Assembly (NCBI GenBank): GCA_032128395.1
Contig: JAQBGV010000096.1
Coordinates: 8,376 to 72,375 of the forward strand
DNA from: Planctomycetota bacterium
GTDB lineage: Bacteria; Planctomycetota; UBA8108; UBA1146
Reading direction: 5' to 3'
DNA length: 64,000 nucleotides
In this document: positions 1 through 64,000 of the stretch, one piece after another
Layout of the letters: the number at the start of each line of letters is the position of its first letter
Numbering within the stretch: position 1 is the first letter of the stretch
Position numbers and translations under genes: made by a program
Notes under the pieces: generated by a model
What the model saw: the letters and a program-made list of their open reading frames with translations, nothing else
What the model was told of the DNA's origin: nothing
Database searches by the model: none

Positions 1-3
1 GAG

Positions 4-723
4 GTGAACGTGGCACTCCTGAACGCGTCCGGTGCGTTCCCCACGAACGGTCTGATCTACGCCCGGAGGACGGACGCAAGCGCCGCCCAGCCGAACGGGA
101 TCCGCCTGACCAACGGGGCCGAGCTCGCCGCACCGCTCACCCTGGTCAGCGAGAACCCCGTCTATGTGAAGGGAGACTTCAACACCGTGAACAAGAAGGG
201 GGCCTCGGTGATCGCGGACGCCGTGAACCTCCTCTCCAATGCTTGGAACGACTCGAAGTCCGCTGGGTCACTCCCGGTGGCGAGCGACACCACCTACAAC
301 CTCGCCATGGTGACCGGCAACGTCCGCACCCCGGACGGAGGCGGCGCCTACTCCGGAGGATTTGAGAACCTCCCGCGATTCCACGAGAACTGGTCCGGTC
401 GTACCGCCACGATCCGCGGTTCCTTCGTCAACCTGTACGAGAGCAGCATGGCGACGGCCCCGTGGCGATACGGTGGAGACGTCTACACCGCGCCCGCGAG
501 GGATTGGCGGTTCGACCAGGACCTCCTCGATCCGGGCCTGCTCCCCCCGTTCACCCCGAGCGCGGTCTACGTGCGGCGCGTGCTCTGGGATGACAACAAG
601 CCGGTCTCGTTCAAGATCGCTGACAATCGGATCACCCTACTCCCGAACGTACCGACCTACGACCCCTGGAACTACGACGCGACGTTCATGACGAAAGTGA
701 TGCTCGACCCGAACACGAAATAG
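4..723 (+). CDS. hypothetical secreted/surface protein, C-terminal fragment (5' end lies outside window)
   Basis: ORF open from the window edge to a stop at 721-723; GC3-biased codon usage like the rest of the window; followed by two GC-rich hairpins. No family recognised. Confidence 0.45.
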   Translation: MNVALLNASGAFPTNGLIYARRTDASAAQPNGIRLTNGAELAAPLTLVSENPVYVKGDFNTVNKKGASVIADAVNLLSNAWNDSKSAGSLPVASDTTYNLAMVTGNVRTPDGGGAYSGGFENLPRFHENWSGRTATIRGSFVNLYESSMATAPWRYGGDVYTAPARDWRFDQDLLDPGLLPPFTPSAVYVRRVLWDDNKPVSFKIADNRITLLPNVPTYDPWNYDATFMTKVMLDPNTK

Positions 724-846
724 GACTGTCTGCTCCACCTGTCCGATCCACATTTCGGTTCCACCCGTTCCCCCCCTCTCCGTTCCGTCCCTCCCTTCAC
801 TGCCCCCGGGGGCGCTTGCGCCCCCGGAGCCTCCTCGCCGACCTTG

Positions 847-886
847 GTGACCCCGCGACCGCCCCGTCGCGGGGTCACCTCTTGTT
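847..886 (+). terminator. intrinsic terminator-like hairpin downstream of the first CDS
   Basis: Perfect 13-bp stem gtgaccccgcgac/gtcgcggggtcac with 6-nt loop, followed by T-rich ctcttgttg; a second 9-bp GC stem (ccgggggcg...cgcccccgg) lies just upstream at ~806-827. Confidence 0.5.
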
Positions 887-994
887 GGGCACCCCCGTGC
901 TCCGATGAGGCACTCCACGCACTGGAGCTGCTGCAGTAGAACAAGGGTGCCGTTGGCCTTTACTGCGGGACCTCGAGGCGGAAGATACGGACGT

Positions 995-1891
995 ATGCCT
1001 GAGCGCGATGAACTCGAACCACTCGATGACGACCCTCCGCCGCGCCCGGCGCGCACGGGCGGGACGGTCCGGATCGACATCGAGCGCCGGCGCGACGATC
1101 GACCTCCTCGCGGTCGCGACCGGGTGGCGACCGAGGAACCGCTCGAGATCCGCCTGATCACCGAGCACGGTGAAGAACTGCGGGAGCGCCGGATCGCGGT
1201 CACGATGCGGACCCCCGGGGACGACTTCGACCTCGCCGCGGGTTTCCTCTTCTCCGAGGGGGTGATCGGGAGCGCGGACGACGTGGCGGAAGTCACCTAT
1301 TGCACCGATTCGCGAGACCCGCAGCTCTTCAACATCGTGTCCGTCCGACTGCGCGCGGGGGTTCGGTTCGACCCGAAGCGCCTCGAGCGCAACTTCTTCG
1401 CGACGTCGAGCTGCGGGGTGTGTGGAAAGGCGAGCCTCGAGACGCTGCGGCTCGAGGGGCAGGTTCCGGTGGCGGGGGGGCCGACGATCGACGCAGCGGT
1501 GATCCGCGCGCTCCCCGATCGCCTCCGCCCTGCACAGCCCCTCTTCGCCCACACCGGCGGGATCCACGCCTCGGGCCTCTTCCGCGCCGACGGGTCGCTC
1601 CAGATCGTCCGCGAGGACGTGGGGCGCCACAACGCCCTCGACAAGGTGGTCGGCGCGCTCCTGCAGAGGGGTGAACTCCCGGCGCGAGATCAGATCTTGC
1701 TGGTCAGCGGTCGAGCGAGCTTCGAGCTGGTCCAGAAGGCGGTCCGGGCCGGAATACCGGTGATCGCCGCAGTCGGCGCACCGTCGAGCCTCGCGGTCGA
1801 CACCGCGAAGGAGTTCGGCGCGACGCTCCTCGGGTTCGTCGGCCCGAAGGGATTCAATATCTACTCGGGGTCGCAGCGGATCACAGCCTGA
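995..1891 (+). CDS. fdhD: formate dehydrogenase accessory sulfurtransferase FdhD
   Basis: Translation contains FdhD hallmarks SSCGVCGK (catalytic Cys loop) and GRHNALDK, and family length ~298 aa; start chosen at first ATG (MPERDE...) inside longer ORF 905..1891. Confidence 0.85.
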   Translation: MPERDELEPLDDDPPPRPARTGGTVRIDIERRRDDRPPRGRDRVATEEPLEIRLITEHGEELRERRIAVTMRTPGDDFDLAAGFLFSEGVIGSADDVAEVTYCTDSRDPQLFNIVSVRLRAGVRFDPKRLERNFFATSSCGVCGKASLETLRLEGQVPVAGGPTIDAAVIRALPDRLRPAQPLFAHTGGIHASGLFRADGSLQIVREDVGRHNALDKVVGALLQRGELPARDQILLVSGRASFELVQKAVRAGIPVIAAVGAPSSLAVDTAKEFGATLLGFVGPKGFNIYSGSQRITA

Positions 1892-1932
1892 CCGGAGCGA
1901 CGGGGCGCGAGCGCCCTGCACTGCCGATCCCC

Positions 1933-2793
1933 TCAGAGTGGCTGCGCCACCCACCTCCCCTTCTCCTCGACCATTCGCGCAGCAGCGACCTTCGAGTCGT
2001 GCTCGAAGATCAGCGTCGCGTCCTCCTCGCACGCGGCCGCGATGAGGCGCTCCTTCTCCTCCATCATCGTCCGGGCACAGATGTCGTAGCCCATGGTGAA
2101 GGGAACGCGGACGTGGTGGTGGGTCGGGGCGAGGTCCGCGAGGTACCGGATCACGCGGCCTCCCCCTTCGATCCGCACCGTCTGCATCCCCCTCGTGTGA
2201 CCGTCGGAGCGCTCGACGCTCAGGCCGGGGAACAGCTCGGCATCGCCATCGACCAGAAGGAGATCGACGTCCTCGAGGGGTTCGATGTTCTCACGGAGGT
2301 ACGAGGCACGCTCGCGGGGGTTCGGGTCGAGGGCGGTCTCGCGATTCGCACGCTGCAGGTAGTGGCGTGCTTCCGGGAAGGTCGGGACCACTCGATCCGC
2401 CCCCTCGCGACGGGTGAGCCCCCCGCAGTGGTCGAAGTGGAGATGCGTGATCACGACGTCGGTCACGCGCCCAGGATCGACCCCCGCGGCCGTGACCACC
2501 TCGAGGAGTGGCGAGGAGCGGACCGCGAAGCGCTCGCGGAATGCGTCATCATTTTTTTCCCCGATCCCTCCATCGACGAGGACCACCCGGCCAGAAGGAG
2601 CGTGTTCCAGGACCAGGAGGCGCATCGCGAGCGGAATCCGGTGATGTGCGTCCGGGGGGATCAGTCGCTCCCAGAGCCCTCGCGGCACCGATCCGAACAT
2701 CGCGCCGCCATCGAGGGCCAGGGCGCCGCTCCAGAGGGTCCGGACCGACCAATCCCCGACCTGCGCCGAAAATTCTCCGCTACTCTCGGGCAC
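1933..2793 (-). CDS. MBL-fold metallo-hydrolase
   Basis: THLHFDHCGG (HxHxDH zinc motif) plus downstream His/Asp ligands; 286 aa. Confidence 0.8.
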   Translation of the reverse strand: MPESSGEFSAQVGDWSVRTLWSGALALDGGAMFGSVPRGLWERLIPPDAHHRIPLAMRLLVLEHAPSGRVVLVDGGIGEKNDDAFRERFAVRSSPLLEVVTAAGVDPGRVTDVVITHLHFDHCGGLTRREGADRVVPTFPEARHYLQRANRETALDPNPRERASYLRENIEPLEDVDLLLVDGDAELFPGLSVERSDGHTRGMQTVRIEGGGRVIRYLADLAPTHHHVRVPFTMGYDICARTMMEEKERLIAAACEEDATLIFEHDSKVAAARMVEEKGRWVAQPL

Positions 2794-2966
2794 GATCCCC
2801 TCCTCTTCCTCTGAGATTGTGCAGCTGGAGCCTGGGGGAGAGAAGAGGATGCTCGCACGCGTTGCATCCCTCCGGATCGAGCACTACCATTCCGGCCGTG
2901 CGCTGGGACGCGGGGCACCCGCTTCGCCGGGCGAAACGCGAAGGAACCTCTCGAGAGCGAGTTCGG

Positions 2967-3440
2967 ATGCAAGCTCCAGCCCTGGGAACCCTGACCGCCG
3001 AGGCCGTGGAGGCCCGGATCCCCCTCCTCGTACGGATCGCACGCGATTCCATCGACACGTTCGAAGCGCGTCGTGAACTTCGGAATCGACGGCGGAGCGC
3101 CGGTCGCGGGGTTGAATCGGGCCGTGATCCAGAGGATTCGAACTCCCCCTCTTCCGAGGAGCTCGCACTGCGGGACGAGGAGAGACGGCTCTCGCAGGCC
3201 CTCCTGGCCCTCGAGCGGGAGGTCGAGCAGCTCGGAGGTACCCTGGTCGCTGCGGAATCGGGGACGATCGAGTTCCCATCCATCCTCGGAACCCGACTGG
3301 TGCTGCTCTCCTGGCGTCCCGGGGACGAACGGGTCTCCCACTACCGCGATCTCGACTCGCCCTCCGAGGAGCGACGAACCCTCCCGGGGATCGAGAACGC
3401 CGAGCCGGAAGAGCCACCGGGAGCAGAAACCTCCGACTAG
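2967..3440 (+). CDS. hypothetical protein (158 aa, charged coiled-coil-like)
   Basis: Internal ATG within ORF 2508..3440; divergent from MBL hydrolase; no family recognised. Confidence 0.4.
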   Translation: MQAPALGTLTAEAVEARIPLLVRIARDSIDTFEARRELRNRRRSAGRGVESGRDPEDSNSPSSEELALRDEERRLSQALLALEREVEQLGGTLVAAESGTIEFPSILGTRLVLLSWRPGDERVSHYRDLDSPSEERRTLPGIENAEPEEPPGAETSD

Positions 3441-3568
3441 GCGGACGCCGTCCTCTCGGGAACCCGAATGTGGAGTCGCCCGTTCCTGCCGACCCGACTA
3501 TGCAGAGAACACATTGGAGTGGAACGCACCCGCAGCCGTGAGAGCTCGGGCGCCCGGAAGGAGACCAC

Positions 3569-3898
3569 GTGGCCGGCGAAATCCTCGAGATCACCGATGC
3601 GAACTTCCAGAGCGAGATCATCGACAGCGGCGCACCCGCCGTCCTCGACTTCTACGCGACCTGGTGCGGCCCCTGCAAGACGATCGCGCCGATCGTCGAG
3701 GAGCTCGCTGCGTTGTACGCCTCTCAGGGTGTGAAGATCGGAAAGGTCGATATCGACGTCTCCGGTGATCTCGCCTCCCAATACGACATTCGTGGCGTCC
3801 CGACCCTGATGTTCTTCAAGGGCGGCGAGAAGGTCGACCAGATCGTGGGCGCTCAAACGAGGAACGTCATCGAGTCGAAAATCAAAGAGCTGCTCTAA
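3569..3898 (+). CDS. trxA: thioredoxin
   Basis: 109 aa, canonical WCGPCK active site, GTG start preceded by GGAAGGAG RBS. Confidence 0.92.
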   Translation: MAGEILEITDANFQSEIIDSGAPAVLDFYATWCGPCKTIAPIVEELAALYASQGVKIGKVDIDVSGDLASQYDIRGVPTLMFFKGGEKVDQIVGAQTRNVIESKIKELL

Positions 3899-3904
3899 CA
3901 GCGC

Positions 3905-3951
3905 GTTGAAATAGTGCTTCCGATCCAAGGGATCGGGAGCACTATTTCAAC
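3905..3951 (+). terminator. near-perfect 21/22-bp hairpin immediately 3' of trxA
   Basis: gttgaaatagtgcttccgatcc-aagg-gatcgggagcactatttcaac; one mismatch; unusually AT-rich for this genome; no U-tract. Confidence 0.55.
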
Positions 3952-4004
3952 GGACGGCGAGCAGGGGCCGGCCGCCGGGTGGTGATCAGACTCTCTTCGC
4001 ATGG

Positions 4005-4253
4005 TTATTCGGCGCGTTTCTCGAGCTCATCCAGTCGGCGCTCCAGGAACTCGATCTCTTCCCGGAGACCAGCATTCCGCCGCATCGACAGCACGATGAA
4101 GATCACCACCAAGCCGAAGACGATGCCGTAGGCGAGGGTCACCTTGCCTCGATAGTCCACCGGGGCTTCCGGCTCACCGGGGCCTTGCGCGATCGCGAGC
4201 GCCGGCGCGCACACGATGACCACCCCGAGGAGGAGCGGGAGGAATCGTCTCAT
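4005..4253 (-). CDS. small membrane protein, CcmD-like (heme exporter protein D candidate)
   Basis: 82 aa, N-terminal hydrophobic segment plus one TM (GIVFGLVVIFIVL); start codon overlaps ccmC stop (ATGA); position after ccmC as in ccmABCD operons. Assignment by position, not sequence identity. Confidence 0.45.
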   Translation of the reverse strand: MRRFLPLLLGVVIVCAPALAIAQGPGEPEAPVDYRGKVTLAYGIVFGLVVIFIVLSMRRNAGLREEIEFLERRLDELEKRAE

Positions 4254-4978
4254 GCCGAGTCTCCTTCCTCGATCCCCCGCACCCGCGCGAGGACCGTGTC
4301 GAGCCGCTCCTTCGAATCTTGGCGGGCGAGCCGCCAGCGGTAGAGGAGCAGGTAGAGGGTGAAGAACGCCAGAACCCCGAACCAACGGGTCTGAGAGATG
4401 CTCGGGTCGGAGCCGAGGTCGTCGAAGGTCTCGGGGTGCGAGCTCTTTCCGAACCACTCGACCGCGTAGTGGACCAGCGGGATGTTGATGTACGCAAGGA
4501 TGCCGAAGATCGCGGCAAATCGACGGCGCTTCAGCGAGTCCTCGACCTGATTCTGCAGAAGAACGTATCCCGCGTAGGTCAGCCACATGATGGCAGCGGA
4601 CATCAGACGCGCGTCACTCCAGTCCCACCAGGTGTTCCACGCAGCAGAGGCCCAGGTCGAGCCGGTCGCCACGGTCACACTGCAGGTGAGAAGTCCGACC
4701 TCCCCCGCGGCACGCGCGCGACGGTCCCAGGCGGGGCTCCCCGTCCGCAGCACCGCGATGCTCGCGACCAGAACTATTGTGAAGAAGACCAGACAGGAGA
4801 GCGCGGCGGGGAAGTGGTAGTAGAAGATCAGGTAGCTCTGCTCGATCTTGCGGATCGAGAACGGAACGTAGTTCGCGATCATGTAGTTGAGCGCCGAGAC
4901 CATCACCAGCGCTGCGGCCGCATGGATCAGAAAGCTCGGATGCACCCTTGGCGAACGCACTTCCGACACCGCGACCAC
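4250..4978 (-). CDS. ccmC: heme exporter protein CcmC
   Basis: Tryptophan-rich WWD motif region (WNTWWDWSD), multi-TM, 242 aa. Confidence 0.85.
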   Translation of the reverse strand: MVAVSEVRSPRVHPSFLIHAAAALVMVSALNYMIANYVPFSIRKIEQSYLIFYYHFPAALSCLVFFTIVLVASIAVLRTGSPAWDRRARAAGEVGLLTCSVTVATGSTWASAAWNTWWDWSDARLMSAAIMWLTYAGYVLLQNQVEDSLKRRRFAAIFGILAYINIPLVHYAVEWFGKSSHPETFDDLGSDPSISQTRWFGVLAFFTLYLLLYRWRLARQDSKERLDTVLARVRGIEEGDSA

Positions 4979-5662
4979 CTATCCGTCGAAATCCGCGACG
5001 ACCAACTGGAACAGGATCTGCCCGGCCGCGATGTAGACCAGGTCGAATGCGGCGATCATCGCGATCTCTCGGGAACCGATCTCGAATCCGCGGAGCGCCT
5101 GGGTCGTCAGGCTGACCACCGCCTTGAAGAAGGGGATCAGGAGCGGCAGGAGAAGGAGCCGCAACAGCACGTCACCCCCCCGGATCGATCGGGTCATCGC
5201 CGCGAGGGTGACCCCCACCGCCACGAACCCGAGTGTCCCTACCCACGCTGCGAGGAGCACGATCGCCACCGTGGCCAGATCGGTGCGAACGTTGTAGAGC
5301 ACCAGGAACGCGACGAGCACCACCGTTTCCATCGCCGCGACGAAGATCCAGGTCGAGGCGAGGCGCGCGTAGTAGATCGTGGTTCGCCCGACCGGCGAGA
5401 GGAGAAGACCCTCGAGGACGCGCTCCTCTCCTTCGCGGCCAAAACTTCGCTCGATCCCGATCGTTCCCGCGAGGAGGAACACCGTCCACAAGATCCCCGG
5501 CTGCGCCTTGACCGCCGTCTCGGTGCTCGGATCGATCGCGAACGAGAGCACGAACAGGGTGACCAGCGCGAAGAGCACCATGCTGACGACAGTCTCGCCG
5601 CGACGCAGCTCGCGCACGCACTCCCAGCGTACGAGCGCCCCGAACGCGCGCAGGGCGTTCAC
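4979..5662 (-). CDS. ccmB: heme exporter protein CcmB (ABC permease)
   Basis: C-terminal ~228 aa of ORF 4979..6256 is a 6-TM CcmB-like permease; GTG start (VNALRAFGALVRWE...) overlapping ccmA stop; upstream part of the ORF is GC-frame read-through. Confidence 0.8.
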   Translation of the reverse strand: MNALRAFGALVRWECVRELRRGETVVSMVLFALVTLFVLSFAIDPSTETAVKAQPGILWTVFLLAGTIGIERSFGREGEERVLEGLLLSPVGRTTIYYARLASTWIFVAAMETVVLVAFLVLYNVRTDLATVAIVLLAAWVGTLGFVAVGVTLAAMTRSIRGGDVLLRLLLLPLLIPFFKAVVSLTTQALRGFEIGSREIAMIAAFDLVYIAAGQILFQLVVADFDG

Positions 5663-6351
5663 GACGCCCCCTCCTCGCCGGCCGCGGACCAGGTACCGCG
5701 AGCGGTGCGGCGGGAAACCGTGCCGCGGTCGAGCCAGGTGACGCTGTGGCAGAGACGCTCCGCTCGGCGCAGCTCGTGAGTGACGAGGAGCACCGTCCTC
5801 CCCTCGCGAACCCTCTCGTCGACCATCGATTCGACGAGCGCACACCCCTCGGGGTCGAGCCCGGTAAAGGGTTCGTCGAGGATCAGCAGCTCCGGATCTG
5901 GGAGCAATGCACAGACGAGGCTCGCTCGCTGGGCCATTCCCCGCGAGAAGGTGCGGAGCGGATCGCGACGCCGCCAGCTCAGCCCGACGCGCTCGAGGAG
6001 GGCATCTCTGCGAATGCTCGGGATCCCGCCGCCGTGGAGGTCCGCGACGTACGCGAGGGCGTCGGAGAGGGAGAGGTTGCGGGGGACGAGCGGTTGGTCG
6101 AGCAGAACTCCGAGGCGCGCGCGCACCTGCGCCCCCTCGGCCGGCACCTGGAACCCGCACACCTCGAGCTCGCCCTCGCTCGGCTGGAAGAGTCCGCACA
6201 CCAGCTTCAGGAAGGTGGTCTTCCCCGAACCGTTCGGCCCGAGGATCCCGTGGCAAGTCCCGGCGGCGACCTCGAGATCGAGATCGCGGAGCGCCTTGCG
6301 CTCGCCGTAGCGCTTCCCGAGTCCCTTCGCCACGATGACAGGATCGATCAC
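5659..6351 (-). CDS. ccmA: cytochrome c biogenesis ABC transporter ATP-binding protein CcmA
   Basis: Walker A GPNGSGKTT, ABC signature FSRGMAQR, Walker B LLILDEP; GTG start inside ORF 5659..7062. Confidence 0.82.
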   Translation of the reverse strand: MIDPVIVAKGLGKRYGERKALRDLDLEVAAGTCHGILGPNGSGKTTFLKLVCGLFQPSEGELEVCGFQVPAEGAQVRARLGVLLDQPLVPRNLSLSDALAYVADLHGGGIPSIRRDALLERVGLSWRRRDPLRTFSRGMAQRASLVCALLPDPELLILDEPFTGLDPEGCALVESMVDERVREGRTVLLVTHELRRAERLCHSVTWLDRGTVSRRTARGTWSAAGEEGAS

Positions 6352-6404
6352 CGGAGCACCGACCGCCGGCGACGGTGCCGTAGCCGGGTCTGCGGGAGAA
6401 GAAG

Positions 6405-7784
6405 TCAACGCTTCGTCCCGTTCAGCTCGGATCGGACGATGCGGGCGATCTCCTTCACCTGCAGCATCAAGGTCTGGGGCGACGCATCTGAATTCTCGAT
6501 GATCTCGTCGAGACGCTCGAGAATGGTCGAGCGATTCGCCCCAAGACGGGTGAGTTCTCGTTCGAGGTCGTCCTCCGTCAGCTCTCCTCGCTCGCGCAGT
6601 CCATGCAATTGCGCGACGCGCGCCTCTCGGCCGCTCGTCGATGCACGTTGCCGCGCGATCGCGATCCCTCCCCAGATCGGCAACGCGAATGCCGCCAGGA
6701 TGATGAGCGTCATCACGATCGTCTGTGAGGAGATCCCCGGCGGACCGAACCGGACCGGGACCCTCACCTTTCCGTGGGCGGGGATCCGCGGGCTCGAGAA
6801 CATGTTCACGGTCTTCTGGACGTCCGGCATTTCGCGGGTCCCTCCCGAAACCAGTGGGGGGACATCCCAAGCCGAGGCCGTGTCGGCATCGTGCGTGAAC
6901 ACTCCCTGCTCGATGGAGAGCTGCAACACCTGGGTATCGACGATCGCCTCGAGGCCGAGGTCGAAGAGCTCCCCTCGGACGACCTCCTGGTGGTAGATCC
7001 CCATCAGGAGGCCGTTCTCGACCGGGAAGACCGGCTGGGTCAACGGCACGCCGTACCCCCAATGAGAGACCTGGCGCGCCTCGAGCTCGAGAGCGGCCTC
7101 GGTGCCGATCATCAATTGGAGGACTACTGCGCCCTCGGGGACCGGGAAGAGGAAGCCGACTCCCGGCTCGTCCGGTGGCCCGGTGAACACTTCGAAGCCG
7201 CCGTTCTGGTACTGGACGATCTGTCGTACCTGAACCATCGCACTCTCCCCCTCGGAATCTTGCCCCGGGGCGAGGGTGACGATGCGGATCACCGCTTGCT
7301 GAAGAGTCGAGTGGTCATCGGTCACGCGGTAGAGGGGGAGCTGCCCCCCGGCGGGGGCCATCTGCTGCTCCTTCGCGAGGTATCGACGACCATCGACCGC
7401 GGTTGCGCTCACCTGGTACGGCGAGCCGAGCCGCCGCAGGCCGAGATCGAGGATCACCCGTCCCTCGGCATCGCTGCGGCCGCGAGTGATCGCTTCTTCT
7501 GCGTCGGGGGTGAAGCTCCGGACTTCGACCTCGGCGCCCGAGAGCAGGTGATCGAGGGCTCGTGGCTCCGCGCCGGCGCCGTGCTGTGGGCTCGACTCGA
7601 ACATCGCGGTACGGTCGATCAGCTGCAGCTCGAGCCGCACCGGGATCGGCTCGGTCGGTAGCGTCTCGGAAACCCGAGGCATCGGGGGACCTGCGTGGGG
7701 CGAAGGGGCTTGCCCCACGAGGGTCCCCCCGGCCAGAAGACCCACTGCGAGAAAAACGGCGCACCCCACCGCAAACCGGATCAT
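6405..7784 (-). CDS. hypothetical exported protein with C-terminal TM anchor and cytoplasmic coiled-coil tail, embedded in ccm cluster
   Basis: N-terminal signal-like hydrophobic segment, large soluble domain, TM helix (IVMTLIILAAFALPIWGGIAI) then charged helical tail; 4-bp overlap with upstream small ORF. Confidence 0.5.
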   Translation of the reverse strand: MIRFAVGCAVFLAVGLLAGGTLVGQAPSPHAGPPMPRVSETLPTEPIPVRLELQLIDRTAMFESSPQHGAGAEPRALDHLLSGAEVEVRSFTPDAEEAITRGRSDAEGRVILDLGLRRLGSPYQVSATAVDGRRYLAKEQQMAPAGGQLPLYRVTDDHSTLQQAVIRIVTLAPGQDSEGESAMVQVRQIVQYQNGGFEVFTGPPDEPGVGFLFPVPEGAVVLQLMIGTEAALELEARQVSHWGYGVPLTQPVFPVENGLLMGIYHQEVVRGELFDLGLEAIVDTQVLQLSIEQGVFTHDADTASAWDVPPLVSGGTREMPDVQKTVNMFSSPRIPAHGKVRVPVRFGPPGISSQTIVMTLIILAAFALPIWGGIAIARQRASTSGREARVAQLHGLRERGELTEDDLERELTRLGANRSTILERLDEIIENSDASPQTLMLQVKEIARIVRSELNGTKR

Positions 7785-8077
7785 CCCCGTTCCCCTTCCG
7801 TGCCGACCCCGAGCTCCTTCAAGCGGCGGTAGACCGCGGCGGTCTCGGCGAGGTAATCGCTCCGGAGCTCCTCATACTCGCTCGCGCCGATCGTTCCCGC
7901 CTCGTGCTCGTGCTCGAGGTCCTTGAGCGCGCGGAGCAACTTTCCCCGCTCCGCGATGAGCTGTTCCTCGACCGTCGACTCCTCGCGCGGAGCCCACGAG
8001 CGCTTCACCCCGAAGACCGGGGAGAGAATCCACCCCAGGATGGCGAGAGCGACCACGATGAAGAGCACGAGCCACAT
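7781..8077 (-). CDS. small single-TM membrane protein (98 aa), embedded in ccm cluster
   Basis: MWLVLFIVVALAILGWIL TM followed by charged helical region; ATGA overlap with downstream gene. Confidence 0.45.
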   Translation of the reverse strand: MWLVLFIVVALAILGWILSPVFGVKRSWAPREESTVEEQLIAERGKLLRALKDLEHEHEAGTIGASEYEELRSDYLAETAAVYRRLKELGVGTEGERG

Positions 8078-8103
8078 GGGAGTTTCCCAATCCGGAACCA
8101 GGT

Positions 8104-8697
8104 CTACTCGATGGAATCGAGATCACTCTCGATCCGAGCGATCTCCTCGGGGGCGAGGTCGGTCTGGAGGCGACGCCGTTCGCTGCGTGCTTCCGCCCCG
8201 GCCTTCTGCCAACCGAGTATGACGTACCCTGCGAACAGTCCACCGACGATGAGCGCGGCGACCGGGAGGATGTACAACCACTTGCCGGTGCCCGCCCAAC
8301 CGGGGTTCGATCGCACCTGCGACCCGTACTTCTGCTCCATGAAGGTGAGGATCGCCTCGTCGCTGCTCCCCGCCTGCACCATCTGCAGGATCTCCTGCTT
8401 CTGCGGGTCGGCGCAGCCGTCGAGGCAACTGGCGAGGGTCCGCGTCCAATTCTCATCGGGACACGCACACATCACCTGCTTCGAGATGCGCTTCACCGAC
8501 GTGTGCACCTCAGCGCTGCTCGGGACGAGAAGAGGCTCGGCGCGACCGCGCTCGCCGTGCCCGGTCGAATCGTCTCCTCGAGAAGTCCCCGTCGGCACAC
8601 CGGTCGAGTCCTGGGCCGAGAGGTCCGAGGGGAGGGCCACCGACAGGACGACCGCGAGTCCGGCGAGCATCGCTGTGCGCAAGAGCTCAGTCCGCAA
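8104..8697 (-). CDS. ccmH: cytochrome c-type biogenesis protein CcmH/CycL family (atypical Cys motif)
   Basis: Region EILQMVQAGSSDEAILTFMEQKYGSQVRSNP aligns gap-free with E. coli CcmH VYSMVAEGKSEVEIIGWMTERYGDFVRYNP; C-terminal TM present; redox Cys arranged C-A-C...C-LDG-C rather than LRCxxC. Confidence 0.7.
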   Translation of the reverse strand: MRTELLRTAMLAGLAVVLSVALPSDLSAQDSTGVPTGTSRGDDSTGHGERGRAEPLLVPSSAEVHTSVKRISKQVMCACPDENWTRTLASCLDGCADPQKQEILQMVQAGSSDEAILTFMEQKYGSQVRSNPGWAGTGKWLYILPVAALIVGGLFAGYVILGWQKAGAEARSERRRLQTDLAPEEIARIESDLDSIE

Positions 8698-10762
8698 GAC
8701 CGACTCGTTTCCGTCCGAGGGGGAGCGCGGCGAAGATCCCCCCGAGGATCATCATGATCCAACCCGCCCAGACGAGCATGATCAGTGGATTTCGGAAGAT
8801 GACCAGGTTGTAGCTCCCGTCCTCCCCCGAAGATTGGAAGAAGACGTAGAGGTCCTCCAGCATTCCGCGGTGGATCTCCACCTCGGTGACCATGGTGTTC
8901 TTCTTCGGGTAGTGGCGCTTCTCGGGGAACATTCGGAACGCGCCGCCGAACTCAGGTCGAACCCCGATCTCGAGGGTCTGCAGCCCGAACACCTTGCCGG
9001 ATTCAGCCTGGTCGAGGGTCTGTGCATTCTCCAGGCTGATCTCGTAGCTCCCCACCTGTACCTGGTCCCCCGTACGCATTTTGAATTCCCGCTCCACCCG
9101 GTACATCGACGAGCAGACGATCCCGGTGGTGATCACCGCGAGGCCGACATGCACGAAGTAGCCACCGTACCGCCGGTTGTTGCGCACGGTGATGGTGACG
9201 AGTGTCTCGAGCAATCCCTGGCCAGTGCGTCGACTCCGGTTCTGCACGGTGCGGAGAACCTCGTAGCCGAGGGAGATGGCGATCAGGGTCGCGGAGTAGA
9301 GAACGACGAAGGTCGGGTAGATCCGTTTCGCCCAGCTGAGATCCCCCGTCTCCCCCGCCCGGATCAGTTCGGCACCCCACTGGATCGTCGCCGCGATCGG
9401 GACCGACACGAGGGCCGGGAGCAACAGGTTCCGCAGGAGCACCCGGGGGCTGGTCCGTATCCACCCGAGAGCGGGCCCCACCGCCGAGATCAGGAGCATG
9501 AGCACGAAGAACGGGACCGTCACCTGGTTGTAGGTCGGGGGTCCGACCGAAATCGCCTGGCCGAAGAACTCGTGGGAGATCTTCGGCCAGAGGGTCAGGA
9601 TCAGGATCGAGGAAGCGATCGCGAGCAGAACGAAGTTGTTGATCACGAACAGCGCTTCGCGCGACCAGAGCGTCTCGATCCGGTGCGGCGAGCGCATCGA
9701 GGGCTGCCGTAGCGTGATCAGGAACAGACACACCGCGATGCAGGTCAGCAGGAACCCGAGGAACCAGTCCCCCACCGGTCCGCTGCCGAACGCGTGCACC
9801 GAGTTGACGATGCCACTGCGGGTCAGGTACGTCCCGAAAATGCTCAGGACGAACACCAGCGTCGCGAGGAATGCGTTCCACGAGCGCATCATCCCGCGGC
9901 GTTCCTGCACCATGATCGAGTGCAGGAGGGCGGTCGAGGCGAACCACGGGAGGAAGCTCGCGTTCTCGACCGGGTCCCACGCCCAATAGCCTCCCCACCC
10001 GAGGACGACGTAGGCCCAGAGCCCTCCGAGGATGACGCCGGTCGTGTTGAAGAGCCAACCGAGCATCGTCCAGCGGCGGATCTTGGTGATCCAGTAGTTC
10101 CCCTGCTCGCCGATGATCAACGCCGCGATCGCGAAGCAGAACGGGACGGTGTAGACCACCCAGCCGAAGTAGAGGCACGGCGGGTGGATCAACATCCAAT
10201 AGTTCACGAGGAGCGGGTTGAGGCCGGAGCCGTCCAGGATGGGGGCGCCGTTCGGGAAGTTCTGAGCGAGGAACGCGGCCGAGTGGAGCTCGAATGGGTT
10301 CGTCACGAAGGCGACGACGACCAGGAAGAAGAGTTGGATCGATCCGAAGACGAGATACACCCACGGCTCGAGGCGGCGCCCCTCGCGGTCCCCTTCATCT
10401 CGCCGAAAACCGTACGCGACGATCCCCCCCACGACCCCGATCAGCGCCGCCCAGAAGAGGATCGAGCCGTCGAGTCCTCCCCAGAGCCCCGCGATCTTGT
10501 AGGAGAGAGGGAGTCCGCGCTCGGAGTAGTCGTAGATGTAAGAGCGGTCGTAGGCCCCGTTTACGAAGCCCGCGACCAGGCCGATCGCCGCCCCGACGGT
10601 CGCCCCGCCGGTGGCGACCAGTGAACGTCGCGCGGCGAGAACGAGACGACGATCCTGGATCCAGTCGCCGAGCACGACCAGCAAGATCGTCAGGAGCCCG
10701 AGGCCAGCGCCGAGGATGACGAGGGCGCGGGAGAACTCCAGGTAGCCGAACTCATGGGGCAT
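8687..10762 (-). CDS. ccmF: cytochrome c-type biogenesis heme lyase subunit CcmF
   Basis: 691 aa polytopic membrane protein with WGGYWAWDPVENASFLPW tryptophan-rich (WWD) motif and conserved His; overlaps ccmH start. Confidence 0.9.
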   Translation of the reverse strand: MPHEFGYLEFSRALVILGAGLGLLTILLVVLGDWIQDRRLVLAARRSLVATGGATVGAAIGLVAGFVNGAYDRSYIYDYSERGLPLSYKIAGLWGGLDGSILFWAALIGVVGGIVAYGFRRDEGDREGRRLEPWVYLVFGSIQLFFLVVVAFVTNPFELHSAAFLAQNFPNGAPILDGSGLNPLLVNYWMLIHPPCLYFGWVVYTVPFCFAIAALIIGEQGNYWITKIRRWTMLGWLFNTTGVILGGLWAYVVLGWGGYWAWDPVENASFLPWFASTALLHSIMVQERRGMMRSWNAFLATLVFVLSIFGTYLTRSGIVNSVHAFGSGPVGDWFLGFLLTCIAVCLFLITLRQPSMRSPHRIETLWSREALFVINNFVLLAIASSILILTLWPKISHEFFGQAISVGPPTYNQVTVPFFVLMLLISAVGPALGWIRTSPRVLLRNLLLPALVSVPIAATIQWGAELIRAGETGDLSWAKRIYPTFVVLYSATLIAISLGYEVLRTVQNRSRRTGQGLLETLVTITVRNNRRYGGYFVHVGLAVITTGIVCSSMYRVEREFKMRTGDQVQVGSYEISLENAQTLDQAESGKVFGLQTLEIGVRPEFGGAFRMFPEKRHYPKKNTMVTEVEIHRGMLEDLYVFFQSSGEDGSYNLVIFRNPLIMLVWAGWIMMILGGIFAALPLGRKRVGLAD

Positions 10763-10789
10763 GGGACGTCCTGCGGTTCCGAGGGCCCC

Positions 10790-11242
10790 CTACTCTGGAT
10801 CGGGGGGAGAGACTGTAGGCGGTGGGGCTGCGGATTCGGGCGCGCTGCCGTAGACGTCGGCAGAGCCCATCACTCCGCTCTCCTCGTACTTCGAGGGGCA
10901 CTTCGTGAAGATCTTGGTTCCCTCGAAAAGTTCGGTCTTGCCGACGAAGACTCCGATCACCGCCACATCCGTGTCGACCTTGAAAATGTCGGGGCGGTGG
11001 TCATCCACCGAAGCGATGATACGCACCGAAGGGTCTTCGATGTCGCGGATCGTGAACCGCATCGGACGGACGTCGCTGTCGATCGCGTGGATCACGCCTT
11101 GAAGGCGGACGATCTTGCCCTCGTAGTCACCCATCCGGAGCGACTGGACACCGACTTCGGGGATCGCGCCTTGGAGGATCCCCATCGTCACGAGACCGAC
11201 CAGCCCGATCAGAATGAGCAGGCCGGGAATTGCGATCTTCAA
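10790..11242 (-). CDS. ccmE: heme chaperone CcmE, variant with C-x3-Y heme-binding motif
   Basis: 150 aa, N-terminal TM anchor, OB-fold-like core; FTKCPSKYEE aligns with E. coli LAKHDENYTP (His130 replaced by Cys). Confidence 0.8.
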   Translation of the reverse strand: MKIAIPGLLILIGLVGLVTMGILQGAIPEVGVQSLRMGDYEGKIVRLQGVIHAIDSDVRPMRFTIRDIEDPSVRIIASVDDHRPDIFKVDTDVAVIGVFVGKTELFEGTKIFTKCPSKYEESGVMGSADVYGSAPESAAPPPTVSPPDPE

Positions 11243-11286
11243 TTCGGCTCCCTCCGGGGTCTGGCTCCGTCGCGCGCAAGTCGTGT

Positions 11287-11340
11287 CCGACTTTCCACTA
11301 TCGGCCCGACTTCCATTATCGGCCCGACTTCCATTATCGG
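11287..11340. repeat. three tandem 18-bp direct repeats, each CCGA-N10-TCGG, in divergent ccmE/HAD promoter region
   Basis: ccgactttccactatcgg / cccgacttccattatcgg / cccgacttccattatcgg (last two identical). Confidence 0.8.
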
Positions 11341-11405
11341 ATCGTCGGCTTCTCGATCACAGTCCGATCGCGCGGATTCGGTCCCCCGTAGGTCGACAGT
11401 ATCCT

Positions 11406-12197
11406 ATGATGCTGACCGATCGGAGGGCAATCCTGCGATTTCCGGGCCTGAGCGCCCTGCTGCGCCCGGAATGCATCCAGACGCTTCGCCTCGCGGATTG
11501 GAGGGACATGGACGAACCGTTCCTCGGCCCGCTCCGGATCGTCGTCTTCGACCTCGACGGCACCCTGATCGACTCCCTTCCCGACATCGCTCACGCCGTG
11601 AACGAGGTGCGTCGTGCCCACGCTGCCAGCCCAACCCCCCTCGAGCAGATCCGCGCCGCGATCGGAGACGGGGCCCGCGTCCTCGCCGGACGGGTCTTCG
11701 GCGATTTGAGAGAGGTGGGCGAAGAGGCGATCCTCGGGGAGTTCCTCGCCGAGTACGAACGATGCAGTGTCGAGAACCTCGAGCCCTGGCGAACGGGCTC
11801 GCAGGAGCTCCTCGATCTCCTGACCGGACACGGTCTCGAACTCGCCATCCTCTCGAACAAGCCGCTAGCTCTGACCGAGCGCATCCTCGAGAACACGGAG
11901 GCGCGCTCCCAATTCGTTCTGGTGCGGGGGCCGGAGAATTCTCCGGCCGCGAAGCCGGACCCGCTCGCACTCCTCGACATCATCGCGTCGCGTGGATTCG
12001 CTCCGACCGAGGCGTGCTTCGTCGGCGATTCGATCGTCGACTTCGCGACGGGTCGTGCCGCGGGGGTCTTCACGATCGGCGTCCGGGGCGGATACCGCGC
12101 GGACGGAGAGCCGGGCCCCGACGTCTGGTGCGACGATCCCGCCGCGGTCTTCGATTGCCTCCGAGTTTCCTCCATCCGAACTGCGGAGGCCGAATGA
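11406..12197 (+). CDS. HAD-family hydrolase (phosphoglycolate phosphatase-like)
   Basis: VVFDLDGTLIDS motif I, SNK motif, C-terminal GDSxxD; ATG start inside longer ORF; stop overlaps nfo start. Confidence 0.8.
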   Translation: MMLTDRRAILRFPGLSALLRPECIQTLRLADWRDMDEPFLGPLRIVVFDLDGTLIDSLPDIAHAVNEVRRAHAASPTPLEQIRAAIGDGARVLAGRVFGDLREVGEEAILGEFLAEYERCSVENLEPWRTGSQELLDLLTGHGLELAILSNKPLALTERILENTEARSQFVLVRGPENSPAAKPDPLALLDIIASRGFAPTEACFVGDSIVDFATGRAAGVFTIGVRGGYRADGEPGPDVWCDDPAAVFDCLRVSSIRTAEAE

Positions 12198-13078
12198 GCG
12201 CGCTCCCGACCACCGCAGAGAGCGAAGCGAAGGAGCTGCGACTCTGCCTCGGGTCCCATCTGTCGGTGGCGGGGGGCCCTTGGAAAGCGGTCGACGAAGC
12301 GATCGAATTGAAGTTGCGCAGCCTCCAGATCTTCACCAAGAATGCGAGTCGATGGAGCCAGCGCCCGATCGCGGAGGGCGAAGCCGAGCGCTTCGGAGCA
12401 AGACGCGCGGCGTGGGGGGATGGCCCGGTCGTCAGCCACACCTCCTACCTGATCAATCTCGGTTCTCCGAAGGAAGAGTTGTTCCAGAAGTCCTCCGCCG
12501 CGCTCGCGGACGAAATGGAACGCGCGGCGATCCTCGGTCTCGACGGAGTCGTCCAGCATCCCGGTGCGCACGTCGGCTCCGGGGTCGAGGCGGCGATCGA
12601 GAGCATCGCCCGCGGCGCGCAGGCCGTGCTCGATCGCGCTCCCGAGGGCCCGCGGCTCCTCCTCGAGAACACGGCGGGAGCGGGATCGACGATCGGCCGC
12701 TCCTTCGAGGAACTCGCCGCTCTCCTCGCGGGGATCGATCGCCCCGACCGCACCGGGATCTGTCTCGACACCTGCCATCTCTTCGCGTCGGGATACGATC
12801 TTCGGACCGAGGAAGGATACGCTGCGACGATCGCCGAACTCGAACGCCACATCGATGTCTCCCGGGTGGCCTGCTGGCACCTCAACGATTCGCGGGGGGA
12901 CCTGGGGAGCAACCTCGACCGGCACGAGCACATCGGCACCGGAGCGATCGGCCTCGAAGGGTTCCGACACCTGCTCGCCGATCCGCGCTTCCACGGGGTC
13001 CCGAAGATCCTCGAGACACCGAAGGATGGTGACGCGGACCAGGTGAACCTCCGTGTCCTCCGCGAGTTGGTTCCGTGA
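12194..13078 (+). CDS. nfo: deoxyribonuclease IV (endonuclease IV)
   Basis: AP-endonuclease family 2 residues (HxxY, LENTAGAG, DTCHLFASGYD, WHLNDS); ~295 aa; real gene is the 3' end of artefactual ORF 10754..13078. Confidence 0.9.
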   Translation: MSALPTTAESEAKELRLCLGSHLSVAGGPWKAVDEAIELKLRSLQIFTKNASRWSQRPIAEGEAERFGARRAAWGDGPVVSHTSYLINLGSPKEELFQKSSAALADEMERAAILGLDGVVQHPGAHVGSGVEAAIESIARGAQAVLDRAPEGPRLLLENTAGAGSTIGRSFEELAALLAGIDRPDRTGICLDTCHLFASGYDLRTEEGYAATIAELERHIDVSRVACWHLNDSRGDLGSNLDRHEHIGTGAIGLEGFRHLLADPRFHGVPKILETPKDGDADQVNLRVLRELVP

Positions 13079-13103
13079 GCGGCGCGGCGGGAGCATCGAA
13101 GCG

Positions 13104-14621
13104 ATGACCAACCGCATCGTGCTCCCGGTCGACCGCGCCCGAGCGGTGGTACTCGTCGAGGCGATCGAACGCACCGATCCCGAGGGGGCGTGGCTCCCTC
13201 TCCCCGATCGTGAGGATGCCACGCGGCGCGCCCGGGCCCTCCTCGGCGACTCGTCGACCGCGGATGAGGTCGCGGCGGCGATCGCATCCCGCGCGGATGA
13301 ACTCATCGCCACACTCGGGCGAGACGAACCCGCGCTGCCACGGATCGCGCGGGGGATCCCGACGGGGCTCCTGGTCGGCGCCGCCCTCCTCATCCCACTG
13401 ATCTACGGACTCGGCCGGAGCATCCTCGGCCCCGGGAACACGATCGACATCTTCCGGAACCCGCTGATCTTGTTGGTACTGTGGAACTCGGCGGTCACGG
13501 TCGTCTCGCTGCTCGTTCTCCTCTTTCGCGCTCGGGGACCGAAGCGTCGGAGGGACCGGACCGATGGCGGCGACCGAGTGCCTCGTCCCCCTCTCCTGTC
13601 GACTCGACTCGGCGAGTGGCTCCTCGCCCTTGGAGTCGGAGCCCGTGCGCTCCGCACCGCAGACCGGACCGGCCATCGGCGGCGCGCTCTCACCGAATTC
13701 TCTCTCCGCTGGCGCTCGGTCGCTGCGATCCCCCTCGCCACCACCGCGCGAATCCTCCTGAACATCGGCGCGCTCTTGCTTCTGTCGACGGCGATCCTCG
13801 AGGCGTACCTGCGGGGACTCTTCACCGAATACTCCGCCTCCTGGCACACGACGTTTCTCGAGCCGGCACAGGCGGAGCGGTTGGCGAAGATCATCTACGG
13901 TCTCCCCGCCGCCCTCCTCGGCCGTGCCGTCGTCTTGCCGGGCGCAGGGGTGGGTGAACCCGCCGCCGGTTGGATCCACTTGATGGCGCTCGCGGCGCTG
14001 ATCTACGCGATCCTGCCGCGTCTCTTCCTGCTCACCGGGACGATCGTCGCTCGCCATAGGGCGCGGCGCGTCACGGTATCGATCTCCCCCGCGCTCGCCC
14101 GACGCTTGCGGGCCCGCGCGATCACCGGGTTTGCGAGCGTCGTGGTCTCACCGTACAGCTGCCGGATCCCCGAGGGGGGCGCCGATCGTCTGCGGGCGCT
14201 ACTCGTCGAGTTGCTCGGAGAACGCGCCGTCATCGAGTTCGCCTCCCCCGTCGAATACGGGGCCGAGGCGCTCGACGAGGGACGGCAGGGGGGGAGCGAC
14301 CCCGAACATCTCTGCCGCGTCGTCCTCTTCGCGCTCGCCCAGCCGCCGGAGACCGAGGTCCACGGCGCTCTCGCTCACGCCCTCGCGCGGGAAGACGCGC
14401 CGGTGATCGCCGTAGTCGATGCTTCGGGGCTCGGGCGCCGATTCGGGTCCGACGATGAGGGTCGCGCGCGACTCGCCGAGCGCCGTCGCACATGGGACCG
14501 GGTCCTCGCGGATGCGGGGATCGAAGCGTGCCACCTCGACCTGGCCCGAGACCTCGATGACCGGAGCTTCGCGGCGCTCGGTCGCGCCCTCGCCGCGACC
14601 CAGGATGGAGTGGTCCGGTGA
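13104..14621 (+). CDS. DUF2868-like integral membrane protein
   Basis: ~505 aa, several TM segments, Arg-rich loops; genomic pairing and ATGA overlap with following GTPase/DUF3482-like gene is the recurrent DUF2868/DUF3482 arrangement (family call from memory). Confidence 0.6.
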   Translation: MTNRIVLPVDRARAVVLVEAIERTDPEGAWLPLPDREDATRRARALLGDSSTADEVAAAIASRADELIATLGRDEPALPRIARGIPTGLLVGAALLIPLIYGLGRSILGPGNTIDIFRNPLILLVLWNSAVTVVSLLVLLFRARGPKRRRDRTDGGDRVPRPPLLSTRLGEWLLALGVGARALRTADRTGHRRRALTEFSLRWRSVAAIPLATTARILLNIGALLLLSTAILEAYLRGLFTEYSASWHTTFLEPAQAERLAKIIYGLPAALLGRAVVLPGAGVGEPAAGWIHLMALAALIYAILPRLFLLTGTIVARHRARRVTVSISPALARRLRARAITGFASVVVSPYSCRIPEGGADRLRALLVELLGERAVIEFASPVEYGAEALDEGRQGGSDPEHLCRVVLFALAQPPETEVHGALAHALAREDAPVIAVVDASGLGRRFGSDDEGRARLAERRRTWDRVLADAGIEACHLDLARDLDDRSFAALGRALAATQDGVVR

Positions 14622-16081
14622 ACGATCCGCGCACGATCACCTGGAGCATCGTCTCGCACACGAACGTCGGGAAGACGACCCTGGCGCGCACTCTGCTCCG
14701 GCGAGAGGTCGGCGAGGTCGCGGACCAGGCCCACGTCACCGACCGGGCCGAGCGGCACACGCTGCTCGAGGCGGGAGACCACCGATTGGTCCTCTGGGAC
14801 ACCCCCGGATTCGGGGACAGCGCACGCCTCATCCGACGGCTCCGCGGGCAGGGGCAGCCACTGGGATGGCTACTCGCCCAGGTGTGGGACCGGATCGCCG
14901 ACCGGCCGCTGTACTGCAGCCAGAAGGCGATCGCGAACATCCGCGACGAGGCCGATCTGGTCCTCTACCTGGTCAGTGCGGCGGAGAGCCCCGAAGAAGC
15001 AGGGTACGTTCCTCACGAGATGGAGCTGCTCGCATGGACCGAGGTCCCGGTGGTGTTGCTCCTCAACCAGACCGGGGAGAGCTCGCTCGATGAGCTCGCG
15101 GAACTCGCGGATCGATGGCGAAAGGCGAGCGAGGCATGGCCGGCGGTGCGCGGGGTGCTCTCACTCGATGCCCACCGGCGCTCGTGGGTCGAGGAAGGGG
15201 TCCTCCTCGAGCAGTCCGCGTCGTGGCTCCCCGCGGAGAAGCGCCCCGTCCTCGAAGCGCTCTCCACCGCCTGGCGAACGCGGGCCCGCGCGCTCATCGA
15301 CGAGAGCGTCTCGGCCCTCGCCGAGTACCTCGCGGACCTGCTCCACCACCGGGAGTCGATCGAGGGAAGTTCCTTCTCTCCCGGGGCGAAGAAGGCGGCG
15401 CGGGAGCGGATCCGGGGGCGGGCCGAGGAACGCAGCCGCGCCCTCCTCGGCCGGTGGATCGCGGTCCACGGTCTGACCGGAGAGCTCGCGGAGCGGATCG
15501 AGGCGGACTGGGAGCATTTCGTCGACTCGGGGGCGGTCTGGCTCGACTCCAAGCGCCTGGGGGTCGGCGGGGCACTCGGGGGGGCGGCGACAGGTGCACT
15601 GGTCGACGCGAAGGCGCTCGGGATGACCCTCGGGGCGGGCACGTTGGTCGGTGGGATCCTGGGTGGGATCGCGGGGTGGGGACTGGGCGGTTGGATCGCG
15701 GATCGATCGGCTCGCGGGCGGCACATCAGGATCGGACCGGCGGCGATCGAGTCTCTCCTCGCGAGGTTGCTCGTCGGGCTGCTGGCGATCTCCCATCACG
15801 GGAGGGGCCGGGGCGAAGTGCGTGCGGAGGAGCTGGCGCGTCGCTGGTCGGATCAGGTCGCAGCGGTGCTGTCGAAATCGCGCAGCACTTTCGAACCGCT
15901 CTGGGAGCGCGGACGTGATGGGACGGCGGGAGCGCGAGAGAAGACGGCATCGCAACTCGAAGCGCCGATCCGTAGCGTGGTGATCGGTCTCTTGTCGTCG
16001 GACTCGGATCGGGTCGAGGAAACGCTGCGTCGGGCGGTGTCTGGCGGCGGCGCCGAGCCCGATTTGGGCGTACGACGATGA
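14618..16081 (+). CDS. GTPase/DUF3482-like membrane-associated GTPase
   Basis: G1 VSHTNVGKTTL, G3 DTPG, NQTG-like G4 (LLLNQTGE), followed by Gly-rich hydrophobic C-terminal domain; overlaps both neighbours by 4 bp. Confidence 0.7.
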   Translation: MNDPRTITWSIVSHTNVGKTTLARTLLRREVGEVADQAHVTDRAERHTLLEAGDHRLVLWDTPGFGDSARLIRRLRGQGQPLGWLLAQVWDRIADRPLYCSQKAIANIRDEADLVLYLVSAAESPEEAGYVPHEMELLAWTEVPVVLLLNQTGESSLDELAELADRWRKASEAWPAVRGVLSLDAHRRSWVEEGVLLEQSASWLPAEKRPVLEALSTAWRTRARALIDESVSALAEYLADLLHHRESIEGSSFSPGAKKAARERIRGRAEERSRALLGRWIAVHGLTGELAERIEADWEHFVDSGAVWLDSKRLGVGGALGGAATGALVDAKALGMTLGAGTLVGGILGGIAGWGLGGWIADRSARGRHIRIGPAAIESLLARLLVGLLAISHHGRGRGEVRAEELARRWSDQVAAVLSKSRSTFEPLWERGRDGTAGAREKTASQLEAPIRSVVIGLLSSDSDRVEETLRRAVSGGGAEPDLGVRR

Positions 16082-19000
16082 CGAGGCACTCCTCGAAAAG
16101 GCGTGGGGCGCGGTTCGATCGCGTTTTCTTCTTGGTCTGCCTCTGCTTCGTGCTTTCGGGCTTCTCGGCGCTCCTCTACCAGACCGCCTGGATGCGGCGC
16201 TTCTCGATCGTGTTCGGAACGTCCGAGCTCGCGATTGCGACGGTTCTCGCAGCGTACATGGGGGGACTGGCCCTAGGCGCGGCGCTCGCGGCGCGGTTCC
16301 TCCACCGCGTTCGCCGCCCGGTGCTGGTCTACGGTCTGCTCGAGGCCGGGATCGCGGTCGGTGCGTTGCTCGTGCCGGCCGGGTTGAACGCAGCTCAAGG
16401 GATCAGTCGCTGGGTACTCGGGGGTCAGCCGGCGGTGCCCTCGGCCGGCGGTTTGATGCAGCCACTCTTCTACTTTTTCTGTTCGCTGATCATCCTGGCG
16501 GTCCCGACCACGTTGATGGGTGCCACCTTTCCGCTCCTCACGCGTCACGCGGTGCGAACTCGCGAACAGATCGGGAGCCGCACCGGACTGCTCTACGCCC
16601 TGAACACCGCGGGCGCGGTGCTCGGCACGGTCGTTTGTGCGTTCGTATTGCTCCCGCGCCTGGGCCTCTTCGCCACCGTGATGGTCGGCGTGGTCACCAA
16701 TCTCATCGTGTGTGCGATAGCCATGGGGGTTGCCCGCCGCCCGCTGCCGAGCGAGTCTCGCGAGAGCACGGCGACGGAAGAAGCCACCGCGGCAGTGGCT
16801 CGCACCTGGCGTCGCGACTCCTTCATCCTGCCGATCATCCTGGTCTCGGGTGCCGTGTCCTTCATCTACGAAGTGCTCTGGACCCGACTGCTCACCCACG
16901 TGGTCGGCGCCAGCCTCTACGCTTTTGCCACCATGCTCGCCACCTTCCTGGTGGGGATCACGGTCGGCAGTGCGATCGCAGCGCGCCTCGCGAGCGAACG
17001 AAAGCGATCGGTGATCGGATTCGTCGTTTGTCAGCTCGGCATCGCGATCAGTTCACTGATCGTCTTTGGCCGACTCGACTCCGTGCCCCGCCTCGCTCAG
17101 CAACTGGGCGCGGGTGACCTGACCGGGGCCGTGGGCAACTTCATGGTCGGAGTCGTGGTACTACTCCCGTCGACGCTCTTCATCGGCGCCACCTTCCCAT
17201 TCGCACTCCGCATCTTCGCGCGCACCGAGGGCGAGGCCGGCTCCGCCTCGGGTCGCGTCTATGCGTGGAACACGTGTGGCGCGATCTTGGGGGCGTGGCT
17301 GGCGGGTTTCGTGATCGTTCCGAACCTGGGCTACGAGGGGACGATGGCGCTGACGGTGACCCTGAACTTCGGTCTCGCGATCGTGACCGCTTGGCTGCTC
17401 TTGGCGGCGACTTGGCGCGTCAGCGCCGGCATGACCATCGCTCTGATCGCCCTGCTGGCGCTGCTCTGGCCGTCCCAGCCGACCGATCTGCTCCGTGTGA
17501 CCTCGATCCCCCCCCGGCGACACGAACCCATCGGGGACATCATCTACTCGGGCGTCGGACGATCGGCGACGGTGTTGATGGTCGAGCACGAAGGCGCGTT
17601 CTATCTGCGCACGAGCGGCCTGCAGGAAGCGGTGATCATGCCGCGCGGGGCGCCCCCCTATCGCTTCCAGCCGAATTGGTGGATGGGCACCCTGCCGGTT
17701 CTAGCGCACCCCCAGGCGAAGTCGATGCTCGTGATCGGCCTGGGGGGAGCGGTGGTGCTCGAGGGGGTGCCCCCGAGCATCGAGACCATCGACGTCGTCG
17801 AGCTCGAGCCCCAGGTGATCGACGCGAACCGCGCCATCGCCGATCGCCGGGCGGTGGATCCGCTCGAGGATCCGCGGGTGACCATCATCGTAAACGATGG
17901 GCGCAACGCACTCGCGCTCACCGACCGCAAGTACGATGTCATCGTGTCTCAGCCTTCGCACCCCTGGACGGCGGGAGCATCGCACCTCTACACCCAGGAG
18001 TTCATGCAGCAGGTGCGCGACCACCTCGCCGACGGCGGCGTGTTCGTTCAGGCCTACGTCGATCTGAGTGTCCTCGAGATCGTCGGTTCGACGCTGCTCT
18101 CGGTTTTTCCGGATGTGCGCCTCTATCGCCCGGGGGCGCTCCTGTACGTGGCTTCGGAGCGAACGCTGGCGGTGGAGCGCGACTTCGCCAGACGTACGAA
18201 TCCGCCGCCGTTTCAATTCGGCTGGCTGGCGCTCCACTCGGTCGAAGACGTGATCGCGAACCTGGCTCTCGACCACGAGGGGATCCGGCTGCTGTGCCAG
18301 GGAGTCGCGGTGAACACGGACGATCACAATCAGCTCGCGACCGAACGGCCCTACGTCGACTTTGCCCTGAACCCGCTGGCGAAGGTGGAACTCGAGCGCC
18401 GATTGATCGAGCTCGATCCGCTCCTGCGCAGGCTCCCGGCGCAGCCCGAGGGCCTGCATTGGGACCACGTGGCCTGGCGGCTCGCGATGATCGGCTTTCC
18501 GGACCGTGCTCTCCAGGTGGCCAGCCGGATCCCAGACTCGAGCGAGCGCCGCCTCGCCGAGGCCAGAGTTCTTCGAGAGCGAGGTCAGCTCGAGGATGCC
18601 GACGGGCAGATCGAACAGGTTCTGGCCGACGACCCGCGTCAGCCGCTCGCTCGTGCCCTTCGAGCCCTCTGGGACACCAGTGACGAGGCCACGATCGCTG
18701 AAAATTCCGAAGGGCTGCCGCCCGGGAGCGCCCTCGCCATCCAGGCGCGGCGAGCGATGCTCCGGAAGGACTGGGCGGCCATCGCCGACCTCGACCGGGA
18801 GCTAGCGGCCGTCGAGCCGAACGACCCGGCGTATCCATCGGCGCTCGAAATGCGCGTTCGCTGGCGAATCGCGCTCTATGGCGGGACCGATCTCGAGGCG
18901 GCCCGGGAGTCGCTGGGACTCGTCGATCAACTCGCGGCGCTGCTCCCCCGCGATGGGGTGTATCGAATCCGCATCGACGTAGGTTTCGCGGCCCAGCGCT

Positions 19001-19236
19001 ATGACGTAGTGGTCGAAACCGTGTCCGAGCTGGCGAACTTGCTGCATCGCTCCGGCGCGAAGCCAGACGACACCGCGCGCAAGGCGACGATCGATCTGGG
19101 CACTCGAGCGCTGGCCGAGGTCGAACGTGTCCTCCGCAACGCGTCCAGCGCGCCCGATACTCTCCCGCGAGCGGCCACGATCGACCTCGAGCGCGTGGAG
19201 GAGACCCGTCGGCGCTTGCTGGGGCCAGGGCAGTAG
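16078..19236 (+). CDS. fused MFS-like / spermidine synthase-family protein with C-terminal helical repeats
   Basis: 1052 aa; N-terminal ~12 TM segments; central aminopropyltransferase/methyltransferase-like core (VIGLGGAVVLE, DVIVSQPSHPWTAGASHLYTQEF); C-terminal TPR-like helical region. Confidence 0.8.
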   Translation: MTRHSSKRRGARFDRVFFLVCLCFVLSGFSALLYQTAWMRRFSIVFGTSELAIATVLAAYMGGLALGAALAARFLHRVRRPVLVYGLLEAGIAVGALLVPAGLNAAQGISRWVLGGQPAVPSAGGLMQPLFYFFCSLIILAVPTTLMGATFPLLTRHAVRTREQIGSRTGLLYALNTAGAVLGTVVCAFVLLPRLGLFATVMVGVVTNLIVCAIAMGVARRPLPSESRESTATEEATAAVARTWRRDSFILPIILVSGAVSFIYEVLWTRLLTHVVGASLYAFATMLATFLVGITVGSAIAARLASERKRSVIGFVVCQLGIAISSLIVFGRLDSVPRLAQQLGAGDLTGAVGNFMVGVVVLLPSTLFIGATFPFALRIFARTEGEAGSASGRVYAWNTCGAILGAWLAGFVIVPNLGYEGTMALTVTLNFGLAIVTAWLLLAATWRVSAGMTIALIALLALLWPSQPTDLLRVTSIPPRRHEPIGDIIYSGVGRSATVLMVEHEGAFYLRTSGLQEAVIMPRGAPPYRFQPNWWMGTLPVLAHPQAKSMLVIGLGGAVVLEGVPPSIETIDVVELEPQVIDANRAIADRRAVDPLEDPRVTIIVNDGRNALALTDRKYDVIVSQPSHPWTAGASHLYTQEFMQQVRDHLADGGVFVQAYVDLSVLEIVGSTLLSVFPDVRLYRPGALLYVASERTLAVERDFARRTNPPPFQFGWLALHSVEDVIANLALDHEGIRLLCQGVAVNTDDHNQLATERPYVDFALNPLAKVELERRLIELDPLLRRLPAQPEGLHWDHVAWRLAMIGFPDRALQVASRIPDSSERRLAEARVLRERGQLEDADGQIEQVLADDPRQPLARALRALWDTSDEATIAENSEGLPPGSALAIQARRAMLRKDWAAIADLDRELAAVEPNDPAYPSALEMRVRWRIALYGGTDLEAARESLGLVDQLAALLPRDGVYRIRIDVGFAAQRYDVVVETVSELANLLHRSGAKPDDTARKATIDLGTRALAEVERVLRNASSAPDTLPRAATIDLERVEETRRRLLGPGQ

Positions 19237-19325
19237 CCTTCACGGTAGATCGGGACCGGCGCCGCTGACCGCGCCTCGTTGCTACTGACCGAAACGAGAA
19301 CCACGCTCCGGGCCCCGCGAGCTCG

Positions 19326-20789
<1,464 letters not shown>

Positions 20790-20815
20790 GTTGCACCCTT
20801 TCGGCCACACGCCGC

Positions 20816-23800
20816 TCAGTGATTGAACAAGAACGCCGGGCTGTTGATCAGGGCCCACGCGACATCCTGGACCCATGTCACGCGCCTGTTCTGCAGCTGC
20901 TCGTCGCTCAGACGCATCGCCCGCTCGAGACGCTTCAACTTCGGATCCTCGGGGAGCGGCTTCTCCACTCGGGCTAGCTTGCCGCGGAGTTGCACGAGCT
21001 TCGGATCGACGGGTCGCATCGCCCTCGCTGCCGTGACCCGCTCCCGCTGCTCCTGAAAACCCGGGTCATGGTCTGCAAAATAGGCGAGCAGCTCTCCCTG
21101 TTGCCCTTCGCTTCGCTGGCTTCTCGGCGTCTCCAGAATCGTCGTGACGTGGACGGGCAAGCCGAAATCGACGGGGGTGTTCGATGCCGTCGTGCAAATC
21201 CGGACCCTCCCGATGGTGTGTTCGGAACCGTAGTTGAAGTGCACCGTGAAAGCGAGATTCACGCCTGCCTCGGTGATCGGCTCCTTCAGCTCGAAGGTCG
21301 CGGTGCGGTCGACTCCAAGCTTCGGGGAGGAAGCCCAGCCAGCGTTGTCGACCTTGCCGTCGATCGCTGCCGCTACATCAAAGCCGTCTTGGCTGAAGTC
21401 GGCTCTCGCATTCTGCAAACCTACCTGCGTCGGAGTCGCGACACTGTCGCTCCTTGCAGCAGGAGTCGCCACGATTTCGAACTCGGTCAGCACGAAGTTG
21501 CCATTCCTTGCGCGGCCCGGCCCGCGCTCCGGCAATCGCGAATCCGCGAGCGCCTCGAGCCGGATCGCGGTCACCCCGGTCAGATCGGTCTTGGCCGTGA
21601 ACTGGTACGCGCTCTTGTCATCCTTGCCCGATGCGAAGACGGAGCCATCCTCCTCGATCGTCAGCGTGGCCCCGTTCGATGCGGTCGGGTTCTCCAGGGC
21701 GAGCAGCTTCCAACTCGTCGCCGCCGACCGGGCTTCCTCCCACTCGAGCAACTTCTCCGGCAGGATCTTGCCGTAGGCCTCTTCTTCGGCCACCGCCCGG
21801 GCGATCGCTCGTCGCTGTTGCTCGTCGAGCTCCGCTTCGCGTGGGGCGATCTCCTCCTCGTAGGCTGCGACCTCGATCTTCGCTCCCTCGATGTCAGCGC
21901 TCCGCAGGTCGGCGCGCCGCTCCGCGACCAGCACCGCCTCTTTCTGATAGGCTTCGAATTCCGATCTCAACGCCAAGTGGTCCTGTTCGAGTTCTTCGAG
22001 GATCCTCAGCAGCGAATCCACCTCCTCTTGTGTCGCGGGTCGATTCAGGATTCGCAGATACAAGTCCTCGATGAGCTTCGAATCGTCCGCCTGACTCTCG
22101 ACCAGCTTCGTGATCGCGTTCCCGGAATCACTGATCGCCTGGTCCACCGTCGGGCCGGTGACCAATGCCATCACACTGCCGAGGCCGAGCTCGTTCGATC
22201 GTTCGCACTCACAAGCGCTCTCCCGCGCGGGTCGGCCGAGCGTCGCCAAGAATCCATCCTGGAGTTCGATGCCGACGTCCGGAAGAGCCGAGGCCCGGAT
22301 CCCTTCCGGCACCCCGGGGATCTTCGACTTCGCCCCGAGCGCCAGATGGATCGAGTCGTACAACACTTCCGCCGGCAGCCGCCTGGGTAACGCATGAGCG
22401 TAATTGATTCGGTCGTCCTGGTTCCATTCGTTCGGCACGATCGAGAGCTGGTACGTGCGAGATCTGCAAATGGTCGCGATCAACCGACGCACGTCGAAGT
22501 CACCGCGTACGAAATCCGCCGTCAGCCAATCGAGCAGCTCTGGATTCGAAGGTGGATTTCCCGCGCGGATGTCATCGAGCGGATCGATCAAGCCGATCCC
22601 CAGCAGATAGCCCCAGACTCGATTGACGTAGCTGCGCGCGAAGTGCCGATTGCCAGGAGAGGTCAGCCACGCCGCCAGTTGCTGACGCTTCGATGGATCC
22701 TCCTGGGACTCGATGGCGGGTCCGGATTCGGAAAGGACTGCGTAGGGGAAGGCCGGCGCCGAGACCTCGCCGGTCCGCTCGTTCCGAACTTCGCCGGTCC
22801 GTGGATCGGAGACGATCTCATAGAGTGGCTTGCTCTCCTCGATCGCGCTGCCCCCGACGCGGTTCTTCCCGCTGCGAGGGTCGGCCTCGAGGTGGACGTC
22901 TGCGAAGAAGGCCGCCAGCTCGTAGTACTGGTCTTGGGTCCAGCGCTCGAAGGGATGGTCGTGACACTTATTGCAATTGAAGCGAGTGGCCAAGAAGAGC
23001 TGCGTGGTGTTTTCCATCGCCTCCGAAGGTGTTCGCAAGATCTTGAAATAGGACGCCGCGGGGTTGTCCTTGGTCGAACCGCTGGCCGTCAAGATTTCGT
23101 AGACCATTTGATCGTACGGCGTGTTCTCCTCGACTTGTTGACGGATCCACCGGCGGAAGCTCTCTGCGCCTTCGCTCCCGAGAAACTTGCCGTTGACCTG
23201 CAATAGGTCCGCCCAGCGATTGCCCCAGTGCACGACGAATCCTTCCGAACCGATCAGTGCATCGATCACTTCATCGCGCTTTGCTCTCGGGTCTCGATCA
23301 TCCGCGACGAACGCGATGACTCTCTCTGGGGTCGGCGGGAGCCCGGTCAGATCCAGAGTGACACGTCGCAAGAACTCGGCGTCGGTCGAGAGTTCGGATG
23401 GCAACATCTTCATGCGCTGCCACTTCGCGGCCACGAGTTCGTCGATCTGGTTGTGTATCGGCTGTGCTTGCCAGCTGAAGCCGGATCGGTCCCCCATCAC
23501 CGTGAGAGTGGTCGCGGAATAGGCCCCCTCGAATCGCGCCATCAGGGGGGCTTCGCCCCGCCTCAGGGTCGTGATCAAACCGGACGCGGAACACGTCGCA
23601 ATCTCCGTGTCTCCGCTCGTGACGAACGCCTCCGCGGTGACATCGCGCGACGAGCCGTCGTTGTAGCTCGCCGTCACTCGCAGTTGCTGCTCTCCGCCGA
23701 TCTCCTCTACGACCGGGTTGATCGGGGTCAACTCGATCCGGGTGACGCGCGGCGCCGCGCGATCCAGCGCACAACCTGCGGCGATCCAGTCTCGCAAGAT

Positions 23801-25876
23801 CTGGTAGTAGCCAGAGCCGAATTTCAATCGCATGCCACCCTCGTGCGGAACGCTGCCGGTCGCTTTCAGCAGCATCAAGCTGTCATCGGCGGCGGCAAAG
23901 TTGACGCGGCGTCCCGCGTGGTCGTCCGCGAACGCTCGCACGTCGAAGATCGGGTCGTAGCCGCGCAGGGACAACTTGAAGCCGTTCTTGCCTTGCTTCG
24001 AACCATGACAAGAACCGCCGTTGCACCCCAGTTTCGAAATGACGGGGCCAACGTCGCGGATGAAACTCGGTTCGAAGTCGGCATTTCGACCGGTGACCGT
24101 CACCGGGAGCTCGACGACCTGCCCGCCGTGGGAAATCTCGAGCCGAGCTTCTCCATCGGCGAGTGGCCGCACCATGCCGGCGGTGACCGCGACGATCTCA
24201 GCTGAGAGCTCGTAGGTGGCTCGTCGGGTCAGATCGACCGAATCACCGGAAGCCAACCAACCGGTCACGATCAGTTGTTGGGAGCCGTACTTCTCCACGA
24301 ACTCGATCGACGGGGGATCGACGGTGATCGCCACGAGATCACCCGCCCGGTCGCTCTGCACCGGGGCCGACATCAACACTCGCTTCAAGGATGCGTTCTC
24401 CGCATCCAGGATTCGGACCAGGCCGTCGGCACCTGCGACCGCGAGTTCCCGCTGATTCGGATGCCAGCAGAGCGAATAGATCGGCGTGTTGAAGGAGGCG
24501 GACGCGATGCGCTCGATGTCCCTTCGACGGAACTCCTCCAGCTTCTGTCGCTCCTCGTCACTCCACGAGGTCGACACCTTCTCGAGGATCTCCTTCATCC
24601 CCTTCGGTAGTGTGCCGTCGAAGTCACTGGCGTAGATGTGGACGTGACCACGGCCATCGAGGCTGCTTCCTGCGGCGATCCGCTTTCCGTCGGCGCGGTA
24701 GCCGAGGTCGAAGATGCGCCCGGGCATGGCGGGGAACGAGCGGAGCAGATTCGAGTTGTCGCCGATCACCCGCTTGACTTCGCGATGCACGCGGTAGATC
24801 TGGGGCGTCCCATCGGCGCCCCCGACCAGAACTTCTTCTTGGCTCGGGTGCCGAGCCACCGCAGCGAGTCCGCCCTTGAGCGCGCCCGGCGTGATCGAGG
24901 TGATGTTGTCGATGAACCGTTGGGTCTTCACTTCGGTCAACTTCGCAGCCATATCGCGGCCGACGGAGATCACGTACGAACCGTCCGTCGAGAAAACTGT
25001 ATCCAGCGTCCAGTCGGACGAGGCACCGCTGAAGAGCACCTGCTCGCCACTCTTGGCGTCGATCGCCCGCAGAGTATTGTCACCACAGCCGAAGGCGATC
25101 CGCTGGCCGTCCGGAGACCAGCAGGCTCCGTAGACCGTATCGAAGGTGACCGGCACGGAGAGCTCGAGATTCCAGCTCCTGGTATCCCAGACCTGTACCT
25201 CCCCCATTCGGGCCGGCAACCCACCGGTCACGGCGAGCTTCGTGCCGTCCGGTGAAAAGCGAATCGACTCGATTCGAGCGGAGAGCCCCACCAGTCGGGC
25301 GACCAAGGTCGATCGCTCGACGTCGTGGATCAGAACTTCGTGATAACCGGAGACGGCGAGCAGGAGCCCATCGGCGGAGTAGTCGAGCGCGGTCACGATC
25401 GGCGGAGAGTCGTACTTCGGCGGATGTGCGAGGTCGTACTGCGGCTGAGCGTTGGCCGGCGTATCGTCGATGGCTCCCGCCGCGATCCACCGACGGACAA
25501 GGTCGATCTCGGCTCGCTTCAGCGGACTTCCCTTGTCCGGCATCTCTGCCTCGCCATCGATCGGCGTGATCAGCTCGACGAGCAGACTGGAATCCGGGGC
25601 GCCCGGCACGATCGCGGGTTCACCACCGTCGCCCCCCGCGAGAAGCCGGGCGAACTGCGTCATCACGAAGCGCCCCTTCGACTTCGCAGGTTGATGGCAG
25701 CCGTGACAGTTCGCCTGGAAGATCGGCCGGATGTCTTGGTAGTAGCTGACCAGGGGGGGCTCGGCGGGCTCCGTAGATTCGTCGCTCGCGGTCACCCGGG
25801 CGGCGGACAACAGTACGAGACAGGAGGGAAGCCACAACGATGCAGCGAGCCACTGCCGAGTCATATCTTCGTCCAT
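20816..25876 (-). CDS. giant PSD1-family protein (PSCyt1/PSCyt2 + DUF1549 + DUF1553) with WD40-like and Big-2 domains
   Basis: 1686 aa; N-terminal signal; CHGCH (PSCyt1) and CNGGSCHG (PSCyt2) motifs; WD40-like repeats; Ig-like BIG2 region; C-terminal DUF1553-like region with coiled coil. Confidence 0.8.
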
Positions 25877-26036
25877 CGGTCAGAGAGTCTTGAGGGATCG
25901 AGCGCGTGCAAGATCGTAGCAGGATCGGCGGTTCTGCGTTAGTACGAGGTCCTGCTGCGCAGGCGACTTCGCCCGGGCTGGGGGGCAGCTCGCGGGGGAA
26001 GCGGCGACACTGAACACTCCGAATCCAGCCCTCTCC

Positions 26037-27974
26037 CTACCCCACCCGCGCCGGACTCCCGTGATCATCCAAGAGCCGCCTGACCGCATCCAGCAACTGC
26101 GGTGGCTGATACGGCTTCTCGAGGAATCCATCGGGTTCGAAGCGCGGCTCCGAATCAGCTCCCGGATCGAGGCGGCGGAACCCCGAGCTGATCAGAACCG
26201 GGACCGGACTCCCATCCCCCCGGATGGTGTCGAGCACTTCGACTCCCGTCTGGCCCGGCATGCTGTGATCGAGGATCACGAGGTCGATCTCGTCCCTGTG
26301 CTCACGGAACAACTTCACCGCCTCCTGGCCATCCTCAGCGACGATCAGTCGGTAGCCGGCGGTTCCGAGGATTCTCTTCAGCACCCCGCGCACCAACTCA
26401 TCGTCCTCGGCGATGAGCAGGGTCTCATCGCCGTGGAGTTGTTCGCCGGGGTCGCGCGAAACCGGCTCCGCCGGCTGCCCCTCGTGACTGAGCGGGAGCT
26501 CGACCGAAAAGGTCGAACCTCCATCGGGCTCGCTCCGGACCTCGACCCGCCCACCGTGTTGACGAACGATCCCGTAGACGGTCGCCAGTCCGAGACCGGT
26601 CCCCTTCCCCTGCTCCTTCGTGGTGAAGAACGGTTCGAAGAGGCGCTCCCGGACCTCCGGCGTCATCCCCACCCCGTCATCTTCGACGATGAGTCGCGCG
26701 ATCGAGCGCTGAGGATCGTTCGCGTCGATGCTGGACTGGACGCGGATTTCGATGTTCCCCCCATCGGGCAGCGCGTCGCGGGCGTTCAGGCAGAGGTTCA
26801 TCAGAACCTGTTCCAGCTGCCCGGGATCGCCACGAACGACCGGAGAGACCCCCGGCCCCACCACGAGCTTCAGGGTCACTCCGTGGGGAACGAGCCGCTG
26901 GATCAGGCGGAGGGTCTCCCCCGCGAGGCGGCCGAGGTCGAACAGCAACGATCGAGGTGGTTGACCCTCCGCGAAGGCGAGCACCTGCCGAGTGAGATCG
27001 GCGGCTCGCTGGCTCGCGCGCTGGATCACCTCGAGGTTCTCGAGGACCGGACTGCCCGCTTCGAGCTGTGCGCGGGCGAAATCGGTGTTCGCTTGGATCA
27101 CCAAGATCATGTTGTTGAAATCGTGGGCGATCCCGCCGGCGAGCTGACCGACCGCCTCCATCTTCTGCGATTGGCGCAGCTGCGCCTCGAGCCGCTTCCG
27201 CTCGGTCACATCGCGGGCGACCGCGTAGATCTCCTTCCTTTCCGGATCACTGGTCGAGCGCCAGGAGATCCAACGAATCTCTCCATCCTTGCGATAGTAG
27301 CGGTTCTCGAAGTCGATCACCGCCTCACCCGCAAACAGCGTCTCGAACGCGCGATCCGTCCCTGGTAGGTCATCGCGATGGATGAACGAGACGATCGGCC
27401 GCGCGAGGAGCTCCTCCCCGCTGAACCCCAGGACCCGGGTGAACGCGGGGTTGCACTGGAGAAAAAACCCCTCGAAGCTTGCGATGCACAGCATGTCGAT
27501 CGAGAGATGGAAAAACCGCTCCTGGACCAGCTTGACCCGCCGTTGCGCCGAGACATCACGAGCGATCATCGAGAACCCGGTCACCACTCCGTCGCGGAGA
27601 ACGGGTCCGACGACCGTCTCCCAGTACGAAGTGAATCCGTTCGGGTCGCGGTAGGCCGTCTCGTACCACCCCGGTTCACGGGTGCGCTCGACCTGCGCGA
27701 AGGTCTCGCGGACGTCCGGTTCGAATTCGGGGGGGATATGGTCGAAGACGCAGGTTCCGATGACGGTCTCGAGGGTGTGCGGGGGGATGGTCCGATTGAT
27801 GTAGCGGAACCGGACCTCCGGATCGAGGAGTGCCACGATGTCGAGGGAATTCTCCGCGACCGAGATCAGAGCGGGGTCGGGGCCATCCTTGGCGAGTCCG
27901 GAGATCCTCGCCTCTAGGAGCGCCATCTCGGCGCGAAGGCGATCGAGGTCGCGATTCGGATGGCGTTCGGCCAT
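26037..27974 (-). CDS. hybrid sensor histidine kinase (PAS-PAS-HisKA-HATPase_c-REC)
   Basis: H-box [13 protein letters not shown] boxes ([16 protein letters not shown]), C-terminal receiver domain with DD...D...K pattern; two PAS-like segments. Confidence 0.8.
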
Positions 27975-28136
27975 CGGAGCCCCTTTGCCCAGCCGGACCC
28001 GCCCAGGCCAGTGTGGCATCGTACCCGGTCACCTGGACCGGCAATAGCGTGGAGTCATCCCCGGAACCGCTCGATCAGCAGGCTCGGGCCTTCTCAGGCT
28101 CGGGCGTTTCCGCCATCCTCTCGGCAAGGAGGTCCG

Positions 28137-29225
28137 ATGAGCGTCGAGTCGTTCGAGATCGATCCCGACATCACTCGGGCATGGACCCCCCCAGCCGACT
28201 TCTATCGAAGTCCCGGTTGGTTCGGGCGCCTCGCCGAGCGCGTCTTCGCACGGGGTTGGTTCTGTCTCGGCCTTTCAGCGGGACTCGAGCGGGAAGGGGC
28301 GGTTCGCCCGATCACCCTCCTCCCCGGTGTCCTCGACGAGGAGCTTCTTCTCACGCGCTCGAGCGATGGGGCGCTCCGCCTGCTGTCGAACGTCTGCACC
28401 CACCGCGGCATGCTCGTCGCCGAGATCGAGGGGCACTGCGAAACTCTGCGCTGTCGCTATCACGGCCGACGATTCTCGCTCGACGGCTCGTTTCTCTCGA
28501 TGCCCTGCTTCGACGAAGTCGAGGGGTTCCCCTCTCCGACCGACGATCTGACCTCCGTCGCGGTCGAAGAGCGCCACGGGATGATCTTCGGTGCGCTCGA
28601 CCCCGAGGTCCCTTTCCAGGAGTGGTACCGACCCGTGGATGAGCGCATCGGCGCGATCGAGTTTCGCTCTCCCGTTCCCGAGCCATCGCGCCACCGCGAC
28701 TACGAGTTCGAGGCGAACTGGGCGCTGTACCTCGACAACTACCTCGAGGGGTTCCATATCCCCTACGTCCACCCCGCTCTCGCCGGAGCGGTGACGCTCG
28801 ACGACTACGAGACGATCCTCCTCCCGGGGGGCTCGGTGCAGGTCGCGAGCGCCCGCAAGGATGACCCGACGGCGGTCGTTCCCCCCCGCGGGTACCCCGA
28901 GTCCGGTCGCCGGATCGCGGGGTGGTTCATCTGGTTGTTCCCGACCACCCTGGTGAACATCTACCCGTGGGGGATCTCGCTCAACATCCTCGAGCCACTC
29001 GCCGCGACTCGAACCCGCGTCCGCTTTCGTTCGCTCGTCGGGGATCCCGAGAAGTTCGGCGGCGGCGCGAGCAGCGATCTCCACCAGGTCGAGCTCGAAG
29101 ATGAAGCCGCGGTGCTCGCGACCCAGCGGGGGCTCGGAGGAGGCCTGTACCGGCGCGGAAGGTATTCCCCCACCCAGGAGGAGGGGATCCATCACTTTCA
29201 CCGACTGCTCGTGGGAAAGATGTAG
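28137..29225 (+). CDS. Rieske [2Fe-2S] non-heme iron oxygenase alpha-subunit-like protein
   Basis: CTHRG-x16-CRYHG Rieske ligands, downstream mononuclear iron His/Asp region; strong AAGGAGG RBS before ATG. Confidence 0.78.
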   Translation: MSVESFEIDPDITRAWTPPADFYRSPGWFGRLAERVFARGWFCLGLSAGLEREGAVRPITLLPGVLDEELLLTRSSDGALRLLSNVCTHRGMLVAEIEGHCETLRCRYHGRRFSLDGSFLSMPCFDEVEGFPSPTDDLTSVAVEERHGMIFGALDPEVPFQEWYRPVDERIGAIEFRSPVPEPSRHRDYEFEANWALYLDNYLEGFHIPYVHPALAGAVTLDDYETILLPGGSVQVASARKDDPTAVVPPRGYPESGRRIAGWFIWLFPTTLVNIYPWGISLNILEPLAATRTRVRFRSLVGDPEKFGGGASSDLHQVELEDEAAVLATQRGLGGGLYRRGRYSPTQEEGIHHFHRLLVGKM

Positions 29226-29336
29226 GGGACCTCACCGGGTGGGGACGGGCACCGTGTCGAGAGCCAGTCCTCTGGACATCGAACACGTCTCGCGGCAGCA
29301 TCCTGGACCAGAACTTCTGTCGGAAGGAGCGAGACC

Positions 29337-29501
29337 ATGTTGAAGCGGATCTTGTTCGTCGTCGCCCTCGGAATGTTTGCAGCGGCCATCCCCGGGTGCG
29401 CCCAATCGCAGAAGGGCGGAGCCGCCGTCGGGTGCGAATGCACCGGCGAGGCGGACTGCTCCTGCGGCGGAAAAGCCGTCGACGAGTGCAAGTGCAAGTA
29501 G
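29337..29501 (+). CDS. small Cys-rich lipoprotein (54 aa) with three CxC motifs, metallothionein-like
   Basis: GGAAGGAG RBS 8 nt upstream of ATG; signal peptide MLKRILFVVALGMFAAAIPG-C; mature part CAQSQKGGAAVGCECTGEADCSCGGKAVDECKCK; terminator-like hairpin downstream. Confidence 0.45.
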   Translation: MLKRILFVVALGMFAAAIPGCAQSQKGGAAVGCECTGEADCSCGGKAVDECKCK

Positions 29502-29535
29502 GACCCGAGCGACTCGTCGTCCAGTAGCCCGTTGA

Positions 29536-29682
29536 AAAGTCATTCCGTCCGAGGGGTCGGAAGCACTCGTCTTCTGCGAGGAGTGTCAGCACGGTTTCGT
29601 CGACGGCAAAGCGGTCACTGACTGCGAGGGCTGTTTCGTCGAAAAGACCGGCGGACCGACCTGCGCGGAGTGCAGCAAGTAG
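29536..29682 (+). other. degenerate paralog of the Cys-rich peptide, no canonical start codon (possible pseudogene or unusual initiation)
   Basis: Open frame EALVFCEECQHGFVDGKAVTDCEGCFVEKTGGPTCAECSK with three CxxC pairs and shared GKAV[DT][ED]C segment; frame opens after TGA at ~29533 with only ATT as a candidate start. Confidence 0.25.
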
Positions 29683-29704
29683 CAGCGACAGGCTTGCGGG
29701 AGTG

Positions 29705-29739
29705 AAAAGGGCGCGCCCCTCTCGGGAGCGCGCCCTTTT
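29705..29739. terminator. bidirectional intrinsic terminator hairpin
   Basis: aaaagggcgcgc-ccctctcggga-gcgcgcccttttc: 12-bp GC stem flanked by A4 and T4. Confidence 0.6.
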
Positions 29740-29775
29740 CGCATCCGAGCGGGGATCGCGCCGGAGATTCCCCGA

Positions 29776-32664
29776 TCAAGGTGAGGGCAGCACCTCGAAC
29801 CGGAGCTTGCGCGGCAGCGAGATCGTCGCGAGGCGCTCGGTGTCTTGATAGAGCCCGGTGACGAGTTGGACGGTCAGCACGTACTCTCCCGGCTCGAGGC
29901 CCTCCGCGACGGTGAAAGTCAGCCGCCCGTCGAACGTCCCCCGGTAGGCGCGGACGGGACCGCCGAGGTAGCGCTCCTCGGCTCCGTCGGAGGAATCCAG
30001 CGAGCCGCTCGGGCGGAGAACGGTCACCGACTTCCCCGCTTCCTCGATCGAGAGACCCGTAAGGCGGATCTGACTGTGGAACGCGGGACGATCGGTCAGC
30101 CCGGTCTCGAGGAACTCGATGAACTTCCGCTTCGAATTGGTGAACGCTTCACGCGCCACTTCGAGGTGACTCTCACTGTCGAGCACGATGTAGGTCGGGT
30201 TCGCGTTGTAGCCGGTCAGTTCCCGTTGGAGCTCGGTGTAGTCCGCCTCGAGCGGATCGTCGGTGTAGATCTCGAACAATTCGAACTGCCGCAAGAGCGC
30301 TTCGGCTTCCGGGTCTCTGAGGATCCCGCCGGGACCCTCCATCTGTTTGCAGTTCTGTCAGACGTGACCGGTGAAGTTGATGAAAATCGGTCTTCGCTCT
30401 CCCCCCGCCGCGATCCGCTCGCGGATCGTCTCCAGCTCCGCCGCGAAGGGGACCGGGTTCTCGTAGCTGAGCACTCGCCACTCGAGGCTGGACTCGTCCG
30501 CGTAGAACGACTTCACGAGGAGCTGCGATTCGAGGTTCTTGTTCAGGTGCCCCCCGGCCACCGCCCAGAGGCAGAATCCGGCCGAGACCACGCAGAGGAG
30601 GACCAGGACCACCCGGGGAGCGCCGATCCGCTGCAGCGGTGAGTCGTGGGGGAAGCGGATCTTGCCGAGGAGGTAGAGCCCCATCGCGAGCAGGAGCACC
30701 CCCCAGATCGCGAAGATCACCTCTCGCGAGATCACGGAGTCGAGGCGCCACCGCCCGATCGTCGCACTGAAGAACTTCCAGGCCGCGATGAGCTCGACGA
30801 AACCGAGGACCCCCTTCACGGTGCTGAGCCACCCTCCCGAGCGCGGCAGCCCCGCGAGCGCTTTCGGGAAGAGCGCGAGGCAGAAGAACGGCAGGGCGAA
30901 GGTCGCCGAGAAGGCGAGCATTCCGATCGCGGCGTACCCAGGTCCGGAACCAGCGGCGAGAGCGAGGAGGGCTGCTGCGATCGGACCGACGCAAGTGAAC
31001 GTCGCCACGCTGAAGACGAACCCCATCACGAGGACACTCGCCACGCCGTTCCCGCCCCCGCCCCCTGCGGCACGATTGCGCAACCAACTCGGGAGCTGGA
31101 TGTCGTAGTAGCCGAAGAGGCTGAACGCGAAGTAGACGAAGAGAGCGCCGATCCCGAGGTTCACCCAGGCGTTCGTCGCCATGAAGTTCGCGCCCTGCTC
31201 GCCGAGGATCGCGCTCAGGACGAGTCCGAGGGTTGTGAAACTCGTCATCACGCCGACGCAGAAGAGGAGCGCGAGCCCGATCACGCGCGAACGCTTCTGG
31301 TGCGCCTGCTTGGTGAAGACACTGATCGTGATCGGGATCATCGGGTAGACGCACGGGGTGAGGAGCGCGATCAGGGCGCCGCCGACGCTCAGAGCGACGA
31401 TCCCCCAGAATCCCGCCTCTTTCGACCAGTCCTTCTGGATCGCCGGGATCCGTCTCCCCGTTTCGAGGACTTCGCCCCGAAACGCCACCGTGAGGGTCTC
31501 TCCCGAACGCACCTGTGTCCGATCGAGGCTCGCGGTGAAGCGCACCGGACCCGTCGGCTCGTCGGAGCCGGTCGACCCGCCGTTCTGGGGCACACCCCCC
31601 GCCACCTCCATCCCGACGAGGACTGGAACCACGATCTCGGAGACCGCGGGCAGCTCGCACCCACCCGCGTCGCACGCCTGCGTGCGCACTTTCACGCCGA
31701 CCCGGTAGCTCCCGACCGGAACGGTATCCGGGGCGCGGAATCGCAATCGGAAGGTCGCGGTGCCGACATGCTCGGGCACGTTCTTGCCGTCGACGACGAC
31801 GATCTTCGGCGCGCTCTCGAGCACTCCTTCGATCGCTTCGAACGGGCCCGCGTCCGCGACATCCACCTGGACCGGGAGACCGTTGTCGCCGCGATAGTCG
31901 AGGCCGTAGAGGTGGAAACCGCGCTCGATCTTCGCTGTGATCTCGACGGTGAACTCCGCGCCCGGTTCCACCGCGTCGGCTCCACGTGCGGTCAGAGCCA
32001 CCGTCGGGGAAGCGAGTTTCTCGACGACGAGAGAAGTTCCCACCGCACCGGGGCCCGCCTCAGCTCCGCCCCCCGCGGCCGGTCGTTCTTCCCCCACCCA
32101 CACCGGCAGCGTGAAGGAGAGGATTTCGGTCGGAAGACACTGGTTCGCATCGCAGACCATGTAGGTGAACTCGACGGTGGCCGCGTAGCGACCGGGAGCG
32201 AGATCGGCGGGTGCCTCGAGCGGGAGACGAAAGGGGACCTTCCCCTCGTGCTCCAGCATCACCCCGCCCATCACATCGTCGTAGTGGGACCTCGGCTTCG
32301 GCTCGATCGCAACCCCCGCAGCGCGGAAGGGTCCGAGTTGGGTCGCGACGTACGCCGTCGGCGTGCCGAGGTCTTCGAGGAGCTGCATCCCGTAGATGTG
32401 CCAACCACGATCGATCACGGCCTCGACGACGAGTTCGAAGCGGCTCCCGGGAGCAACCCCATCGATCCCCTTCGCGTGCAGCAACACCGGCGCGTCATCG
32501 GCCGCCCGGGCCTCCTGATCGAAGGGGGGAGGGGAAGAGTCGTCGGCGGGGGCGGGGGAGAGTCCCGCGAGGAGCCCCCCGAGGACCAAGAGGGTCGAGA
32601 AGAGCCTCGAGGTCTGGGGTGCGTGGATAACGGTGGGGGTCACGAAGCCTCCGTCGGGGATCAT
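29776..32664 (-). CDS. dsbD: thiol:disulfide interchange protein DsbD (2x alpha-like, beta TM, gamma Trx-like), predicted selenoprotein with in-frame UGA at 30358-30360
   Basis: ORFs 30358..32664 and 29776..30342 are in the same frame, separated only by TGA. Beta domain has conserved LTPCVYPM and FTCVGP cysteines; two N-terminal domains each carry a C-x4-C pair. Read-through gives PIFINFTGHV-U-QNCKQME..., aligning with E. coli DsbD-gamma [18 protein letters not shown]... Confidence 0.7.
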
Positions 32665-32870
32665 GGGCGAGAGCGGGCCATTCCATCGAACCGCGGCGGG
32701 ATCGAGTTCCCGGGACGACGAGATCCTCCCCGGCCGCTCCTCCCAAGTCGAGCGATGGTAGCCCGGCCGCTCTTCGCGACAACTGTCTCGGGGAGACGGG
32801 GGGTACCCCCTCGGGTATCCTCCTCGTCCGAACGGCGGGAAGGAGCAGCATGGGCGAGGGTCTGCGGGGG

Positions 32871-33704
32871 ATGCGAGCGAGCTTCCAAATCGGGGGGCGC
32901 CATCGGCCGGCCCCGCTCTGGATCGTCGGTCCCGACGTCATCGAGGACGAGGGGTTCACCCTCGAGGTCGCTCACGCCCTTGCGGAGGTCGCGACGCGGC
33001 GAGGCCTCTCCCTGCTCTTCAAGGCCTCGTACGAGAAAGCAAACCGCTCCCGGGGGGACTCCTTCCGAGGCCCAGGGATCGACCGCGGTCTCGAAATTCT
33101 CGCTCGGGTCCGCGGGGAGACCGGGCTCCCCGTGACGAGCGATGTGCACACCGCGGAAGAGGCGCGACGATCGGCGGAGGTCCTCGACGTGGTCCAGATC
33201 CCCGCGTTCCTCAGCCGCCAGAATGCGCTCCTCGAAGCCGCCGCGGAAGGTGGGCGCACCGTCAATCTGAAGAAGGGGCAGTTCCTCGCTCCGAGCGACG
33301 TGCCGCAGCGGGTCGAAGTGCTCCGTCGGGCGGGCGCCGGCGATGTCTGGATCACCGAACGAGGGGTGAGTTTCGGCTACTTGCGGCTCGTCAATGATCT
33401 CCGAGTTCTCCCTGCGATCCGCGCGACCGGAGCCGCCGCGATCTTCGATGCGACCCACAGCGTGCAGAGTCCGGGGGGAGGAGTCGACGGTTCGAGCGGC
33501 GGGGAACGCTCGATGATTCCGATTCTCGCCCGCGCCGCCGTCGCGGCCGGATTCGATGGGTTCTTCTTCGAGGTGCACCCCGACCCCGAGCGCGCACTCT
33601 GCGACGGTCCGAACGCACTCCCGCTCGACCGCCTCGAGGCTCTCTTCGATCAGCTCGAGCCGCTCGCGTGCGTCGTCCGCGAGATCCCCGATCTCGAGCT
33701 GTGA
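32871..33704 (+). CDS. kdsA: 3-deoxy-8-phosphooctulonate synthase
   Basis: LLFKASYEKANRS, QIPAFL, FDATHSVQ, FEVHPDPE motifs match KDO8P synthase; start approximate. Confidence 0.85.
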   Translation: MRASFQIGGRHRPAPLWIVGPDVIEDEGFTLEVAHALAEVATRRGLSLLFKASYEKANRSRGDSFRGPGIDRGLEILARVRGETGLPVTSDVHTAEEARRSAEVLDVVQIPAFLSRQNALLEAAAEGGRTVNLKKGQFLAPSDVPQRVEVLRRAGAGDVWITERGVSFGYLRLVNDLRVLPAIRATGAAAIFDATHSVQSPGGGVDGSSGGERSMIPILARAAVAAGFDGFFFEVHPDPERALCDGPNALPLDRLEALFDQLEPLACVVREIPDLEL

Positions 33705-34453
33705 CCGACGAGAACTTCGAACCGGCGCAGATCGACGAACCTCGGATCCACGTGGTCATCCCCGCGCTCGACGAGGAAGAGAGCATCGGCGCGGTGCTCG
33801 GCGACCTCCCGTGGGATCGACTCGCAACCGTGACGGTCGGCGACAACGGATCCCGGGACCGCACTCGCGAGATCGCCCGCGCCGCCGGGGCCACCGTGGT
33901 CGACGCCCCGCGGCGCGGATACGGCTCGGCGTGCCTCGCCGCCCTCGCCGCCCTCCCCCCTGCGACCTGTGCGCGTCGAGAAATCGTCGTCTTCGTCGAT
34001 GCCGACTACTCCGATCACCCGGGGGACCTCCCCGAGCTGGTCGCTCCGATCCTCGACGGCCGTGCGGTCCTCGTCATCGGAACCCGCCTGAACCCTCGCT
34101 GTCAACCGGGGGCGCTCCTCCCCCAGGCTCGGTTCGGGAATCGGTTCGCGACCGCTCTGATCGAAGCGATCCACGGGGTGCGATTCACCGACCTCGGCCC
34201 TTTCCGAGCGATCCGTCGCGACGTCCTGGCATCCCTCCGGATGGAGGACCCGGACTTCGGGTGGACGGTGGAGATGCAGGTGAAGGCGGCGGAGCGAGGG
34301 CTCGCGGTGACGGAGGTGCCGGTCGGCTATCGGAGACGGGTCGGCCACTCGAAGATCACCGGGACGCTGCGGGGAACGATCCTCGCCGGGAAGAAGATCA
34401 TCGGGGTGATTCTCGGACGTGCGATGCGGCAGAAGATCGAAGAAGTGTGGTGA
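33701..34453 (+). CDS. family 2 glycosyltransferase
   Basis: VVIPALDEE and DADYSD (DxD) motifs; GTG start overlapping kdsA stop (alternative ATG at 33668). Confidence 0.72.
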   Translation: MTDENFEPAQIDEPRIHVVIPALDEEESIGAVLGDLPWDRLATVTVGDNGSRDRTREIARAAGATVVDAPRRGYGSACLAALAALPPATCARREIVVFVDADYSDHPGDLPELVAPILDGRAVLVIGTRLNPRCQPGALLPQARFGNRFATALIEAIHGVRFTDLGPFRAIRRDVLASLRMEDPDFGWTVEMQVKAAERGLAVTEVPVGYRRRVGHSKITGTLRGTILAGKKIIGVILGRAMRQKIEEVW

Positions 34454-34462
34454 GCGAAGTGG

Positions 34463-36580
34463 TCAGCGATCCTTCGCCTCGGGCAGACCGTTCTCGCTCC
34501 CCGCGGTGAACTCGATCAGCACGCGGTCCACGCTATCCGACGCACCCTCGATTCGGACCACCCCCACCCTGGCGGCGAACGTCATCCGATGCTCCGCGCT
34601 CCAGGTGCGTCCCCCCTCGTCCGAGTCGAGCGAGTTCTTGGCATGGACCTCACGAACGTCTTCGAAGGTCCCCGCAGGGGTCTCGACCGGGCGAGCCGGG
34701 CGAGCCACTTCTCGCACGTAGGAGAAGGCGCCGCGGCGCCACTCCCAGCGGTCCCCGGGGACGAGTGCGCCTCGGATCAGGATCTCGCCCGGCGGAGCGG
34801 TCGGGGAGCCGAGAACCAGCTCACCATCTCTTATCCAGGCCCGGGTGTCGTAGGGAACGCGTCCCTGACCCTCGACCCGGATGATCACCAGCCAACCACC
34901 TTGCGAATCGAGGCTCGAGCTCCGTACTTCGCGCGTCTCCTTGCTGCCATCGCCGAGCCGGTAGGTCCAGCGTGTCCCGACCGCGACCGGGAACCAATGG
35001 GAGATCGCTTCGACCGTGTCTCCCGAGCGCTCCGGGCGGGGGAGTCGCGACGGCGTGGGATCGACCGGTCGATCGGCGCCGACCCGAGAACCGAGTTCGA
35101 TCCCCGACTCGCCGTACATCGTCGAGAGCCGGGATGCGAATACGCGGCGCTCCGCCTCGGTGATGAACGCAGGGAGCGGCCCTCCGAGGAACTCCGCGAG
35201 GCGCTCGACCGCGATCGCGTCCCGCTTCGGGAGGAACTCGTGGAGGAGTCCGAGGATTTCGATCGCGCGTTCCTCCTGTCTCTGCGACAGCTCATCGACC
35301 GCCCGGCGGACGAGGGAGCCCACCTGGCGCGTGGCGTTCGAGGACTCGGCGATCGGGTCGATCTCGCGGGCCAGAGTCAGCGCGGCGCGCGCGTCCTGGA
35401 TGCCTCCTCGCCCGATCGCGTCGAGGCCGAGTTCCTGCAACCGCGCTGCGACGGTGCGCTCCGATCCCTCCGAGCCTTCGAGCAAATGGGAGTTCTCACG
35501 GAACCAACGCTCGAGGTCGCCCGCCCCTCCGGCCCGGAGCGCGCGGTCGATCCCCCGCTCCCTGAGCTCCGAGAGCCGATCCGAGAGGTCCGTGCCCTCC
35601 ACGGCACGCAGGCGTTCGAGCGCCTCGGCCGCGAGAGTGGCGATCGGAAGGTCTCCGGTGAGTTCGGCTTGGCGCAGGCGCGCCTCGGCGAGTGCGATGC
35701 GCATCTCGCGGACCTGCACCTCGACCCACGGATAGTCACGCGCCGCTTCCTCGATCGACTGCCCCGCGAGGGGAAGATCGCCGAGAGCGATCGCCGAGCG
35801 CGCCTTCCGAAACAGAATCGCCTCGGGAAACGTCGCGTGTTCGAAGTGGGGATCCGTGGTGACCACGGCTCGCCAATGCGTCGCCGCGCGTTCCCGATCG
35901 AGCGGCCACCAAATTCGTGCAAGTTCTCGCCGCGCTCCCGGGGCCGGGGACCGGAGCCGGGTCCGCTCCTCGAGCTCTGCCGCTCGGATCGGGAAGCCCC
36001 CGCGGCGGAACACCTCCGCGGCGACGCCGAGCGCGAGTAGGTCGTCCGGAAATTCGGAGGAGACGCGGAGCGCGAGGCGGAGCGCGTCGATCTCGTGACC
36101 CGACTCGGTCTCGACGACCAGTTGGAGGAGGAGAGGATCGACCCAGGTCGGTTCCTGCTCCGCGACCCCTTGGGCGCCGCGCAACGCGAAGTCCCAGTCG
36201 CCGCGCAGGAGCGACGCGAGTGCGTCCGCGAAGAGCCGGCGACTCTCGGCGCGCACTCGTGATGAGGGGCGCTGCCCGAGCTCCGCGGCCACGTGATCGG
36301 ACCAACTCGTCACGGCGGGGGTCTCGGTCGTCCGCCCATCGGCACTCTCGCCGGTCGGTACGATCGTCCGGACGTCTTGCGCAGGAATCTCGATGATTCC
36401 CCCCCCGATCTGGACGCGGTACGCGCCCTCGGCGTAGCCCACCACGACTCCGATGACCGAACTCCCATCCTTCCGGACGAGACGCTCGAGCTCCCCCTCG
36501 GCGGCGACCGCAGATGGGAATACGAACGCGAAACCACAGAGGAGGAGGGCGAGAACAGCTCTCCGTCCAGCCTCGTTCAT
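34463..36580 (-). CDS. hypothetical exported helical-repeat (TPR-like) protein
   Basis: N-terminal signal peptide after internal Met, long Ala/Leu/Arg-rich helical repeats, C-terminal beta-rich domain. Confidence 0.45.
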   Translation of the reverse strand: MNEAGRRAVLALLLCGFAFVFPSAVAAEGELERLVRKDGSSVIGVVVGYAEGAYRVQIGGGIIEIPAQDVRTIVPTGESADGRTTETPAVTSWSDHVAAELGQRPSSRVRAESRRLFADALASLLRGDWDFALRGAQGVAEQEPTWVDPLLLQLVVETESGHEIDALRLALRVSSEFPDDLLALGVAAEVFRRGGFPIRAAELEERTRLRSPAPGARRELARIWWPLDRERAATHWRAVVTTDPHFEHATFPEAILFRKARSAIALGDLPLAGQSIEEAARDYPWVEVQVREMRIALAEARLRQAELTGDLPIATLAAEALERLRAVEGTDLSDRLSELRERGIDRALRAGGAGDLERWFRENSHLLEGSEGSERTVAARLQELGLDAIGRGGIQDARAALTLAREIDPIAESSNATRQVGSLVRRAVDELSQRQEERAIEILGLLHEFLPKRDAIAVERLAEFLGGPLPAFITEAERRVFASRLSTMYGESGIELGSRVGADRPVDPTPSRLPRPERSGDTVEAISHWFPVAVGTRWTYRLGDGSKETREVRSSSLDSQGGWLVIIRVEGQGRVPYDTRAWIRDGELVLGSPTAPPGEILIRGALVPGDRWEWRRGAFSYVREVARPARPVETPAGTFEDVREVHAKNSLDSDEGGRTWSAEHRMTFAARVGVVRIEGASDSVDRVLIEFTAGSENGLPEAKDR

Positions 36581-36841
36581 CGGTGCTCGCATCCGAAAGC
36601 CTCTCCAGATGACCCCCGTGCCGGGGGACATCGCCATCTCGGAGATCGGCTCGGAGCGCCCTAGGCTTGACCCTTCTCGGTCCCACTAGTGCCCTGAGTC
36701 AAGAATCGCGTGCAAAGCGGCGGGAACTCGGCAGCGTTCGCGAGCGACGGCGTCGTGCTCAAGGAACACGTCCACGAGGAGCGACGGACGGAACGCCGTC
36801 GAGGGCCCGTCCATCGGTGGGCGAACTTCTGACTCAGGACG

Positions 36842-37672
36842 CTAGTCCTCGAAATTTGCGGATCCGGCGTCTCCGGGGAAGAGCGCCACCAGTTCCGCGG
36901 TGGCCGCCGCTAGGGCGTCGCGCAGCCGTGAACGACGACTCGACCCGGTCAGCAGCCACACCTCGTGGAGCGCGCGAGGGGCCAGTTGATCGGAGGCGAG
37001 TCGGCCGATCAGGGGGGGGGCCGGGACGACACCCGCGAGTGCGGCCCGCAGCCGGCGATACTGGTCACGGTGCCCCTCACCCCGGGGAGACTTGTTGTAC
37101 AGGTAGACGAGGACCATCCCCCCTGCGGTCGCCGCGGCGATCCCATCGCGCCACTTCCCCCACCGGTGGAAGAGGTCGTAGGGGTCGATCAGGACGAGCG
37201 CGGGAGCGAGTGGCGCGATCGACCGGAGGATCTGCTCGCCGCTCTCCCCGACGAGCGGTTCGGTCCCGGAGAACGGGCGCCACGAGGCGAGACGATCGCG
37301 GTTGCGGTCGAAGACGCGGAGCAGTCCCCCGGCGCCGAGCTCTTCTCGCCGGCGGTGGAGCAAGAGTCCGCTCGAGGGCCAGTGGTCCTCTCCCCCAGCG
37401 TGGATGAGCGCTTCGCGAAGGGGCCTTGGTGCGCGCCCCCGTCGGCTCCGCGCGGCCGCCGTCAACGGATAGGATGGCGCGCCGGCGCAGAGATCGAAGA
37501 CCGACCGGCCTGCTTCCCCGCGGAGTTCTTCGGCGACCGGGAGCAGCCACGCCGCCTTCAGCAGATCGCCGCGGTTTCCCGGCTCGTAGAGGAGGAGCCG
37601 GTCCCGCGGGGCTCGAGTCTGCTTCGGTCGCCATCGCCAGCCGCGCGATCCTTCGGTCTCTTCCGTGGACAT
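36842..37672 (-). CDS. RlmJ-family (23S rRNA m6A2030 methyltransferase)-like protein with degenerate catalytic motif
   Basis: LLYEPGNRGDLLKAAWL vs RlmJ YRHSFHAGNHADVLKH; ALVLIDPYDLF vs RlmJ GLILIDPPYEMK (DPPY becomes DPYD). Confidence 0.45.
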   Translation of the reverse strand: MSTEETEGSRGWRWRPKQTRAPRDRLLLYEPGNRGDLLKAAWLLPVAEELRGEAGRSVFDLCAGAPSYPLTAAARSRRGRAPRPLREALIHAGGEDHWPSSGLLLHRRREELGAGGLLRVFDRNRDRLASWRPFSGTEPLVGESGEQILRSIAPLAPALVLIDPYDLFHRWGKWRDGIAAATAGGMVLVYLYNKSPRGEGHRDQYRRLRAALAGVVPAPPLIGRLASDQLAPRALHEVWLLTGSSRRSRLRDALAAATAELVALFPGDAGSANFED

Positions 37673-37716
37673 TCGCTCAGGATATCGAGTGAAAGAAGAA
37701 GAGGAAGGAGTGCCGG

Positions 37717-37989
37717 ATGCACGGCCTGAATTGCGACCGCTGCGACAAGACTCTGCTCCTCGATGAGAATGTGCGCTACGAGGTCCGCATCATCGTCCAG
37801 GCCGCATACGATCCGATGGAGATCACCGGCGGCGACCTCGAACAGGGTGGCTCGGAGGGGTGGCAGAGACTCCTCGAGGAACTCGAAAAGTTGAGTGAGG
37901 AGGAGGCGCAGGACCAAATCTACCGCGACCTGCGCTTCGATCTCTGTCCGCCGTGCCAAAGGGTGTATCTGAAGAAACCGCTGCCGTAG
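37717..37989 (+). CDS. small zinc-ribbon protein (90 aa)
   Basis: CDRCDK ... CPPCQR (two CxxC pairs), strong GAGGAAGGAG RBS. Confidence 0.5.
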   Translation: MHGLNCDRCDKTLLLDENVRYEVRIIVQAAYDPMEITGGDLEQGGSEGWQRLLEELEKLSEEEAQDQIYRDLRFDLCPPCQRVYLKKPLP

Positions 37990-38007
37990 TCTTGACCCCT
38001 CGCGCCC

Positions 38008-39015
38008 CTACCTCGGCAGCACGACCTCGATCTTCCCCACCACCCGGCCCACCACGTTTTGGACCACCGGCGGGTCCGCCGTCTGCCATCTCCGCAGCGT
38101 TCCCGGCGCGAGCCACCCGAGGTGGTCGAGGAGAACAGGGACCGCGTAGCGGTACCCGCGCTCCTGGCCATCGAGCGACTTCAGCGCGAGAGCGCCGCGC
38201 GCGCCCCACGCCACGAACACCCCCTCCGCCCCTTCCTTCGCAAGGAGATCGGGCGCGAGAAACGGACTCCAGAGGTACGGAAACCGCTGCTCACCCGAGA
38301 ACAGGAGTGGGGATGACCAGAGCACGGAGTGGAGACGTTCGACCGCGGGGCGGAGCCCCAGCTCGTCGAGGAACTCGCCGTCTCCCAGTCGCGAATACGC
38401 ACGGGCGATCGCGGTGAGCGACGTGAACCAGGTCGGAGCTCCACAGCCGTCGGTCCCCCTCGGCGCCTCGTGCATGTCGATCCCGAGGAAGCTCGCCAAG
38501 ATCTGGAATACCGCTCGCTGCACCGGATGATCGGGGTCGAGGTAACGCCCCGGATCATCGCCGATGCGAGCGGCGTGCAGCAACATTCCCGCGTGCTTGC
38601 CCGAGCAGTTGTTCGAGAGAGCGTCCGGCACTTCCCCCGCGATGGCCATCCGCCGGCGCTCGGAGGCGGTGAAGGGTGCGTGCGTTCCGCACCGGAGATC
38701 GTCAGCGGTGAAGCCCCCCCGCCTGAGAATCCCGTCGACCCTTCGGCGGTGCTCGGGCTCCCCTCCGTGGGAGGCGGTGATCACCGCAACTTCCTCGTCG
38801 AGGAGTCCGTGGTGGTCGATCACACCGGCTCGAAACAGGGCCAGAGTCTGGAACGGCTTCGCCACCGATCGGAGGAATGAACCGGGATCCTCGGCTCCGA
38901 AGAGGATCGGTGTACCGCCCCGCGGGATCGCGACGGCGACGGCGCGATGGAGCGATTCGACGCGGTCGCCTCTGCCGATGCGGGTCTCGATGGTGTGTTC
39001 TCTAGCTGCTGACAT
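38008..39015 (-). CDS. asparaginase II family protein
   Basis: NNCSGKHAGML signature of L-asparaginase II (Asparaginase_II family), 335 aa. Confidence 0.8.
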   Translation of the reverse strand: MSAAREHTIETRIGRGDRVESLHRAVAVAIPRGGTPILFGAEDPGSFLRSVAKPFQTLALFRAGVIDHHGLLDEEVAVITASHGGEPEHRRRVDGILRRGGFTADDLRCGTHAPFTASERRRMAIAGEVPDALSNNCSGKHAGMLLHAARIGDDPGRYLDPDHPVQRAVFQILASFLGIDMHEAPRGTDGCGAPTWFTSLTAIARAYSRLGDGEFLDELGLRPAVERLHSVLWSSPLLFSGEQRFPYLWSPFLAPDLLAKEGAEGVFVAWGARGALALKSLDGQERGYRYAVPVLLDHLGWLAPGTLRRWQTADPPVVQNVVGRVVGKIEVVLPR

Positions 39016-39031
39016 CGTGGGGAGGCTCGTT

Positions 39032-41584
39032 CTACTTCCCGCCGCCAGGGGGAGGAGCGCCCCCCGTCGGATCGGGAGGAGGAGGATCGGACGGGGGCGG
39101 ATCGGTCACCCCCCCTCCCTCTGGAGTGGAGCCCCGCGCCTCGAGCTCGGCGAGCTTCGAGAGCTCCCCCTCGTCGAGCGGGTGCCGCTCCGCGAAGCGA
39201 CCGAAAGCCGCGATGAAGCCGTCGAAGTCATCGAGCGGTCCGTACCTGTTGACCGCCTCGATCACCCAAAGGACGTGGCCGCAGGCGAGAACGATCTCGG
39301 GGTGTTGTTCCGGGCCGAGGAGCTCCGCCTCTTCGTCGAGCAACTGTCCGAGTGTGGTCCAGAGCGATTCGAGGTCCCGCCGAACGAGCTGGGCAGCGAG
39401 CTTCCCCCGTTGGCCCGAGGAGAGCGCGACCGATTCGAGTGCGAGTCGAGCCGACGATCGCGGGTGGGCATCGCCGTTCGCCCCGAGAGCCCCGACCACG
39501 GCGCGCACCCCCACGGCAACCGCGTCGAGCGCTTCCGCGATCCGAGCGAGGTCCTCTTTTTCGAGGGCGGCCTCCGCGCGGATCGTCCAGTACTCGGCAT
39601 GGATCTTCTCGAAGCGGGGATAGGCCTCGGGACGCGAAGCGCGAAGGTCCGCGGGTTGACGTGCCGGAGCGAGCAACGGGTCGAATTTCGAGCACTCCAC
39701 GGCGACGCGGAGCCAAGGTCGCGGGCGATCCTCGGCATCGATCAGGAACGACTCGAGTGCTTGGAGAGTCGGATCCAGCGCGCAGAGGTCGCCGGCGCGC
39801 TCCACGATCTCAACGCCGAGATCGTCCCCCTCCGGGATCTGGAGCAGGAGGTCGACCATCGTCTCGAGCGCCTTCTCTCCTCCGATGCTCCGGAGACTGT
39901 TCAGCGCAGCGCTCTTGCGCTCGCGGGTGAGGTCTGGACCGAGGATCGCGTTGCGGAGCGGGGGTATCCCGTCGGCGCTTCCGAGACGGCCGATCCCGTT
40001 GATCGCCAGGGTCCAGAGGCTGTCGCTGCTCCCCTCCTCGGAGAGGGCCCGCCCGAACAGCTTGAGCGCGGTCTGCGCCGAGGCGTCGTCGCTCGGGACC
40101 CCGGCCTGCACGAGAACCCAGAGAGCGTTCTCCCGAGCATCGGGTCGGTTCTCGTAGATTCGTTCGAGTTGCGTGACCGTCTCGGCGCTCGCCCCGACTT
40201 GCTTCAGGCTCTGGAGGAGGTACGCGAGCGGCTTGGGGGGGACCGTGTCCCACGCATCGCCCCCGCCGGCGGGGAGGAGCGCGGCGAGGGCTCGATCGAG
40301 TGCCCTGCCGACCGGCGCCTGAAGAACTCCGGCAATCCGAACCGCGAGCTGCCCCAGGCGTGCATCGCGACTGTCGCCCGAGAAATCCGTGCCCGGCAGC
40401 TTCTCGATCAGTCTCGAGAGCAACTCGACCACTCTCGGCTCATTCTTGAACATCGCAAAGGTCCCGAGGGCGGTGAGGGCACGGACCTGCGTCCGCACCG
40501 GATCACGGTCGCGCAGTGTCGTCGCCTCGGTGTCGACCATCTCCACCAGCCGTCCGAGGAGCGGACTCAGGAGCTCCTGCTGCTGCTGGGGGGTCAGCGC
40601 CCCCTCGCCGATCGCGCCCGTGAGCCTGGGCACGAAGCGCTCGAGCTCTTGGAGTGCGCTCGTCCGAACCGATGGGGGCTGCGTCGTCTGCAGGGAGTCG
40701 AGGAGGAACCTCTGGTATCCCCCTGGAGCACCCTCGAACAGGTGGCGATTCGCCAGCTCCCACATCCGCGAGGTCCGCTCGTCGGCCCTTCGGCGCTCTC
40801 GTTCGACGATGAGGCGCAACACTGCGTCCTTCTTGTGTACATCCCACCACTCGCGCCACTCCGTCGCCGACACCAGGTCGTACCCCACGAAGGATGCCAG
40901 GGCACGCCGGATCGCGGGCTCCAGCGGGGGCGTGCTGGCGGCGAGCCGTTCGATCGCCAGATCGACGAGGCGGTTCGGCTCGAACTGCGCGAGGATCGGG
41001 AACAACCGCTCGAAGAGCGTCCCCGAGACTTCTCCACCGAGGAGCTGCGAGAGCGAATCCCGTCGTTCCCGCTTGGAAGCGATCTGCGAGAACGCGCTCT
41101 CGATCTCCACCCCGAAGTTCTCGTAGCTCGCTTCCCCGCCGAGGAGGTAGATCAGCACCCCCTCGCCCGGGCTCGGAGAGCGCATCACCGGGTCCGCCAG
41201 GATGGCTCGGGTCCGCAGCGGGTCTTCGAGGGCACGAGTGTCGAGATACTCGATGAGCAATTCGCGCGTCCACGGCGGTGCGCCGCCCCCCTGCTGGGTG
41301 GCCTGCTGCAGGAGCGTCAATCCTCGCACCCAGTCCTGCGAGTCTCCCGAGTCGAGGAAGCCCCGGACCTGATCCGAAGGCGCGACCAGATCCTGAGAGG
41401 CGTGGGCGGTGGAGAGAACGATCGAGCCGCCGAGCGGCAACATCCCCGACAGTGCCATCACCTGGAGCACCGCTCCGAAGAGGACGACACGCACGTGGAC
41501 GGTCCCGACTCGCGCGGTCCCGAGTGGCCGGAAGCGGCACACCCGGGGGTGTCGGGGATCGCGGTTCGTTCGGGTGGGTCGCAC
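39032..41584 (-). CDS. large HEAT/ARM-like helical repeat protein with Pro-rich C-terminus
   Basis: 850-aa ORF, repeated Leu/Ala-rich helical pairs, N-terminal hydrophobic segment, C-terminal PPPSDPPPPDPTGGAPPPGGG; start uncertain. Confidence 0.5.
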   Translation of the reverse strand: MRPTRTNRDPRHPRVCRFRPLGTARVGTVHVRVVLFGAVLQVMALSGMLPLGGSIVLSTAHASQDLVAPSDQVRGFLDSGDSQDWVRGLTLLQQATQQGGGAPPWTRELLIEYLDTRALEDPLRTRAILADPVMRSPSPGEGVLIYLLGGEASYENFGVEIESAFSQIASKRERRDSLSQLLGGEVSGTLFERLFPILAQFEPNRLVDLAIERLAASTPPLEPAIRRALASFVGYDLVSATEWREWWDVHKKDAVLRLIVERERRRADERTSRMWELANRHLFEGAPGGYQRFLLDSLQTTQPPSVRTSALQELERFVPRLTGAIGEGALTPQQQQELLSPLLGRLVEMVDTEATTLRDRDPVRTQVRALTALGTFAMFKNEPRVVELLSRLIEKLPGTDFSGDSRDARLGQLAVRIAGVLQAPVGRALDRALAALLPAGGGDAWDTVPPKPLAYLLQSLKQVGASAETVTQLERIYENRPDARENALWVLVQAGVPSDDASAQTALKLFGRALSEEGSSDSLWTLAINGIGRLGSADGIPPLRNAILGPDLTRERKSAALNSLRSIGGEKALETMVDLLLQIPEGDDLGVEIVERAGDLCALDPTLQALESFLIDAEDRPRPWLRVAVECSKFDPLLAPARQPADLRASRPEAYPRFEKIHAEYWTIRAEAALEKEDLARIAEALDAVAVGVRAVVGALGANGDAHPRSSARLALESVALSSGQRGKLAAQLVRRDLESLWTTLGQLLDEEAELLGPEQHPEIVLACGHVLWVIEAVNRYGPLDDFDGFIAAFGRFAERHPLDEGELSKLAELEARGSTPEGGGVTDPPPSDPPPPDPTGGAPPPGGGK

Positions 41585-41681
41585 CCAAGCTCCTTCTACG
41601 GGTCCAGGTCGATTCCCTCACTCGGGAGCCGTTCCCCGAGCGTGCGGCCAACAATTCGGGGCGGTCGGATCGAGGCGGGGA

Positions 41682-42527
41682 TCAGAAGATCCCTGCGCTG
41701 AAGTTATCGTCTGGAGGCGGCATTTCGGACAGGGGTCCTCGCTCACGACCGGTCGGTTTTCGGGGGGCCGGGTCTCGACGGGGCGGCTCCACACCGTCCT
41801 CGATCCGCTGGTCGGCGAGAATCGGTGTGCGTTCCGGACGCGCAACGATCGGTTCCGGTTCCGGCCGGAACTGACTCGCGTCGCGGGTGTCGCGGGTGTC
41901 GCGGGTGTCGCGGGAATCGCGGGCATCTCTGGATTCGCGAGAGCCTCGGGATTTCACCGTCTCGCGGGTGTCGCGCCCTCTCCGATCCGGCTTGGCATCG
42001 GACTCCGAGGCGGCGGAAACAACGAGGCGCGAATCGGGAAGCTCGCGATCCCCGACGTCGCGATCCCCGACGTTGCGGTCCTCGACGTTGCGGTCCTCGA
42101 CGTCGCGGTCCTCAGTGTCGCGGTCCTCGAGATCGCGAGGGCAGTATCCGGGTTGTTGCGAGGCGTCCACTTCGCCGAGATACGACTCGACCACCCGAGA
42201 CTGAAGTTGCTCGCGGCACTCCGTGTTGATCGGGTGGGCGATGTCCGCGTGGAGCTTTCCTTTTCCCTCGAGCCGCTGAGATGCTTCGGGGGGGAGGGAG
42301 ACCCCGCAGTCGTTGCAGTAGTGGCTGCGGACCTGATTCTTGAAGCCGCAGCGCTGACAGCGAGTGGTCAGCTTGCGACTCGGCATCGCGACGAAGAGTC
42401 CCTTGTTTCCTTCGATGATCTTGAGGTCGCGGACGACGAACGAATCGTCGATGGTGATGCTGCAGAACGCGCGGAGTTTGTCCTGACCCCCGTCCACCAA
42501 TTTCACGCGGACTTCGGTGATCTCCAC
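41682..42527 (-). CDS. spoVG: SpoVG-family protein with inserted zinc ribbon and repetitive RD/RE-rich C-terminal extension
   Basis: VEITEVRVKLV...LRAFCSITIDDSFVVRDLKIIEGNKGLFVAMPSRK and HADIAHPINTECREQ match the SpoVG core; CQRCGF...CNDCGV inserted between them; GTG start after GGAGAGGAG RBS; tail of DRD/TRD repeats. Confidence 0.8.
   Translation of the reverse strand: MEITEVRVKLVDGGQDKLRAFCSITIDDSFVVRDLKIIEGNKGLFVAMPSRKLTTRCQRCGFKNQVRSHYCNDCGVSLPPEASQRLEGKGKLHADIAHPINTECREQLQSRVVESYLGEVDASQQPGYCPRDLEDRDTEDRDVEDRNVEDRNVGDRDVGDRELPDSRLVVSAASESDAKPDRRGRDTRETVKSRGSRESRDARDSRDTRDTRDTRDASQFRPEPEPIVARPERTPILADQRIEDGVEPPRRDPAPRKPTGRERGPLSEMPPPDDNFSAGIF
41876..41927 (-). repeat. tandem 9-bp repeats (TCGCGGGTG x ~5) encoding TRD repeats in spoVG tail
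   Basis: Direct inspection of the sequence. Confidence 0.8.
42046..42137 (-). repeat. tandem 15-bp repeats (CGGTCCTCGACGTTG-like x ~6) encoding DR[DN]V[EG] pentapeptide repeats in spoVG tail
   Basis: Direct inspection of the sequence. Confidence 0.8.
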
Positions 42528-42607
42528 GGAGTCTCCTCTCCAGTCACAGTGTGCATCTCTCGGGTGTCGGGGAGCTCCCGCTCTCGATCGCGGTCCCCTC
42601 AAAGGGT

Positions 42608-43609
42608 CTAACGGAAGAGTGCAGGATGGGGATGACCGCGGACCACGACAACTGCGACTCCGGTCTCGGCGGAATACGGTGCCAGCGGTCCGTCCGGGGA
42701 AAGAAGTGCGGCCTCGAGACGACGCGCACCCGCGCGATTCTGTTCGGACCAGAAAAATGCCGACCCACTCCCCGTCATGATCCAACCGTTCGATGATCCG
42801 CGATCCGACGAGACGAGATCAGAATGCACGCGGTGCTCTCGGTTGAAGTCGCGCAGGCGTCGGGCGAGTTCTGAGAGGCGCGAATCCGTCGCCAGAACCG
42901 GGTTCTCGAGGCGGTTGAAAAGTCCCCGTCGCCACCCCCCTGCGTTTTCAAAAGTCCTTGTGGGGAAACTAATTGGGCCACTTGGTGAAGTCAAGGGGAA
43001 AGAGACTCGAGCATACGCCGACGCGGTCGACGAGACGATGCTCGGAAGCACCACGACGAACCCCGGACGCTCCCCACCGAACAGAACTCCATCGAAGGCT
43101 TCGAGAATCTCTCCTCGCCCTCGGGCGATCGCTGCGGCGTGTGGTCCGAGGAAGAACGGGACATCGGAACCGACCCCGGCGGCGACCGCAAATCCGGCGC
43201 TGGCTCCGTCGGGATCGGGTGCAACTCGCTCGACCAGCGCGAGGAGGCCGGCGGCGTTTCCGCTCCCTCCCCCGAGCCCGGCTCCGGGAGGGATGCGTTT
43301 GCGCAAATGGAGCCGCAAGGGGGGAACCACCCTGCGTTGCCGAGCGGCGGCGAGCGCGATGAGCACCAAGTTCGTCTGATCGACCGGCGCCATCTCTCCC
43401 TCGACCCGCAACTCGTCGCTCGCCCCGGCGGGGAGAACCTCCGCGACCAGCAAGTCTCCCCAATCGAGAGCGAGCAGCAGCGAGAAGATATCGTGATATC
43501 CATCGGTGCGACGACGCTCGACTTCGAGAAAGAGATTCAGCTTCGCGGGAGTGGTCACTGCGAACCGATTCTCCCCGAGGCGTCGGACGGGGAGGAGTGG
43601 CGCGGTCAC
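42608..43609 (-). CDS. ispE: 4-(cytidine 5'-diphospho)-2-C-methyl-D-erythritol kinase
   Basis: KLNLFLEV, GHMP-kinase PPGAGLGGGSGNAA motif. Confidence 0.85.
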   Translation of the reverse strand: MTAPLLPVRRLGENRFAVTTPAKLNLFLEVERRRTDGYHDIFSLLLALDWGDLLVAEVLPAGASDELRVEGEMAPVDQTNLVLIALAAARQRRVVPPLRLHLRKRIPPGAGLGGGSGNAAGLLALVERVAPDPDGASAGFAVAAGVGSDVPFFLGPHAAAIARGRGEILEAFDGVLFGGERPGFVVVLPSIVSSTASAYARVSFPLTSPSGPISFPTRTFENAGGWRRGLFNRLENPVLATDSRLSELARRLRDFNREHRVHSDLVSSDRGSSNGWIMTGSGSAFFWSEQNRAGARRLEAALLSPDGPLAPYSAETGVAVVVVRGHPHPALFR

Positions 43610-44460
43610 TCCCCCTCCCCACCGATCTGGACATTGTCGATCAAGCGGACCCGCTCGACGGTCGCCGCCACCAGAAGACGGGCGCCTCGGGTCGGATCCA
43701 CCCGCTCGACCGGCTCGAGAGTCTCGGGATCGACGAGCTCGAGGTACTCGAGGGTGAGAGCGGGGTCGACGAGCTCGCGGGCGGCCACGAGCACCAGGGC
43801 TGCCCCGTCCCGCTCGCCGGCGCGGAATCGGTCTCTAGCGAGCAACAGAGCGCGAGCGAGAGCGCCGGCGATCGTCCTGCCGCGCTCGGTCAGATTCTGG
43901 TTCCGACTCGAGCAGGCGAGTCCGCTCTCCTCCCGAACCGTGGGACAGGCGATGACCTGTACTCCGAGGTCGAGATCCCGACCCATCCGACGAACGAGCA
44001 CCGACTGCTGGTAGTCCTTCTCTCCGAAGTAGGCGCGGTGAGGTCGAAAGAGATGGAAGAGCTTCAGAACGATCAGCGCAACCCCCCCGAAGTGGACGGG
44101 GCGCGCGAGACCGCAGAGCCGATCGGCGAGTCGGGGGAGCTCGACCCGGGTCGCGAACTGGGGCGGGTACACTTCGTCCCGGGCTGCGAACCAGATCAGG
44201 TCCGCGCCGGCGGCGTCCGCGAGCGTCGCGTCCGCCTCCGGGTCTCGTGGGTAGCGGTCGAGATCTTCACCCGGGCCGAACTGAGTCGGGTTGACGAAGA
44301 CGCTCACCGCGACGACGTCGCAATCCGCCCGTGCGCACCGAACGAGGGAGAGGTGCCCCTCGTGAAGGGCGCCCATCGTCGGGACGAGACCGATCGTCTT
44401 CGACTCGCTCTGGCCATCTCGCCACTCCCGGATCGCGGCGACCCCCTCGATCGTGGTCAT
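43606..44460 (-). CDS. panC: pantoate--beta-alanine ligase
   Basis: PTMGALHEGHLSL (HIGH-type motif), 284 aa, overlaps ispE and folK by 4 bp. Confidence 0.9.
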   Translation of the reverse strand: MTTIEGVAAIREWRDGQSESKTIGLVPTMGALHEGHLSLVRCARADCDVVAVSVFVNPTQFGPGEDLDRYPRDPEADATLADAAGADLIWFAARDEVYPPQFATRVELPRLADRLCGLARPVHFGGVALIVLKLFHLFRPHRAYFGEKDYQQSVLVRRMGRDLDLGVQVIACPTVREESGLACSSRNQNLTERGRTIAGALARALLLARDRFRAGERDGAALVLVAARELVDPALTLEYLELVDPETLEPVERVDPTRGARLLVAATVERVRLIDNVQIGGEGE

Positions 44461-44984
44461 CGATTCTCCATCTCACTCCGAGTCCCGCCACCCCACCACT
44501 CTACCTGCGCGCGATCCCCCGCCTCGTCGAGAGCGGCGAGAAGATGAGCGACGGTCTTGCCGAGGCCGGGCACTTCGAACTCGGGATCGATCTCCGCCCA
44601 CGGGACCAGGACGAAAGAGCGGCGAGCGATCTCCCGGTGCGGAAGCACCAGCTCATCCGTCTCCAAGCGAGTTTCGCCGACCGCGAGCAGATCGATGTCG
44701 ATCGTCCGTGGCCCCCACCGTACGTCTCCGCGGACACGGCCGAGGCGGCGTTCGATCGCCTGGCAGCCGTACAGCAATCGCAGAGGATCGGCGGCGGTAC
44801 GACCGATGAGCACCTGATTGAGAAATCGCGGCTGTTCCGGTCCGATCGCGTCGCTCTCGACCACCGGCGAAGGCCGGGGAGCGGTCACCCACTCCTCGCC
44901 GACGAGCGATTCGATCGCAGACGCGAGGGCAGCTTCTCGGTCCCCGAGATTGGAGCCGAGTCCGATCGCGACGGTCTCGTGCAT
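44457..44984 (-). CDS. folK: 2-amino-4-hydroxy-6-hydroxymethyldihydropteridine diphosphokinase (HPPK)
   Basis: IGLGSNLGD, PRTIDIDLL motifs, 175 aa. Confidence 0.85.
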   Translation of the reverse strand: MHETVAIGLGSNLGDREAALASAIESLVGEEWVTAPRPSPVVESDAIGPEQPRFLNQVLIGRTAADPLRLLYGCQAIERRLGRVRGDVRWGPRTIDIDLLAVGETRLETDELVLPHREIARRSFVLVPWAEIDPEFEVPGLGKTVAHLLAALDEAGDRAQVEWWGGGTRSEMENR

Positions 44985-45172
44985 CTCTCCTCCAGCGGTC
45001 CATTATCGATGAACCGCGATCGGGGAGCGAGTCCCTCCGCGTCCGACCCCGGTCCCGTGGGGCACGAGACTGCTGCCATTCGGTGGACAACCCATCCCTG
45101 AGCCCTCACCATCGGACCACCCCTCGGACGGAATCGCTGCTCAGCGGGCTTTCAGGTTGAAGGAGAACTCAC

Positions 45173-46441
45173 TTGGGAATCATCGTCGATCTCGACTGCC
45201 GCACGATTCTGGACTCGCGTGGTTTCCCGACCGTCGAGGTCGATTGCCTCCTCGACGACGGGTCGTTCGGACGCGCAGCGGTACCTTCCGGGGCCTCGAC
45301 CGGGGCAGCGGAAGCCCTCGAATTGAGGGATGGCGCCGCCGCCTGGGGTGGGAAGGGGGTCGAGCAGGCCCTCGAAAACGTCCGAGGAGAGATCTGCAGC
45401 GCGCTGATCGGCGAAGAAGCCTTCGAGCAGGCGGGGATCGACCGAACCCTGATCGCACTCGACGGGACCGAGAACAAATCGCGGCTCGGAGCGAACGCCA
45501 TCCTCGGGGTCTCGATGGCGGTCTGCCGCGCCGCCGCAGAGGCGTCGGAGCTCCCTCTCTACCGATACCTCGGAGGAGCGGGAAATCTGCGTCTGCCGAT
45601 CCCGCTCCTCAACGTGGTCAACGGCGGGGCCCACGCGAACAACAACCTCGACACCCAGGAGTTCATGATCGCACCGTGGGGGGCGTCCGACTTTCCGACC
45701 GCTCTGCGGATGGGCGTCGAGGTCTACCACGCACTACGACGACGACTCATGGACCAGGGGCTCTCGGTCGCGGTCGGCGACGAGGGTGGCTTCGCTCCGG
45801 ATCTACCCGGAGACGAAGCGGTCCTCGAAGAACTCTCCCGCGCCGTCGAGGATGCGGGGTACTCGAGTGGGAAGGGGCACGAATTCGCCTTCGCGCTCGA
45901 TGTGGCGGCGAGTGAGTTGTTCCGGGATGGTGCCTATCATCTGACCACGGAGAAGCAGCCGCAGAGCTCTCAGCAGCTGATCGAACGCTACCACGGGCTG
46001 GTGGAGCGGTTCCCGATCACCTCGATCGAGGACGGCCTCGCGGAGGAGGACTGGAAGGGGTGGCACGATCTCACCGCCTCGCTCGTCGGAATCCGCCTGA
46101 TCGCGGACGATCTCCTCGTCACCCAGACCACCCGCCTCCGTCGCGCGATCGAGGAGCGGGCCGCGAACGCGATCCTGATCAAGTTGAACCAGGTCGGGAC
46201 GGTCACGGAGACGCTGGAGACCTGCCGACTCGCCTCCGACCACGGTTTCCGCGTGGTGATCTCGCACCGCTCGGGGGAGACCGAGGACGACTTCATCGCG
46301 GATCTCGCGGTCGCCACCGGCTGTGGATGGATCAAGACTGGCGCCCCGTGCCGCTCGGAGCGGAACGCGAAGTACAACCGGCTCCTCCGCATCGCCGAGC
46401 AACTCGGTTCCGACGCGGAGTACGGGCCTTTGCGCTGGTGA
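45173..46441 (+). CDS. eno: enolase (phosphopyruvate hydratase)
   Basis: ILDSRGFPTVEV, SHRSGETED, enolase signature; TTG start after GAAGGAGAA RBS. Confidence 0.95.
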   Translation: MGIIVDLDCRTILDSRGFPTVEVDCLLDDGSFGRAAVPSGASTGAAEALELRDGAAAWGGKGVEQALENVRGEICSALIGEEAFEQAGIDRTLIALDGTENKSRLGANAILGVSMAVCRAAAEASELPLYRYLGGAGNLRLPIPLLNVVNGGAHANNNLDTQEFMIAPWGASDFPTALRMGVEVYHALRRRLMDQGLSVAVGDEGGFAPDLPGDEAVLEELSRAVEDAGYSSGKGHEFAFALDVAASELFRDGAYHLTTEKQPQSSQQLIERYHGLVERFPITSIEDGLAEEDWKGWHDLTASLVGIRLIADDLLVTQTTRLRRAIEERAANAILIKLNQVGTVTETLETCRLASDHGFRVVISHRSGETEDDFIADLAVATGCGWIKTGAPCRSERNAKYNRLLRIAEQLGSDAEYGPLRW

Positions 46442-46658
46442 TCCCGACGTCCGAACAAACGGTCTCCGGCAGCCTCCTAGCCCTAGTGCCTCGGGACGGG
46501 TGAACCACCTCAGGCCCCTCGACCTGCACCGGGGCAATTCGGCCTCGACCTCGACGGATCTTGCGGGTTGAATATCCTTCCGCGTCCTCTGGGGGGACGC
46601 ACGCTCGCCGCGGGGAGTGCCGCTCGGATCGATCGGGTTGGCTCGGGAAGGACGGCGC

Positions 46659-47069
46659 ATGGCCCGCGGGCGACACCTCCATGCCAACGGCGGGAAACCT
46701 ACTGCCGTAGCGTTCCCAGGGAAGAGCGGCTCCGCTGGGGGTATCCACTCTTCGTTCGTGCGGAACCTCGACCGAGGATTCCTCCACTTCCTTCTGATCC
46801 TGGTCGGTCTCGGCTCACTGGTCGCCGGCTCCTGGAACCAGAGCCGCCACCAGCGCCTCGGTGAGCTTCGAGATCGGCGCGACCACCTCGAGCAGGAGCG
46901 CATGGTGCTCGAGGCGTCAGTCGCCGAGAAGCGGGGTTGGTACGAGGGGGTCGAGAACGACCCGCGGTTGCGCGGAGAGCTTCTCGAACGCATGTTCGGC
47001 GGCCAGGGAGGATCGGGAGTTCCGATCGAGGAGTGGCTCCGAGTCCGCGATCGTATCCCCGGCTCGTAA
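46659..47069 (+). CDS. septum formation initiator (FtsB/DivIC-like) family protein
   Basis: Single TM (FLHFLLILVGLGSLVAG) followed by a short coiled coil; located immediately downstream of eno, the usual position for ftsB/divIC. Confidence 0.55.
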   Translation: MARGRHLHANGGKPTAVAFPGKSGSAGGIHSSFVRNLDRGFLHFLLILVGLGSLVAGSWNQSRHQRLGELRDRRDHLEQERMVLEASVAEKRGWYEGVENDPRLRGELLERMFGGQGGSGVPIEEWLRVRDRIPGS

Positions 47070-47188
47070 GGGGATCCGGGCTGGGATCTCGATTCGCGCT
47101 CAAGGTCCCCCCGCTTCTGGTCGACCTGGAGATACGGGTCCAGCCCATCCCTGTGGGTCGGAAGAGGACGAGCTCGGGAGGAACTCCG

Positions 47189-48250
47189 ATGCCGGAGCCG
47201 CTGAACCAGGAAGAGGTCGAGGCGCTCCTCAATCTTGTCCAGACGGTCGGCGAGGAAGAGGCTTCCCCTGCCGAAGCGGGTCCCGCCGCGGATGCGGAAG
47301 AATCCCCCACCGGCGGGGGACGGCGGGTAGAGAAGTACAACGCCCTCCCGTCGCACCAGATCAGCATCTACGACTTCAAGCGCCCCGAGCGTGTCTCGAA
47401 GAGCCAGGTGATCGCTCTCGAGGCGCTGCACGAGGTGTTCGCCCGGAACCTCAGCGCTTCGCTCTCGGCGTACCTCCGTCACATCGTGGAGGTGCGCCTG
47501 GTCTCGGTGGAGCAGTTCACCTACTCCGAGTTCACGATGTCGTTGCCGATCCCGACCTCGTTCAACCTGATCTCCTGCGAGCCTCTCGAGGGGAACATGA
47601 TCCTCGAGGTGAATCCCTCGATCCTGTACCCGATCATCGACCGTCTGCTCGGCGGTGGGAAGTCAGACGCGTTCCACCTCGACCGACCGTTCACGAACAT
47701 CGAGCTCTCCCTGGTGAACACGATCCTCGAGAGGATGCTGCAACAGCTCCGGGATACGTGGGAGGGGGTCAAGGAGATCGACTTCCAGGTCTTCGAGACG
47801 GAGTCGAATCCGTTCCTCCTGCAGATCGTCGCCCCCAACGAACCGATCGTCCTGCTCGCATTCGAGCTGCAGATGGGTCCCTACGCCGGGATGGTGAATC
47901 TCTGTATCCCGTTCAAGGTCGTCGAGCCGATCATGACCGAGTTCTCCCAGAGCAACTGGTTCTCCTCGAACCGGACGAGCAGCGGTGGCGAGGGCCAGGC
48001 GAAGATTCTCGACAACATCGCAAACGCCCCGGTCGAGCTGACGGCGATCCTCGCAGAAACCCCAGTCAGCCTATTCGACCTCCTCTCCCTCAAGCCGGGA
48101 GACATCCTCGACACCGGCCACCACCACAACTCCCCGGTCACGATCACCATCCAGGGCCGCAGGAAGTTCCGCGGGTCGCCGTACGTGCAGAAGGACCGGA
48201 GAGTGGTCCAGATCCTCGAATCGGTGAAGCCGACCGACCCTGACGCCTAG
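47189..48250 (+). CDS. fliM: flagellar motor switch protein FliM
   Basis: CheC-like middle domain (LGGG region: IIDRLLGGGK) and C-terminal SpoA-like domain; ~353 aa. Confidence 0.78.
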   Translation: MPEPLNQEEVEALLNLVQTVGEEEASPAEAGPAADAEESPTGGGRRVEKYNALPSHQISIYDFKRPERVSKSQVIALEALHEVFARNLSASLSAYLRHIVEVRLVSVEQFTYSEFTMSLPIPTSFNLISCEPLEGNMILEVNPSILYPIIDRLLGGGKSDAFHLDRPFTNIELSLVNTILERMLQQLRDTWEGVKEIDFQVFETESNPFLLQIVAPNEPIVLLAFELQMGPYAGMVNLCIPFKVVEPIMTEFSQSNWFSSNRTSSGGEGQAKILDNIANAPVELTAILAETPVSLFDLLSLKPGDILDTGHHHNSPVTITIQGRRKFRGSPYVQKDRRVVQILESVKPTDPDA

Positions 48251-48421
48251 GTGGATGTAGGGAAAGTTCGTTCGAGACGTCGTCGTGCGGGTCGCGTCCT
48301 GTCCAGGGGCGTGCTCAAATCCACAGCGGCTTGGCCAACACCCAGAACCAGGCCAACGGCCACCGGCTATTCAGGCGTCCCGAACCTCAGGCGATTTCCG
48401 CGCCAGCGGAAATGCAAGAAA

Positions 48422-48457
48422 CACGCCCCCGAACGCGCGAGCGCGTCCGGGGGCGTG
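48422..48457. terminator. bidirectional terminator hairpin between convergent fliM and LysM genes
   Basis: cacgcccccg-aacgcgcgagcgcgtc-cgggggcgtg: 10-bp stem with internally palindromic loop. Confidence 0.5.
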
Positions 48458-48496
48458 CTTCGTATCCAAACGAGCCGTACCAAACTACGAAGAAAA

Positions 48497-49594
48497 CTAC
48501 GTAGCCGGAATCTGAATCTCGGCCCCGACCCTCAATCGAGCCGGATCGAGGCCTGGGTTGGCGACTTGGATCTCGGTCCACCGCAGACCACTTCCGAGGC
48601 GTTCCTCGGCGATGTCATAGAGGGTGTCCCCGTCTTGGATCTTGTACGCGCGGAAGCCGGTCTTCGGCGTCGCGCTCACGGCCGCCGTCCCCTGCTTCGC
48701 AGCCGCGGAGACCGGCGGGGCCGGGAGCGTGATCTTCTGCCCGATCTGTAGTTCATGTCCTTCGCCGAGCTTGGGGTTGCCCGCGAGGATCACGGTGAAG
48801 AGATGGCCCTTCCCGTATTCCTGCTCCGCGATCTTCCAGAGATTCTCGCCGTCCTTCACCTCGTGTTCCCTAGGGAACCCGGAGGACCCCGGACGGGACG
48901 CCGATTCGCGTTTTGTCCCGGCGGGGGTGCTGGGAGGCAGAGTTCGCGTCCGGTTCTCCGATGACGGGTCGGTAGTGGGCTCGTTCGGATCGTGACCGAC
49001 GATCTCAACCCCTCGCTCGCCGCCTGTGGCACTGTTGGCCGGATTACCTTCGCCACCCACCGCAGGACGAATACCGGTGCGATTTGGCTCGGTACCGACA
49101 GCAGGCGAACTCAGGCCGGCTCCGGTCGGGCTCGCTCGCAGGCCGGTCGGATCGGTCGAGACGGGCAGAGAGGTGGGCTTCCGAGACTCGGGGCCAAGCT
49201 CACCCGCCGCCGGATCGGTTCCCGGCGCCGAGGCGGTCCCGGAGTTCCCCGCGGCGGGTCTCTTCGTCTCCGTCGGATCGGATCCCAGCTCCGGCGATCC
49301 GCCGTTCAGAGGGCGAGCGCCCGAGTCGCGATTGCTCGCGGGGGGGTTCTGGGTGAGGCGGCGGTTGCGACCTTCCTCGTACCCCGGGCTCCCCGGACGT
49401 GCCCGGTTGCCGAGAGCGCTCGCCGGACGGTTCGGGGATGCCCCTGAACCGGGCTCTTCGGCCCGTTTCTCGATTCTCGGAGCCTGATCCACGCCGGTGG
49501 GCCCCTTCTCGACCTCGCTGTCGAGCAGGTTCGCGATCACCACGACGACCAGAACGAGGACCAGGACCAGACCGATCTTGGTTCCGTTACCCAT
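48497..49594 (-). CDS. membrane-anchored protein with disordered Pro/Gly/Ser-rich linker and two C-terminal LysM domains
   Basis: N-terminal TM (IGLVLVLVLVVVVIANLL); two LysM motifs (DGENLWKIAEQEYG..., DGDTLYDIAEERLG...). Confidence 0.7.
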   Translation of the reverse strand: MGNGTKIGLVLVLVLVVVVIANLLDSEVEKGPTGVDQAPRIEKRAEEPGSGASPNRPASALGNRARPGSPGYEEGRNRRLTQNPPASNRDSGARPLNGGSPELGSDPTETKRPAAGNSGTASAPGTDPAAGELGPESRKPTSLPVSTDPTGLRASPTGAGLSSPAVGTEPNRTGIRPAVGGEGNPANSATGGERGVEIVGHDPNEPTTDPSSENRTRTLPPSTPAGTKRESASRPGSSGFPREHEVKDGENLWKIAEQEYGKGHLFTVILAGNPKLGEGHELQIGQKITLPAPPVSAAAKQGTAAVSATPKTGFRAYKIQDGDTLYDIAEERLGSGLRWTEIQVANPGLDPARLRVGAEIQIPAT

Positions 49595-49779
49595 GTCGAC
49601 TCACTCCTCCCGTTTCCCCCCACGAGACTCTGGGAGAGGCGTCCGCTCGATCGCGCCAGCCACGGCGCTCATCGAGTCGCGTTCCCCCGCTCCCCCGCGG
49701 CGATGGAGTGCCGACGAGATTACCCGGAATGCCGGACTTTCCCCAGCCGATTCCGCTCCGGAATCCCTCCCGATGGAGC

Positions 49780-49814
49780 ACGGGCCCGGAGGGGTTTCCG
49801 CCCCCCGGGCCCGT
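49780..49814 (-). terminator. terminator-like hairpin downstream of secDF
   Basis: acgggcccgg-(15 nt)-ccgggcccgt: perfect 10-bp GC stem ~35 nt after secF stop. Confidence 0.45.
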
Positions 49815-49849
49815 GCGATCGGCAGAGCCGGCAGCCCTCGTCCCTGACG

Positions 49850-52605
49850 TCACTTGGCGGCAGCGACCGCAAAGAGCTCTTCCCGACGCACCACCGAGCG
49901 ACGGTGCAAGTAGACCAAGGTCGGACAGGCGATGAAGATCGAAGAGTAGGTCCCGACGATCACCCCGATGGTGAGCGCGAAACTGAAGGCGGCCAGCCCC
50001 TCCCCGCCGAGGAGGAGGAGGATCAATGTCACGGTGAAGGTGGTCGCCGAGGTGAGGATCGTCCGGCCGAGGGTCTGATTGATCGAACGGTTCACGATCT
50101 CGAGGTAGTCGACGTCTCTTTTCTTCCCTTCGAGGTTCTCGCGGATCCGGTCGAAGATCACGATCGTGTCGTTCAGCGAGTACCCGACGATGGTGAGGAG
50201 CGCGGCGATCACCGGCAGGTTCAATTTGAGGCTGATGAAACTGCCGAGGAGCGCATCCGCGATCGCGAGCGCACCGAGGGAGAACAAGATGTCGTGCACC
50301 AACGCGACGATCGCGGCGACCCCGAAGTAGAACCGGAAGCGCAACGATATGTAGAAGATGATCGCGAAGAACGCGATCATCATCGACACGAACACCTTGC
50401 CCTGCATATCTTGAGCGACCCGGCCGCTGATACTGTCCACTTCAGGGAATGGCGTGGAGAGGGTCAGCTGACCACTGAGCTTCCCTTGGATCGTGGTGTT
50501 CAGCAGGCTCTCGAGTCCGAAGACCGACTCCCCCGCCTTGGGCTCCGCGACGACCACGAAGCTGATGATTTCGGCGTTCTCGGGAATCGACGCCCGGTCC
50601 CGAATCTCCTTCACAGGAAAACCTGCGGACAAGAGCGCGGCCTCGACCTGGCTCGTGGCGAGGGCCTTCTGTGGGTCGAAGAATTGCACCTTCGCGCGGA
50701 ACGACGGAGGGCTCTCCGTCACGACGACATCGGTGATCCCTTCCGGCGCGAGGAGCCCCTCGGCGGCGAGAACTTCCTCGACGCTGCTCCGGAACAGATC
50801 GGTACCGGACTTCTTCTCGGTCGTGGGCTTCTCGGTGGTGTCCTCGCCCGACGACTTCTCGGCCTTCGTCATTTTCCGGGTGCGGATCGAGAAGGTGGTG
50901 GAGAGGCGCTCCTGGCCGACCTCCTCGAAGTTCCCCATGCTCTGCACCTGGACGTCTTGGAAGATCTTCGCCCCGGTTTCGTCGGTGATCCCCGCGATGA
51001 GCTCCTTGATCCGCGTCTCGGTCGCGGGCTTCTGGAGGCTCGTGATGAGCCGCGTCCCTCCGGTGAAGTCGATTCCGAGACTCTCGGTTCCACGGACCGC
51101 GAGGAAGACGACCCCGAAACTGACGAGGATCGCCGACAGTGTAGCGAACGCCCGCCGCTTCGACATGAAGTCGTAGCTCGTCTTGTTGAAGAGCGACATC
51201 ATGCGGAGTTCCTTCACCCACCCCGCGCGGATCAGTACGGTCAGGAAGAGACGCGAGACGTAGATCGAAGTGAAGAAGCTCGCGATGATGCCGATCGATA
51301 GCACCACTGCGAAGCCCTTCACCGCACCGGATCCGAATTTGAACAGGATGTACGCGGTGATCAGCGTGGTGAGGTTGGCGTCGAAGATCGTCGAGAACGC
51401 GCGCTGGTAGCCCGCCTGGACCGCCTGAGCGAGCCCCCTTCCCCTCTCCTTCTCTTCCCGAATTCGGGCGAAGATCAGGATGTTCGCGTCGACGCCATGC
51501 CGACGGTGAGCAGCAGTCCGGCCATCCCGGGAAAGGTCAGCGTGTTCCGAAAGATCTGGATCGCGGCGAGCACGAAGATCAAGTTCAGGAGGAGGGCGAT
51601 GGTGGCGACGATCCCTCCTACCATGTAGTAGCTGAGCATGAAGATCACGACGACGGTGAAGCCGATCAGCATCGCCTGCGTGCCCCGCTCGATCGAGTCG
51701 CGGCCGAGCAGCGCGCCGATGGTCTTCTCGCTATCGAGCCGGGGCTTCGCCGGAAGGCTTCCCGCCCGCAGGAGAGTGACGATGTCGTTCACTTCGTCCT
51801 GGGTGAAACTGCCGGTGATCCGTCCCTTGCCGTTGATCCGCTCCTCGATGTTCGCCTGCTGGATCATCGTCCCGTCGAGCACGATGCAGAGGCGCTGACC
51901 GACGTTGTTGCCGGTCATGTCACCGAAGATCGCCGCGCCCATGCCGCCGATATCGAACGCGATCGCCGGGGCTCCGTATTCGTCCATCGTCCCGGATGCG
52001 CTATTGAGGTACTCCCCGCCGACGCTCGATTGCTCACCCCATTCGACGGCGACCCGGGCGGCAGAATCGACCACCTGAGACGGATCGTCCGACCTCTTCG
52101 GGATCACGACCCGGCGATCCGGCAACGCAGGAGCATCTGCCCGATCCTTGTTGTTGTAGGCCGTGAGCTCCAGTTCATAGTCACGCCACGCCTGCTCGAT
52201 CTCGTCGAGCGCGGTCGCGTTCTGGTAGTTCTCGGCGGATCGCAGGTGGAAGGAGAGTTCCCCCGATCTTTCGATCTGCTGCTTCATCCGCTGCAGCTCG
52301 GTGTTGTCGGATCCGGGGAGCTGGATGATCAAGCGGTCGTTCCCGGAGGTCGCGACGCTGATCTCCTTCAATCCGAACGCGTCGAAGCGGTTCCCGATCA
52401 CCGCCTTCATGTCATCGATGATCGTCATTCGGGAGTCGGGGCGGATCTTGTCGAGATCGATCTCGTAGACGAGCTCGGTCCCTCCCAGCAGATCGATCCC
52501 CTTCTTGATCCCGGTCTCCGGATCCTGGAAGTCCCTCAACGAATAGAGAGAACCGGCGACCAGGACTGCGACGAGAGCAAAGCCTCGTCCTGTGTGCTTC
52601 AGCAT
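49850..52605 (-). CDS. secDF: fused protein translocase subunit SecDF, interrupted by a single-nucleotide frameshift near 51487-51495
   Basis: ORF 51475..52605 = SecD N-terminus through ...[18 protein letters not shown] then stop; the other frame continues [14 protein letters not shown]... (SecD conserved) straight into SecF ([18 protein letters not shown]...) without a stop. One missing base restores [11 protein letters not shown]. Confidence 0.8.
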
Positions 52606-52612
52606 CGAATCG

Positions 52613-52993
52613 TTACCTCGAGTTCACGGCGGATGCCGCGGGGGTCTGCTTTTCCTCGTCACGATCGATGACTGTTGCGATCGATGACCGCAGCACCCGC
52701 AACCGGACGTTCTGATTCTCATCCACTTTCAGGATCACCTGATCCTTGTCGACGGAAACCACCTTGCCGAAGATCCCGCCGCTGGTCCGCACCGAGTCGT
52801 TCTTTTTCAGTCCTTGAAGCATCTGCTCGATTTCCCGCTGCTGCTTGCGCTGCGGCCGGATGAGCAGGAAGTAGAAGACCACGGCCAGCCCGGCGAAGAG
52901 CGGGAGCATCCCCTTCAGACTCTCCATCGGGTCGGGCGCACCCCCGGCTGGAATTTCCCCCTCCGCGAGGATTCCGATGAGCAACTCGAGCAA
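52613..52993 (-). CDS. yajC: preprotein translocase subunit YajC
   Basis: TM helix then LIRPQRKQQRE...GGIFGKVVSVD, typical YajC; alternative start at 52927. Confidence 0.8.
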   Translation of the reverse strand: MLELLIGILAEGEIPAGGAPDPMESLKGMLPLFAGLAVVFYFLLIRPQRKQQREIEQMLQGLKKNDSVRTSGGIFGKVVSVDKDQVILKVDENQNVRLRVLRSSIATVIDRDEEKQTPAASAVNSR

Positions 52994-53205
52994 GTGTTCC
53001 CCGACCTTCGCGTTAACCTGGTGGCAATCGGTGGCTTATCGCTGCGGAGTATCCCTATCCCGGTAAAGCCCCGGGATCATAGAGGACCGCCCGCAGGCGT
53101 TCAACCGGAGCGGAGGGAGCGAAGCGCGGGTTCTTCCTGCCTCAGCGCGATTCGGGGTGGGAACAGCTCTGGAGCGGGGCCGGGATCGGGGAGCGAGGAC
53201 GCTTC

Positions 53206-54339
53206 TCAGCGGTACATCGCCTCGATGGGAGCCCTATCGGCGCGGAATCGCCCCCATTCCCCCTCCGCGATCGCCTGCCGGGCGCGTTCGAGGAAGCGGT
53301 GGAAGACCCGGAGGTTGTGAATCGTCCCGAGGGTGGTGCCGAGCATCTCTTTTCGCCGGTAGAGGTGGTGGAGAAAACCGCGGGAGAATCCCGTACAGGC
53401 GAGGCAATCGCACCCTTCCTCGATCGGGGAGGGGTCCGAAGCGTGGGCCCGATTGCGGATCCGCAGCGGCCCCCCCGTCAGCCGGAAGAGGGATCCTCCG
53501 CGGGCATTCCGGGTCGGGACCACGCAATCGAAAATGTCGATTCCACACTCGACGGCGACCCGGAACTCCTCGAACCCACCCACCCCCATCAGGTAGCGCG
53601 GCCGGTCGACCGGGAGCCCCTCCGCCCCCCAGGGGATCGTTCGGAGCATCGTCTCGCGAGCCTCGCCGACGCTCACCCCACCCACCGCGTACCCATCGAA
53701 GGGGAGCTCTCGGAGTCGCTCGACCGCCTCCCGCCGCAGCGCCTCGAAGGTCCCCCCTTGGACGATGCCGAAGACTGCCATCGGTCGCGCCGGCTCGATG
53801 CGGGCCCGATGTTCGACGCTCCGGATCGCCCATGACATCGTGCGTTCGAGGGCGACTCGGGCCTCTGACTCGTCGCCGGTCGGCGCGGCGCAGTGGTCGA
53901 GCACCATCGCGATGTCAGGGTTCAGCGCCGCCTCGATGTCGAGAACACGTTCCGGAGTGAGCCGGATCTGGGCGCCGTCGACATGCGAACGGAAAGTGAC
54001 TCCGTCATCATCGATGTCCCGCAATTCCGCGAGGGAGAAGACCTGGAACCCGCCAGAGTCGGTGAGGATCGGACGATTCCAACCCATGAAGGAGTGGAGC
54101 CCTCCGAGGGCGTGCACCGTCTCGGGGCCGGGGCGCACGGCGAGGTGGTAGGCGTTCGCGAGGACGATCTGCGCGCCGCACGCGATCAGTTGATCGGGAG
54201 TGAGACCCTTCACCGTCCCCCGCGTGCCCACCGGGAGGAACGCAGGAGTCTCGACCGTTCCGTGGGGAGTCGTGAGCCGACCACGACGCGGTCCCGCGGG
54301 ATCTGCACCGACCACCTCGAACGCGAACCCGCTCGTCAT
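53206..54339 (-). CDS. tgt: queuine tRNA-ribosyltransferase
   Basis: 377 aa; LTDSGGFQ, GIVQGG, zinc site CDCLAC...H; only the 3' 1134 nt of ORF 53206..55638 is genuine. Confidence 0.9.
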   Translation of the reverse strand: MTSGFAFEVVGADPAGPRRGRLTTPHGTVETPAFLPVGTRGTVKGLTPDQLIACGAQIVLANAYHLAVRPGPETVHALGGLHSFMGWNRPILTDSGGFQVFSLAELRDIDDDGVTFRSHVDGAQIRLTPERVLDIEAALNPDIAMVLDHCAAPTGDESEARVALERTMSWAIRSVEHRARIEPARPMAVFGIVQGGTFEALRREAVERLRELPFDGYAVGGVSVGEARETMLRTIPWGAEGLPVDRPRYLMGVGGFEEFRVAVECGIDIFDCVVPTRNARGGSLFRLTGGPLRIRNRAHASDPSPIEEGCDCLACTGFSRGFLHHLYRRKEMLGTTLGTIHNLRVFHRFLERARQAIAEGEWGRFRADRAPIEAMYR

Positions 54340-54380
54340 CGGGGCCACCGCGCGGATCGGGTTCAAGGCCCCCGCGTCGG

Positions 54381-55601
54381 CTAGGGCCACAGCGTCGAGA
54401 TCTCCGAGCCGGGGTAGTACCTCGCGAGGATCGATCGATATCGGGCCTGCTGCTCCGCGTAGCCCTTGGCGCCGACCTGGCAGAGCCCGACCCCGTGTCC
54501 CCACCCCCGGCCGAAGAACGCGAACTCGTCCCCCTTGCGCTCGGCGAAGAACGAAGTCGAACGGAGGGTGATCCCCGCCGTGCTGCAGGCCCGGCGGAAC
54601 CGGTCCGCGTCGACCTCGAAGCTGCCGCGCTCGTGGACGACCCGAACGAACGCGCAGTGTCCCCCCGGGGACGGATCGACCGGCTCGAGGGCGAGGAGCT
54701 CGCCGAGGACGATGCGATGGCGTCGACAGATCGATCCGAGTGCTTCTCGGAGCTTCGCCTCCGCGAGTCGCGCGTCCCACCTGAAGTACTTGCTCGAGGA
54801 ACATCCGCCGCACGAGACCGATGAGAGCGGGGCGATCGGGTCGCCGCCGAACCAGTCCTCGACCCCGCGCGTCGCTCCGCCGCAGGTCGAGTGATAGAAG
54901 CTCTCGAAGACCTTGCCCTCGTAGAGAAGCACCTGGCCGTGGGTCTGGTCGACCGCCTCGACCACCCGAGGATGAGGCGCGCCCCCGCCGAGGTAGACCT
55001 GCGAGCGATCGTCCGAGTGGACGTGGATTCGAGTGTCGGATGGGCGGGTCAGGATGTGGAAGAGCGCGTACGTGCGGGCGGCGACCGCCTGGGCCCCGAG
55101 CGCGTGCCGAGGATAGGAGTCGGCGGGCATCTCCCCCGGAACGACCCCGAGCAGATACCGCTCGAGCGGAAGTCGATTCACCAGTCTCCAGGGGCTCCCT
55201 TCCTCGGGGACGAGGACCTCGAGCCACCCTTCGTAGAATCCATCCCCGACCCGGGTCGAATGGACCTCCGCGCGGAACCGGAACGGGATCGCCAGTCCGA
55301 AGTCGAGTCCTCCGATGGTCGCGCCCCTCTCCGAGAGCTCGAGACGGTGGGTCCCTCCCGGGAGCTCTTTCCGCCCCCCCGGCCACTCGATGCGGAGCCC
55401 TCCTTGGCCGACCACGATCTCGCGCAGCAGCTCGGAACCCGATGCGATCTGCACTCCGATGATCGGACCGTCGTTCGCGTCGAGGGGTTGCAGTGCGCCG
55501 AGCACCGCGATGAGCGTGATCGCCCCCCTGAATCGGGTCGAGATCCGGCGGATCGACATCGGGCGGATCGAGATTCCGCGGACGCTCCGACTCATCCGCA
55601 C
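54381..55601 (-). CDS. SpoIID/LytB domain-containing protein
   Basis: GRGWGHGVGLCQVGA and YHSTCGG motifs of the SpoIID/LytB domain; signal/TM at N-terminus; start uncertain. Confidence 0.72.
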   Translation of the reverse strand: MRMSRSVRGISIRPMSIRRISTRFRGAITLIAVLGALQPLDANDGPIIGVQIASGSELLREIVVGQGGLRIEWPGGRKELPGGTHRLELSERGATIGGLDFGLAIPFRFRAEVHSTRVGDGFYEGWLEVLVPEEGSPWRLVNRLPLERYLLGVVPGEMPADSYPRHALGAQAVAARTYALFHILTRPSDTRIHVHSDDRSQVYLGGGAPHPRVVEAVDQTHGQVLLYEGKVFESFYHSTCGGATRGVEDWFGGDPIAPLSSVSCGGCSSSKYFRWDARLAEAKLREALGSICRRHRIVLGELLALEPVDPSPGGHCAFVRVVHERGSFEVDADRFRRACSTAGITLRSTSFFAERKGDEFAFFGRGWGHGVGLCQVGAKGYAEQQARYRSILARYYPGSEISTLWP

Positions 55602-56707
55602 GCTCCTTCTCCGAAGAGATCCGGGGTTTCGGCAGCATTTCCCGCTCGAGAAATGGGGCTTGCCGGCGCTGCGTTGGTCGGCGCTGCGTTGGTCGGCGCT
55701 GGGATCTCGAGACCGGGGATCTCCTCCGCCCGCGGACCGAGGACTCGACCCCTCGGGGTCTTCGCGAGGTACCCCTGGCGGATCAAGTACGGCTCGTAGA
55801 CGTCCTCGATCGTCCGCTCTTCTTCGCCGACGGTGACGGAGATCGTCTTGACCCCTACCGGCTCCCCGCGCGATCGGCTGATCACTTCGAGGATCCGGCG
55901 GTCGAGCGCGTCGAGGCCGAGGGAGTCGACTCCGAGTCGACTGAGCGCGGACTCCGCCGCGGCACCATCGATCTTCGGTGAACCACCGACCTCGGCAAAG
56001 TCTCTCACGCGGCGGAGAAAACGGTTGGCAATCCGGGGAGTCCCGCGGCTGCGGCAGGCGAGCGTGCGCGCCCCTTCCTCCGTCACCTCGACCCCGAGGA
56101 TCCCGGCACTGCGGGAGATGATCTGCAGCATCTCTTCGTCCCCGTACGGCTCGAGCTTCTCCTGGATCCCGAAGCGGGCGCGGAAGGGAGCGGTCAGGTT
56201 TCCCTCGCGAGTGGTGGCGGCGACGAGGGTGAAGCGCGGGAGGTCGATCTGGATCGATCGGGCGTTCGGCCCCTGATCGATCAGAATGTCGATGCGAAAG
56301 TCCTCCATCGCAGAATAGAGGTACTCCTCGACCACGCGACCGAGCCGATGCACTTCGTCGATGAAGAGCACATCCCCGACCTCGAGCTCGGTCAGGATCC
56401 CGACCAGGTCCTTCGCCTTCTCGAGCACCGGTCCACTCGTCGCTCGGAATCCGGTCCCCATCTCCGCCGAGACGAGATGGGCGAGCGTCGTCTTGCCGAG
56501 ACCCGGCATCCCGGAGAAGAGCAGATGGTCGAGGGGCTCGCCGCGGCGCCGCGCAGCGTCGATGTAGACGCGGAGATTCTCTGTGATTGCCGACTGGCCG
56601 ATGAACTCGTCGAGACGTCTAGGGCGGATCGAGGCCTCGCGGTCCCGCTCTTCGCCCCCGACGGCTCGGGGATCCGCGGGGCGGGCGTCGGGGGCGGTCT
56701 GGGTCAA
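55592..56707 (-). CDS. ruvB: Holliday junction branch migration DNA helicase RuvB, with repetitive C-terminal extension
   Basis: Walker A GMPGLGKTTLA, Walker B LFIDEVHRL, RuvB winged-helix C-domain; extra ~45 aa tail with APTNAAPTNAAP encoded by tandem 15-bp repeat. Confidence 0.9.
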   Translation of the reverse strand: MTQTAPDARPADPRAVGGEERDREASIRPRRLDEFIGQSAITENLRVYIDAARRRGEPLDHLLFSGMPGLGKTTLAHLVSAEMGTGFRATSGPVLEKAKDLVGILTELEVGDVLFIDEVHRLGRVVEEYLYSAMEDFRIDILIDQGPNARSIQIDLPRFTLVAATTREGNLTAPFRARFGIQEKLEPYGDEEMLQIISRSAGILGVEVTEEGARTLACRSRGTPRIANRFLRRVRDFAEVGGSPKIDGAAAESALSRLGVDSLGLDALDRRILEVISRSRGEPVGVKTISVTVGEEERTIEDVYEPYLIRQGYLAKTPRGRVLGPRAEEIPGLEIPAPTNAAPTNAAPASPISRAGNAAETPDLFGEGACG

Positions 56708-56818
56708 GGGGCGGCCTCCTGGGGGACCGGCGGGCGCGGTGTGCCGACGGAGAGAGGATAGAGGAACAGAGCCGGGATGGCACCCGAAGGGGCGCGAACC
56801 CGACCACTCCTATCCGTC

Positions 56819-57862
56819 CTACCCGAGCACGACCCACCGCTCCTCGGCGACGAACCCGTGGCACTCGTAGAGATGATCCGCCTCCGGCGCCTCCGACGGG
56901 AGCGCCAGGGCCTCGATTTCGGCCGCCCCGCGTTTCGCGACTGCGGCGAGCGCGTACTCGAGCAACAGGGTGCCGAGCCCCTCCCCCCGGCGGGACGCCT
57001 CGACCTCGAAGGAGTGGATCCCCCACCGCGTGCCACCCGCGAGGAGCGGAAAGGCGACGATCGCCGCCCGCTGAGAGTCCCCCTCGCGCAGGATCCAAGT
57101 TCGAGAAGCGTTGGCGATCGGGAATGCGGTCCCGTCGTCGGTTCCGAGGATCGGCTGCCAATCTTCAATTTCTTCGGCGACGAAGCCGCCAGGAATTTCG
57201 TGGGAGAATCGCGGCCGATCCCGGAGATCACGACACCGACTGACCCCCTCGGCATCCTCGCGGAACCCAGCCGAACGGAAGAATGCGCGGGCGCCCTCAT
57301 CCGCAGCGGGGAGCGCGATCCCCTCCGGAGTCCCCCACGGCGGAGGAAGTGGCGCGAGGAAGTTGCCGTAGAAGGGGTTGTAGCCGCGGCCGTCCGCGCA
57401 CAGCGATCCCTCGATCCCGTGATTGCGCTCGAGTGTGGTGGTCAGGTCCTCGAGAAGAGCACGACCGATGCCCTGACGGCGATGGTCGGGATCGACCGCG
57501 ATGACGAGCAATGTCCCGATCCGCGGGCGTCGACCTCCTGGGAGCAGGCGGGCGAGGAAGTCATCCTCCCAGGTCCCGCCATGGATGAGCCCGACGACTC
57601 GATCTCGCACCACGGCGAGTCGAAAGAGGCTCGGATCGAATCGAGTCGGACCGGCCCCCGAGAGCGTGTCCCGCCCCCCGGGGAGAGAGAGAACCTCGAT
57701 CCGGGTCCGCCAACTCTCGCGCGCGAGCGGAGTGAAGTTCCGCATCGTGCCGAATACCCGGTTCCAGAGCGCGATGACGGCATCGCGGTACTCCGGAGAA
57801 AATTCGACGCAGCGAGCCACCGAGCCTCCCCTCGGGGGCATCCTACCGCGAAGGGGCGCCAC
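56819..57862 (-). CDS. tandem GNAT-family N-acetyltransferase
   Basis: Two acetyl-CoA motifs (RRQGIGRALL and RRGEGLGTLLL). Confidence 0.65.
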   Translation of the reverse strand: MAPLRGRMPPRGGSVARCVEFSPEYRDAVIALWNRVFGTMRNFTPLARESWRTRIEVLSLPGGRDTLSGAGPTRFDPSLFRLAVVRDRVVGLIHGGTWEDDFLARLLPGGRRPRIGTLLVIAVDPDHRRQGIGRALLEDLTTTLERNHGIEGSLCADGRGYNPFYGNFLAPLPPPWGTPEGIALPAADEGARAFFRSAGFREDAEGVSRCRDLRDRPRFSHEIPGGFVAEEIEDWQPILGTDDGTAFPIANASRTWILREGDSQRAAIVAFPLLAGGTRWGIHSFEVEASRRGEGLGTLLLEYALAAVAKRGAAEIEALALPSEAPEADHLYECHGFVAEERWVVLG

Positions 57863-58019
57863 CTCCTCTCACGCGTTTTGGTCGCGTAGGAGTCACGAAA
57901 TACCGATAAGGGGGTTCCGGGGGCCAATTCTGGCTCGACCTCGAAGTTTCAAGCGGGCTATGATCCGCCCGCAACGGAATGGGAGCCCGCCCGGAGGGTT
58001 CCCGGGGAAAGGAGAGCAC

Positions 58020-58502
58020 ATGCGGAATAGAGGTTGGACGCGGGTACTCTGCGTCCTGATGGTCCTGGCGCTCGCACCGATGGCGATGACCGGTTGTATC
58101 GGTTCGTTCGCGGCATGGACCAAGGTCAAGGAGTTCAACGAGAGCTCCAGTGAGTCGAAGTGGGTTCAGGAGCTGCTGTTCCTGGTCCTTCACGTCATCC
58201 CGGTCTATGAGATCGCGTATGTTCTCGACATTCTGATCATCAACTCGATCGAGTTCTGGACCGGCGAGAATCCGATGATGGAGACGAGCACGATCGTTGG
58301 CGAGGACGGGTCGGTCGCGACGATCACCCCGATCGACGACCAACACCTCCTGGTCACTGTCGTGACCCCCGATGGCTCGCAGCGGGAATTCCAGCTCGAG
58401 CGCGGGGATCGTTCGATTTCGGCGCTCGACGCCGATGGGCAGCTGATGGTCCGCGCCGTGAAGAACGGTAGCGAGACCGAAGTGGTCCACAGCCCCGAGT
58501 AA
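58020..58502 (+). CDS. DUF3332-like lipoprotein
   Basis: Lipobox AMTGC; WTKVKEFNESS...IPVYEIAYVLDILIINSIEFW core; GGAAAGGAG RBS. Confidence 0.55.
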   Translation: MRNRGWTRVLCVLMVLALAPMAMTGCIGSFAAWTKVKEFNESSSESKWVQELLFLVLHVIPVYEIAYVLDILIINSIEFWTGENPMMETSTIVGEDGSVATITPIDDQHLLVTVVTPDGSQREFQLERGDRSISALDADGQLMVRAVKNGSETEVVHSPE

Positions 58503-58640
58503 GTCGACCTTGGTTGGAGGGCGGGGTGGAGTCGCCCGGCCGGTCGTGGTCCCCCGGGCGGACCATCGGCAGACCGGAAGTGCTCCTCCCCGCCCGTTTT
58601 CGTGGTCGGGTCGCCTTGGAGCATCGAGGTTTCACCGCAG

Positions 58641-59993
58641 ATGTCCGATGATTCCGCGACCGACGAGCCGGGGAGCACCGCGACCGACCCCCAGCCGAAG
58701 CGGAGCTCCCTCGGAGTCATCTTCCTGACGCTCTTTCTCGACCTTGTCGGCTTTTCGATCATCTTCCCGCTCTTCCCCGCGATCCTCGATCACTACTCCG
58801 AGGACGGGGCGATGATCGCGGTCGTCGAGCTGCTGCGCTCGCTCTTCCCGAGCGAGGGTTCCAGCAACTCGTGGGGGGTGCAGGCCCTCTTCGGCGGCTT
58901 CCTCGGGTCGCTCTATTCCCTGCTGCAATTCCTCGCGAGCCCATTCTGGGGACGGCTCTCCGATCGCATCGGAAGGCGCCCCGTGCTCTCCCTCACCGTA
59001 GCCGGCATCGGGGTCTCGTACCTGCTCTGGGCGGTCAGCGGCAGTTTCACACTGTTGGTGGTCTCCCGTCTCCTCGCCGGCGCGATGGGTGGGAACATCG
59101 CCACCGCGACCGCCGCGGTCTCCGATGTGACATCCCGCGCGGATCGTGCGAAAGGGATGGGGATGGTCGGGGCGGCGTTCGGCCTCGGCTTCATCCTCGG
59201 GCCCGCGATCGGGGGGGCGCTCTCGCTCATCGATCTCACGCAGCTCTTCCCCGGACTCGAGCGGTACGGCTTCCACCCCTTCAGCGCCTGCGCCCTCGGG
59301 GCAGGAGCGCTCTCTCTCCTCAACTGGATCTGGATCCGTCGACGCTTCGACGAGACCTTCCCCGCGGAGCGGCGAAATCTCGCCACGCCACGACCGATGC
59401 TCCCGCGGCTCTCCTCGGGGGCGGCGTACGGGTCGGCGGTCGCTCGGACCAACCTCGGAAACTTCTTCTTCCTGGTCGCCTTCAGCGGCATGGAGTTCAC
59501 CCTGAGCTTTCTCGCTCGCGACCGCTTTCAGTGGACTCCCCGCGGGATCGCCGCGATGTTCATCTTCATCGGGCTGGTCCTCGCCCTCGTCCAAGGGGGG
59601 ATCGTTCGCAAGATCGCTCCCCGCTTCGGCGAGAAGCGAGTCGCCATCGCGGGGCTGATCGCCGTCGCTCTCGGCTTGGTCGGGATCGCGAGCGGAGGCG
59701 AGCACACCCGCACTCTGTTCTGGTGCTCACTCGCCCTCCTCGCGATCGGCAGCGGCCTCACCTTCCCGACCCTCACCGCCCTCGTATCACTGCACGCGCT
59801 CGAATCCCATCAAGGAGAGGCGCTCGGGGTCTTCCGGGCACTCGGCGCACTCGCTCGGGCGATCGGTCCATTCGTCGCCGCATTTCTGTATTGGCGATTC
59901 GGTCCGGCGGTCCCCTACGTCGGGGCAGCAGGATTCCTGATCCTGCCGCTCCTACTCATCCTGTCGGTGCCTCCTCCAACGAAGAGCGCTTGA
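58641..59993 (+). CDS. MFS transporter
   Basis: 12 predicted TM, MFS motif A GRLSDRIGRRPVL. Confidence 0.8.
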   Translation: MSDDSATDEPGSTATDPQPKRSSLGVIFLTLFLDLVGFSIIFPLFPAILDHYSEDGAMIAVVELLRSLFPSEGSSNSWGVQALFGGFLGSLYSLLQFLASPFWGRLSDRIGRRPVLSLTVAGIGVSYLLWAVSGSFTLLVVSRLLAGAMGGNIATATAAVSDVTSRADRAKGMGMVGAAFGLGFILGPAIGGALSLIDLTQLFPGLERYGFHPFSACALGAGALSLLNWIWIRRRFDETFPAERRNLATPRPMLPRLSSGAAYGSAVARTNLGNFFFLVAFSGMEFTLSFLARDRFQWTPRGIAAMFIFIGLVLALVQGGIVRKIAPRFGEKRVAIAGLIAVALGLVGIASGGEHTRTLFWCSLALLAIGSGLTFPTLTALVSLHALESHQGEALGVFRALGALARAIGPFVAAFLYWRFGPAVPYVGAAGFLILPLLLILSVPPPTKSA

Positions 59994-60079
59994 GGAGGGA
60001 ATGCGGACGCCTTGCTGACTTTCCGAGCGGGCTCCACTAGGATCCTCGCCGCGCCGCGAGACCGAAGGACCTCGCACCC

Positions 60080-60691
60080 ATGCGGATCCAGATCCCACCC
60101 CGTTCTCGGGCGGTAGCGCCTCCCATCCTCGCACTCATCTTCTTCCTCCTCCCTTCCCTCTCCGGCTGTTTCGGCGGAGCCGAAGTTCGGGATCCTCGGA
60201 GTGAAGTCGCGCTCGAGAAGAGCCACTGGCTCTTTCCCCTCTATCACTACCGAGAGCGGGATGGTCGCCGCGTCGTCCGCCCCTTCTTCCTGATTCCGAT
60301 CTCGCTCGGCGGAAAGCACGCCTCGCAGGTCAGTTCCGCGAACGGCACCCTCTCCGACGATGAGAGCGAGCGACTCACCGGTACCGACAAGCCCGCCTGG
60401 AACGACGCTGCAATCACCGGGGCCGACCGCCATCCCTCGGGGATGGGGCAGCAACCGAGCGACGTCGTCGAACCGGGGGTGTGGGGATCGAGCCAGCCGC
60501 AACGCGAGGCCACCCTCGGAACGGGCGGGATCAGCCGGGAACACGAGGTTCGGGCCGGGGAGACCCTGTACGCCATCTCGCGCCAGTACTACGGGCAGGG
60601 CGCGCAGTGGACGCGAATCGCCGAGGCGAACCGTGATCGCATCGGGAACCCGACCAGTCTCGGCATCGGAGTTCGACTGCGCATCCCGTAG
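60080..60691 (+). CDS. LysM-domain lipoprotein
   Basis: Signal + lipobox LSGC; C-terminal LysM (HEVRAGETLYAISRQYYG...IGVRLRIP). Confidence 0.65.
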   Translation: MRIQIPPRSRAVAPPILALIFFLLPSLSGCFGGAEVRDPRSEVALEKSHWLFPLYHYRERDGRRVVRPFFLIPISLGGKHASQVSSANGTLSDDESERLTGTDKPAWNDAAITGADRHPSGMGQQPSDVVEPGVWGSSQPQREATLGTGGISREHEVRAGETLYAISRQYYGQGAQWTRIAEANRDRIGNPTSLGIGVRLRIP

Positions 60692-60726
60692 ATCGTAGAT
60701 CCCCGCACTCCGGGCGAGTCCGTTCT

Positions 60727-61707
60727 CTACGAGAGCGACCCTCCGCAGGAGCTGCCAGCTCCTGCCGTACATCCGAAGCAGTGCCGCCCGGTGATGACGG
60801 GGACGAGCTCGAGCTGCTCCTCGGTCATCGTCTCCACGCGGAGGGCGCTTCCGTTTCGGAGCCGAAGATCGAGCATCTGATTGAAGTCGCAGTCATAGAG
60901 GAAACCGTCCCAAGAGATGCTCAGGGTGTTCCTGCACATCAGGCTGGGGATGGTGGCGGGGTTGAACGAGCGTTCGAGCAACTCTTGGTACGACTCGAGT
61001 TGACCGCCCCGACGGAGGAAACTCTCGAATCGTGCGATCACCATGTTGGTGATCGTGAAGAGCCGGTCGAACACGATTCCGAACCGCTCCCCGAGCTGCT
61101 TCTTGTATTCGCGTTCGAGCCCGGCCTGGGCGGGGGGAAGAGTTGGTCCGACCGGGTTGTAGACCAGGTCGAGCTGGAGATCCCCGCCGCGACCGTATCC
61201 CAATGCGTTGAGAAGGCGGAGCGCCTCGATGCTCCGCGTGAACACCCCGTCCCCCCGCTGAGCATCGACGTTCGTCTCGAGATAGCAGGGGAGACTCGCG
61301 ACGATGTTGACCCGATGGTCCGCCAGGAACTCTGCGAGGTCCTTCTGACCGGGCTCCAGCAGCACGGTGAGATTGCACCGGTCGATGACCGCACATCCAC
61401 GCTCGCGGGCCTGCTCGACGATCCAGCGGAACGAGGGGATCAACTCGGGAGCCCCCCCCGTGATATCGACGGTCTGAATCGACGGGAATCGATCGAGGAG
61501 GGCGATCGAGGCGGCTGCGGTCTCCGAGGTCATCCGCTCGGACCGATTCGGGCCGGCGTTCACGTGGCAGTGGACACAGGTCTGGTTGCAGAGTTTCCCG
61601 ACATTGATCTGCAGGATCTCGAGCAGAGCTCGGTGGAGGCCTCCCCCCACGGCTTCACGAAAGGGCTCGCGTCGGGGAACCGCGGCCTCGGCGGTCACCC
61701 GCTCCAT
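60727..61707 (-). CDS. radical SAM/Cys-rich domain protein (ArsS-like, arsenosugar-biosynthesis rSAM family)
   Basis: LQINVGKLCNQTCVHCHVNAGP (CxxxCxxC rSAM cluster) and C-terminal Cys-rich GRHCFGCTAGAGSSCGG tail typical of this family; start uncertain (ORF to 61770). Confidence 0.65.
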   Translation of the reverse strand: MERVTAEAAVPRREPFREAVGGGLHRALLEILQINVGKLCNQTCVHCHVNAGPNRSERMTSETAAASIALLDRFPSIQTVDITGGAPELIPSFRWIVEQARERGCAVIDRCNLTVLLEPGQKDLAEFLADHRVNIVASLPCYLETNVDAQRGDGVFTRSIEALRLLNALGYGRGGDLQLDLVYNPVGPTLPPAQAGLEREYKKQLGERFGIVFDRLFTITNMVIARFESFLRRGGQLESYQELLERSFNPATIPSLMCRNTLSISWDGFLYDCDFNQMLDLRLRNGSALRVETMTEEQLELVPVITGRHCFGCTAGAGSSCGGSLS

Positions 61708-62011
61708 GTCGTCGCACTCCATGTCCCCCCCTCCAGCGCCCCTGATACCATCCCCGAGAACGGCTCCCAACGGTCAAAAAACCGCATTCGATCCAGGATT
61801 CAGACCAGAACTGTCCCAGGTGGCTTGATTCTGGGCAATCTCGACTGGATACATTCATTCTTGTCGCTACAATTAACAATTCGTTGACAGAGGTCCGGGC
61901 TGGGAGGGTGCCGGCCTGCCTCCGTTGTATTGCACTGGCTCTGAGGATGGTGTGGGTCCCCCGATTCGGCTGGGGCTCTCCGAGGTCGTTTCCAGGAAGG
62001 AAGAACGGGTG

Positions 62012-63334
62012 ATGAGTCTGCGAACCCTGGCCTGTGTCGTCGCGCTCTTGTGTTTCTCGAGTGCCGCGTCCGCACAGTACGCAATTCATATTGGCAGTGC
62101 CAGCGGCCTGCCGGGTCAAACTGTCACAGTCCCTGTCATGCTTGACAATCCGTCGGGCGCTCAAGGGTTCCAGCTCGGACTCCTGCACGACGGAGCTGTG
62201 GTGACTGCCACGGCCATCGGCCAGGGACCAGTTCTCCTAGGGAGCAACGGCGGAGCCGGTGCGGACTACTTCTTCTTCGAGTTGGCGCCGACCGGCGGCC
62301 CCGGCATCGTAGTCGGGAGCATTCTCAGCCTCTCCCCGCCCCTCGAGACAATTCCCGCGGGAATCAACAACGACGTAGCGATCCTCACGTACACGATCTC
62401 GGCACTTGCCGCGCCGGGCGCGAGCAGCACCCTGTCAGTTTCGGCCGGACTGGGGACCCCCCCGATCGCAGTGGTGATCAGCGTCGACGGCGTCTCCCAG
62501 CTCCCCGCGACCACGGCTGGCTCGATCTCGGTCGAGACCCCGTCGGTCAGCGGCCTCGCCTGCTCGATCATCGATCCGTGCACCTGTGACGCGAGCCTCT
62601 CCTGGACCAACGGGTTCGGCTACGACTCGATCGAGATCAGCCAGAACGGGACGCCGGTCGCGACCCTTCCCGGCACGGCGACCAGCCACGCGCTGACGCT
62701 CCCCTTCGGCACCGCCGCGGATCTCTGCGTCACCGGTACCGCGAACGCGACCGCCTCGGCTGCGGCCTGTTGCACGCTCACGTGCACGCCGCTGCCGGCG
62801 GGCACCCCGCCGAGTGGCCTCGTCACCACGGTCGACCACGCCACCTGCGAGGCGACTCTCTCCTGGACGAACAACGAGCCGGACTACGCCGGACTCGAGG
62901 TGCGCATCGATGGCACGCCGGCGCTGTCCCTGCCGGGGACCGCGACCTCCGCGATCGTCTCCCTCCCCGCGACAGAGATCGTCTTCACGCTCTCCGTCGG
63001 GGCGACCGATGCCTGCGGCCTGACGCTCCCCGAGACTTCCTCGACCGGCGAGTGCCTCCCGGAGCAGTTCACCCGCGGTGATGTCAACGGAGACGGGAAC
63101 ATCGACATCACGGACCCGATCGCCGGGCTCTCCTACGTCTTCGCGGGAGCCCCCGCGGGGTGTCTCGATGCCCTCGACCCGAACGACTCGGGCGCGATCG
63201 ACATCTCGGACATGATCTACATGCTGACCTACGTCTTCGCCGCCGGTCAGGCGCCGCTCGCGCCCTTCCCGTCCTGTGGCGTGGATCCGAGCGATACCGA
63301 CCCCCTCGACTGCCAGACCTACGTCTGCCCCTAG
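62012..63334 (+). CDS. secreted protein with N-terminal cohesin-like domain, central Cys-containing repeats and C-terminal dockerin-like (EF-hand type) domain
   Basis: Signal peptide; VTVPVMLDNPSGAQGFQLGL cohesin-like strand; two repeats with ...C..C..SLSWTN...; C-terminal DVNGDGNIDITD / DPNDSGAIDISD dockerin repeats. Confidence 0.55.
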   Translation: MSLRTLACVVALLCFSSAASAQYAIHIGSASGLPGQTVTVPVMLDNPSGAQGFQLGLLHDGAVVTATAIGQGPVLLGSNGGAGADYFFFELAPTGGPGIVVGSILSLSPPLETIPAGINNDVAILTYTISALAAPGASSTLSVSAGLGTPPIAVVISVDGVSQLPATTAGSISVETPSVSGLACSIIDPCTCDASLSWTNGFGYDSIEISQNGTPVATLPGTATSHALTLPFGTAADLCVTGTANATASAAACCTLTCTPLPAGTPPSGLVTTVDHATCEATLSWTNNEPDYAGLEVRIDGTPALSLPGTATSAIVSLPATEIVFTLSVGATDACGLTLPETSSTGECLPEQFTRGDVNGDGNIDITDPIAGLSYVFAGAPAGCLDALDPNDSGAIDISDMIYMLTYVFAAGQAPLAPFPSCGVDPSDTDPLDCQTYVCP

Positions 63335-63365
63335 AGGGCGCAGCGGTTCTGCGGAGGTGTGACTG

Positions 63366-63408
63366 AAAAACGAGCCCGAGAGCGTCAGCTCTCGGGCTCG
63401 TTTCTATT
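63366..63408. terminator. bidirectional intrinsic terminator
   Basis: aaaa-acgagcccgagagc-gtca-gctctcgggctcgt-ttctattt: perfect 14-bp stem, A/T flanks, between convergent genes. Confidence 0.75.
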
Positions 63409-63448
63409 TCGGACCCGGGACCGTTCCAGGGTCAGATCTTGTTCTCTT

Positions 63449-64000
63449 CTACATCGCCTCGAAGAGGTGACCCAATTTCCCCCGCTTCGCCTTCAAGTAC
63501 GCCAGGTTCACCGGGCCGGGGCCCGGTTCGATCGCGAGGCGCTCTTCGACCGCGATGCCGTTACGCTCGAGCCCCTCGATCTTCGCTGGATTGTTGGTGA
63601 GCAGGCGAACGGACGAAATCCCGAAGTGGCGGAGGACCGCGGCGGCATCCTCGTAGCTGCGCAGGTCGGCGGGGAATCCCAATCGATGGTTCGCCTCTAC
63701 GGTGTCGAGCCCATCCTCCTGTAGACGGTACGCTTCGATCTTCTTCGCCAGCCCGATCCCTCGCCCCTCCTGGGGGAGGTAGAGCAGGATCCCGCGCTCT
63801 TCCTCGCCGATCTGCTGGAGCGCAATCTGGAGCTGTCCGCCGCAGTCGCAGCGGAGTGATCCGAGGACGTCGCCGGTCAGGCATGCGGAGTGGATCCGCA
63901 CGAGCGGTGCGGCCCCCTCACTGAGATCTCCTTGAACGAGAGCGACGATCTCCTCGTCGCGTGTTCCCGTGAAGACGATCACCTCGAAGACCCCGTGAGG
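63449..64000 (-). CDS. ribA: GTP cyclohydrolase II (RibA), probably 3' part of a bifunctional RibBA that runs off the window
   Basis: RIHSACLTGDVLGSLRCDCGGQL zinc motif, GRGIGLAKKI; reading frame stays open to position 64000. Confidence 0.8.
   Translation of the reverse strand, partial: PHGVFEVIVFTGTRDEEIVALVQGDLSEGAAPLVRIHSACLTGDVLGSLRCDCGGQLQIALQQIGEEERGILLYLPQEGRGIGLAKKIEAYRLQEDGLDTVEANHRLGFPADLRSYEDAAAVLRHFGISSVRLLTNNPAKIEGLERNGIAVEERLAIEPGPGPVNLAYLKAKRGKLGHLFEAM

Follow-up and report, generated by a model that had tools for sequence, protein, structure and literature searches.

A predicted System I*-type cytochrome c maturation operon combining a Cys-type CcmE, a non-canonical CcmH-family protein and two conserved accessory genes in a Planctomycetota-like bacterium

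The 64-kb stretch of DNA analysed here (referred to as the window, with all positions counted within it) carries what we consider, with good confidence, to be a complete System I*-type operon for cytochrome c maturation, probably a functional one, as judged from the sequence of an uncultured Planctomycetota-like bacterium. A CcmE heme chaperone of the Cys type is encoded in this operon together with a CcmH-family protein that lacks the CXXC motif and with two accessory proteins of 98 and 459 amino acids. As earlier papers have described the occurrence of a non-canonical CcmH together with a Cys-type CcmE, the operon represents a further example of this combination, from new phyla. It is mildly new that this sub-type extends to Planctomycetota-like bacteria and other phyla, that its lineage is coherent and that it includes two conserved accessory genes.

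All nine genes lie on the minus strand in the order ccmE, ccmF, CcmH-family gene, 98-aa gene, 459-aa gene, ccmA, ccmB, ccmC and ccmD and are thus read from high to low coordinates with ccmE first. Start and stop codons overlap by 4 bp at four of the junctions and the remaining gaps are shorter than 30 bp, a spacing in keeping with co-transcription as one unit and with translational coupling. Pfam and NCBIfam searches confirmed the gene order given in an earlier note on this DNA, that is, ccmE and ccmF in front, followed by a CcmH-family gene plus two extra genes ahead of ccmABCD. Both middle genes (98 and 459 aa) are without a Pfam match. The same layout is found in relatives whose CcmE proteins are 43–72% identical to that of the window.

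The System I* core genes ccmA, ccmB, ccmC, ccmE and ccmF are all present, each with a Pfam match above threshold. The product of ccmF (8687..10762, minus strand), the predicted heme lyase/synthetase subunit, comprises 691 aa and matches Pfam CcmF_C and Cytochrom_C_asm with 197 and 112 bits, respectively. It possesses the WWD motif (WGGYWAWDPVEN) as well as the four conserved His residues of CcmF proteins (two periplasmic, two acting as transmembrane b-heme ligands), with H193, H281, H323 and H538 aligning with H173, H261, H303 and H491 of the E. coli protein. The ABC-transporter ATPase gene ccmA (5659..6408, minus strand) is recognized by Pfam ABC_tran (89 bits), and the NCBIfam CcmA models score it with 98–110 bits, which is under their cut-offs. 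Its start is uncertain: translation may begin at TTG at 6408, 4 bp into the preceding gene, or at GTG at 6351. The permease gene ccmB (4979..5662, minus strand; 227 aa; Pfam CcmB PF03379, 80.7 bits, cut-off 24.9) starts with a GTG that overlaps the ccmA stop codon by 4 bp. CcmC (4250..4978, minus strand; 242 aa) matches Pfam Cytochrom_C_asm with 70 bits and NCBIfam TIGR01191 with 95 bits, the latter under the cut-off of 186, and carries a WWD-type motif (WNTWWDWSDARL). Its first conserved His, H55, aligns with H60 of E. coli CcmC, and one His sits one residue off the column of E. coli H184. Finally, ccmD (4005..4253, minus strand), whose ATG overlaps the ccmC stop codon by 4 bp, encodes a small single-TM protein of 82 aa that scores 26.7 bits with NCBIfam TIGR03141 (cut-off 25.95) and 22.4 bits with Pfam CcmD, slightly under the cut-off of 25.6. 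The NCBIfam equivalog cut-offs are missed by ccmA, ccmB, ccmC and ccmE, as expected for a divergent lineage, and the names of these genes rest on Pfam matches and context.

The first gene of the operon, ccmE (10790..11242, minus strand), encodes a 150-aa protein with an N-terminal membrane anchor, the predicted heme chaperone of the Cys type (System I*). Its start codon is a TTG, with a GGAGG sequence located 7–8 nt upstream, and the protein scores 34.5 bits with Pfam CcmE (PF03100; cut-off 24.6). The codons of the heme-binding motif FTKC115PSKY119EE occupy positions 10880–10909. In a MAFFT alignment of the window protein with E. coli K-12 CcmE (from NC_000913) and 15 relatives, C115 lines up with His130 of the E. 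coli protein and Y119 with its Tyr134 (compare LAKHDENY with FTKCPSKY). This alignment bears out the claim of the earlier note that Cys replaces the heme-binding His of canonical CcmE. Indeed, C115 is the sole Cys of the protein, His residues occur at positions 52 and 82 only, and the C-terminal third is devoid of His. A second, canonical ccmE, named by the same note as evidence that would speak against this view, is absent from the 64-kb window, which likewise contains no second ccmF or ccmC and no CcsA-like gene. Among solved structures, the Cys-type CcmE from Desulfovibrio vulgaris (2KCT) scores best, aligned with TKCP over TKCP, a match that is weak when taken alone (E 0.06). The stretch T113-K-C-P-S-K-Y-E120 proved invariant in 12/12 CcmE homologues sharing 43 to 69% identity with the window protein, and the exact peptide TKCPSKYE was found in more than 600 stretches of a species-representative genome collection, 337 of which were confirmed as relatives of CcmE. 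Thus, the retention of this peptide in homologues and in many genomes marks a conserved class of CcmE rather than a chance substitution. A CcmE identical to the window protein is encoded on contig JAQBCW010000121.1 of assembly GCA_032124895.1. CPSKY is present in most variant CcmEs according to Stevens et al. 2011 (PMC3601427). The Cys-type CcmE of D. desulfuricans carries covalently bound heme and requires the Cys (PMC3601427), and in Methanosarcina (M. acetivorans), where CcmE likewise binds heme covalently, the Cys of the CXXXY motif is required for heme attachment (Gupta et al. 2022, PMC9084895). Covalent heme on the Cys and the maturation of holocytochrome c are on record for these two homologues only.

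The CcmH-family gene (8104..8697, minus strand) encodes 197 aa when read from TTG at 8697, and 188 aa in the public gene call, which starts from ATG at 8670. The protein matches Pfam PF03918 with 59.5 bits (cut-off 25) and shows the layout of this family, i.e. a signal sequence, a periplasmic helical domain and a C-terminal TM helix (segment WLYILPVAALIVGGLFAGYVILGW). Its Cys residues are confined to C77-x-C79 and C91-x3-C95 (CACPDENWTRTLASCLDGCA, encoded at 8410–8469); a CXXC is absent from the whole protein, and so is the redox motif LRCXXC of CcmH. A profile of 13 such proteins was run against solved structures and matched the CcmH structures 2HL7 (E 1.3e-11) and 2KW0 (E 2.7e-10). The profile alignment shows the first canonical Cys retained and E82 in the column of the second, whereas C91, which is invariant in 13/13 proteins of the profile, is placed on the conserved Ser of 'IADS'. 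Since the protein scores above the Pfam threshold and yet has no CXXC, it is a CcmH of derived type, as opposed to one preserved in canonical form. The statement of the earlier note that the cluster keeps CcmH thus holds with respect to the Pfam match, but was overstated in view of the missing CXXC.

The 98-aa gene (7781..8077, minus strand) always follows the CcmH-family gene. Its product, a membrane protein anchored by a single TM helix at the N-terminus and ending in a charged helical tail, matches the NCBIfam model of the CcmI N-terminus (TIGR03142) with 21 bits, under the cut-off of 29.3, across profile positions 3–68 of 118. Sub-threshold matches to the same model (17.8–21.6 bits) were also obtained for 6/10 relatives from several phyla, spanning profile positions 2–70 to 4–86. 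There is neither a second TM helix nor a TPR domain in the 98-aa protein, and its 459-aa neighbour has no TPR match either. It is plausible that the 98-aa protein is a CcmI that has been cut down to the first TM helix and the cytoplasmic loop, as suggested by these sub-threshold matches.

The start of the gene for the 459-aa accessory protein (6405..7784, minus strand) overlaps the 98-aa gene by 4 bp. The protein has no Pfam or NCBIfam match, and a search of 1.84 billion representative proteins yielded only 29 relatives, including tandem duplications of 750–860 aa. Homologues at 52, 33, 29 and 24% identity all occupy the same slot, X, of E-F-H-98aa-X-A-B-C-D operons, which in each of the four cases encode a TKCPSKY-type CcmE and a CcmH with the pattern CxC...E...C-x3-C. 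Indeed, the family was found in this slot in every context examined. Thus, the protein is a dedicated and conserved component of the operon. In a locus from Planctomycetia (L013) the slot is occupied by a 484-aa protein (HMM E 5.6e-9), in Poribacteria by proteins of 403 aa (L075) and 576 aa (L016), and in a Thermoanaerobacteraceae MAG by a protein of 335 aa. The 403-aa protein matches CarboxypepD_reg above threshold and the 576-aa protein below it. Comparison of the 459-aa protein with the Poribacteria/Thermoanaerobacteraceae slot set by hhalign yielded a probability of 76% and an E of 2.4e-5. The slot proteins of other phyla are thus remote homologues of the 459-aa protein or share its architecture.

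An AlphaFold2 model of the 459-aa protein (mean pLDDT 71.5, i.e. moderate confidence) predicts a signal/anchor, two periplasmic beta-sandwich domains (residues ~47–155 and ~160–346), a TM segment (~353–384) and a cytoplasmic helical tail. When this model was compared with the PDB by Foldseek, OST1/ribophorin I of the eukaryotic oligosaccharyltransferase came first (8pn9_E, 6s7t_E, 6ezn_A; E 3e-6 to 1.5e-5). Like the 459-aa protein, OST1/ribophorin I displays non-cytoplasmic beta-sandwiches, after which the chain crosses the membrane once as a TM helix and ends in a cytoplasmic tail. However, TM-scores reach only 0.23–0.25, identity is ~10% and there is no functional link, and the resemblance of the modelled fold would therefore be one of architectural analogy only. 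We also considered a relationship of the tail to the 98-aa protein and rejected it, as the 98-aa HMM does not match the 459-aa protein of the window. The same HMM does match the corresponding 335-aa protein of locus L017. Similarity of the tail to SHOCT is insignificant (E 0.098).

Word-indexed homologue searches were shallow, with 19 proteins retrieved when CcmE was the query, 5 with CcmH and 8 with the 459-aa protein. For the survey, one genome per species was scanned for TKCPSKYE and the best 80 of the 337 confirmed loci were kept; ORFs were called in all 80 and searched with iterated HMMs seeded with the window proteins. The loci come from Desulfovibrionales, Planctomycetota, Thermoleophilia, Coriobacteriia, Firmicutes, Bacteroidota, Ignavibacteriota, Poribacteria, Abditibacteriaceae and others, and follow two gene orders, E-F-(H-98aa)-A-B-C-(D) and A-B-C-E-F, the latter being that of Bacteroidota and Ignavibacteriota. 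Within these best 80 of 337 loci, a CcmH-family gene lies directly downstream of ccmF in 11 of the 58 that could be assessed. These comprise all loci of the Planctomycetota type (5/5), of Poribacteria (2/2) and of Abditibacteriaceae (1/1), as well as those of Bacillus sp. JJ1609, Cytobacillus solani and one Thermoanaerobacteraceae MAG. No CcmH-family gene was detected within 10 kb in any of the 13 assessable Desulfovibrionales loci. The CcmH genes checked outside the window (10/10) score above the Pfam CcmH threshold. The possibility that canonical CcmH had been missed by the window-seeded HMM was dismissed, as phmmer with the N-terminal domain of E. coli CcmH retrieved the same loci and none in addition.

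LRCXXC in canonical register is present in none of the CcmH-family proteins of the survey. The remaining Cys residues differ between groups: C-x-C-P-D-C is kept in Abditibacteriaceae, C-x-C-x-x-E is the pattern of the Planctomycetota clade, and the Bacillus proteins have only the Cys equivalent to C91 left. When CcmF sequences were placed in a neighbour-joining tree (67 sequences, 614 columns, with the E. coli protein as the sole His-type sequence), all CcmH-bearing loci fell into one clade with a bootstrap value of 80/100. This clade, which also includes two Actinomycetota loci with the 98-aa gene only, is one among several Cys-type clades.

Absence of CcmH was reportedly used as a criterion for System I* in the title of a 2006 paper. 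The window operon does carry a gene with a Pfam CcmH match, directly after ccmF. However, the criterion was dropped in a 2011 review by the System I* authors, who regard the absence of CcmH as 'not a characteristic feature' (PMC3601427). According to the same review, CcmH is present in about one third of the bacteria whose CcmE is of the Cys type (Stevens et al. 2011, PMC3601427). In archaea, Geoglobus and Ferroglobus encode CcmH proteins that carry LX[S,N]C[E,D,H]C and lack LRCXXC alongside a CXXXY CcmE (Manzella et al. 2015, PMC4600277), and CcmH homologues have been reported for Ferroglobus by Kletzin et al. 2015 and for ANME-2d by Chadwick et al. 2022. With the pairing thus published (Stevens et al. 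2011; Manzella et al. 2015; Chadwick et al. 2022), the suggestion of the earlier note that the arrangement might be undescribed is not supported as stated. For Planctomycetota, we found no paper dealing with ccmE, ccmF or ccmH in the literature collection searched.

With the System I* of Desulfovibrio (ccmEFABCD with CcmI; Allen et al. 2006 and Goddard et al. 2010, as reviewed by Stevens et al. 2011, PMC3601427) the operon shares the C-P-S-K-Y motif of CcmE, the position of ccmE-ccmF ahead of ccmABC(D), the presence of CcmD and the lack of CcmG in the cluster. In contrast to the Desulfovibrio system, and to the Desulfovibrionales loci of the survey, which read E-F-A-B-C, the variant CcmH and the 98-aa and 459-aa proteins are inserted between ccmF and ccmA, and the CcmF of the window belongs to a different clade. 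The CcmH proteins of Geoglobus and Ferroglobus resemble the one studied here in having CxC, in lacking LRCXXC and in co-occurring with a CXXXY CcmE, a likeness drawn from their published description. Whereas these archaea have two such genes, one on either side of a duplicate ccmF and remote from ccmE, the CcmH of the window is a single copy within the main operon, has the additional C91-x3-C95 and is accompanied by two more accessory genes. With canonical System I (E. coli ccmABCDEFGH; CcmFHI of Rhodobacter), the operon has in common the CcmA, B, C, D, E, F and H families, the four His residues and WWD motif of CcmF, and the signal-domain-TM layout of CcmH. It differs from canonical System I by the Cys in place of His130, by the E-F-first order, by the lack of ccmG in the cluster, by a CcmH without CXXC, by a CcmI-like protein without TPR and by an extra beta-sandwich membrane protein.

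By homology with the tested Desulfovibrio and Methanosarcina systems, the following sequence of events can be proposed. CcmC together with CcmD would pass heme to membrane-anchored CcmE, where it would be bound covalently at Cys115 with Tyr119 serving as iron ligand, and holo-CcmE would in turn be freed by the CcmAB ATPase. To judge from gene position, from topology and from weak similarity, the variant CcmH may form, together with the 98-aa and 459-aa proteins, a module associated with CcmF that acts in ligation and substrate handling. Within this module, the 459-aa beta-sandwich protein could take over the part that the periplasmic TPR chaperone domain plays in CcmI, and the variant CcmH could serve mainly as a structural or apocytochrome-docking subunit or, alternatively, perform thiol chemistry through its CxC pair. 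A likely substrate of the maturation operon is a PSCyt-domain protein encoded at 20816–25876, which has two CXXCH motifs and would be one of the cytochromes matured.

Reducing power would be provided from elsewhere in the window. A CcmG/DsbE-type periplasmic gene is found neither in the operon nor among the window ORFs scanned, and the same ORFs include no ResB. The sole thioredoxin gene found (3569–3898), oriented convergently to the operon, matches general thioredoxin family models. A DsbD homologue (29776..32937, minus strand; Pfam DsbD_TM 92 bits, DsbD_N 39.8 bits), encoded 19 kb from the operon, is the likely source of periplasmic reducing power, and we infer its tie to the operon. Its reading frame is broken by an in-frame TGA at 30358–30360, which corresponds to the first Cys of the CXXC in the C-terminal thioredoxin domain (HV-TGA-QNCK) and is conserved in a second locus (L001). 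A SECIS element downstream of this TGA was considered and discarded: the 9-bp hairpin present there folds no better than shuffled sequences (z = -0.13). A tRNA-Sec is absent from the window, which contains no tRNA at all.

Among the alternatives, the one that fares best was raised by the earlier note and regards the operon as an evolutionary intermediate between canonical System I and System I*, in which CcmE is already of the Cys type and CcmH has not yet been lost. Such a scenario would account for the occurrence of a Cys-type CcmE and the E-F-first order alongside CcmH-family, CcmI-like and CcmD genes, which are found nearby in few System I* clusters. However, CcmH is itself derived, having lost LRCXXC and carrying Glu for the second Cys, and the loci with CcmH make up one of several Cys-type CcmF clades with no resolved basal position in a tree whose sole His-type outgroup is E. 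coli. Moreover, the same pairing exists in archaea, and Gupta et al. 2022 (PMC9084895) argue in favour of repeated horizontal transfer of Ccm genes rather than a simple stepwise series. With the pairing published and CcmH derived rather than retained in canonical form, the proposal is not supported as stated, and we consider it unlikely. Even less probable, to the point of being improbable, is that CcmF, the CcmH-like protein and the 98-aa and 459-aa proteins would constitute a heme lyase specialised on an unusual substrate or heme-binding motif, by analogy with NrfEFG, instead of the general synthetase. Pointing in this direction, the top NCBIfam models are of the NrfE type for CcmF (TIGR00353, 370 bits; TIGR03145, 361 bits) and NrfF for the CcmH-like protein (TIGR03147, 30.6 bits), and the CxC-type CcmH genes of Archaeoglobales flank a duplicate CcmF (PMC4600277). 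Yet, these scores are far under the NrfE and NrfF cut-offs of 927 and 159 bits, there is no adjacent nrfA-like gene, the set shares one operon with the only ccmE, ccmABCD and ccmF of the window, and the arrangement with a single ccmF is identical in all related loci. Finally, that the Cys is incidental and CcmE a decayed, non-heme-binding protein, with maturation carried out by another system elsewhere in the genome, is hardly credible: the NCBIfam CcmE equivalog model does score it with only 15.9 bits (cut-off 126), but the ORF is intact, preceded by a Shine-Dalgarno sequence and first in a coupled operon, TKCPSKYE is invariant across homologues of 43–72% identity and across many phyla, and experiments in Desulfovibrio and Methanosarcina have shown this motif to be required (PMC3601427, PMC9084895).

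We favour the reading of the operon as a probably functional System I*-type maturation operon. Beyond this, we tentatively propose, while regarding it as somewhat short of an even chance, that the operon belongs to a distinct Cys-type CcmE lineage present in Planctomycetota, Poribacteria, Abditibacteriaceae and some Firmicutes, in which the partner module of CcmF has been rebuilt from a CcmH with degenerate or lost CXXC and with a Cys invariably at the canonical Ser position (C91 in the window), a CcmI of which only the first TM helix and loop are left, and a dedicated, membrane-anchored beta-sandwich protein replacing the TPR apocytochrome chaperone.

The pairing of Cys-type CcmE with CcmH does not in itself change the field, and its value is descriptive. 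The sub-type nevertheless amounts to one coherent CcmF lineage that extends over at least four phyla and includes the cultured genera Bacillus and Cytobacillus, and the operon points to two conserved partners, one of them resembling a truncated CcmI and the other being a beta-sandwich membrane protein from a rare family. If the proposal of a rebuilt three-part module is true, this module would represent a new solution to the ligation step of System I and a natural experiment on the role of CcmH once its thiol-redox motif is gone. This role is debated, with CcmH being viewed either as a thiol reductant or as a stereospecific docking subunit. A CcmH naturally devoid of CXXC may thus offer a modest handle on the debate, in an operon that could in principle be tested heterologously.

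The DsbD homologue of the window (29776-32937, minus strand), which lies 19 kb from the ccm operon, contains an in-frame TGA at 30358-30360. This codon splits the reading frame exactly where the C-terminal thioredoxin CXXC motif would have its first Cys (FINFTGHV-TGA-QNCKQME), and the same frame stays open for a further 193 codons past it. The TGA and its surrounding context are conserved near position 1005 of L001, a related locus from another genome whose CcmE is 72% identical to that of the window, and the public gene calls of L001 are split there too. The DsbD homologue is a candidate selenocysteine (UxxC) protein. A hairpin downstream of the TGA was without statistical support, and no tRNA-Sec was found within the 64-kb window.

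L001 also shares a conserved block upstream of ccmE, GGATTGCCCTCCGA ... TAGGATACTGT, which is located at about 11395-11440 (minus strand) in the window and at about 9845-9895 in L001. This block resembles a -35/-10 promoter pair (TTGCCC, 18 nt, TAGGAT). In the divergent intergenic region of the window, an 18-bp tandem repeat with the unit CCGATAATGGAAGTCGGG (2.9 copies, 94% matches; 11287-11340) precedes the ccmE start by 45-100 nt. The corresponding upstream region of L001 lacks this repeat. A gene pair comprising a weak DUF2868 match followed by a GTPase (MMR_HSR1) with DUF3482 (13053-16081, plus strand, in the window) is a conserved neighbour of the ccm operon, shared with the related loci L001-L004.

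Within the operon, the slot of the 459-aa membrane-anchored protein is unchanged in loci where its homologue has an internal tandem duplication of the periplasmic region, giving a total of 747-857 aa (P0031, P0033, P0034, P0036, P0037, P0043 and P0050; e.g. L088 6302-8656 and L091 8001-10544). In a locus from Candidatus Poribacteria (L075), ccmF is followed by a tandem pair of CcmH-family genes (12375-13606) with the cysteine-rich motifs LCACGGCPP..DDCIC and LCYCGCPP..DECIC. Two cultured Bacillaceae, Bacillus sp. JJ1609 (L030, 9926-15666) and Cytobacillus solani FJAT-18043 (L065, 9905-15914), possess a System I-type ccm cluster composed of a Cys-type ccmE, ccmF, a CcmH-family gene with one Cys only, a 98-aa-like gene, a small membrane gene and ccmABC. 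These clusters stand out because the cytochrome c maturation route normally described for bacilli is System II (ResBC).

Elsewhere in the window, a SecD-like reading frame (51475-52623, minus strand) and a SecD/SecF C-terminal reading frame (49850-51730, minus strand) overlap by ~250 bp in different frames (together 49850-52623), which could reflect a frameshift or merely the effect of stop-to-stop reading extents. A DUF1501 protein and an adjoining PSCyt1/PSCyt2 WD40 protein of 1686 aa with two CXXCH motifs are encoded at 19326-25876 (minus strand), a gene pair typical of Planctomycetota. The PSCyt1/PSCyt2 WD40 protein is likely a substrate of the Ccm operon of the window.

Follow-up and report, generated by a model that had tools for sequence, protein, structure and literature searches.

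We found that the adjacency of a DUF2868-like gene and a gene encoding a P-loop NTPase with DUF3482 is the only deeply conserved link in a unit of five co-directional genes within the window (the whole stretch of 64,000 nucleotides that was analysed). The adjacency of all five genes was seen only in assemblies of the same organism, that of four genes in close relatives and that of two elsewhere. On balance we favour the view that the unit is a single transcription unit made of three independently evolving modules, namely a repair pair, a membrane NTPase pair and a late-added MFS/spermidine synthase-like (MFS/SpdSyn) gene, whose co-transcription would reflect genome packing in one lineage and not a common pathway.

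The unit consists of five plus-strand open reading frames at 11406-19236 (HAD, nfo, DUF2868-like, NTPase/DUF3482 and MFS/SpdSyn-like), a co-directional order that had been predicted and that the ORF coordinates bear out. The genes, their flanking genes and their internal features are as follows:

10790-11242, minus strand: ccmE, divergent gene bounding the unit on the HAD side
11406-12197, plus strand: HAD-IA phosphatase, phosphoglycolate-phosphatase-like, 263 aa (Pfam HAD_2, 94.7 bits)
12194-13078, plus strand: endonuclease IV (nfo), 294 aa (TIGR00587, 262 bits, cutoff 129.65)
13104-14621, plus strand: DUF2868-like polytopic membrane protein, 505 aa (Pfam DUF2868 match and syntenic partners)
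14067-14618, plus strand: candidate degenerate G domain (residues 322-505), the C-terminal alpha/beta domain of the DUF2868-like protein (Foldseek, hhalign)
14618-16081, plus strand: membrane-associated P-loop NTPase with DUF3482, 487 aa, GTG start (Pfam)
14654-14680, plus strand: G1/P-loop SHTNVGKTT; H14, T15, N16, G18, K19 and T20 invariant in 119 homologues
14798-14818, plus strand: G3/switch II DTPGFGD; D61, T62, P63 and G64 invariant
15065-15076, plus strand: NQTG at the G4 position, where strand beta5 ends; N150 invariant, Q151 and G153 conserved in 90% or more of sequences
15533-15691, plus strand: glycine-zipper segment, residues 306-358; G322, G326, G335, G345 and G349 invariant
16078-19236, plus strand: 'fused MFS/spermidine synthase' family protein, 1052 aa (NF037959, 137.6 bits, cutoff 40)
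17737-17751, plus strand: motif I GLGGA replacing GGGDG (alignment to SpeE 3o4f)
17947-17967, plus strand: SQPSHPW replacing the SDxxDP catalytic loop (SDCTDP of 3o4f aligns to SQPSHP)
19326-20876, minus strand: DUF1501 gene, convergent, bounding the unit on the MFS/SpdSyn side

Three ATGA stop/start overlaps had been predicted. Read from the sequence, the HAD stop/nfo start (12194-12197) and NTPase stop/MFS/SpdSyn-like start (16078-16081) overlaps are ATGA, and the overlap of the DUF2868-like stop with the NTPase GTG start (14618-14621) is GTGA. The nfo stop at 13078 is separated by a 25-nt gap from the DUF2868-like ATG at 13104, and an alternative GTG start for the latter gene lies at 13053. 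These overlapping junctions support the tight coupling proposed for the unit; 4-nt overlaps are the commonest overlap type in bacterial operons, so they argue for co-transcription without being unusual in themselves. Terminator-like sites were not in excess inside the unit (5 versus 3.0 +/- 1.9 expected), no sigma-70-like promoter was found at the locus, and no Rfam families or tRNAs were found across the window. Judged by gene spacing alone, we infer that the five genes form one transcription unit. Domain searches upheld the original family assignments, in the case of DUF2868 through transitive homology only: the HAD_2, nfo, DUF3482 and Spermine_synth calls stood, and DUF2868, MFS_1 and TPR_19 fell under the curated Pfam cutoffs. 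Readings of the locus as a defence system or a mobile element were rejected, the former on the lack of a meaningful PADLOC match and the latter on homologues in 0 of 72,556 plasmids and a single weak phage match.

The conservation of the membrane NTPase pair was evident from all-against-all clustering of ORFs from 85 loci, which gave two conserved clusters and no more: the NTPase (84 loci) and the DUF2868-like protein (74 loci). The DUF2868-like gene lay upstream of the NTPase gene in 64 of the 68 species loci with more than 1.5 kb of upstream DNA; the two genes overlapped by 4 nt or 1 nt in 51 of 74 loci, and in a further 12 they lay no more than 30 nt apart. In one natural fusion, P0128, DUF2868 residues 1-304 are joined to the NTPase at 343-810, and the cluster of this fusion has five members on different contigs. 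A third conserved partner was sought in the same 85 loci; apart from shadow ORFs, the clustering yielded only neighbours of generic type, encoding ABC transporters or acyl ligases. The pair ranges across Burkholderiales, Verrucomicrobiota including Akkermansia, Planctomycetota, Acidobacteriota, Myxococcota-like lineages, Nitrospirota and Sphingomonadales. A literature search found nothing functional on either family name, in agreement with the original description of the pair as uncharacterised.

The NTPase matched DUF3482 (PF11981; 64.4 bits against a cutoff of 29.2) and MMR_HSR1 (42.7 against 21.9), and 119 homologues aligned over its full length. In an AlphaFold2 (AF2) model of the protein (pLDDT 86, pTM 0.86), switch II is followed by a three-helix insertion, a helical stalk, the glycine-zipper hairpin and the DUF3482 bundle. 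Foldseek matches were restricted to the G domain (Era 7c1o, E 2.9e-7; EngB 3pqc; GIMAP7 3zjc, E 1.1e-4), and the C-terminal two thirds had no structural match by this search. The invariant P-loop Asn is shared with the PNVGKS loops of the Era/MnmE/FeoB type, and switch II carries a hydrophobic residue (F/L) at the position of the catalytic Gln of Ras-like GTPases. G1 and G3 are present, and the guanine-specifying Asp of the G4 NKxD motif is missing throughout the family; in the model, NQTG lies at the end of a strand spanning residues E145-150. The base specificity of the NTPase is uncertain because of this missing Asp. The glycine-zipper segment, which has a near-invariant Asp330 at its turn and a pLDDT below 50 over residues 306-344, is a candidate membrane-inserted hairpin.

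The DUF2868-like protein of the window scored 23.1-23.3 bits against PF11067, below the gathering threshold of 26.8, but its syntenic partners upstream of DUF3482 NTPases matched this family in 37 of 47 cases (best E 6.4e-20) and matched the window's protein by phmmer at 1e-55 to 1e-10. It comprises an N-terminal helical domain, about four transmembrane (TM) helices predicted from hydropathy (13356-14036) that contain the conserved polar or aromatic residues W127, N128 and H292, and a C-terminal alpha/beta domain. Its AF2 model (pLDDT 71) was built from seven sequences, because a word-indexed homologue search gave only eight proteins; a second search with an alignment of those homologues added nothing. 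The C-terminal domain has no P-loop and contains a conserved PExExH motif (14346-14363). Its best Foldseek matches were G domains (Nog1, RhoA and EF-Tu, E 1.7e-3 to 5e-2), and hhalign aligned it with the G domain of the partner NTPase at P 3.1e-4 over 153 columns, against P 0.14 for a reversed control and P 0.054 for the best of 30 column shuffles; the hhalign probability was only 10-40%. These weak signals from model and profile comparisons suggest that the domain may resemble a degenerate copy of the G domain of its partner. PDB profile searches with both proteins of the pair returned G-domain matches only, or nothing.

Taken together, the pair comprises a DUF2868 protein of about 500 aa with about four TM helices and, behind it, an NTPase of about 480 aa whose Era-like G domain leads into a helical stalk, a candidate membrane hairpin with a glycine zipper and, at the C-terminus, a bundle of helices. 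We infer that the two proteins could assemble into a complex in the membrane, with the G domain of the NTPase pairing with the degenerate G-like domain at the C-terminus of the DUF2868 protein. Nucleotide binding or hydrolysis, probably cation-assisted, would then change the conformation of the membrane-embedded parts, and this change would remodel or tether the membrane, or gate the TM protein. Tentatively, the pair may represent an unrecognised class of bacterial membrane machine, a heterodimer of an Era-derived NTPase and its pseudo-GTPase paralogue, both anchored in the membrane (by four TM helices and by a glycine-zipper hairpin), whose nucleotide-dependent G/pseudo-G pairing would serve to remodel, tether or gate the cytoplasmic membrane. 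Since the G4 Asp is lost throughout the family, its specificity might be for a base other than guanine.

A clearly less favoured alternative is that the pair acts as a transporter or channel gated by a G protein, resembling a FeoB split into two genes, with DUF2868 as the permease and the NTPase as the cytoplasmic switch. The Era/FeoB-like G domain with its P-loop Asn and hydrophobic residue after DxxG, the natural fusion of TM domain to G domain and the conserved residues within the TM helices are all consistent with such a device. However, the DUF2868-like protein has just about four TM helices and no match to a transporter family in Pfam or the PDB, the membrane hairpin and long stalk of the NTPase would be superfluous for a simple switch, and no conserved substrate-related neighbours were found.

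Upstream of the pair, the HAD protein contains the DxDGT nucleophile loop (motif I) of the HAD superfamily (VFDLDGTLI, 11544-11570). Its best matches were NCBIfam PGP models, which it hit at 125-128 bits, under equivalog cutoffs of 180-225 (the Gph models TIGR01449/NF009695, 125.1 versus 180 and 127.9 versus 225 bits), placing it at the level of the HAD-IA subfamily only (TIGR01549, 40.9 bits versus 23.3). Alignments to relatives start at residues 35-44, leaving the first ~35 residues unconserved, and the true start could therefore lie further downstream. Nfo also matched AP_endonuc_2 (PF01261, 156.9 bits versus 31.1) and fell short of the equivalog sub-models (cutoffs 244-376). The two genes may form a repair pair, in which a putative phosphoglycolate-phosphatase-like HAD enzyme is translationally coupled to endonuclease IV: the endonuclease would trim 3′-blocking groups including 3′-phosphoglycolate, and a Gph-type phosphatase would dispose of the 2-phosphoglycolate released. 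This pathway logic is carried over by analogy from E. coli and is consistent with the known disposal of 3′-phosphoglycolate after DNA repair, in which dephosphorylation follows removal of the group from DNA (Pellicer et al. 2003, cited in PMC6278635).

The order ccmE, divergent from HAD-nfo-DUF2868-NTPase, was retained with overlapping or near-abutting junctions in all four close relatives having upstream DNA (NTPase 64-70% identical), which might suggest that the four genes are a damage-response operon in this clade and that the pair acts against oxidative or radical damage to membrane or DNA. We regard this as rather improbable. Synteny with the ccm cluster is conserved too, so the four-gene order may be simple inheritance in one family-level clade, and among 80 GTDB species loci from other lineages nfo was found within 10 kb of the pair in none and a HAD homologue in two (L055, and a 41-bit match in L067). 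Still harder to sustain is the idea that the NTPase, as an Era/Der-type GTPase tethered to the membrane, is associated with ribosomes or translation and acts in membrane-protein biogenesis: Era, Der and EngB are its best sequence and fold matches, but these are confined to the G domain, KH and other RNA-binding domains are lacking, the G4 NKxD is absent and the obligate partner is a membrane protein.

The last gene of the unit encodes a protein of 1052 aa with about 12-13 TM helices predicted from hydropathy (16123-17475), a domain with the SpdSyn fold (17686-18177) and, towards the C-terminus, a putatively helical region of ~300 aa (18355-19233). The TM region is internally duplicated (residues 1-210 versus 230-431, 31% identity) and, with ~13 hydrophobic segments, scored 28.9 bits against the 33.4 of MFS_1; TPR_19 scored 18.1 against 25, below the level for TPR membership. 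The aminopropyltransferase-like label given to this protein holds for the fold (Spermine_synth, PF01564, 59.7 bits versus 22.9; best PDB match E. coli SpeE 3o4f, E 3.6e-14) but not for the catalytic residues. In aminopropyltransferases, the acidic residue of GxG(D/E)G (human D104) binds the aminopropyl amine of dcSAM (PMC10349129, PMC10146546), a catalytic Asp deprotonates the amine and a second Asp anchors the diamine (human D173 and D176; E. coli D158 and D161; PMC10146546). Homologues of the 1052-aa protein are numerous (7812 full-length cluster representatives at E<=1e-30), and we surveyed the motifs in 150 full-length representatives of ~1000-1100 aa. The motif I acidic residue was absent in 150/150 (family pattern G-[LF]-G-G-G), and in SQPSHPW a Gln (Q625, 150/150) takes the position of the putrescine-deprotonating Asp and a His (H628, 149/150) that of the putrescine-anchoring Asp, followed by W in 150/150; the motif I glycines, E575 and D607 are invariant. 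By alignment to 3o4f as well as across the 150 homologues, the domain lacks the dcSAM-anchoring and catalytic aspartates, and with all three replaced it is not an aminopropyltransferase. From these motifs, the 1052-aa protein is probably not a polyamine synthase. It would keep the AdoMet-binding scaffold with the three aspartates swapped for an invariant motif of its own and, by analogy with the enzymes compared below, is most likely an AdoMet-dependent, methyltransferase-like transferase at the membrane. A literature search on the fused MFS/SpdSyn family found nothing functional.

Its linkage to the pair was confined to this genome. No MFS/SpdSyn gene was found downstream of the NTPase in six close relatives (64-71% identity) or one relative at 49%, nor near the NTPase in any of 80 GTDB species loci, 60 of them with downstream sequence longer than 3 kb. 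Conversely, of 80 loci that carry homologues of the 1052-aa protein, none had a homologue of the GTPase, DUF2868, nfo or HAD genes within 10 kb, and ORF clustering around the MFS/SpdSyn homologues gave no conserved neighbour. The functional tie proposed between a polyamine synthase-like enzyme and the DUF2868/DUF3482 pair thus fails on neighbourhood as well as on the missing aspartates. The ATGA overlap at 16078-16081 and the lack of a terminator-like site beyond chance between the two genes do couple the NTPase to the 1052-aa gene here, but the neighbourhood surveys largely refute, and the replaced aspartates further weaken, the reading of all five genes as a single functional system in which the pair would work with a membrane polyamine synthase-like enzyme, for example by regulating it or exporting its product, and to this we give the least credence. 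In the modular reading that we favour, the gene would encode a stand-alone member of its family that was added late, behind the pair, and in no other genome; the overlap is a real coupling, so lineage-specific functional recruitment may have occurred.

The five-gene unit is an ordinary lineage-specific operon of catalogued families, and the headline association fails. Among two-gene modules to which no function has been assigned, the DUF2868/DUF3482 pair is one of the more widespread and tightly coupled. Concrete hypotheses follow from its natural fusion, its unusual G4 motif and the candidate pseudo-G domain, and can be addressed in tractable hosts, among them Pseudomonas, Burkholderia, Akkermansia and Sphingomonas. 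The NCBI name 'fused MFS/spermidine synthase' for the very large SQPSHPW family is, judging from its motifs, a probable misannotation, and inferences about polyamine pathways drawn from it in metagenome annotation are probably wrong.

Among known systems, the NTPase is most like the Era/EngA(Der)/EngB/MnmE/FeoB group of cation-dependent, hydrophobic-substituted TRAFAC GTPases, with which it shares the G fold, the Asn of xxxNVGK[ST] and DTPG followed by a hydrophobic residue. It differs from them in having NQTG in place of NKxD, Ser for the first P-loop Gly, a stalk, hairpin and DUF3482 bundle in place of KH or other RNA-binding domains, and an obligate membrane partner. The likeness to tandem bacterial dynamin-like proteins (BDLP, DynA, LeoA/LeoBC, IniA/IniC) and to atlastin and mitofusin is one of architecture only: a G domain, a helical bundle, a membrane-inserting hairpin and C-terminal helices in the same order, and two adjacent genes acting together. 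In contrast to these, the G domain of the NTPase is small and Era-like, and its partner is a polytopic protein with a degenerate G-like domain and not a second dynamin; no Pfam dynamin family or fold match places the NTPase among proteins with a Dynamin_N-type G domain, and a weak PADLOC match to LeoA (20 bits) covers the P-loop region. The GIMAP/AIG1 GTPases, matched through GIMAP7, likewise are anchored in the membrane and have a helical extension to the G domain, but they are eukaryotic, the TM-score is low (0.27-0.30 of the query) and a relation to the NTPase at the sequence level was not detected.

The repair pair resembles E. coli Gph and endonuclease IV in that its HAD-IA enzyme is matched best by PGP models and its Nfo scores above the family cutoff, but the HAD protein scores under the Gph equivalog cutoffs, and gph of E. 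coli belongs to the dam operon and is not beside nfo, which the HAD gene of the window adjoins. The 1052-aa protein shares its fold and AdoMet-type scaffold with the spermidine and spermine synthases (SpeE) but has replaced aspartates and is fused to ~13 TM helices and a putatively helical tail of ~300 aa. Further parallels are the fungal 7TM N-terminal histidine methyltransferase NHMT (AN4663), a protein methyltransferase whose SpdS fold is fused to a TM domain and has no GxG(D/E)G acidic residue, and the SpdS-like domain of METTL13, a protein methyltransferase likewise without this residue and free of a TM domain (PMC10349129). Compared by description and not by sequence, the 7TM arrangement of NHMT differs from the MFS-like duplicated 6+6(+1) arrangement of the 1052-aa protein and, unlike either NHMT or METTL13, the bacterial family has SQPSHPW as its own specific motif.

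Direct reading of the sequence and an ORF listing place five co-directional genes at positions 11406-19236, flanked by one divergent and one convergent gene:

10790-11242, minus strand, ccmE (divergent flank)
11406-12197, plus strand, HAD gene
12194-13078, plus strand, nfo
13104-14621, plus strand, DUF2868-like gene
14618-16081, plus strand, NTPase/DUF3482 gene
16078-19236, plus strand, gene for a 1052-aa protein
19326-20876, minus strand, DUF1501 gene (convergent flank)

The original prediction described three ATGA overlaps within this unit. Two junctions read as such (12194-12197 and 16078-16081), whereas the third (14618-14621) is GTGA because the NTPase start codon is GTG. The nfo and DUF2868-like genes are separated by 25 nt, unless an alternative GTG at 13053 serves as the start. 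Consensus scans found no promoter-like sites inside the unit and no excess of terminator-like sites. Apart from these small corrections, the layout originally described is therefore borne out.

An 18-nt unit, TTCCAYTATCGGCCCGAC, occurs as three tandem copies in the divergent ccmE/HAD intergenic region (11293-11346; TRF 11287-11340), each copy holding CCGA...TCGG. This array could be an operator array or the product of slippage, and the corresponding regions of four close relatives lack it. The cytochrome c maturation (ccm) cluster on the minus strand (8687-11242) diverges from the unit and comprises a CcmF-like gene (8687-10762) and ccmE. Beyond the unit, a minus-strand gene encoding a 1686-aa PSCyt1/PSCyt2 beta-propeller protein (20816-25876) adjoins the DUF1501 gene, a pairing typical of Planctomycetota- and Verrucomicrobiota-like genomes. 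No Rfam family reached its gathering score in the whole window (1-64000), and no tRNA or tmRNA gene was found across the 64 kb. In another assembly of the same organism (GCA_032124895.1, locus L006, 3139-4654) the counterpart of 13104-14621 carries a frame change, with residues 1-163 and 162-505 matching in different frames, so that the deposited gene call is truncated to 352 aa; this is probably an assembly indel.

All five genes are members of catalogued families, and the predicted domain calls held for the most part. The HAD protein (HAD_2, 94.7 bits), endonuclease IV (TIGR00587, 262 bits, cutoff 129.65) and the NTPase (MMR_HSR1 plus DUF3482, the latter at 64.4 bits against 29.2) are well supported, and the 1052-aa protein matches Spermine_synth (59.7 bits) and the NCBIfam model NF037959, 'fused MFS/spermidine synthase' (137.6 bits, cutoff 40). 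Its MFS_1 (28.9 bits, cutoff 33.4) and TPR_19 (18.1 bits, cutoff 25) matches fall below threshold. The DUF2868 match is also under its curated cutoff (23.3 against 26.8 bits), but the assignment holds by transitive homology: the protein aligns with the products of genes upstream of DUF3482 NTPases elsewhere (E 1e-55 to 1e-10), and 37 of 47 such upstream partners match PF11067 (best E 6.4e-20). The HAD phosphatase scores 125-128 bits against all phosphoglycolate-phosphatase equivalog models, under their cutoffs of 180-225, and is best described as a putative PGP-like enzyme. Endonuclease IV of the Nfo family removes 3′-blocking groups such as 3′-phosphoglycolate, and its ATGA coupling to a PGP-like HAD phosphatase is biochemically coherent. 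The Gph phosphatase has been linked to DNA repair (Pellicer et al. 2003, as cited in PMC6278635).

Neighbourhood conservation was the check proposed for a functional tie between the DUF2868/DUF3482 pair and a polyamine-synthase-like membrane enzyme. Six contigs from close relatives (64-71% identity) were surveyed, four of them with upstream DNA (L001, L003, L169 and L170). All four share the order ccmE, divergent from HAD-nfo-DUF2868-NTPase, with retained ccm synteny and junctions that overlap or nearly abut. The 1052-aa gene was downstream of the NTPase in none of the six contigs, its place being taken by a response regulator, a PAS kinase, a Rieske oxygenase or unrelated genes on the opposite strand; in a relative at 49% identity a DEAD-box helicase follows. 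In the close relatives a Rieske oxygenase lies near the NTPase in place of the DUF1501 and beta-propeller genes. All five genes occurred together only in other assemblies of the same organism.

Homologues of the NTPase number in the thousands. A GTDB survey of one genome per species gave 80 loci, 60 of them with over 3 kb of DNA downstream, from Burkholderiales, Rhodocyclaceae, Verrucomicrobiota (including Akkermansia and Prosthecobacter), Planctomycetota, Acidobacteriota, Binatia, Rokubacteriota, Nitrospirota, Sphingomonadales and others. Neither nfo nor an MFS/spermidine synthase gene lay within 10 kb of the NTPase at any of the 80 loci, and a HAD homologue did so at two (L055, and a weak 41-bit match in L067). 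A partner HMM detected a DUF2868-like ORF upstream of the NTPase in 64 of the 68 loci with over 1.5 kb of DNA upstream, and all-against-all clustering of every ORF from 85 loci returned just two clusters that are conserved, one for the NTPase and one for its partner. In the reverse direction, 80 metagenome loci encoding homologues of the 1052-aa protein (39-50%) held no homologue of the NTPase, DUF2868, nfo or HAD genes and shared no conserved neighbour. With surveys negative in both directions, the headline association is not supported: the conserved unit is the two-gene pair, and linkage of HAD-nfo to it is clade-specific. The observation was thus real and its interpretation partly right; the unit is a predicted lineage-specific operon that joins a repair pair, a widespread DUF2868/DUF3482 membrane NTPase module and a late-added probable membrane transferase.

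The two genes of the pair are strongly coupled: the partner stop and the candidate NTPase start overlap by 4 nt in 45 of 74 loci and by 1 nt in six, and are no more than 30 nt apart in 12 more. A natural single-chain fusion of 831 aa (P0128, at locus L168, 1423-3918) belongs to a cluster of five members on separate contigs in NCBI and ENA. In it the N-terminal and TM part of DUF2868 (residues 1-304) precedes an entire NTPase (343-810), matching the order of the two genes. The fusion lacks the DUF2868 C-terminal domain; the true G domain sits there instead, after the last TM helix, an arrangement that fits placement of both domains on one membrane face. The module was found on none of 72,556 plasmids, carries no defence-system signature and is essentially missing from phages, where one weak tblastn match to the first 250 NTPase residues (unannotated record of Pseudomonas phage Y10, OQ572411.1, 19259-19993; 28% identity, E 5e-6) probably reflects an unrelated G domain of Era type.

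Some loci depart from this layout. At L027 (7052-9998) and L070 (6769-9986), from the Burkholderiales Lautropia and Rubrivivax, the DUF2868-like gene and the NTPase match lie about 1.4-1.8 kb apart; the L027 NTPase ORF runs to 730 aa, which suggests either an extended N terminus or insertion of a gene. Four loci with sufficient upstream DNA (L018, L028, L034 and L062; three of them Verrucomicrobiota, including a genome labelled Akkermansia muciniphila) had no DUF2868-like ORF detectable even by HMM. At L028 and L034 an ORF of 475-591 aa ends just upstream of the NTPase and may represent a partner that has diverged strongly or a replacement for it.

The NTPase model is confident (pLDDT 86, pTM 0.86). 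It predicts a G domain with a three-helix insertion after switch II (residues 1-200), three long helices (206-303), a low-confidence glycine-rich segment (306-358) and a C-terminal beta-hairpin and five-helix bundle bearing an invariant GRGRG loop. We read residues 306-358, where the glycines are invariant and an Asp is central, as a candidate membrane hairpin. Foldseek matches in the PDB (Era, EngB, EF-Tu and GIMAP7; TM-score about 0.3 of the query) were confined to the G domain, so the remainder has no solved counterpart. The P-loop is SHTNVGKTT, and an Asn in the P-loop is typical of Era/MnmE/FeoB-type cation-dependent GTPases. Among 119 homologues, switch II reads DTPG followed by F or L, and hence lacks the catalytic Gln, and the G4 position reads NQTG, so that the guanine-specifying Asp is absent family-wide, a loss that may be offset by Asp184, which is invariant at the G5 position. 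Given these departures, 'GTPase' is at most a likely label.

Hydropathy gives the partner about four TM helices, which in its AF2 model (pLDDT 71, built from seven sequences only) lie between a helical domain at the N terminus and an alpha/beta domain at the C terminus (322-505). The best PDB matches of the latter are weak (E 1.7e-3 to 5e-2) and mostly G domains (Nog1, RhoA, Rac2, EF-Tu and Rad). Profile-profile comparison aligned it co-linearly with the NTPase G domain over 153 columns (P 3.1e-4), setting the conserved LAxTPExExHG of DUF2868 on the conserved LVNAxExPEEAGY of the NTPase; controls were much poorer (0.14 for the reversed profile, 0.054 for the best of 30 column shuffles). The domain has no P-loop. 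From the G-domain matches and an alignment above its controls we infer, with moderate strength, that DUF2868 carries a degenerate, pseudo-GTPase paralogue of its partner's G domain. Pairing of G and pseudo-G domains would then form the core of a complex. By analogy with dynamin-like or atlastin-type architectures the pair might remodel or tether membranes; alternatively, as in FeoB, the NTPase might gate the TM protein. Remodelling or scaffolding is slightly ahead, since the NTPase has its own putative hairpin and stalk.

The family of the 1052-aa protein is very large, with 7812 cluster representatives at E<=1e-30, the best 150 of which are full length (about 1000-1100 aa). The protein's membrane domain (16078-17475) is internally duplicated (residues 1-210 against 230-431, 31% identity, E 3e-18), consistent with a 6+6 arrangement of MFS type that may include a 13th helix; this 13th hydrophobic segment could put the spermidine synthase-fold domain (residues 537-700) outside the cytoplasm. 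A YQTAWMRRF/YEVLWTRLL motif recurs at the first helix of both halves. In the 150 homologues the first active-site motif is G-[LF]-G-G-G, never with an acidic residue, and the second reads SQPSHPWTAGASHLYT with almost no variation; residues of the AdoMet scaffold (motif I glycines, E575 and D607) are still invariant. The family is strongly constrained for a different active site, and the protein is, on these motifs, probably misnamed as a spermidine synthase; most plausibly it is an AdoMet-dependent transferase acting at the membrane. This active site, the G/pseudo-G heterodimer hypothesis and the lost G4 aspartate are the leads worth following. In spermidine synthases, the three aspartates that are replaced here anchor the dcSAM aminopropyl group, deprotonate putrescine and anchor the diamine (PMC10146546). 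As to whether the dcSAM-binding residues are retained, a check named in the original prediction, they are not: the 1052-aa protein differs from E. coli SpeE (3o4f) in reading GLGGA for GGGDG and SQPSHP for SDCTDP. For a fungal 7TM protein of spermidine synthase fold, loss of the acidic residue of GxG(D/E)G, which the 1052-aa protein also lacks, was used to show that it is no spermidine synthase but methylates N-terminal histidine in proteins (PMC10349129).

Follow-up and report, generated by a model that had tools for sequence, protein, structure and literature searches.

A DsbD-family gene of Planctomycetota with an in-frame UGA at the catalytic cysteine position: a predicted selenoprotein

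In a 64-kb stretch of DNA from a Planctomycetota bacterium, referred to below as the window, a DsbD-like gene meets a TGA codon at the point where the first catalytic cysteine of its thioredoxin-like domain would be expected, and the question is whether this codon ends the protein or is translated. The minus-strand ORF at 30358..32664 ends in PIFINFTGHV, followed by the TGA (30358-30360). Past the TGA, translation gives QNCKQMEGPGG... in the same frame and runs for 193 codons to a stop at 29776-29778. As the frame is unbroken past the TGA, the two ORFs listed for this region are one frame with a lone TGA between them. Minus-strand translation thus bears out the original prediction of two adjacent ORFs that share a frame, and the CDS from 29776 to 32664 comprises 963 codons including the terminal TGA. 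GC3 is 0.83 on both sides of the internal TGA. In a scan of the whole 64-kb window it was the sole in-frame TGA with at least 60 stop-free codons of coding-type GC3 on each side (0.90 upstream and 0.81 downstream in the scan). The protein is called identically on contigs from an NCBI MAG and from a Logan assembly, and its orthologs share the gene structure. The features of the locus are given in Table 1.

Table 1. Features of the DsbD-like gene and of its predicted product. Positions are those of the window; aa = residues of the read-through protein, U = predicted Sec.
Feature	Position	Strand	Remarks
Complete recoded CDS, predicted 962-residue DsbD-like protein	29776..32664	-	One frame, internal UGA read through
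N-terminal signal/anchor region, aa 1-41	32542..32664	-	Hydrophobic LFSTLLVLGGLLAGLSPAP; hydropathy scan; inferred
Alpha-like domain 1, aa ~58-190, Cys171-x4-Cys176	32095..32493	-	Best Pfam DsbD_N stretch aa 72-180
Alpha-like domain 2, aa ~215-350, Cys331-x4-Cys336	31615..32022	-	Second DsbD_N stretch; approximate boundaries
Beta transmembrane domain, aa ~417-705, Cys438 (TM1), Cys558 (TM4)	30550..31416	-	Pfam, NCBIfam, hydropathy
Gamma thioredoxin-like domain, aa ~736-862, with U769-Q-N-C772	30079..30459	-	phmmer/3F9U, weak Pfam, AF2
In-frame UGA, codon 769, predicted Sec, first position of UxxC (U-Q-N-C) in gamma	30358..30360	-	
Cys772 codon, resolving Cys of UxxC	30349..30351	-	Invariant Cys, 15/15 Sec-type loci
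SECIS-like hairpin, 9-bp stem GAGGGUCCC/GGGAUCCUC, GGC loop	30319..30339	-	dG about -15 kcal/mol
Extra C-terminal all-beta domain, aa ~864-962	29779..30075	-	AF2 of 188-aa ORF

The ORF upstream of the TGA had been assigned to DsbD, and the profile matches agree with that assignment. Pfam finds DsbD_TM (PF02683) at aa 420-631 (E 5e-26) and DsbD_N (PF11412) in two stretches (E 6e-10), alongside the Cys pairs 171/176 and 331/336. The beta domain has about 8 hydrophobic segments in a hydropathy scan, an even number, which would put gamma on the same side of the membrane as alpha, and its two Cys lie in LTPCVYPM (C438) and FTCVGP (C558). Positions 170-517 of the NCBIfam DsbD profile align to aa 420-799, ie through the U769 site. 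The downstream ORF carries the missing gamma domain, as had been proposed: together with the UxxC motif there is a phmmer match of aa 756-857 to PDB 3F9U (E 1e-8), and the Pfam families Thioredoxin_7 and Thioredoxin_2 match the domain weakly. It also carries an extra beta domain, since an AF2 model of the 188-aa downstream ORF (pLDDT 77) consists of strands only from residue ~90. This C-terminal domain (aa ~864-962) has no Pfam match and no Cys, is kept in all 24 orphan downstream ORFs, and is specific to the Planctomycetota Sec-type clade. A Foldseek search with the model of the 188-aa ORF returned weak matches to it, none of them significant, and nDsbD of Neisseria (TM 0.37, E>1) was not relied on as a fold relative. 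By its beta, alpha and gamma features, the predicted protein belongs to the DsbD family.

Comparison with homologs shows what occupies the position of the TGA elsewhere. U769 pairs with the first Cys of GCVNC in PDB 3F9U, and in an hhalign comparison with C461, which opens the CVAC motif of E. coli cDsbD (E 8.8e-5, 40 columns). A residue-for-residue fit to E. coli DsbD-gamma had been claimed; the pairing of U with the first Cys stands, but the profile match is a modest one, over those 40 columns. The aligned codon is TGC or TGT in about 98 Cys-type homologous loci, and the TGA thus sits exactly on the first Cys of CxxC, as foreseen. In all 18 Sec-type loci (15 of them distinct) the codon is TGA, never TAA or TAG, and a metagenome scan yielded at least two further such loci among the matches listed. 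Sec-type and Cys-type loci share the motif F-x-D/N-F-T-G-x-x-[U/C]-x-N-C-[RK]-x-M-E. The homologous cluster representatives (n=28, at 40-62% identity; 27 from an automated check of the protein tails and one, P0008, read by eye) all end in ...F[IL]NFTGH[VTN], and 25 'hypothetical' ORFs of 167-192 aa are the downstream halves of homologs with this FTGH ending. The same TGA position is found in two further DsbD lineages, L133 and L173. Searches of homologs and representatives found no Cys-type ortholog within the Planctomycetota Sec-type clade. Proteins of 80-97 aa beginning ME... were considered as further Sec-type fragments; the one checked, L172, begins 9 nt from the end of its contig, and these proteins are therefore uninformative.

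A GC-rich hairpin had been predicted to follow the UGA, and GAGGGUCCC-GGC-GGGAUCCUC is present at 30319-30339 after an 18-nt spacer, with its loop starting 27 nt after the UGA. Alone it is unexceptional, with z of -0.65 and -0.9 against shuffles and -0.36 against synonymous recodings; the case for a putative SECIS-like element is made by the family and not by the window copy. Of the 15 distinct Sec-type loci, 11 have a stem-loop whose loop lies 21-27 nt past the UGA. Folding z averages -1.82 in Sec forms and -0.12 in Cys forms (p 2.7e-6), and against synonymous recoding the averages are -1.68 and -0.16, respectively (p 7.5e-6), both p-values being inflated because the sequences are phylogenetically related. 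Most orthologs, then, have the expected stem-loop and the Cys forms do not. RNAalifold gives compensatory change in three of five core pairs, and there are 11 double-change cells compared to 3.8 in shuffles, none of 500 shuffles reaching 11; as the stem register varies between subclades, this covariation is moderate evidence. The hairpin of L173 is strong (z -2.47), and no convincing hairpin was found after the UGA in L133 and L007. Bacterial elements of the bSECISearch type have a small apical loop containing G, at 16-37 nt from the UGA, and the loops of the window hairpin and of the family conform to this geometry. Rfam gave no match to a SECIS or any other family, either at the gathering threshold over the window or at a permissive one over 30260-30400.

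The 193 codons downstream of the TGA are, to judge from their substitution pattern, under purifying selection, with a dN/dS of 0.18-0.55, and mean column identity is 60% across 24 aligned downstream halves. This bears on whether the TGA is an artefact. It lies one nucleotide from TGC or TGT in a MAG-derived sequence, and might be a sequencing or assembly error, a pseudogene lesion, or a codon that a near-cognate or suppressor tRNA decodes as Trp, Cys or Gly in place of Sec. We consider all of these extremely unlikely, since orthologous loci from unrelated samples, 15 of them distinct, carry the identical TGA, as do two assemblies of this organism, purifying selection acts on the downstream frame, and the hairpin is missing from the Cys-type homologs. 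Genome-wide reassignment of UGA was ruled out as well: TGA terminates 13 of the 21 Pfam-supported genes in the window, where it is the commonest true stop and therefore an ordinary one, and just a single in-frame TGA occurs in the 64 kb.

The genomic context is of less help. The fdhD gene (851-1891) and the radical-SAM/DUF3641 ArsS-like gene (60727-61773), both put forward as signs of selenium use, are indeed in the window, but the argument from them is weak, as there is no fdhA in the 64 kb and the ArsS-like gene is a Cys form that ends in TAG. A ccm system was also said to be encoded 20 kb upstream, and its genes are in the window, at 4250-10789. No tRNA-Sec was detected by ARAGORN, whether in the window or at 18 orthologous loci, and Pfam annotation found no SelA, SelB or SelD among about 45 window ORFs; in all, neither the 64-kb window nor about 150 kb of flanks of the orthologs contains selA, selB, selD or tRNA-Sec. 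Some Planctomycetes are documented to have the complete Sec machinery (PMC4807772).

That absence from the stretches searched would suit a gene that is genuinely split, in which the TGA terminates an alpha-beta-only protein resembling CcdA or ScsB, and the 188-aa ORF is either expressed separately from an AUG 16 nt later or left untranslated. Gene callers and PGAP do output a 'cytochrome c biogenesis protein CcdA' plus a 'hypothetical protein', an ATG is present 5 codons past the TGA in 11 of the 15 loci, and CcdA, a member of the DsbD family without a gamma domain, is functional. A separate downstream product, however, would have neither beta-strand 1 nor the first redox residue, and no signal peptide, and so would be cytoplasmic with an incomplete thioredoxin fold. 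The four codons between the TGA and the ATG keep x-N-C-R/K across the 15 distinct loci while varying synonymously, that for Cys772 being TGC in 10 and TGT in 5. In the other four loci the ATG is replaced by ATC or TTC, and the Met-Glu that follows the motif is also conserved in the Cys-type single-ORF proteins; the Met therefore has a structural role and does not mark a restart, and restart at the downstream AUG was ruled out. Furthermore, the stop falls exactly on the Cys codon every time, it is always TGA, and it is followed by a hairpin specific to the Sec forms. On these grounds a split gene appears quite improbable.

Most likely the in-frame UGA inserts selenocysteine at the active site. 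Every sequence-level feature by which bacterial selenoproteins are normally recognised is found at this locus and in its family, and together they support the call. The alignment of TGA with Cys, the 15 distinct TGA loci, the conserved downstream frame and the hairpin all speak for the selenocysteine reading of the original prediction. It is probable that the locus is one gene, encoding a DsbD-family transmembrane protein-disulfide reductase with Sec as the attacking residue of its periplasmic gamma domain. We infer the insertion of Sec, the electron path and the substrates as follows. When the ribosome arrives at UGA769, the mRNA stem-loop that lies about 18 nt further on would recruit SelB with Sec-tRNA(Sec), Sec would be inserted at 769, and 193 further codons would be translated. 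If the relay works as it does in E. coli DsbD, thioredoxin in the cytoplasm would reduce the Cys438/Cys558 pair of the beta domain, which would reduce the U769-x-x-C772 selenenylsulfide of gamma, and the gamma selenolate would then attack a C-x4-C disulfide in one of the alpha-like domains. That domain may deliver the electrons to envelope substrates, for example the cytochrome c maturation thioredoxins of the nearby ccm system. The protein would thus carry out thioredoxin-dependent electron transfer to periplasmic substrates.

To our knowledge, Sec decoding in bacteria is always in competition with termination by RF2, and the UGA might be put to use as a selenium-dependent switch. Sec would be inserted when selenium is available, giving the full reductase, and selenium limitation would leave the truncated alpha-beta protein with a CcdA-like activity. 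This is an elaboration of the Sec-decoding explanation and not an alternative to it. The truncated product would keep its alpha and beta domains entire, with none of their four Cys lost, and no back-up Cys-type ortholog was found in the clade, but for other selenoprotein genes a truncated product is usually regarded as a by-product, and we hold such a switch to be very improbable. A wider proposal, which we think unlikely as a whole, is of a Planctomycetota-wide DsbD subfamily with an obligate Sec as gamma nucleophile. Envelope reduction, including cytochrome c maturation, would then be selenium-dependent, the UGA might sense selenium by switching between the full alpha-beta-gamma and the truncated alpha-beta (CcdA-like) forms, and the C-terminal beta domain and multiplied alpha domains might adapt the relay to new substrates.

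If Sec is indeed inserted, a selenolate occupies the step of the DsbD relay at which E. coli uses Cys461. That residue of E. coli cDsbD has an unusually high reported pKa, and the family would therefore offer a natural experiment on the reasons for which thiol-disulfide relays exchange Cys for Sec. A further prediction is that these mostly marine, uncultured Planctomycetota would require selenium both for redox homeostasis of the envelope and for maturing cytochrome c. No class of predicted bacterial selenoproteins is commoner than the UxxC thioredoxin-fold proteins, and a Sec-type DsbD would leave current understanding standing, as a real but unsurprising selenoprotein of modest importance. 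The public records examined all split the gene into 'CcdA' and 'hypothetical protein' (eg the truncated ORF MEC9476651.1, from PGAP), and none of the NCBIfam selenoprotein models covers the window protein. A model built on F-x-N-F-T-G-H-x-U-x-N-C would repair the annotation of dozens of MAGs.

One of the closest known systems is a family of predicted selenoproteins. The model cd02953 is that of DsbD-gamma. A UxxC 'thiol:disulfide interchange protein' family of the DsbD-gamma type (PF13098/cd02953; representative WP_011366075.1), for which the lists give the thioredoxin domain only, has been in published lists since 2004 and 2008, and a Sec-type DsbD is therefore not categorically new. What is new is a Planctomycetota clade that is apparently fixed for Sec and has repeated alpha domains and the extra C-terminal beta domain. 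Compared by description only, through the thioredoxin domain listed, the published family and the window protein both have UxxC in a DsbD-gamma-type thioredoxin-fold domain, and both are known by prediction only, have many Cys homologs and are found in marine metagenomes. PF13098 matches the window protein weakly (14.4-16.9 bits, cut-off 27).

Like E. coli-type DsbD (DipZ; NCBIfam NF001419), the window protein has a periplasmic alpha domain with a Cys pair, a beta domain with about 8 TM segments, TM1 and TM4 each bearing a Cys, and at its C-terminus a thioredoxin-like gamma domain whose xxC motif is of the dithiol type, U aligning with the nucleophile C461, and there are ccm genes in its genomic proximity. 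It differs in having a predicted Sec for the first Cys, two C-x4-C alpha-like domains (2 to about 5 in orthologs), the gamma motif FTGHxUxNC[KR]xME of its clade in place of YADWCVACK, and the additional all-beta C-terminal domain of ~100 aa. Its NF001419 score of 117.5 bits is below the cut-off of 330, which places it in a distant subfamily, outside the E. coli-type DsbD proteins. Cys-type 'FTGxxCxNC[RK]xME' DsbD-like proteins of Bacteroidota and others share the gamma motif and the alpha-beta-gamma order; 3F9U, the C-terminal domain of an 'exported cytochrome c biogenesis-related protein' of Bacteroides fragilis, is the best sequence match among solved structures. In contrast to the window protein they have Cys for the predicted Sec, no hairpin after that codon and no C-terminal beta domain, and their identity to it is 32% or less. 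TsoB (rhodanese/DsbD fusion-like, NF045694) is likewise a selenoprotein with a DsbD-type TM domain, and the TM domains align, but the score of 116.6 bits comes from the TM domain only and falls short of the cut-off of 805. TsoB has UxxxxU, with two Sec, and a rhodanese domain, whereas the window protein would have a single U in a thioredoxin UxxC and no rhodanese domain. Finally, CcdA has the DsbD_TM beta domain in common with the window protein, both Cys included, but consists of beta alone; the window protein falls outside that definition, as it adds N-terminal alpha domains and, on the predicted read-through, gamma.

On translation across the TGA, the two adjacent minus-strand ORFs of the original prediction proved to be one frame split by a single codon. 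GC3 is 0.83, and the composition is of coding type, in both halves. A six-frame scan of the window for TGA codons with at least 60 stop-free codons on each side and coding GC3 returned this site alone. TGA ends 13 of the 21 Pfam-supported genes in the window and is thus a normal stop elsewhere, so the codon has not been reassigned genome-wide. The protein was called identically on an NCBI MAG contig (GCA_032124895.1) and on a Logan assembly contig; some other form of read-through, or an artefact, is highly improbable.

Features of the DsbD-like gene and of its surroundings (window positions)
Feature	Position	Strand	Remarks
Upstream ORF	30358-32664	-	768 aa, ending ...RRPIFINFTGHV
In-frame TGA	30358-30360	-	codon 769
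Stop of the continued frame	29776-29778	-	after 193 further codons, beginning QNCKQMEGPGGILRDPE...
N-terminus			hydrophobic
Two DsbD_N (alpha-like) domains			Cys171-x4-Cys176; Cys331-x4-Cys336
DsbD_TM domain			about 8 hydrophobic segments; Cys438 (LTPCVYPM), Cys558 (FTCVGP)
Thioredoxin-like domain			U769-Q-N-C772
Clade-specific all-beta domain, ~100 residues	29779-30075	-	C-terminal to thioredoxin domain; also in orphan ORFs P0121-P0145
Hairpin, window copy	30319-30339		9-bp stem GAGGGUCCC/GGGAUCCUC, GGC loop; 18 nt past UGA
FdhD/NarQ-family gene	851-1891	+	
Canonical thioredoxin gene	3542-3898	+	adjoins ccm cluster
CcmC, CcmB, CcmH, CcmF genes	4250-10789	-	
Two unassigned ORFs within ccm cluster	6405-7871; 7781-8122		
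1686-aa protein	19326-25879	-	PSCyt1 + WD40 + PSCyt2 + PSD1; adjoins DUF1501 protein
Queuine tRNA-ribosyltransferase ORF	53206-55638	-	810 aa; domain confined to residues 450-802
Radical-SAM/DUF3641 gene (ArsS / TIGR04167-like)	60727-61773	-	C-terminus ...HCFGCTAGAGSSCGGSLS (GSSCGG), stop TAG

The domains and Cys positions of the read-through product confirm its identity as a DsbD with two alpha-like domains. The NCBIfam DsbD profile aligns with residues 420-799, from the membrane domain through the TGA, but scores 117 bits where the cut-off is 330, and the protein therefore belongs to a distant DsbD subfamily. Among solved structures the C-terminal part comes closest to PDB 3F9U (E 1e-8), a thioredoxin-fold domain from the C-terminus of a Bacteroides protein labelled 'exported cytochrome c biogenesis-related protein', in which HNKPVMLDFTGYGCVNCRKME lies opposite ERRPIFINFTGHV[U]QNCKQME. 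Profile comparison with E. coli cDsbD (E 8.8e-5) likewise places U opposite the first Cys of CVAC, where the gamma-domain CxxC had been predicted to begin. The order of the domains, their redox residues and the equivalence of U to Cys are directly seen. The all-beta domain contains no Cys, has no family or Pfam match, and in Foldseek resembles DsbD N-terminal (Ig-like) domains only weakly.

The read-through protein matched 28 cluster representatives from Planctomycetota MAGs and metagenomes (40-62% identity), all 28 of which end in ...F[IL]NFTGH[VTN]. A search with the C-terminal part gave 25 proteins, all 'hypothetical' ORFs of 167-192 aa starting at the Met of ...NC[KR]xME, and none was a Cys-type full-length protein. 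When 1.84 billion representatives were searched exhaustively with an HMM, the matches at E<1e-30 were again only orphans of this kind, but for one unrelated 4,320-aa repeat protein. Gene callers annotate two genes. At the DNA level, all 18 Sec-type loci (15 distinct) have TGA at the site and none TAA or TAG, while 98 Cys-type loci, mostly from Bacteroidota, have TGC or TGT within a common motif, F-x-D-F-T-G-x-x-C-x-N-C-[RK]-x-M-E. Immediately 3' of the TGA the amino acids are kept through synonymous variation (Asn AAC/AAT; Cys TGC in ten and TGT in five; seven different Arg/Lys codons), and dN/dS in frame downstream is 0.18-0.55. Gene order is also conserved: the upstream neighbours, divergently oriented, are DAHP-synthase-type and glycosyltransferase genes, and a Rieske oxygenase gene lies on the downstream side. 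Genuine termination or a split gene is unlikely. In four loci the codon of the Met taken as a start is replaced by ATC or TTC, and the Cys-type single-ORF proteins conserve this Met just as well, so its role is structural and a restart codon there is ruled out. A deliberate selenium-dependent switch between two products, one ending at the UGA and one passing through it, seems quite unlikely too.

Several features vary among the orthologs. In several of them (L164 3523-3813, L166 3663-3974, L167 3723-4004) a small glutaredoxin gene, absent from the window, directly precedes the DsbD gene and is read in the same direction. The alpha-like repeats, most of which keep the C-x4-C pair, number from about 2 to 5 in P0002, P0003, P0007, P0022, P0023, P0026 and P0028 (loci L163, L165 and L168-L171; 748-1155 aa ahead of the UGA), and so they expand and contract inside one clade. 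In the Phycisphaerales-type ortholog L007 a second TGA (~4954-4959, ...NPFYVILELP) cuts the thioredoxin domain short 63 codons past the Sec codon, and no other frame continues it; the gene may be truncated or wrongly assembled, or recoding may occur a second time. Dozens of predicted proteins of 80-97 aa (P0158-P0248), starting 'ME[KSAE][NG][IL]F...', match DsbD-like thioredoxin domains solely in the part that follows CxxC, and could represent the 3' halves of additional Sec-type genes. L172, the single such locus checked, is a contig-edge fragment.

The predicted GC-rich hairpin is present, but the window copy alone is unremarkable (z -0.65 to -1.4 against dinucleotide shuffles, -0.36 against synonymous recodings) because the Gly/Pro codons of a GC-rich gene pair easily. 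Support for an RNA element is stronger at the family level. A stable stem-loop, its loop 21-27 nt past the UGA, occurs in 11 of the 15 distinct Sec-type loci, with GGC, GGU, GCAU, GAAU or GUU loops, often over a lower stem starting 5-9 nt past the UGA. Sec-type loci folded more stably than Cys-type ones: their mean z values were -1.82 and -0.12 against shuffles (p 2.7e-6), and -1.68 and -0.16 against synonymous recodings (p 7.5e-6), p-values which are optimistic since the sequences are related. RNAalifold gave a 5-pair core with compensatory changes in three pairs; the 11 double-change cells compare with 3.8 in shuffles (reached in 0 of 500), and the covariation score is roughly double the value for any slid register. 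The window copy has two codons that its relatives lack, CCC and GGG; these stand on either side of the loop and pair together. The stem register varies between subclades, no convincing hairpin was found in L007 or in L133 (a single-alpha DsbD locus), and no Rfam SECIS family matched.

The genomic context adds little. The predicted ccm system is present, and CcmE lies ~4 kb from the DsbD gene in one ortholog (L163), which gives modest support to a link with cytochrome c maturation; no CcmG/TlpA-type thioredoxin was recognised in the two unassigned ORFs of the cluster. Two genes had been offered as signs of Sec use, and both exist. Some members of the ArsS-like family contain Sec in a C-terminal GxxU; the window gene is the Cys form and does not speak for Sec use. 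As no catalytic subunit of formate dehydrogenase is encoded in the 64-kb window, fdhD contributes little; its partner enzyme must lie outside and is possibly a selenoprotein. The PSCyt1/WD40/PSCyt2/PSD1 and DUF1501 genes are a typical Planctomycetota pair, supporting the phylum assignment. The queuine tRNA-ribosyltransferase ORF has either a long N-terminal extension or been over-extended. Neither the window nor the ortholog flanks examined encode a tRNA or a SelA, SelB or SelD domain. Full Sec machinery and several selenoproteins are documented in some Planctomycetes (PMC4807772), which makes the trait plausible in the phylum and, we infer, in this organism.

The DsbD-like gene is a genuine candidate selenoprotein gene, well supported by TGA conservation, downstream selection and the family-level hairpin, and the original reading was correct. 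Sec is probably inserted at UGA769, and we favour the standard bacterial Sec pathway as the means. By analogy with E. coli DsbD, electrons would pass from cytoplasmic thioredoxin through Cys438/Cys558 to a U769/C772 selenenylsulfide, and from there to the alpha C-x4-C disulfide and envelope substrates.

TGA also occupies the first Cys codon of the gamma CxxC in two other, unrelated DsbD lineages, and Cys and Sec have therefore been exchanged there more than once. L133 (4717-4719) encodes a classical single-alpha DsbD, ...LDFTAHW-U-KGCKAFE (UKGC), and L173/P0032 (3763-3765) reads ...FIDFTGYS-U-VLCRRVE (UVLC), where the hairpin that follows is strong (GGAGAAG-GAGAU-CUUCUCC, z -2.47). The window protein is covered by none of the NCBIfam selenoprotein models, the PGAP name for the truncated ORF is CcdA, and no Sec-type DsbD was found in literature pairing DsbD or CcdA with selenocysteine or selenoprotein. 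A UxxC 'thiol:disulfide interchange protein' selenoprotein has, however, been reported from Geobacter and Syntrophus (PMC1794560), and published inventories (PMC13188914, PMC9312934) list the family as PF13098 with WP_011366075.1 as its representative, its first prediction dating from 2004. By that description, a Sec-containing DsbD-gamma-type domain is therefore not new. What appears undescribed is this Planctomycetota clade with 2 to ~5 alpha repeats, the motif FTGHxUxNC and the extra C-terminal beta domain, and apparently without Cys-type orthologs. The gene is no surprise: its kind was already known, and the clade is newly added.

Follow-up and report, generated by a model that had tools for sequence, protein, structure and literature searches.

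In the SpoVG protein of S. aureus, the K50-R51 doublet is essential for DNA binding, while a separate stretch, SDMRQE, determines DNA sequence specificity (Jutras et al., 2013; PMC3688583). In the Planctomycetes, an insert of 32–36 aa in SpoVG has been described as a signature of the group (Gupta, Bhandari and Naushad, 2012; PMC3444138, Fig. A3); where that paper presents the insert, it is handled only as a phylogenetic marker and termed exclusive to the phylum. Experiments on a planctomycete SpoVG were absent from the searchable literature, and in the literature found the insert is not named a zinc finger.

The spoVG gene considered here occupies positions 41682–42527 of the window (the whole stretch of DNA analysed, 64,000 nt) and, like all of the features described below, is on the reverse strand. 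The ORF translates to 281 aa followed by a TGA stop, from a GTG start. A Shine-Dalgarno-like sequence, GGAGAGGAG (42533–42541), can be read 5 nt 5' of the GTG, and because of its placement the GTG at 42527 is favored over a TTG at 42785, which would also give an overlap with ispE. The latter, encoding a GHMP kinase (42608–43609), is on the same strand 80 nt upstream, so that the adjacency of the two genes pointed out in the first-pass annotation holds. It is also general: in an HMM search, each of the 70 eligible Planctomycetota loci had an upstream, same-strand ispE homologue, and at 69 the distance was within 500 nt; gene contexts called with Pfam agree with this linkage. The two genes are probably co-transcribed. 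Promoter and terminator scans around spoVG gave nothing exceeding the shuffled background, and an Rfam scan of the window found no RNA family and no 16S. The exact 281-aa sequence is on record (P0121) as a one-member cluster, found on two contigs. Scans for close relatives returned none above 61% identity in metagenomes and, among the matches listed, none above 63% in genomes. The nearest named homologues of the SpoVG and RuvB proteins are labelled Planctomycetota, and the window is syntenic with two other loci (L001 and L158).

That this is a SpoVG homologue, as first proposed, is confirmed by a match to the Pfam SpoVG family (PF04026) of 97.5 bits (E = 5e-28, cut-off 29.6). Residues 1–116 span positions 1–80 of the 82 in the profile, which implies an insertion of about 35 aa. 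The match to the NCBIfam equivalog for “septation regulator SpoVG” (NF009749) is broken into two stretches by the insert and reaches 90.5 bits, under its cut-off of 108, so the appropriate label is “SpoVG family protein” rather than functional equivalog of the Bacillus protein. In Pfam and PDB alignments, the N-terminal beta-sheet part (aa 1–53; 42369–42527) ends in AMPS-R51-K52, and the C-terminal part (aa 94–128; 42144–42248) contains ADIAHPIN, the specificity helix TECREQ (aa 102–107), and a conserved QPGY. R51-K52 aligns with K50-R51 of S. aureus, and TECREQ with SDMRQE. The AlphaFold2 model of the core has block-mean pLDDT values of 82–96 (86–92 for aa 1–50, 82 for aa 51–60, and 87–96 for the helix at 102–123). 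In Foldseek comparisons it matches the SpoVG crystal structures 2ia9, 2i9z, and 2i9x, to which the sequence also matches directly, with target-normalised TM-scores of 0.65–0.82 (E 2e-6 to 5e-5). In the predicted structure the SpoVG fold is thus intact, with a C-terminal alpha-helix after a beta-sheet.

Between the two parts of the core is the insertion itself, delimited by alignment and pLDDT to approximately aa 54–93 (42249–42368) and made up of a putative zinc finger and a low-confidence linker (aa 76–93); pLDDT falls to 48–55 across aa 81–100. The AMPS-to-DIAHP spacing is 44 aa here, vs. 9 aa in all 33 of the insert-free SpoVGs that could be parsed. The finger core (aa 57–75; 42303–42359), defined from alignments, Foldseek, and Pfam, has the sequence CQRCGFKNQVRSHYCNDCG and the pattern C-x2-C-x3-N-x6-C-x2-C-G. 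The CxxC-x10-CxxC zinc ribbon that the first-pass annotation saw as splitting the SpoVG core is as described, running from C57 to C74 (C57-QR-C60-GFKNQVRSHY-C71-ND-C74-GV). C57, C60, K63, N64, C71, C74, and G75 are invariant in two alignments, of 36 (A1) and 50 (A2) homologues, and conserved residues on the surface of the finger include the basic or polar K63, R67, and N72. The consensus spacing of RanBP2-type fingers is C-x2-C-x3-N-x6-C-x2-C, which is matched here by C57, C60, N64, C71, and C74. Foldseek superimposes the predicted finger on RanBP2/NZF zinc fingers, with rmsd values of 0.5–0.9 Å over 24–27 residues for most such matches and probabilities up to 0.99; these include Nup153, Trabid, and ZRANB2, the ssRNA-bound structure 3g9y among them.

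In profile searches, all 36 members of alignment A1 match the Pfam family DZR, and 16 of the 36 match Zn_ribbon_RanBP (E ≤ 0.1, best 1e-5). The window protein itself has no Zn_ribbon_RanBP (PF00641) match at E ≤ 1, and its match to DZR (PF12773), at 18.8 bits, is below the cut-off of 27.3 and extends over profile positions 1–23 of 45, corresponding to one ribbon, not two. The tryptophan of the W-x-C motif, two residues before the first Cys, is absent (T55-R56-C57 in the window protein, [TS]-x-[RH]-C in homologues). Overall, the insert has the pattern and the predicted fold (a zinc ribbon with two knuckles) of a RanBP2-type zinc finger, and its four cysteines are expected to bind zinc.

The first-pass annotation took the protein for an unusual, elaborated variant, and this did not survive comparison with its relatives. 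Every one of the 120 best database homologues has the insert motif in the same place, and among the matches listed it is in every readable SpoVG gene of 80 Planctomycetota genome loci, which cover Pirellulales, Planctomycetales, Gemmatales, Isosphaerales, Phycisphaerae, Sedimentisphaerales, and Brocadiia. It was also met in Candidatus Omnitrophica. That the insertion would turn out to be a common, annotated feature of a SpoVG subfamily had been named at the outset as grounds against this view; it is indeed common, and published as a signature indel. Database models do not list it as a subfamily of its own. Of the checks suggested with that annotation, comparison shows that orthologues carry the insertion, at the identical position, and structure prediction yields a SpoVG core with a RanBP2/NZF-like finger and a disordered tail. 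The window protein is the standard Planctomycetota form of SpoVG, with an insert already known as a phylum marker. What is new is the RanBP2-like pattern and predicted fold of the finger, its position between DNA-binding elements, and a conserved tip at the C-terminus, considered below.

We regard as probable, with some reserve, an overall reading in which a standard Planctomycetota SpoVG carries a C4 finger beside its binding pocket, followed by a slippage-prone linker and a docking tip. The protein would be a small nucleic-acid-binding global regulator, as expected for SpoVG, with R51-K52 and the helix at aa 102–107 retained. By alignment, the insert is located exactly between the two elements shown by experiment to bind DNA in other SpoVGs, and a single C4 RanBP2/zinc-ribbon finger would take the place of the hairpin turn between them; since it replaces that turn, it should project beside the binding pocket. 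There it may enlarge or re-tune the nucleic-acid-binding surface, most likely for ssRNA or ssDNA. Some residues of the finger would be consistent with binding of nucleic acid by the finger itself. N72 presumably sits in the slot of N24 in the ZRANB2 sequence. The conserved R67 aligns with R19 of the RNA-binding RBM10 finger, the first of two guanine-binding arginines there (PMC6384913).

The finger might instead be a protein-binding module in the style of NZF-ubiquitin or Nup153-Ran recognition, recruiting a partner or oligomerising without any contact to nucleic acid. Many RanBP2/NZF fingers are protein binders, and the best Foldseek matches are to Trabid NZF1 and to the Ran-GDP-bound fingers of Nup153 and RanBP2. 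RNA-binding fingers of the ZRANB2 type have a stacking Trp and a second Arg; here Q65 (most homologues have His) and S68 stand in their places. Matches also include the RNA-bound ZRANB2 finger (3g9y) and that of RBM10, however, and both the placement of the insert directly between two experimentally defined DNA-binding elements and the conserved surface formed by K63, R67, and N72 point back toward nucleic acid. We therefore see a purely protein-binding finger as a tentative possibility.

Beyond the core, pLDDT and composition define a disordered, charged tail of 153 aa (aa 129–281; 41685–42143), with block-mean pLDDT values of 44–61 in AlphaFold2 models. The protein is one of the four longest of 200, in a family with a median total length of 190 aa. 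The tail is more than its repeats, because its last 12 residues (aa 270–281; 41685–41720), PPPDDNFSAGIF, form a tip conserved among homologues. The tip is found in homologues P0001–P0005 and P0007–P0009, and its general pattern, F-[GS]-x-G-[ILV]-[FL], is common in Planctomycetia; among the 120 best homologues, 54 have the ending [FL]-[GSA]-x-G-[ILVM]-[FLI]. In 955 kb of related loci, ORFs with tip-like ends were counted as 34 SpoVG vs. 0 others. The tip is absent from most Phycisphaerae and from Brocadiia and Omnitrophota, so it is dispensable for core function. The end of the RuvB encoded in the window (...DLFGEGACG) was considered as a shared docking motif and rejected as a chance resemblance: the 120 best RuvB homologues end in GLF, QxxLF, or QGSLDLE, with F[GSA]xG in one of the 120.

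With hydrophobic residues at its end and acidic ones before them, the tip (DDNFSAGIF) could be a tethered docking peptide, either for a partner or for the protein's own core. A related but distinct proposal is that the acidic tail and tip act solely in cis, as an autoinhibitory mimic of nucleic acid that folds back on the basic pocket, in the manner of SSB or T7 gp2.5, or as a C-terminal degron governing turnover of the regulator, with no partner recruited. The hydrophobic end of the tip, its position at the extreme C-terminus behind acidic residues, and the strongly acidic character of most homologue tails (median net charge -6, lowest -59) all fit such a role. So does the restriction of the tip to SpoVG in the sampled loci, which means that there is no sign of a docking site common to several clients. 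The tail of the window protein, on the other hand, is nearly balanced in charge (26% acidic, 21% basic, net -8), which would make it a poor DNA mimic, and in AlphaFold2 monomer models of the full window protein and of a short-tailed homologue (P0033) the tip has pLDDT values of about 50–62 (about 60 in the homologue), with no confident back-docking on the core. Action in cis alone is accordingly considered unlikely.

A bolder extension of the docking idea, which we rate as rather more doubtful and offer as speculation, is that SpoVG of the Planctomycetia and of the window's lineage is a three-part hub, in which pocket and finger together read single-stranded RNA and the tip (D-[DN]-F-G-x-G-[IL]-[FL]), on its flexible linker, recruits a specific partner, much as the tail of SSB or of the ribosomal P-stalk does. 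That partner could be an RNase or a translation factor, or else a protein of division or of the envelope. Many of these bacteria are reported to lack FtsZ. If true, this would be a design of post-transcriptional regulator not yet described in bacteria.

Part of the tail is built from tandem repeats. Tandem Repeats Finder identifies a 15-bp array of 5.9 copies (42043–42130; 87% matches, score 113) encoding [EG]DR[DN][VT] pentapeptides; a second array, with a 9-bp unit in 4.9 copies (41880–41923; 94% matches, score 74), encodes [AST]RD tripeptides. The translated units are EDRDT/EDRDV/EDRNV/EDRNV/GDRDV/GDREL and ARD/SRD/TRD/TRD/TRD, and there is an Arg-rich stretch in addition. The repeat-bearing extension of about 150 aa with an Arg-rich region seen by the first-pass annotation is therefore real, but its description of the DNA repeats as perfect needs correcting to near-perfect: just three units of the 9-bp array are identical, and two pairs of the 15-bp array. 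The 15-bp array is missing from the closest syntenic orthologue (P0002, locus L001), which retains the tip, and the 9-bp array from the closest orthologues generally. In sister lineages with cores 92–100% identical there are between one and five EEEYEExx units, and P0003 and P0004 differ by a 3-aa indel. Only the repeat-built part of the tail is peculiar to the lineage of the window.

The linker after the helix would, under the reading preferred here, evolve rapidly by replication slippage, with length and repeat content specific to each lineage and probably of little import except for charge and reach. In the relatives, the variation in repeat number has the look of simple slippage within a disordered linker, and for the family as a whole the repeats may plausibly give rise to variation in length, as earlier suggested. 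It is a further step to propose that length variation through the 15-bp and 9-bp repeats has a function, in the style of a contingency locus, tuning RNA or DNA binding by the tail between strains. Six arrays in the 64-kb window score at least 50, and two of them are inside the 846-bp spoVG gene; this concentration, and the differing repeat numbers on nearly identical cores, could be seen as signs of such a device. Against this, the repeats of different lineages have unrelated sequences (one has acidic EEEYEE, the window DRDVE/TRD), and the closest syntenic orthologue lacks repeats while keeping the tip, the pattern expected of neutral slippage; nor was a second allele of the locus found in the databases searched. 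Slippage could not switch spoVG on or off, since each unit length is a multiple of 3 nt. We find a selected length-variation device improbable. Least credible of all is that the tail is an untranslated annotation artefact, a chance ORF run-on or the result of a frameshift or misassembly within the repeats, of a kind that the GC content of 61–70% and the frequent long spurious ORFs around the locus might produce: orthologues with otherwise different tails conserve the last 12 residues in the same frame, and the identical 281-aa product occurs on two contigs.

For the window, then, the import is small: the gene is a spoVG of the type usual in its phylum, and its repeats are an expansion, specific to the lineage, within a disordered linker. 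The gain for the family is modest, in that an indel used as a taxonomic marker is a predicted zinc finger, common to the Omnitrophota as well. The combination in Planctomycetia of this finger with a conserved C-terminal peptide lends itself to concrete, cheap experiments on planctomycete SpoVG.

Compared with canonical SpoVG proteins (PF04026; those of B. subtilis, S. aureus, L. monocytogenes, and B. burgdorferi, with structures 2ia9, 2i9z, and 2i9x), the window protein has the same predicted fold, with approximately 31–32% identity when aligned by structure, and shares the AMPS-[KR][KR] doublet, the DIAHPI-helix, an acidic C-terminal extension, and the link to ispE. It differs in having a finger of about 35 aa and a 44-aa spacer where they have a hairpin turn and a 9-aa spacer, and a tail of 153 aa where theirs are about 10–30 aa. 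The insert agrees in position and length class (32–36 aa) with the Planctomycetes signature insert as presented by Gupta et al. (PMC3444138); there it is a marker exclusive to the phylum, whereas here it appears as a RanBP2-like finger found in Candidatus Omnitrophica too. The RanBP2/NZF fingers (PF00641), such as ZRANB2 ZnF2 (3g9y), the RBM10 ZnF, and the Nup153 ZnFs, have the same spacing, invariant Asn, and predicted fold and, with the prokaryotic DZR/zinc_ribbon modules (PF12773, PF13240), are the nearest known counterparts of this finger. They are free-standing or in tandem, whereas this one lies inside a loop of another domain. Tethered C-terminal tips are known from SSB (DDDIPF), T7 gp2.5, the ribosomal P-stalk (...DDDMGFGLFD), and FtsZ, with its C-terminal peptide. 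We presume the likeness of the window protein to these to be one of architecture alone, a nucleic-acid-binding or structural core followed by a variable, disordered, often acidic linker and a short, conserved acidic-hydrophobic end; its motif, D-[DN]-F-[GS]-x-G-[IL]-[FL], differs from those of all four.

The spoVG ORF (41682–42527, minus strand) encodes 281 aa when translated from a GTG start, with GGAGAGGAG read in the sequence 5 nt upstream of it; a longer, TTG-started reading was rejected because it overlaps ispE and has no conserved support. The first-pass annotation described the product as a SpoVG carrying a zinc ribbon and a tail rich in repeats, and this identification is correct: the Pfam SpoVG profile matches with E = 5e-28, a CxxC-x10-CxxC motif is present, and there are tandem arrays. 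Residues 1–116 match profile positions 1–80 of 82, so the domain must contain about 35 extra residues; in alignments to crystallized SpoVGs the match stops at residue 53 and restarts at 94. The extra segment holds C57-x2-C60-x10-C71-x2-C74, and beyond it come the SpoVG helix, a conserved QPGY, and a 153-aa tail. The score against the NCBIfam SpoVG equivalog is 90.5 bits, below the cut-off of 108. An AlphaFold2 model from an alignment of 36 homologs has block-mean pLDDT values of 82–96 over residues 1–80 and 101–130, and a Foldseek search of the PDB with it puts SpoVG crystal structures at the top (TM-score 0.65–0.82, normalized to the target).

The insertion had been considered an unusual elaboration, but it is a common feature of the subfamily, and the window gene is an ordinary planctomycete SpoVG. 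A search of 5.8 billion proteins gave at least 8,000 candidates, of which the best 120 were examined (56–81% identity, core mostly fully covered). All 120 have C-x2-C-x10-C-x2-C, at residue 56–57 in 111 and in the rest shifted by start-site extensions or an additional CxxC; where a name is given, it is either “stage V sporulation protein G” or, for Planctomycetota entries, “SpoVG family protein”. Related genomes agree: with one genome scanned for each GTDB species, at least 599 SpoVG loci turned up, and among the best 80 (Pirellulales, Planctomycetales, Gemmataceae, Isosphaeraceae, Phycisphaerae, Sedimentisphaerales, Brocadiaceae, and Scalindua) the cysteine motif is in every readable spoVG. 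L059 and L062, two short contigs assigned in binning to “uncultured Alcaligenaceae”, also carry planctomycete-type SpoVG, at 59% identity, probably through bin contamination. No Pfam or NCBIfam model sets SpoVGs with this insert apart as a subfamily, and no paper tying SpoVG to a zinc ribbon in the context of the insert was found in the literature searched. The insert, of 32–36 aa, was put forward as a molecular marker of the phylum Planctomycetes in 2012 (Gupta et al., 2012; PMC3444138).

The exclusivity claimed there is contradicted by a second SpoVG clade, whose named members are Candidatus Omnitrophica. The same finger, C-x2-C-x3-N-x6-C-x2-C, is found in 119 of 120 of its proteins and in metagenome loci (e.g., L107:3001–3417), so the insert is not exclusive to Planctomycetes. 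These proteins have AFAT in place of AFCS, HRDIAHPIT, a median length of 139 aa, and no FGxG tip. Across metagenome loci, the AMPS–DIAHP spacers form two well-separated groups: those of 41–51 aa contain the cysteines, and those of 9 aa lack them. Two further cysteines lie outside the finger in planctomycete-type SpoVGs, C22 (AFCS), invariant in alignments of 36 and 50 homologs, and C104 (ECRE), at least 90% conserved in both; in the Omnitrophota type the first site reads AFAT, and the second is Cys or Phe.

Structure prediction suggests what the insert is. C57, C60, K63, N64, C71, C74, and G75 are invariant in both alignments, R67 is at least 90% conserved in both, and N72 is so in the larger one. 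RanBP2-type zinc fingers have this spacing, C-x2-C-x3-N-x6-C-x2-C. AlphaFold2 models two short strands (54–56 and 63–65) in the insert, and below the SpoVG structures the Foldseek search of the PDB lists many RanBP2/NZF fingers that match the insert alone (Nup153, RanBP2, Trabid NZF1, HOIP NZF1, and the ssRNA-bound ZRANB2 finger 3g9y), most superposing with rmsd 0.5–0.9 Å over 24–27 residues. Pfam DZR matches all of the 36 aligned homologs (best E 5e-8) and Zn_ribbon_RanBP matches 16 (best E 1e-5); the window protein itself has only a sub-threshold DZR match. The signature indel is, as modeled, a RanBP2-like zinc finger. A PDB sequence search with the insert gives an alignment to the RNA-binding RBM10 finger, in which N72 occupies the Asn slot of CNxC, which we equate with ZRANB2 N24, and the conserved R67 falls on R19, the first of the two guanine-bonding arginines of ZRANB2-type fingers. 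In such fingers two arginines hydrogen-bond guanines, and a stacking aromatic has also been assigned (PMC6384913). Unlike them, the window SpoVG lacks the second arginine (S68) and the aromatic (Q65; His in most homologs).

DNA binding by the SpoVGs of S. aureus and B. burgdorferi requires a basic doublet, K50-R51 in S. aureus, and six helix residues, SDMRQE, determine sequence preference (Jutras et al., 2013; PMC3688583). Their counterparts in alignments to crystallized SpoVGs are R51-K52 and T102–Q107. The finger starts two residues past the doublet and the insert stops a few residues short of the helix; judged from these alignments, the finger is located between the two DNA-binding determinants of SpoVG. 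Mainly because of this position, a putative role in nucleic acid recognition is favored for it, and a purely protein-binding role less so.

Upstream of spoVG and in the same orientation lies ispE, with 80 nt between the two. The Firmicute-like linkage of these genes, remarked on in the first-pass annotation, is confirmed and extends to the whole phylum sample. When the 80 genome loci were searched with an HMM made from six ispE genes, all 70 of the eligible Planctomycetota loci had a homolog upstream in the same orientation, within 500 nt in 69 and typically with a gap of 20–50 nt. Independent Pfam-called contexts agree. For comparison, the Bacillus order is ispE-purR-yabJ-spoVG. Several contexts also have folK and panC beyond ispE on the upstream side, and the contig of one of the best homologs, P0002, has the gene order of the window: eno, folK, panC, ispE, spoVG, an 865-aa protein, and asparaginase II. 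The window protein directly downstream of spoVG (39032–41584, minus strand; 850 aa) is hydrophobic at its N-terminus and rich in Pro at its C-terminus. A counterpart occupies the same position in two syntenic loci, L001, which carries P0002 (865 aa, 42% identity, no Pfam match on record), and L158 (829 aa, faint HEAT_2 match), with Asparaginase_II next in both and in the window. A scan around spoVG found no sigma-70-like promoter, and the frequency of terminator-like sites there did not exceed that in shuffled sequence.

The tail has block-mean pLDDT values of 44–61 throughout, and is thus predicted to be disordered. Tandem Repeats Finder reports six arrays scoring at least 50 in the 64-kb window, two of them in the spoVG tail on the minus strand: a 15-bp unit encoding [EG]DR[DN][VT] (5.9 copies, 87% matches) and a 9-bp unit encoding [AST]RD (4.9 copies, 94% matches). 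Arrays and units are as first described, but near-perfect rather than perfect. Elsewhere in the window, an 18-bp tandem repeat (11287–11340; 2.9 copies, 94% matches) falls close to the beginning of a possible plus-strand ORF (11214–12197), where it would encode LSARLP units. Among 200 homologs, with a median total length of 190 aa, the window protein is one of the four longest; an acidic tail is the usual case (net charge: median −6, minimum −59), and that of the window is unusually Arg-rich (21% basic vs. a median of 8%). The closest relatives among the matches listed have cores 75–81% identical and tails of about 95–110 aa; DRDVE and TRD repeats are in none of these, including the syntenic P0002, which points to a recent, lineage-specific expansion. 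Other lineages have unrelated tail repeats of their own, and copy number does vary between near-identical proteins there: cores 92–100% identical carry one to five EEEYEExx units, P0003 and P0004, identical in the core, have tails one 3-aa unit apart, and P0020 and P0021, again with the same core, differ in their tails. Some sequences compared may end early at contig ends. No second allele of the window gene was found in the databases searched. These comparisons support slippage as a general habit of the SpoVG tail, and the repeats of the window protein look like linker slippage. A designed switch is unsupported, since every unit preserves the frame and different lineages have unit sequences with no relation to each other. 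Tails may hold more than one short linear motif: three very long-tailed SpoVGs of 270–308 aa (L041:4001–4927, L025:3808–4686, and L091) share an internal YDxLIxxLKRDAAxRR, absent from the window protein, and a mid-tail PxxPH is common in Pirellulales-type tails.

Planctomycetia SpoVG tails carry a conserved C-terminal tip, not noticed in the first pass. In the window it is PPPDDNFSAGIF (41685–41720, minus strand), common to the closest relatives. Among the best homologs and the 80 genome loci, D-[DN]-F-[GS]-x-G-[ILV]-[FL] closes an otherwise hypervariable tail; a looser form, (D/E/N)-F-[GS]-x-G-[ILV]-[FL] with 0–2 trailing residues, ends 54 of the best 120 of at least 8,000 matches, several of those without it stopping at contig ends. 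Across 955 kb of related loci, the motif closes 34 stop-to-stop ORFs, all 34 of them SpoVG, and no other protein in these sampled loci was found to end in it; internal occurrences number only 20 in 824,505 residues. Of the loci labeled with Planctomycetia taxa, nearly all have the tip (about 30 of 35); the count is 1 of 13 for Phycisphaerae, Phycisphaerales, and Sedimentisphaerales together, 0 of 3 for Brocadiia, and 0 of 120 for the Omnitrophota-type proteins. Short-tailed Phycisphaerae SpoVGs end in DEPDDE[VI]PE[VI][VI]S. RuvB in the same window (55592–56707, minus strand), with a perfect 15-bp tandem repeat in its tail (55664–55701; APTNA, 2.5 copies) and the end ...PDLFGEGACG, was rejected as a sharer of the tip, since many of its 60 closest homologs end in GLF(E/D), QxxLF, or QGSLDLE, which we take to resemble sliding-clamp-binding motifs.

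The insert has been in the literature since 2012; worth keeping are its recognition as a likely RanBP2-like finger, its placement, its Omnitrophota occurrence, and the tail tip, and no experimental study of the planctomycete finger or of the latter three was found in the literature searched. The tip could act in autoinhibition or as a degron, but a tethered docking peptide is proposed here. In the AlphaFold2 model of a short-tailed homolog the tip has pLDDT of about 60 vs. 44 for the linker, too weak for a docking claim, and the proposal is drawn from analogy: the tails of SSB, T7 gp2.5, and the ribosomal P-stalk, and the FtsZ C-terminal peptide, are built in this way, with a disordered, variable linker leading to a short acidic-hydrophobic peptide.
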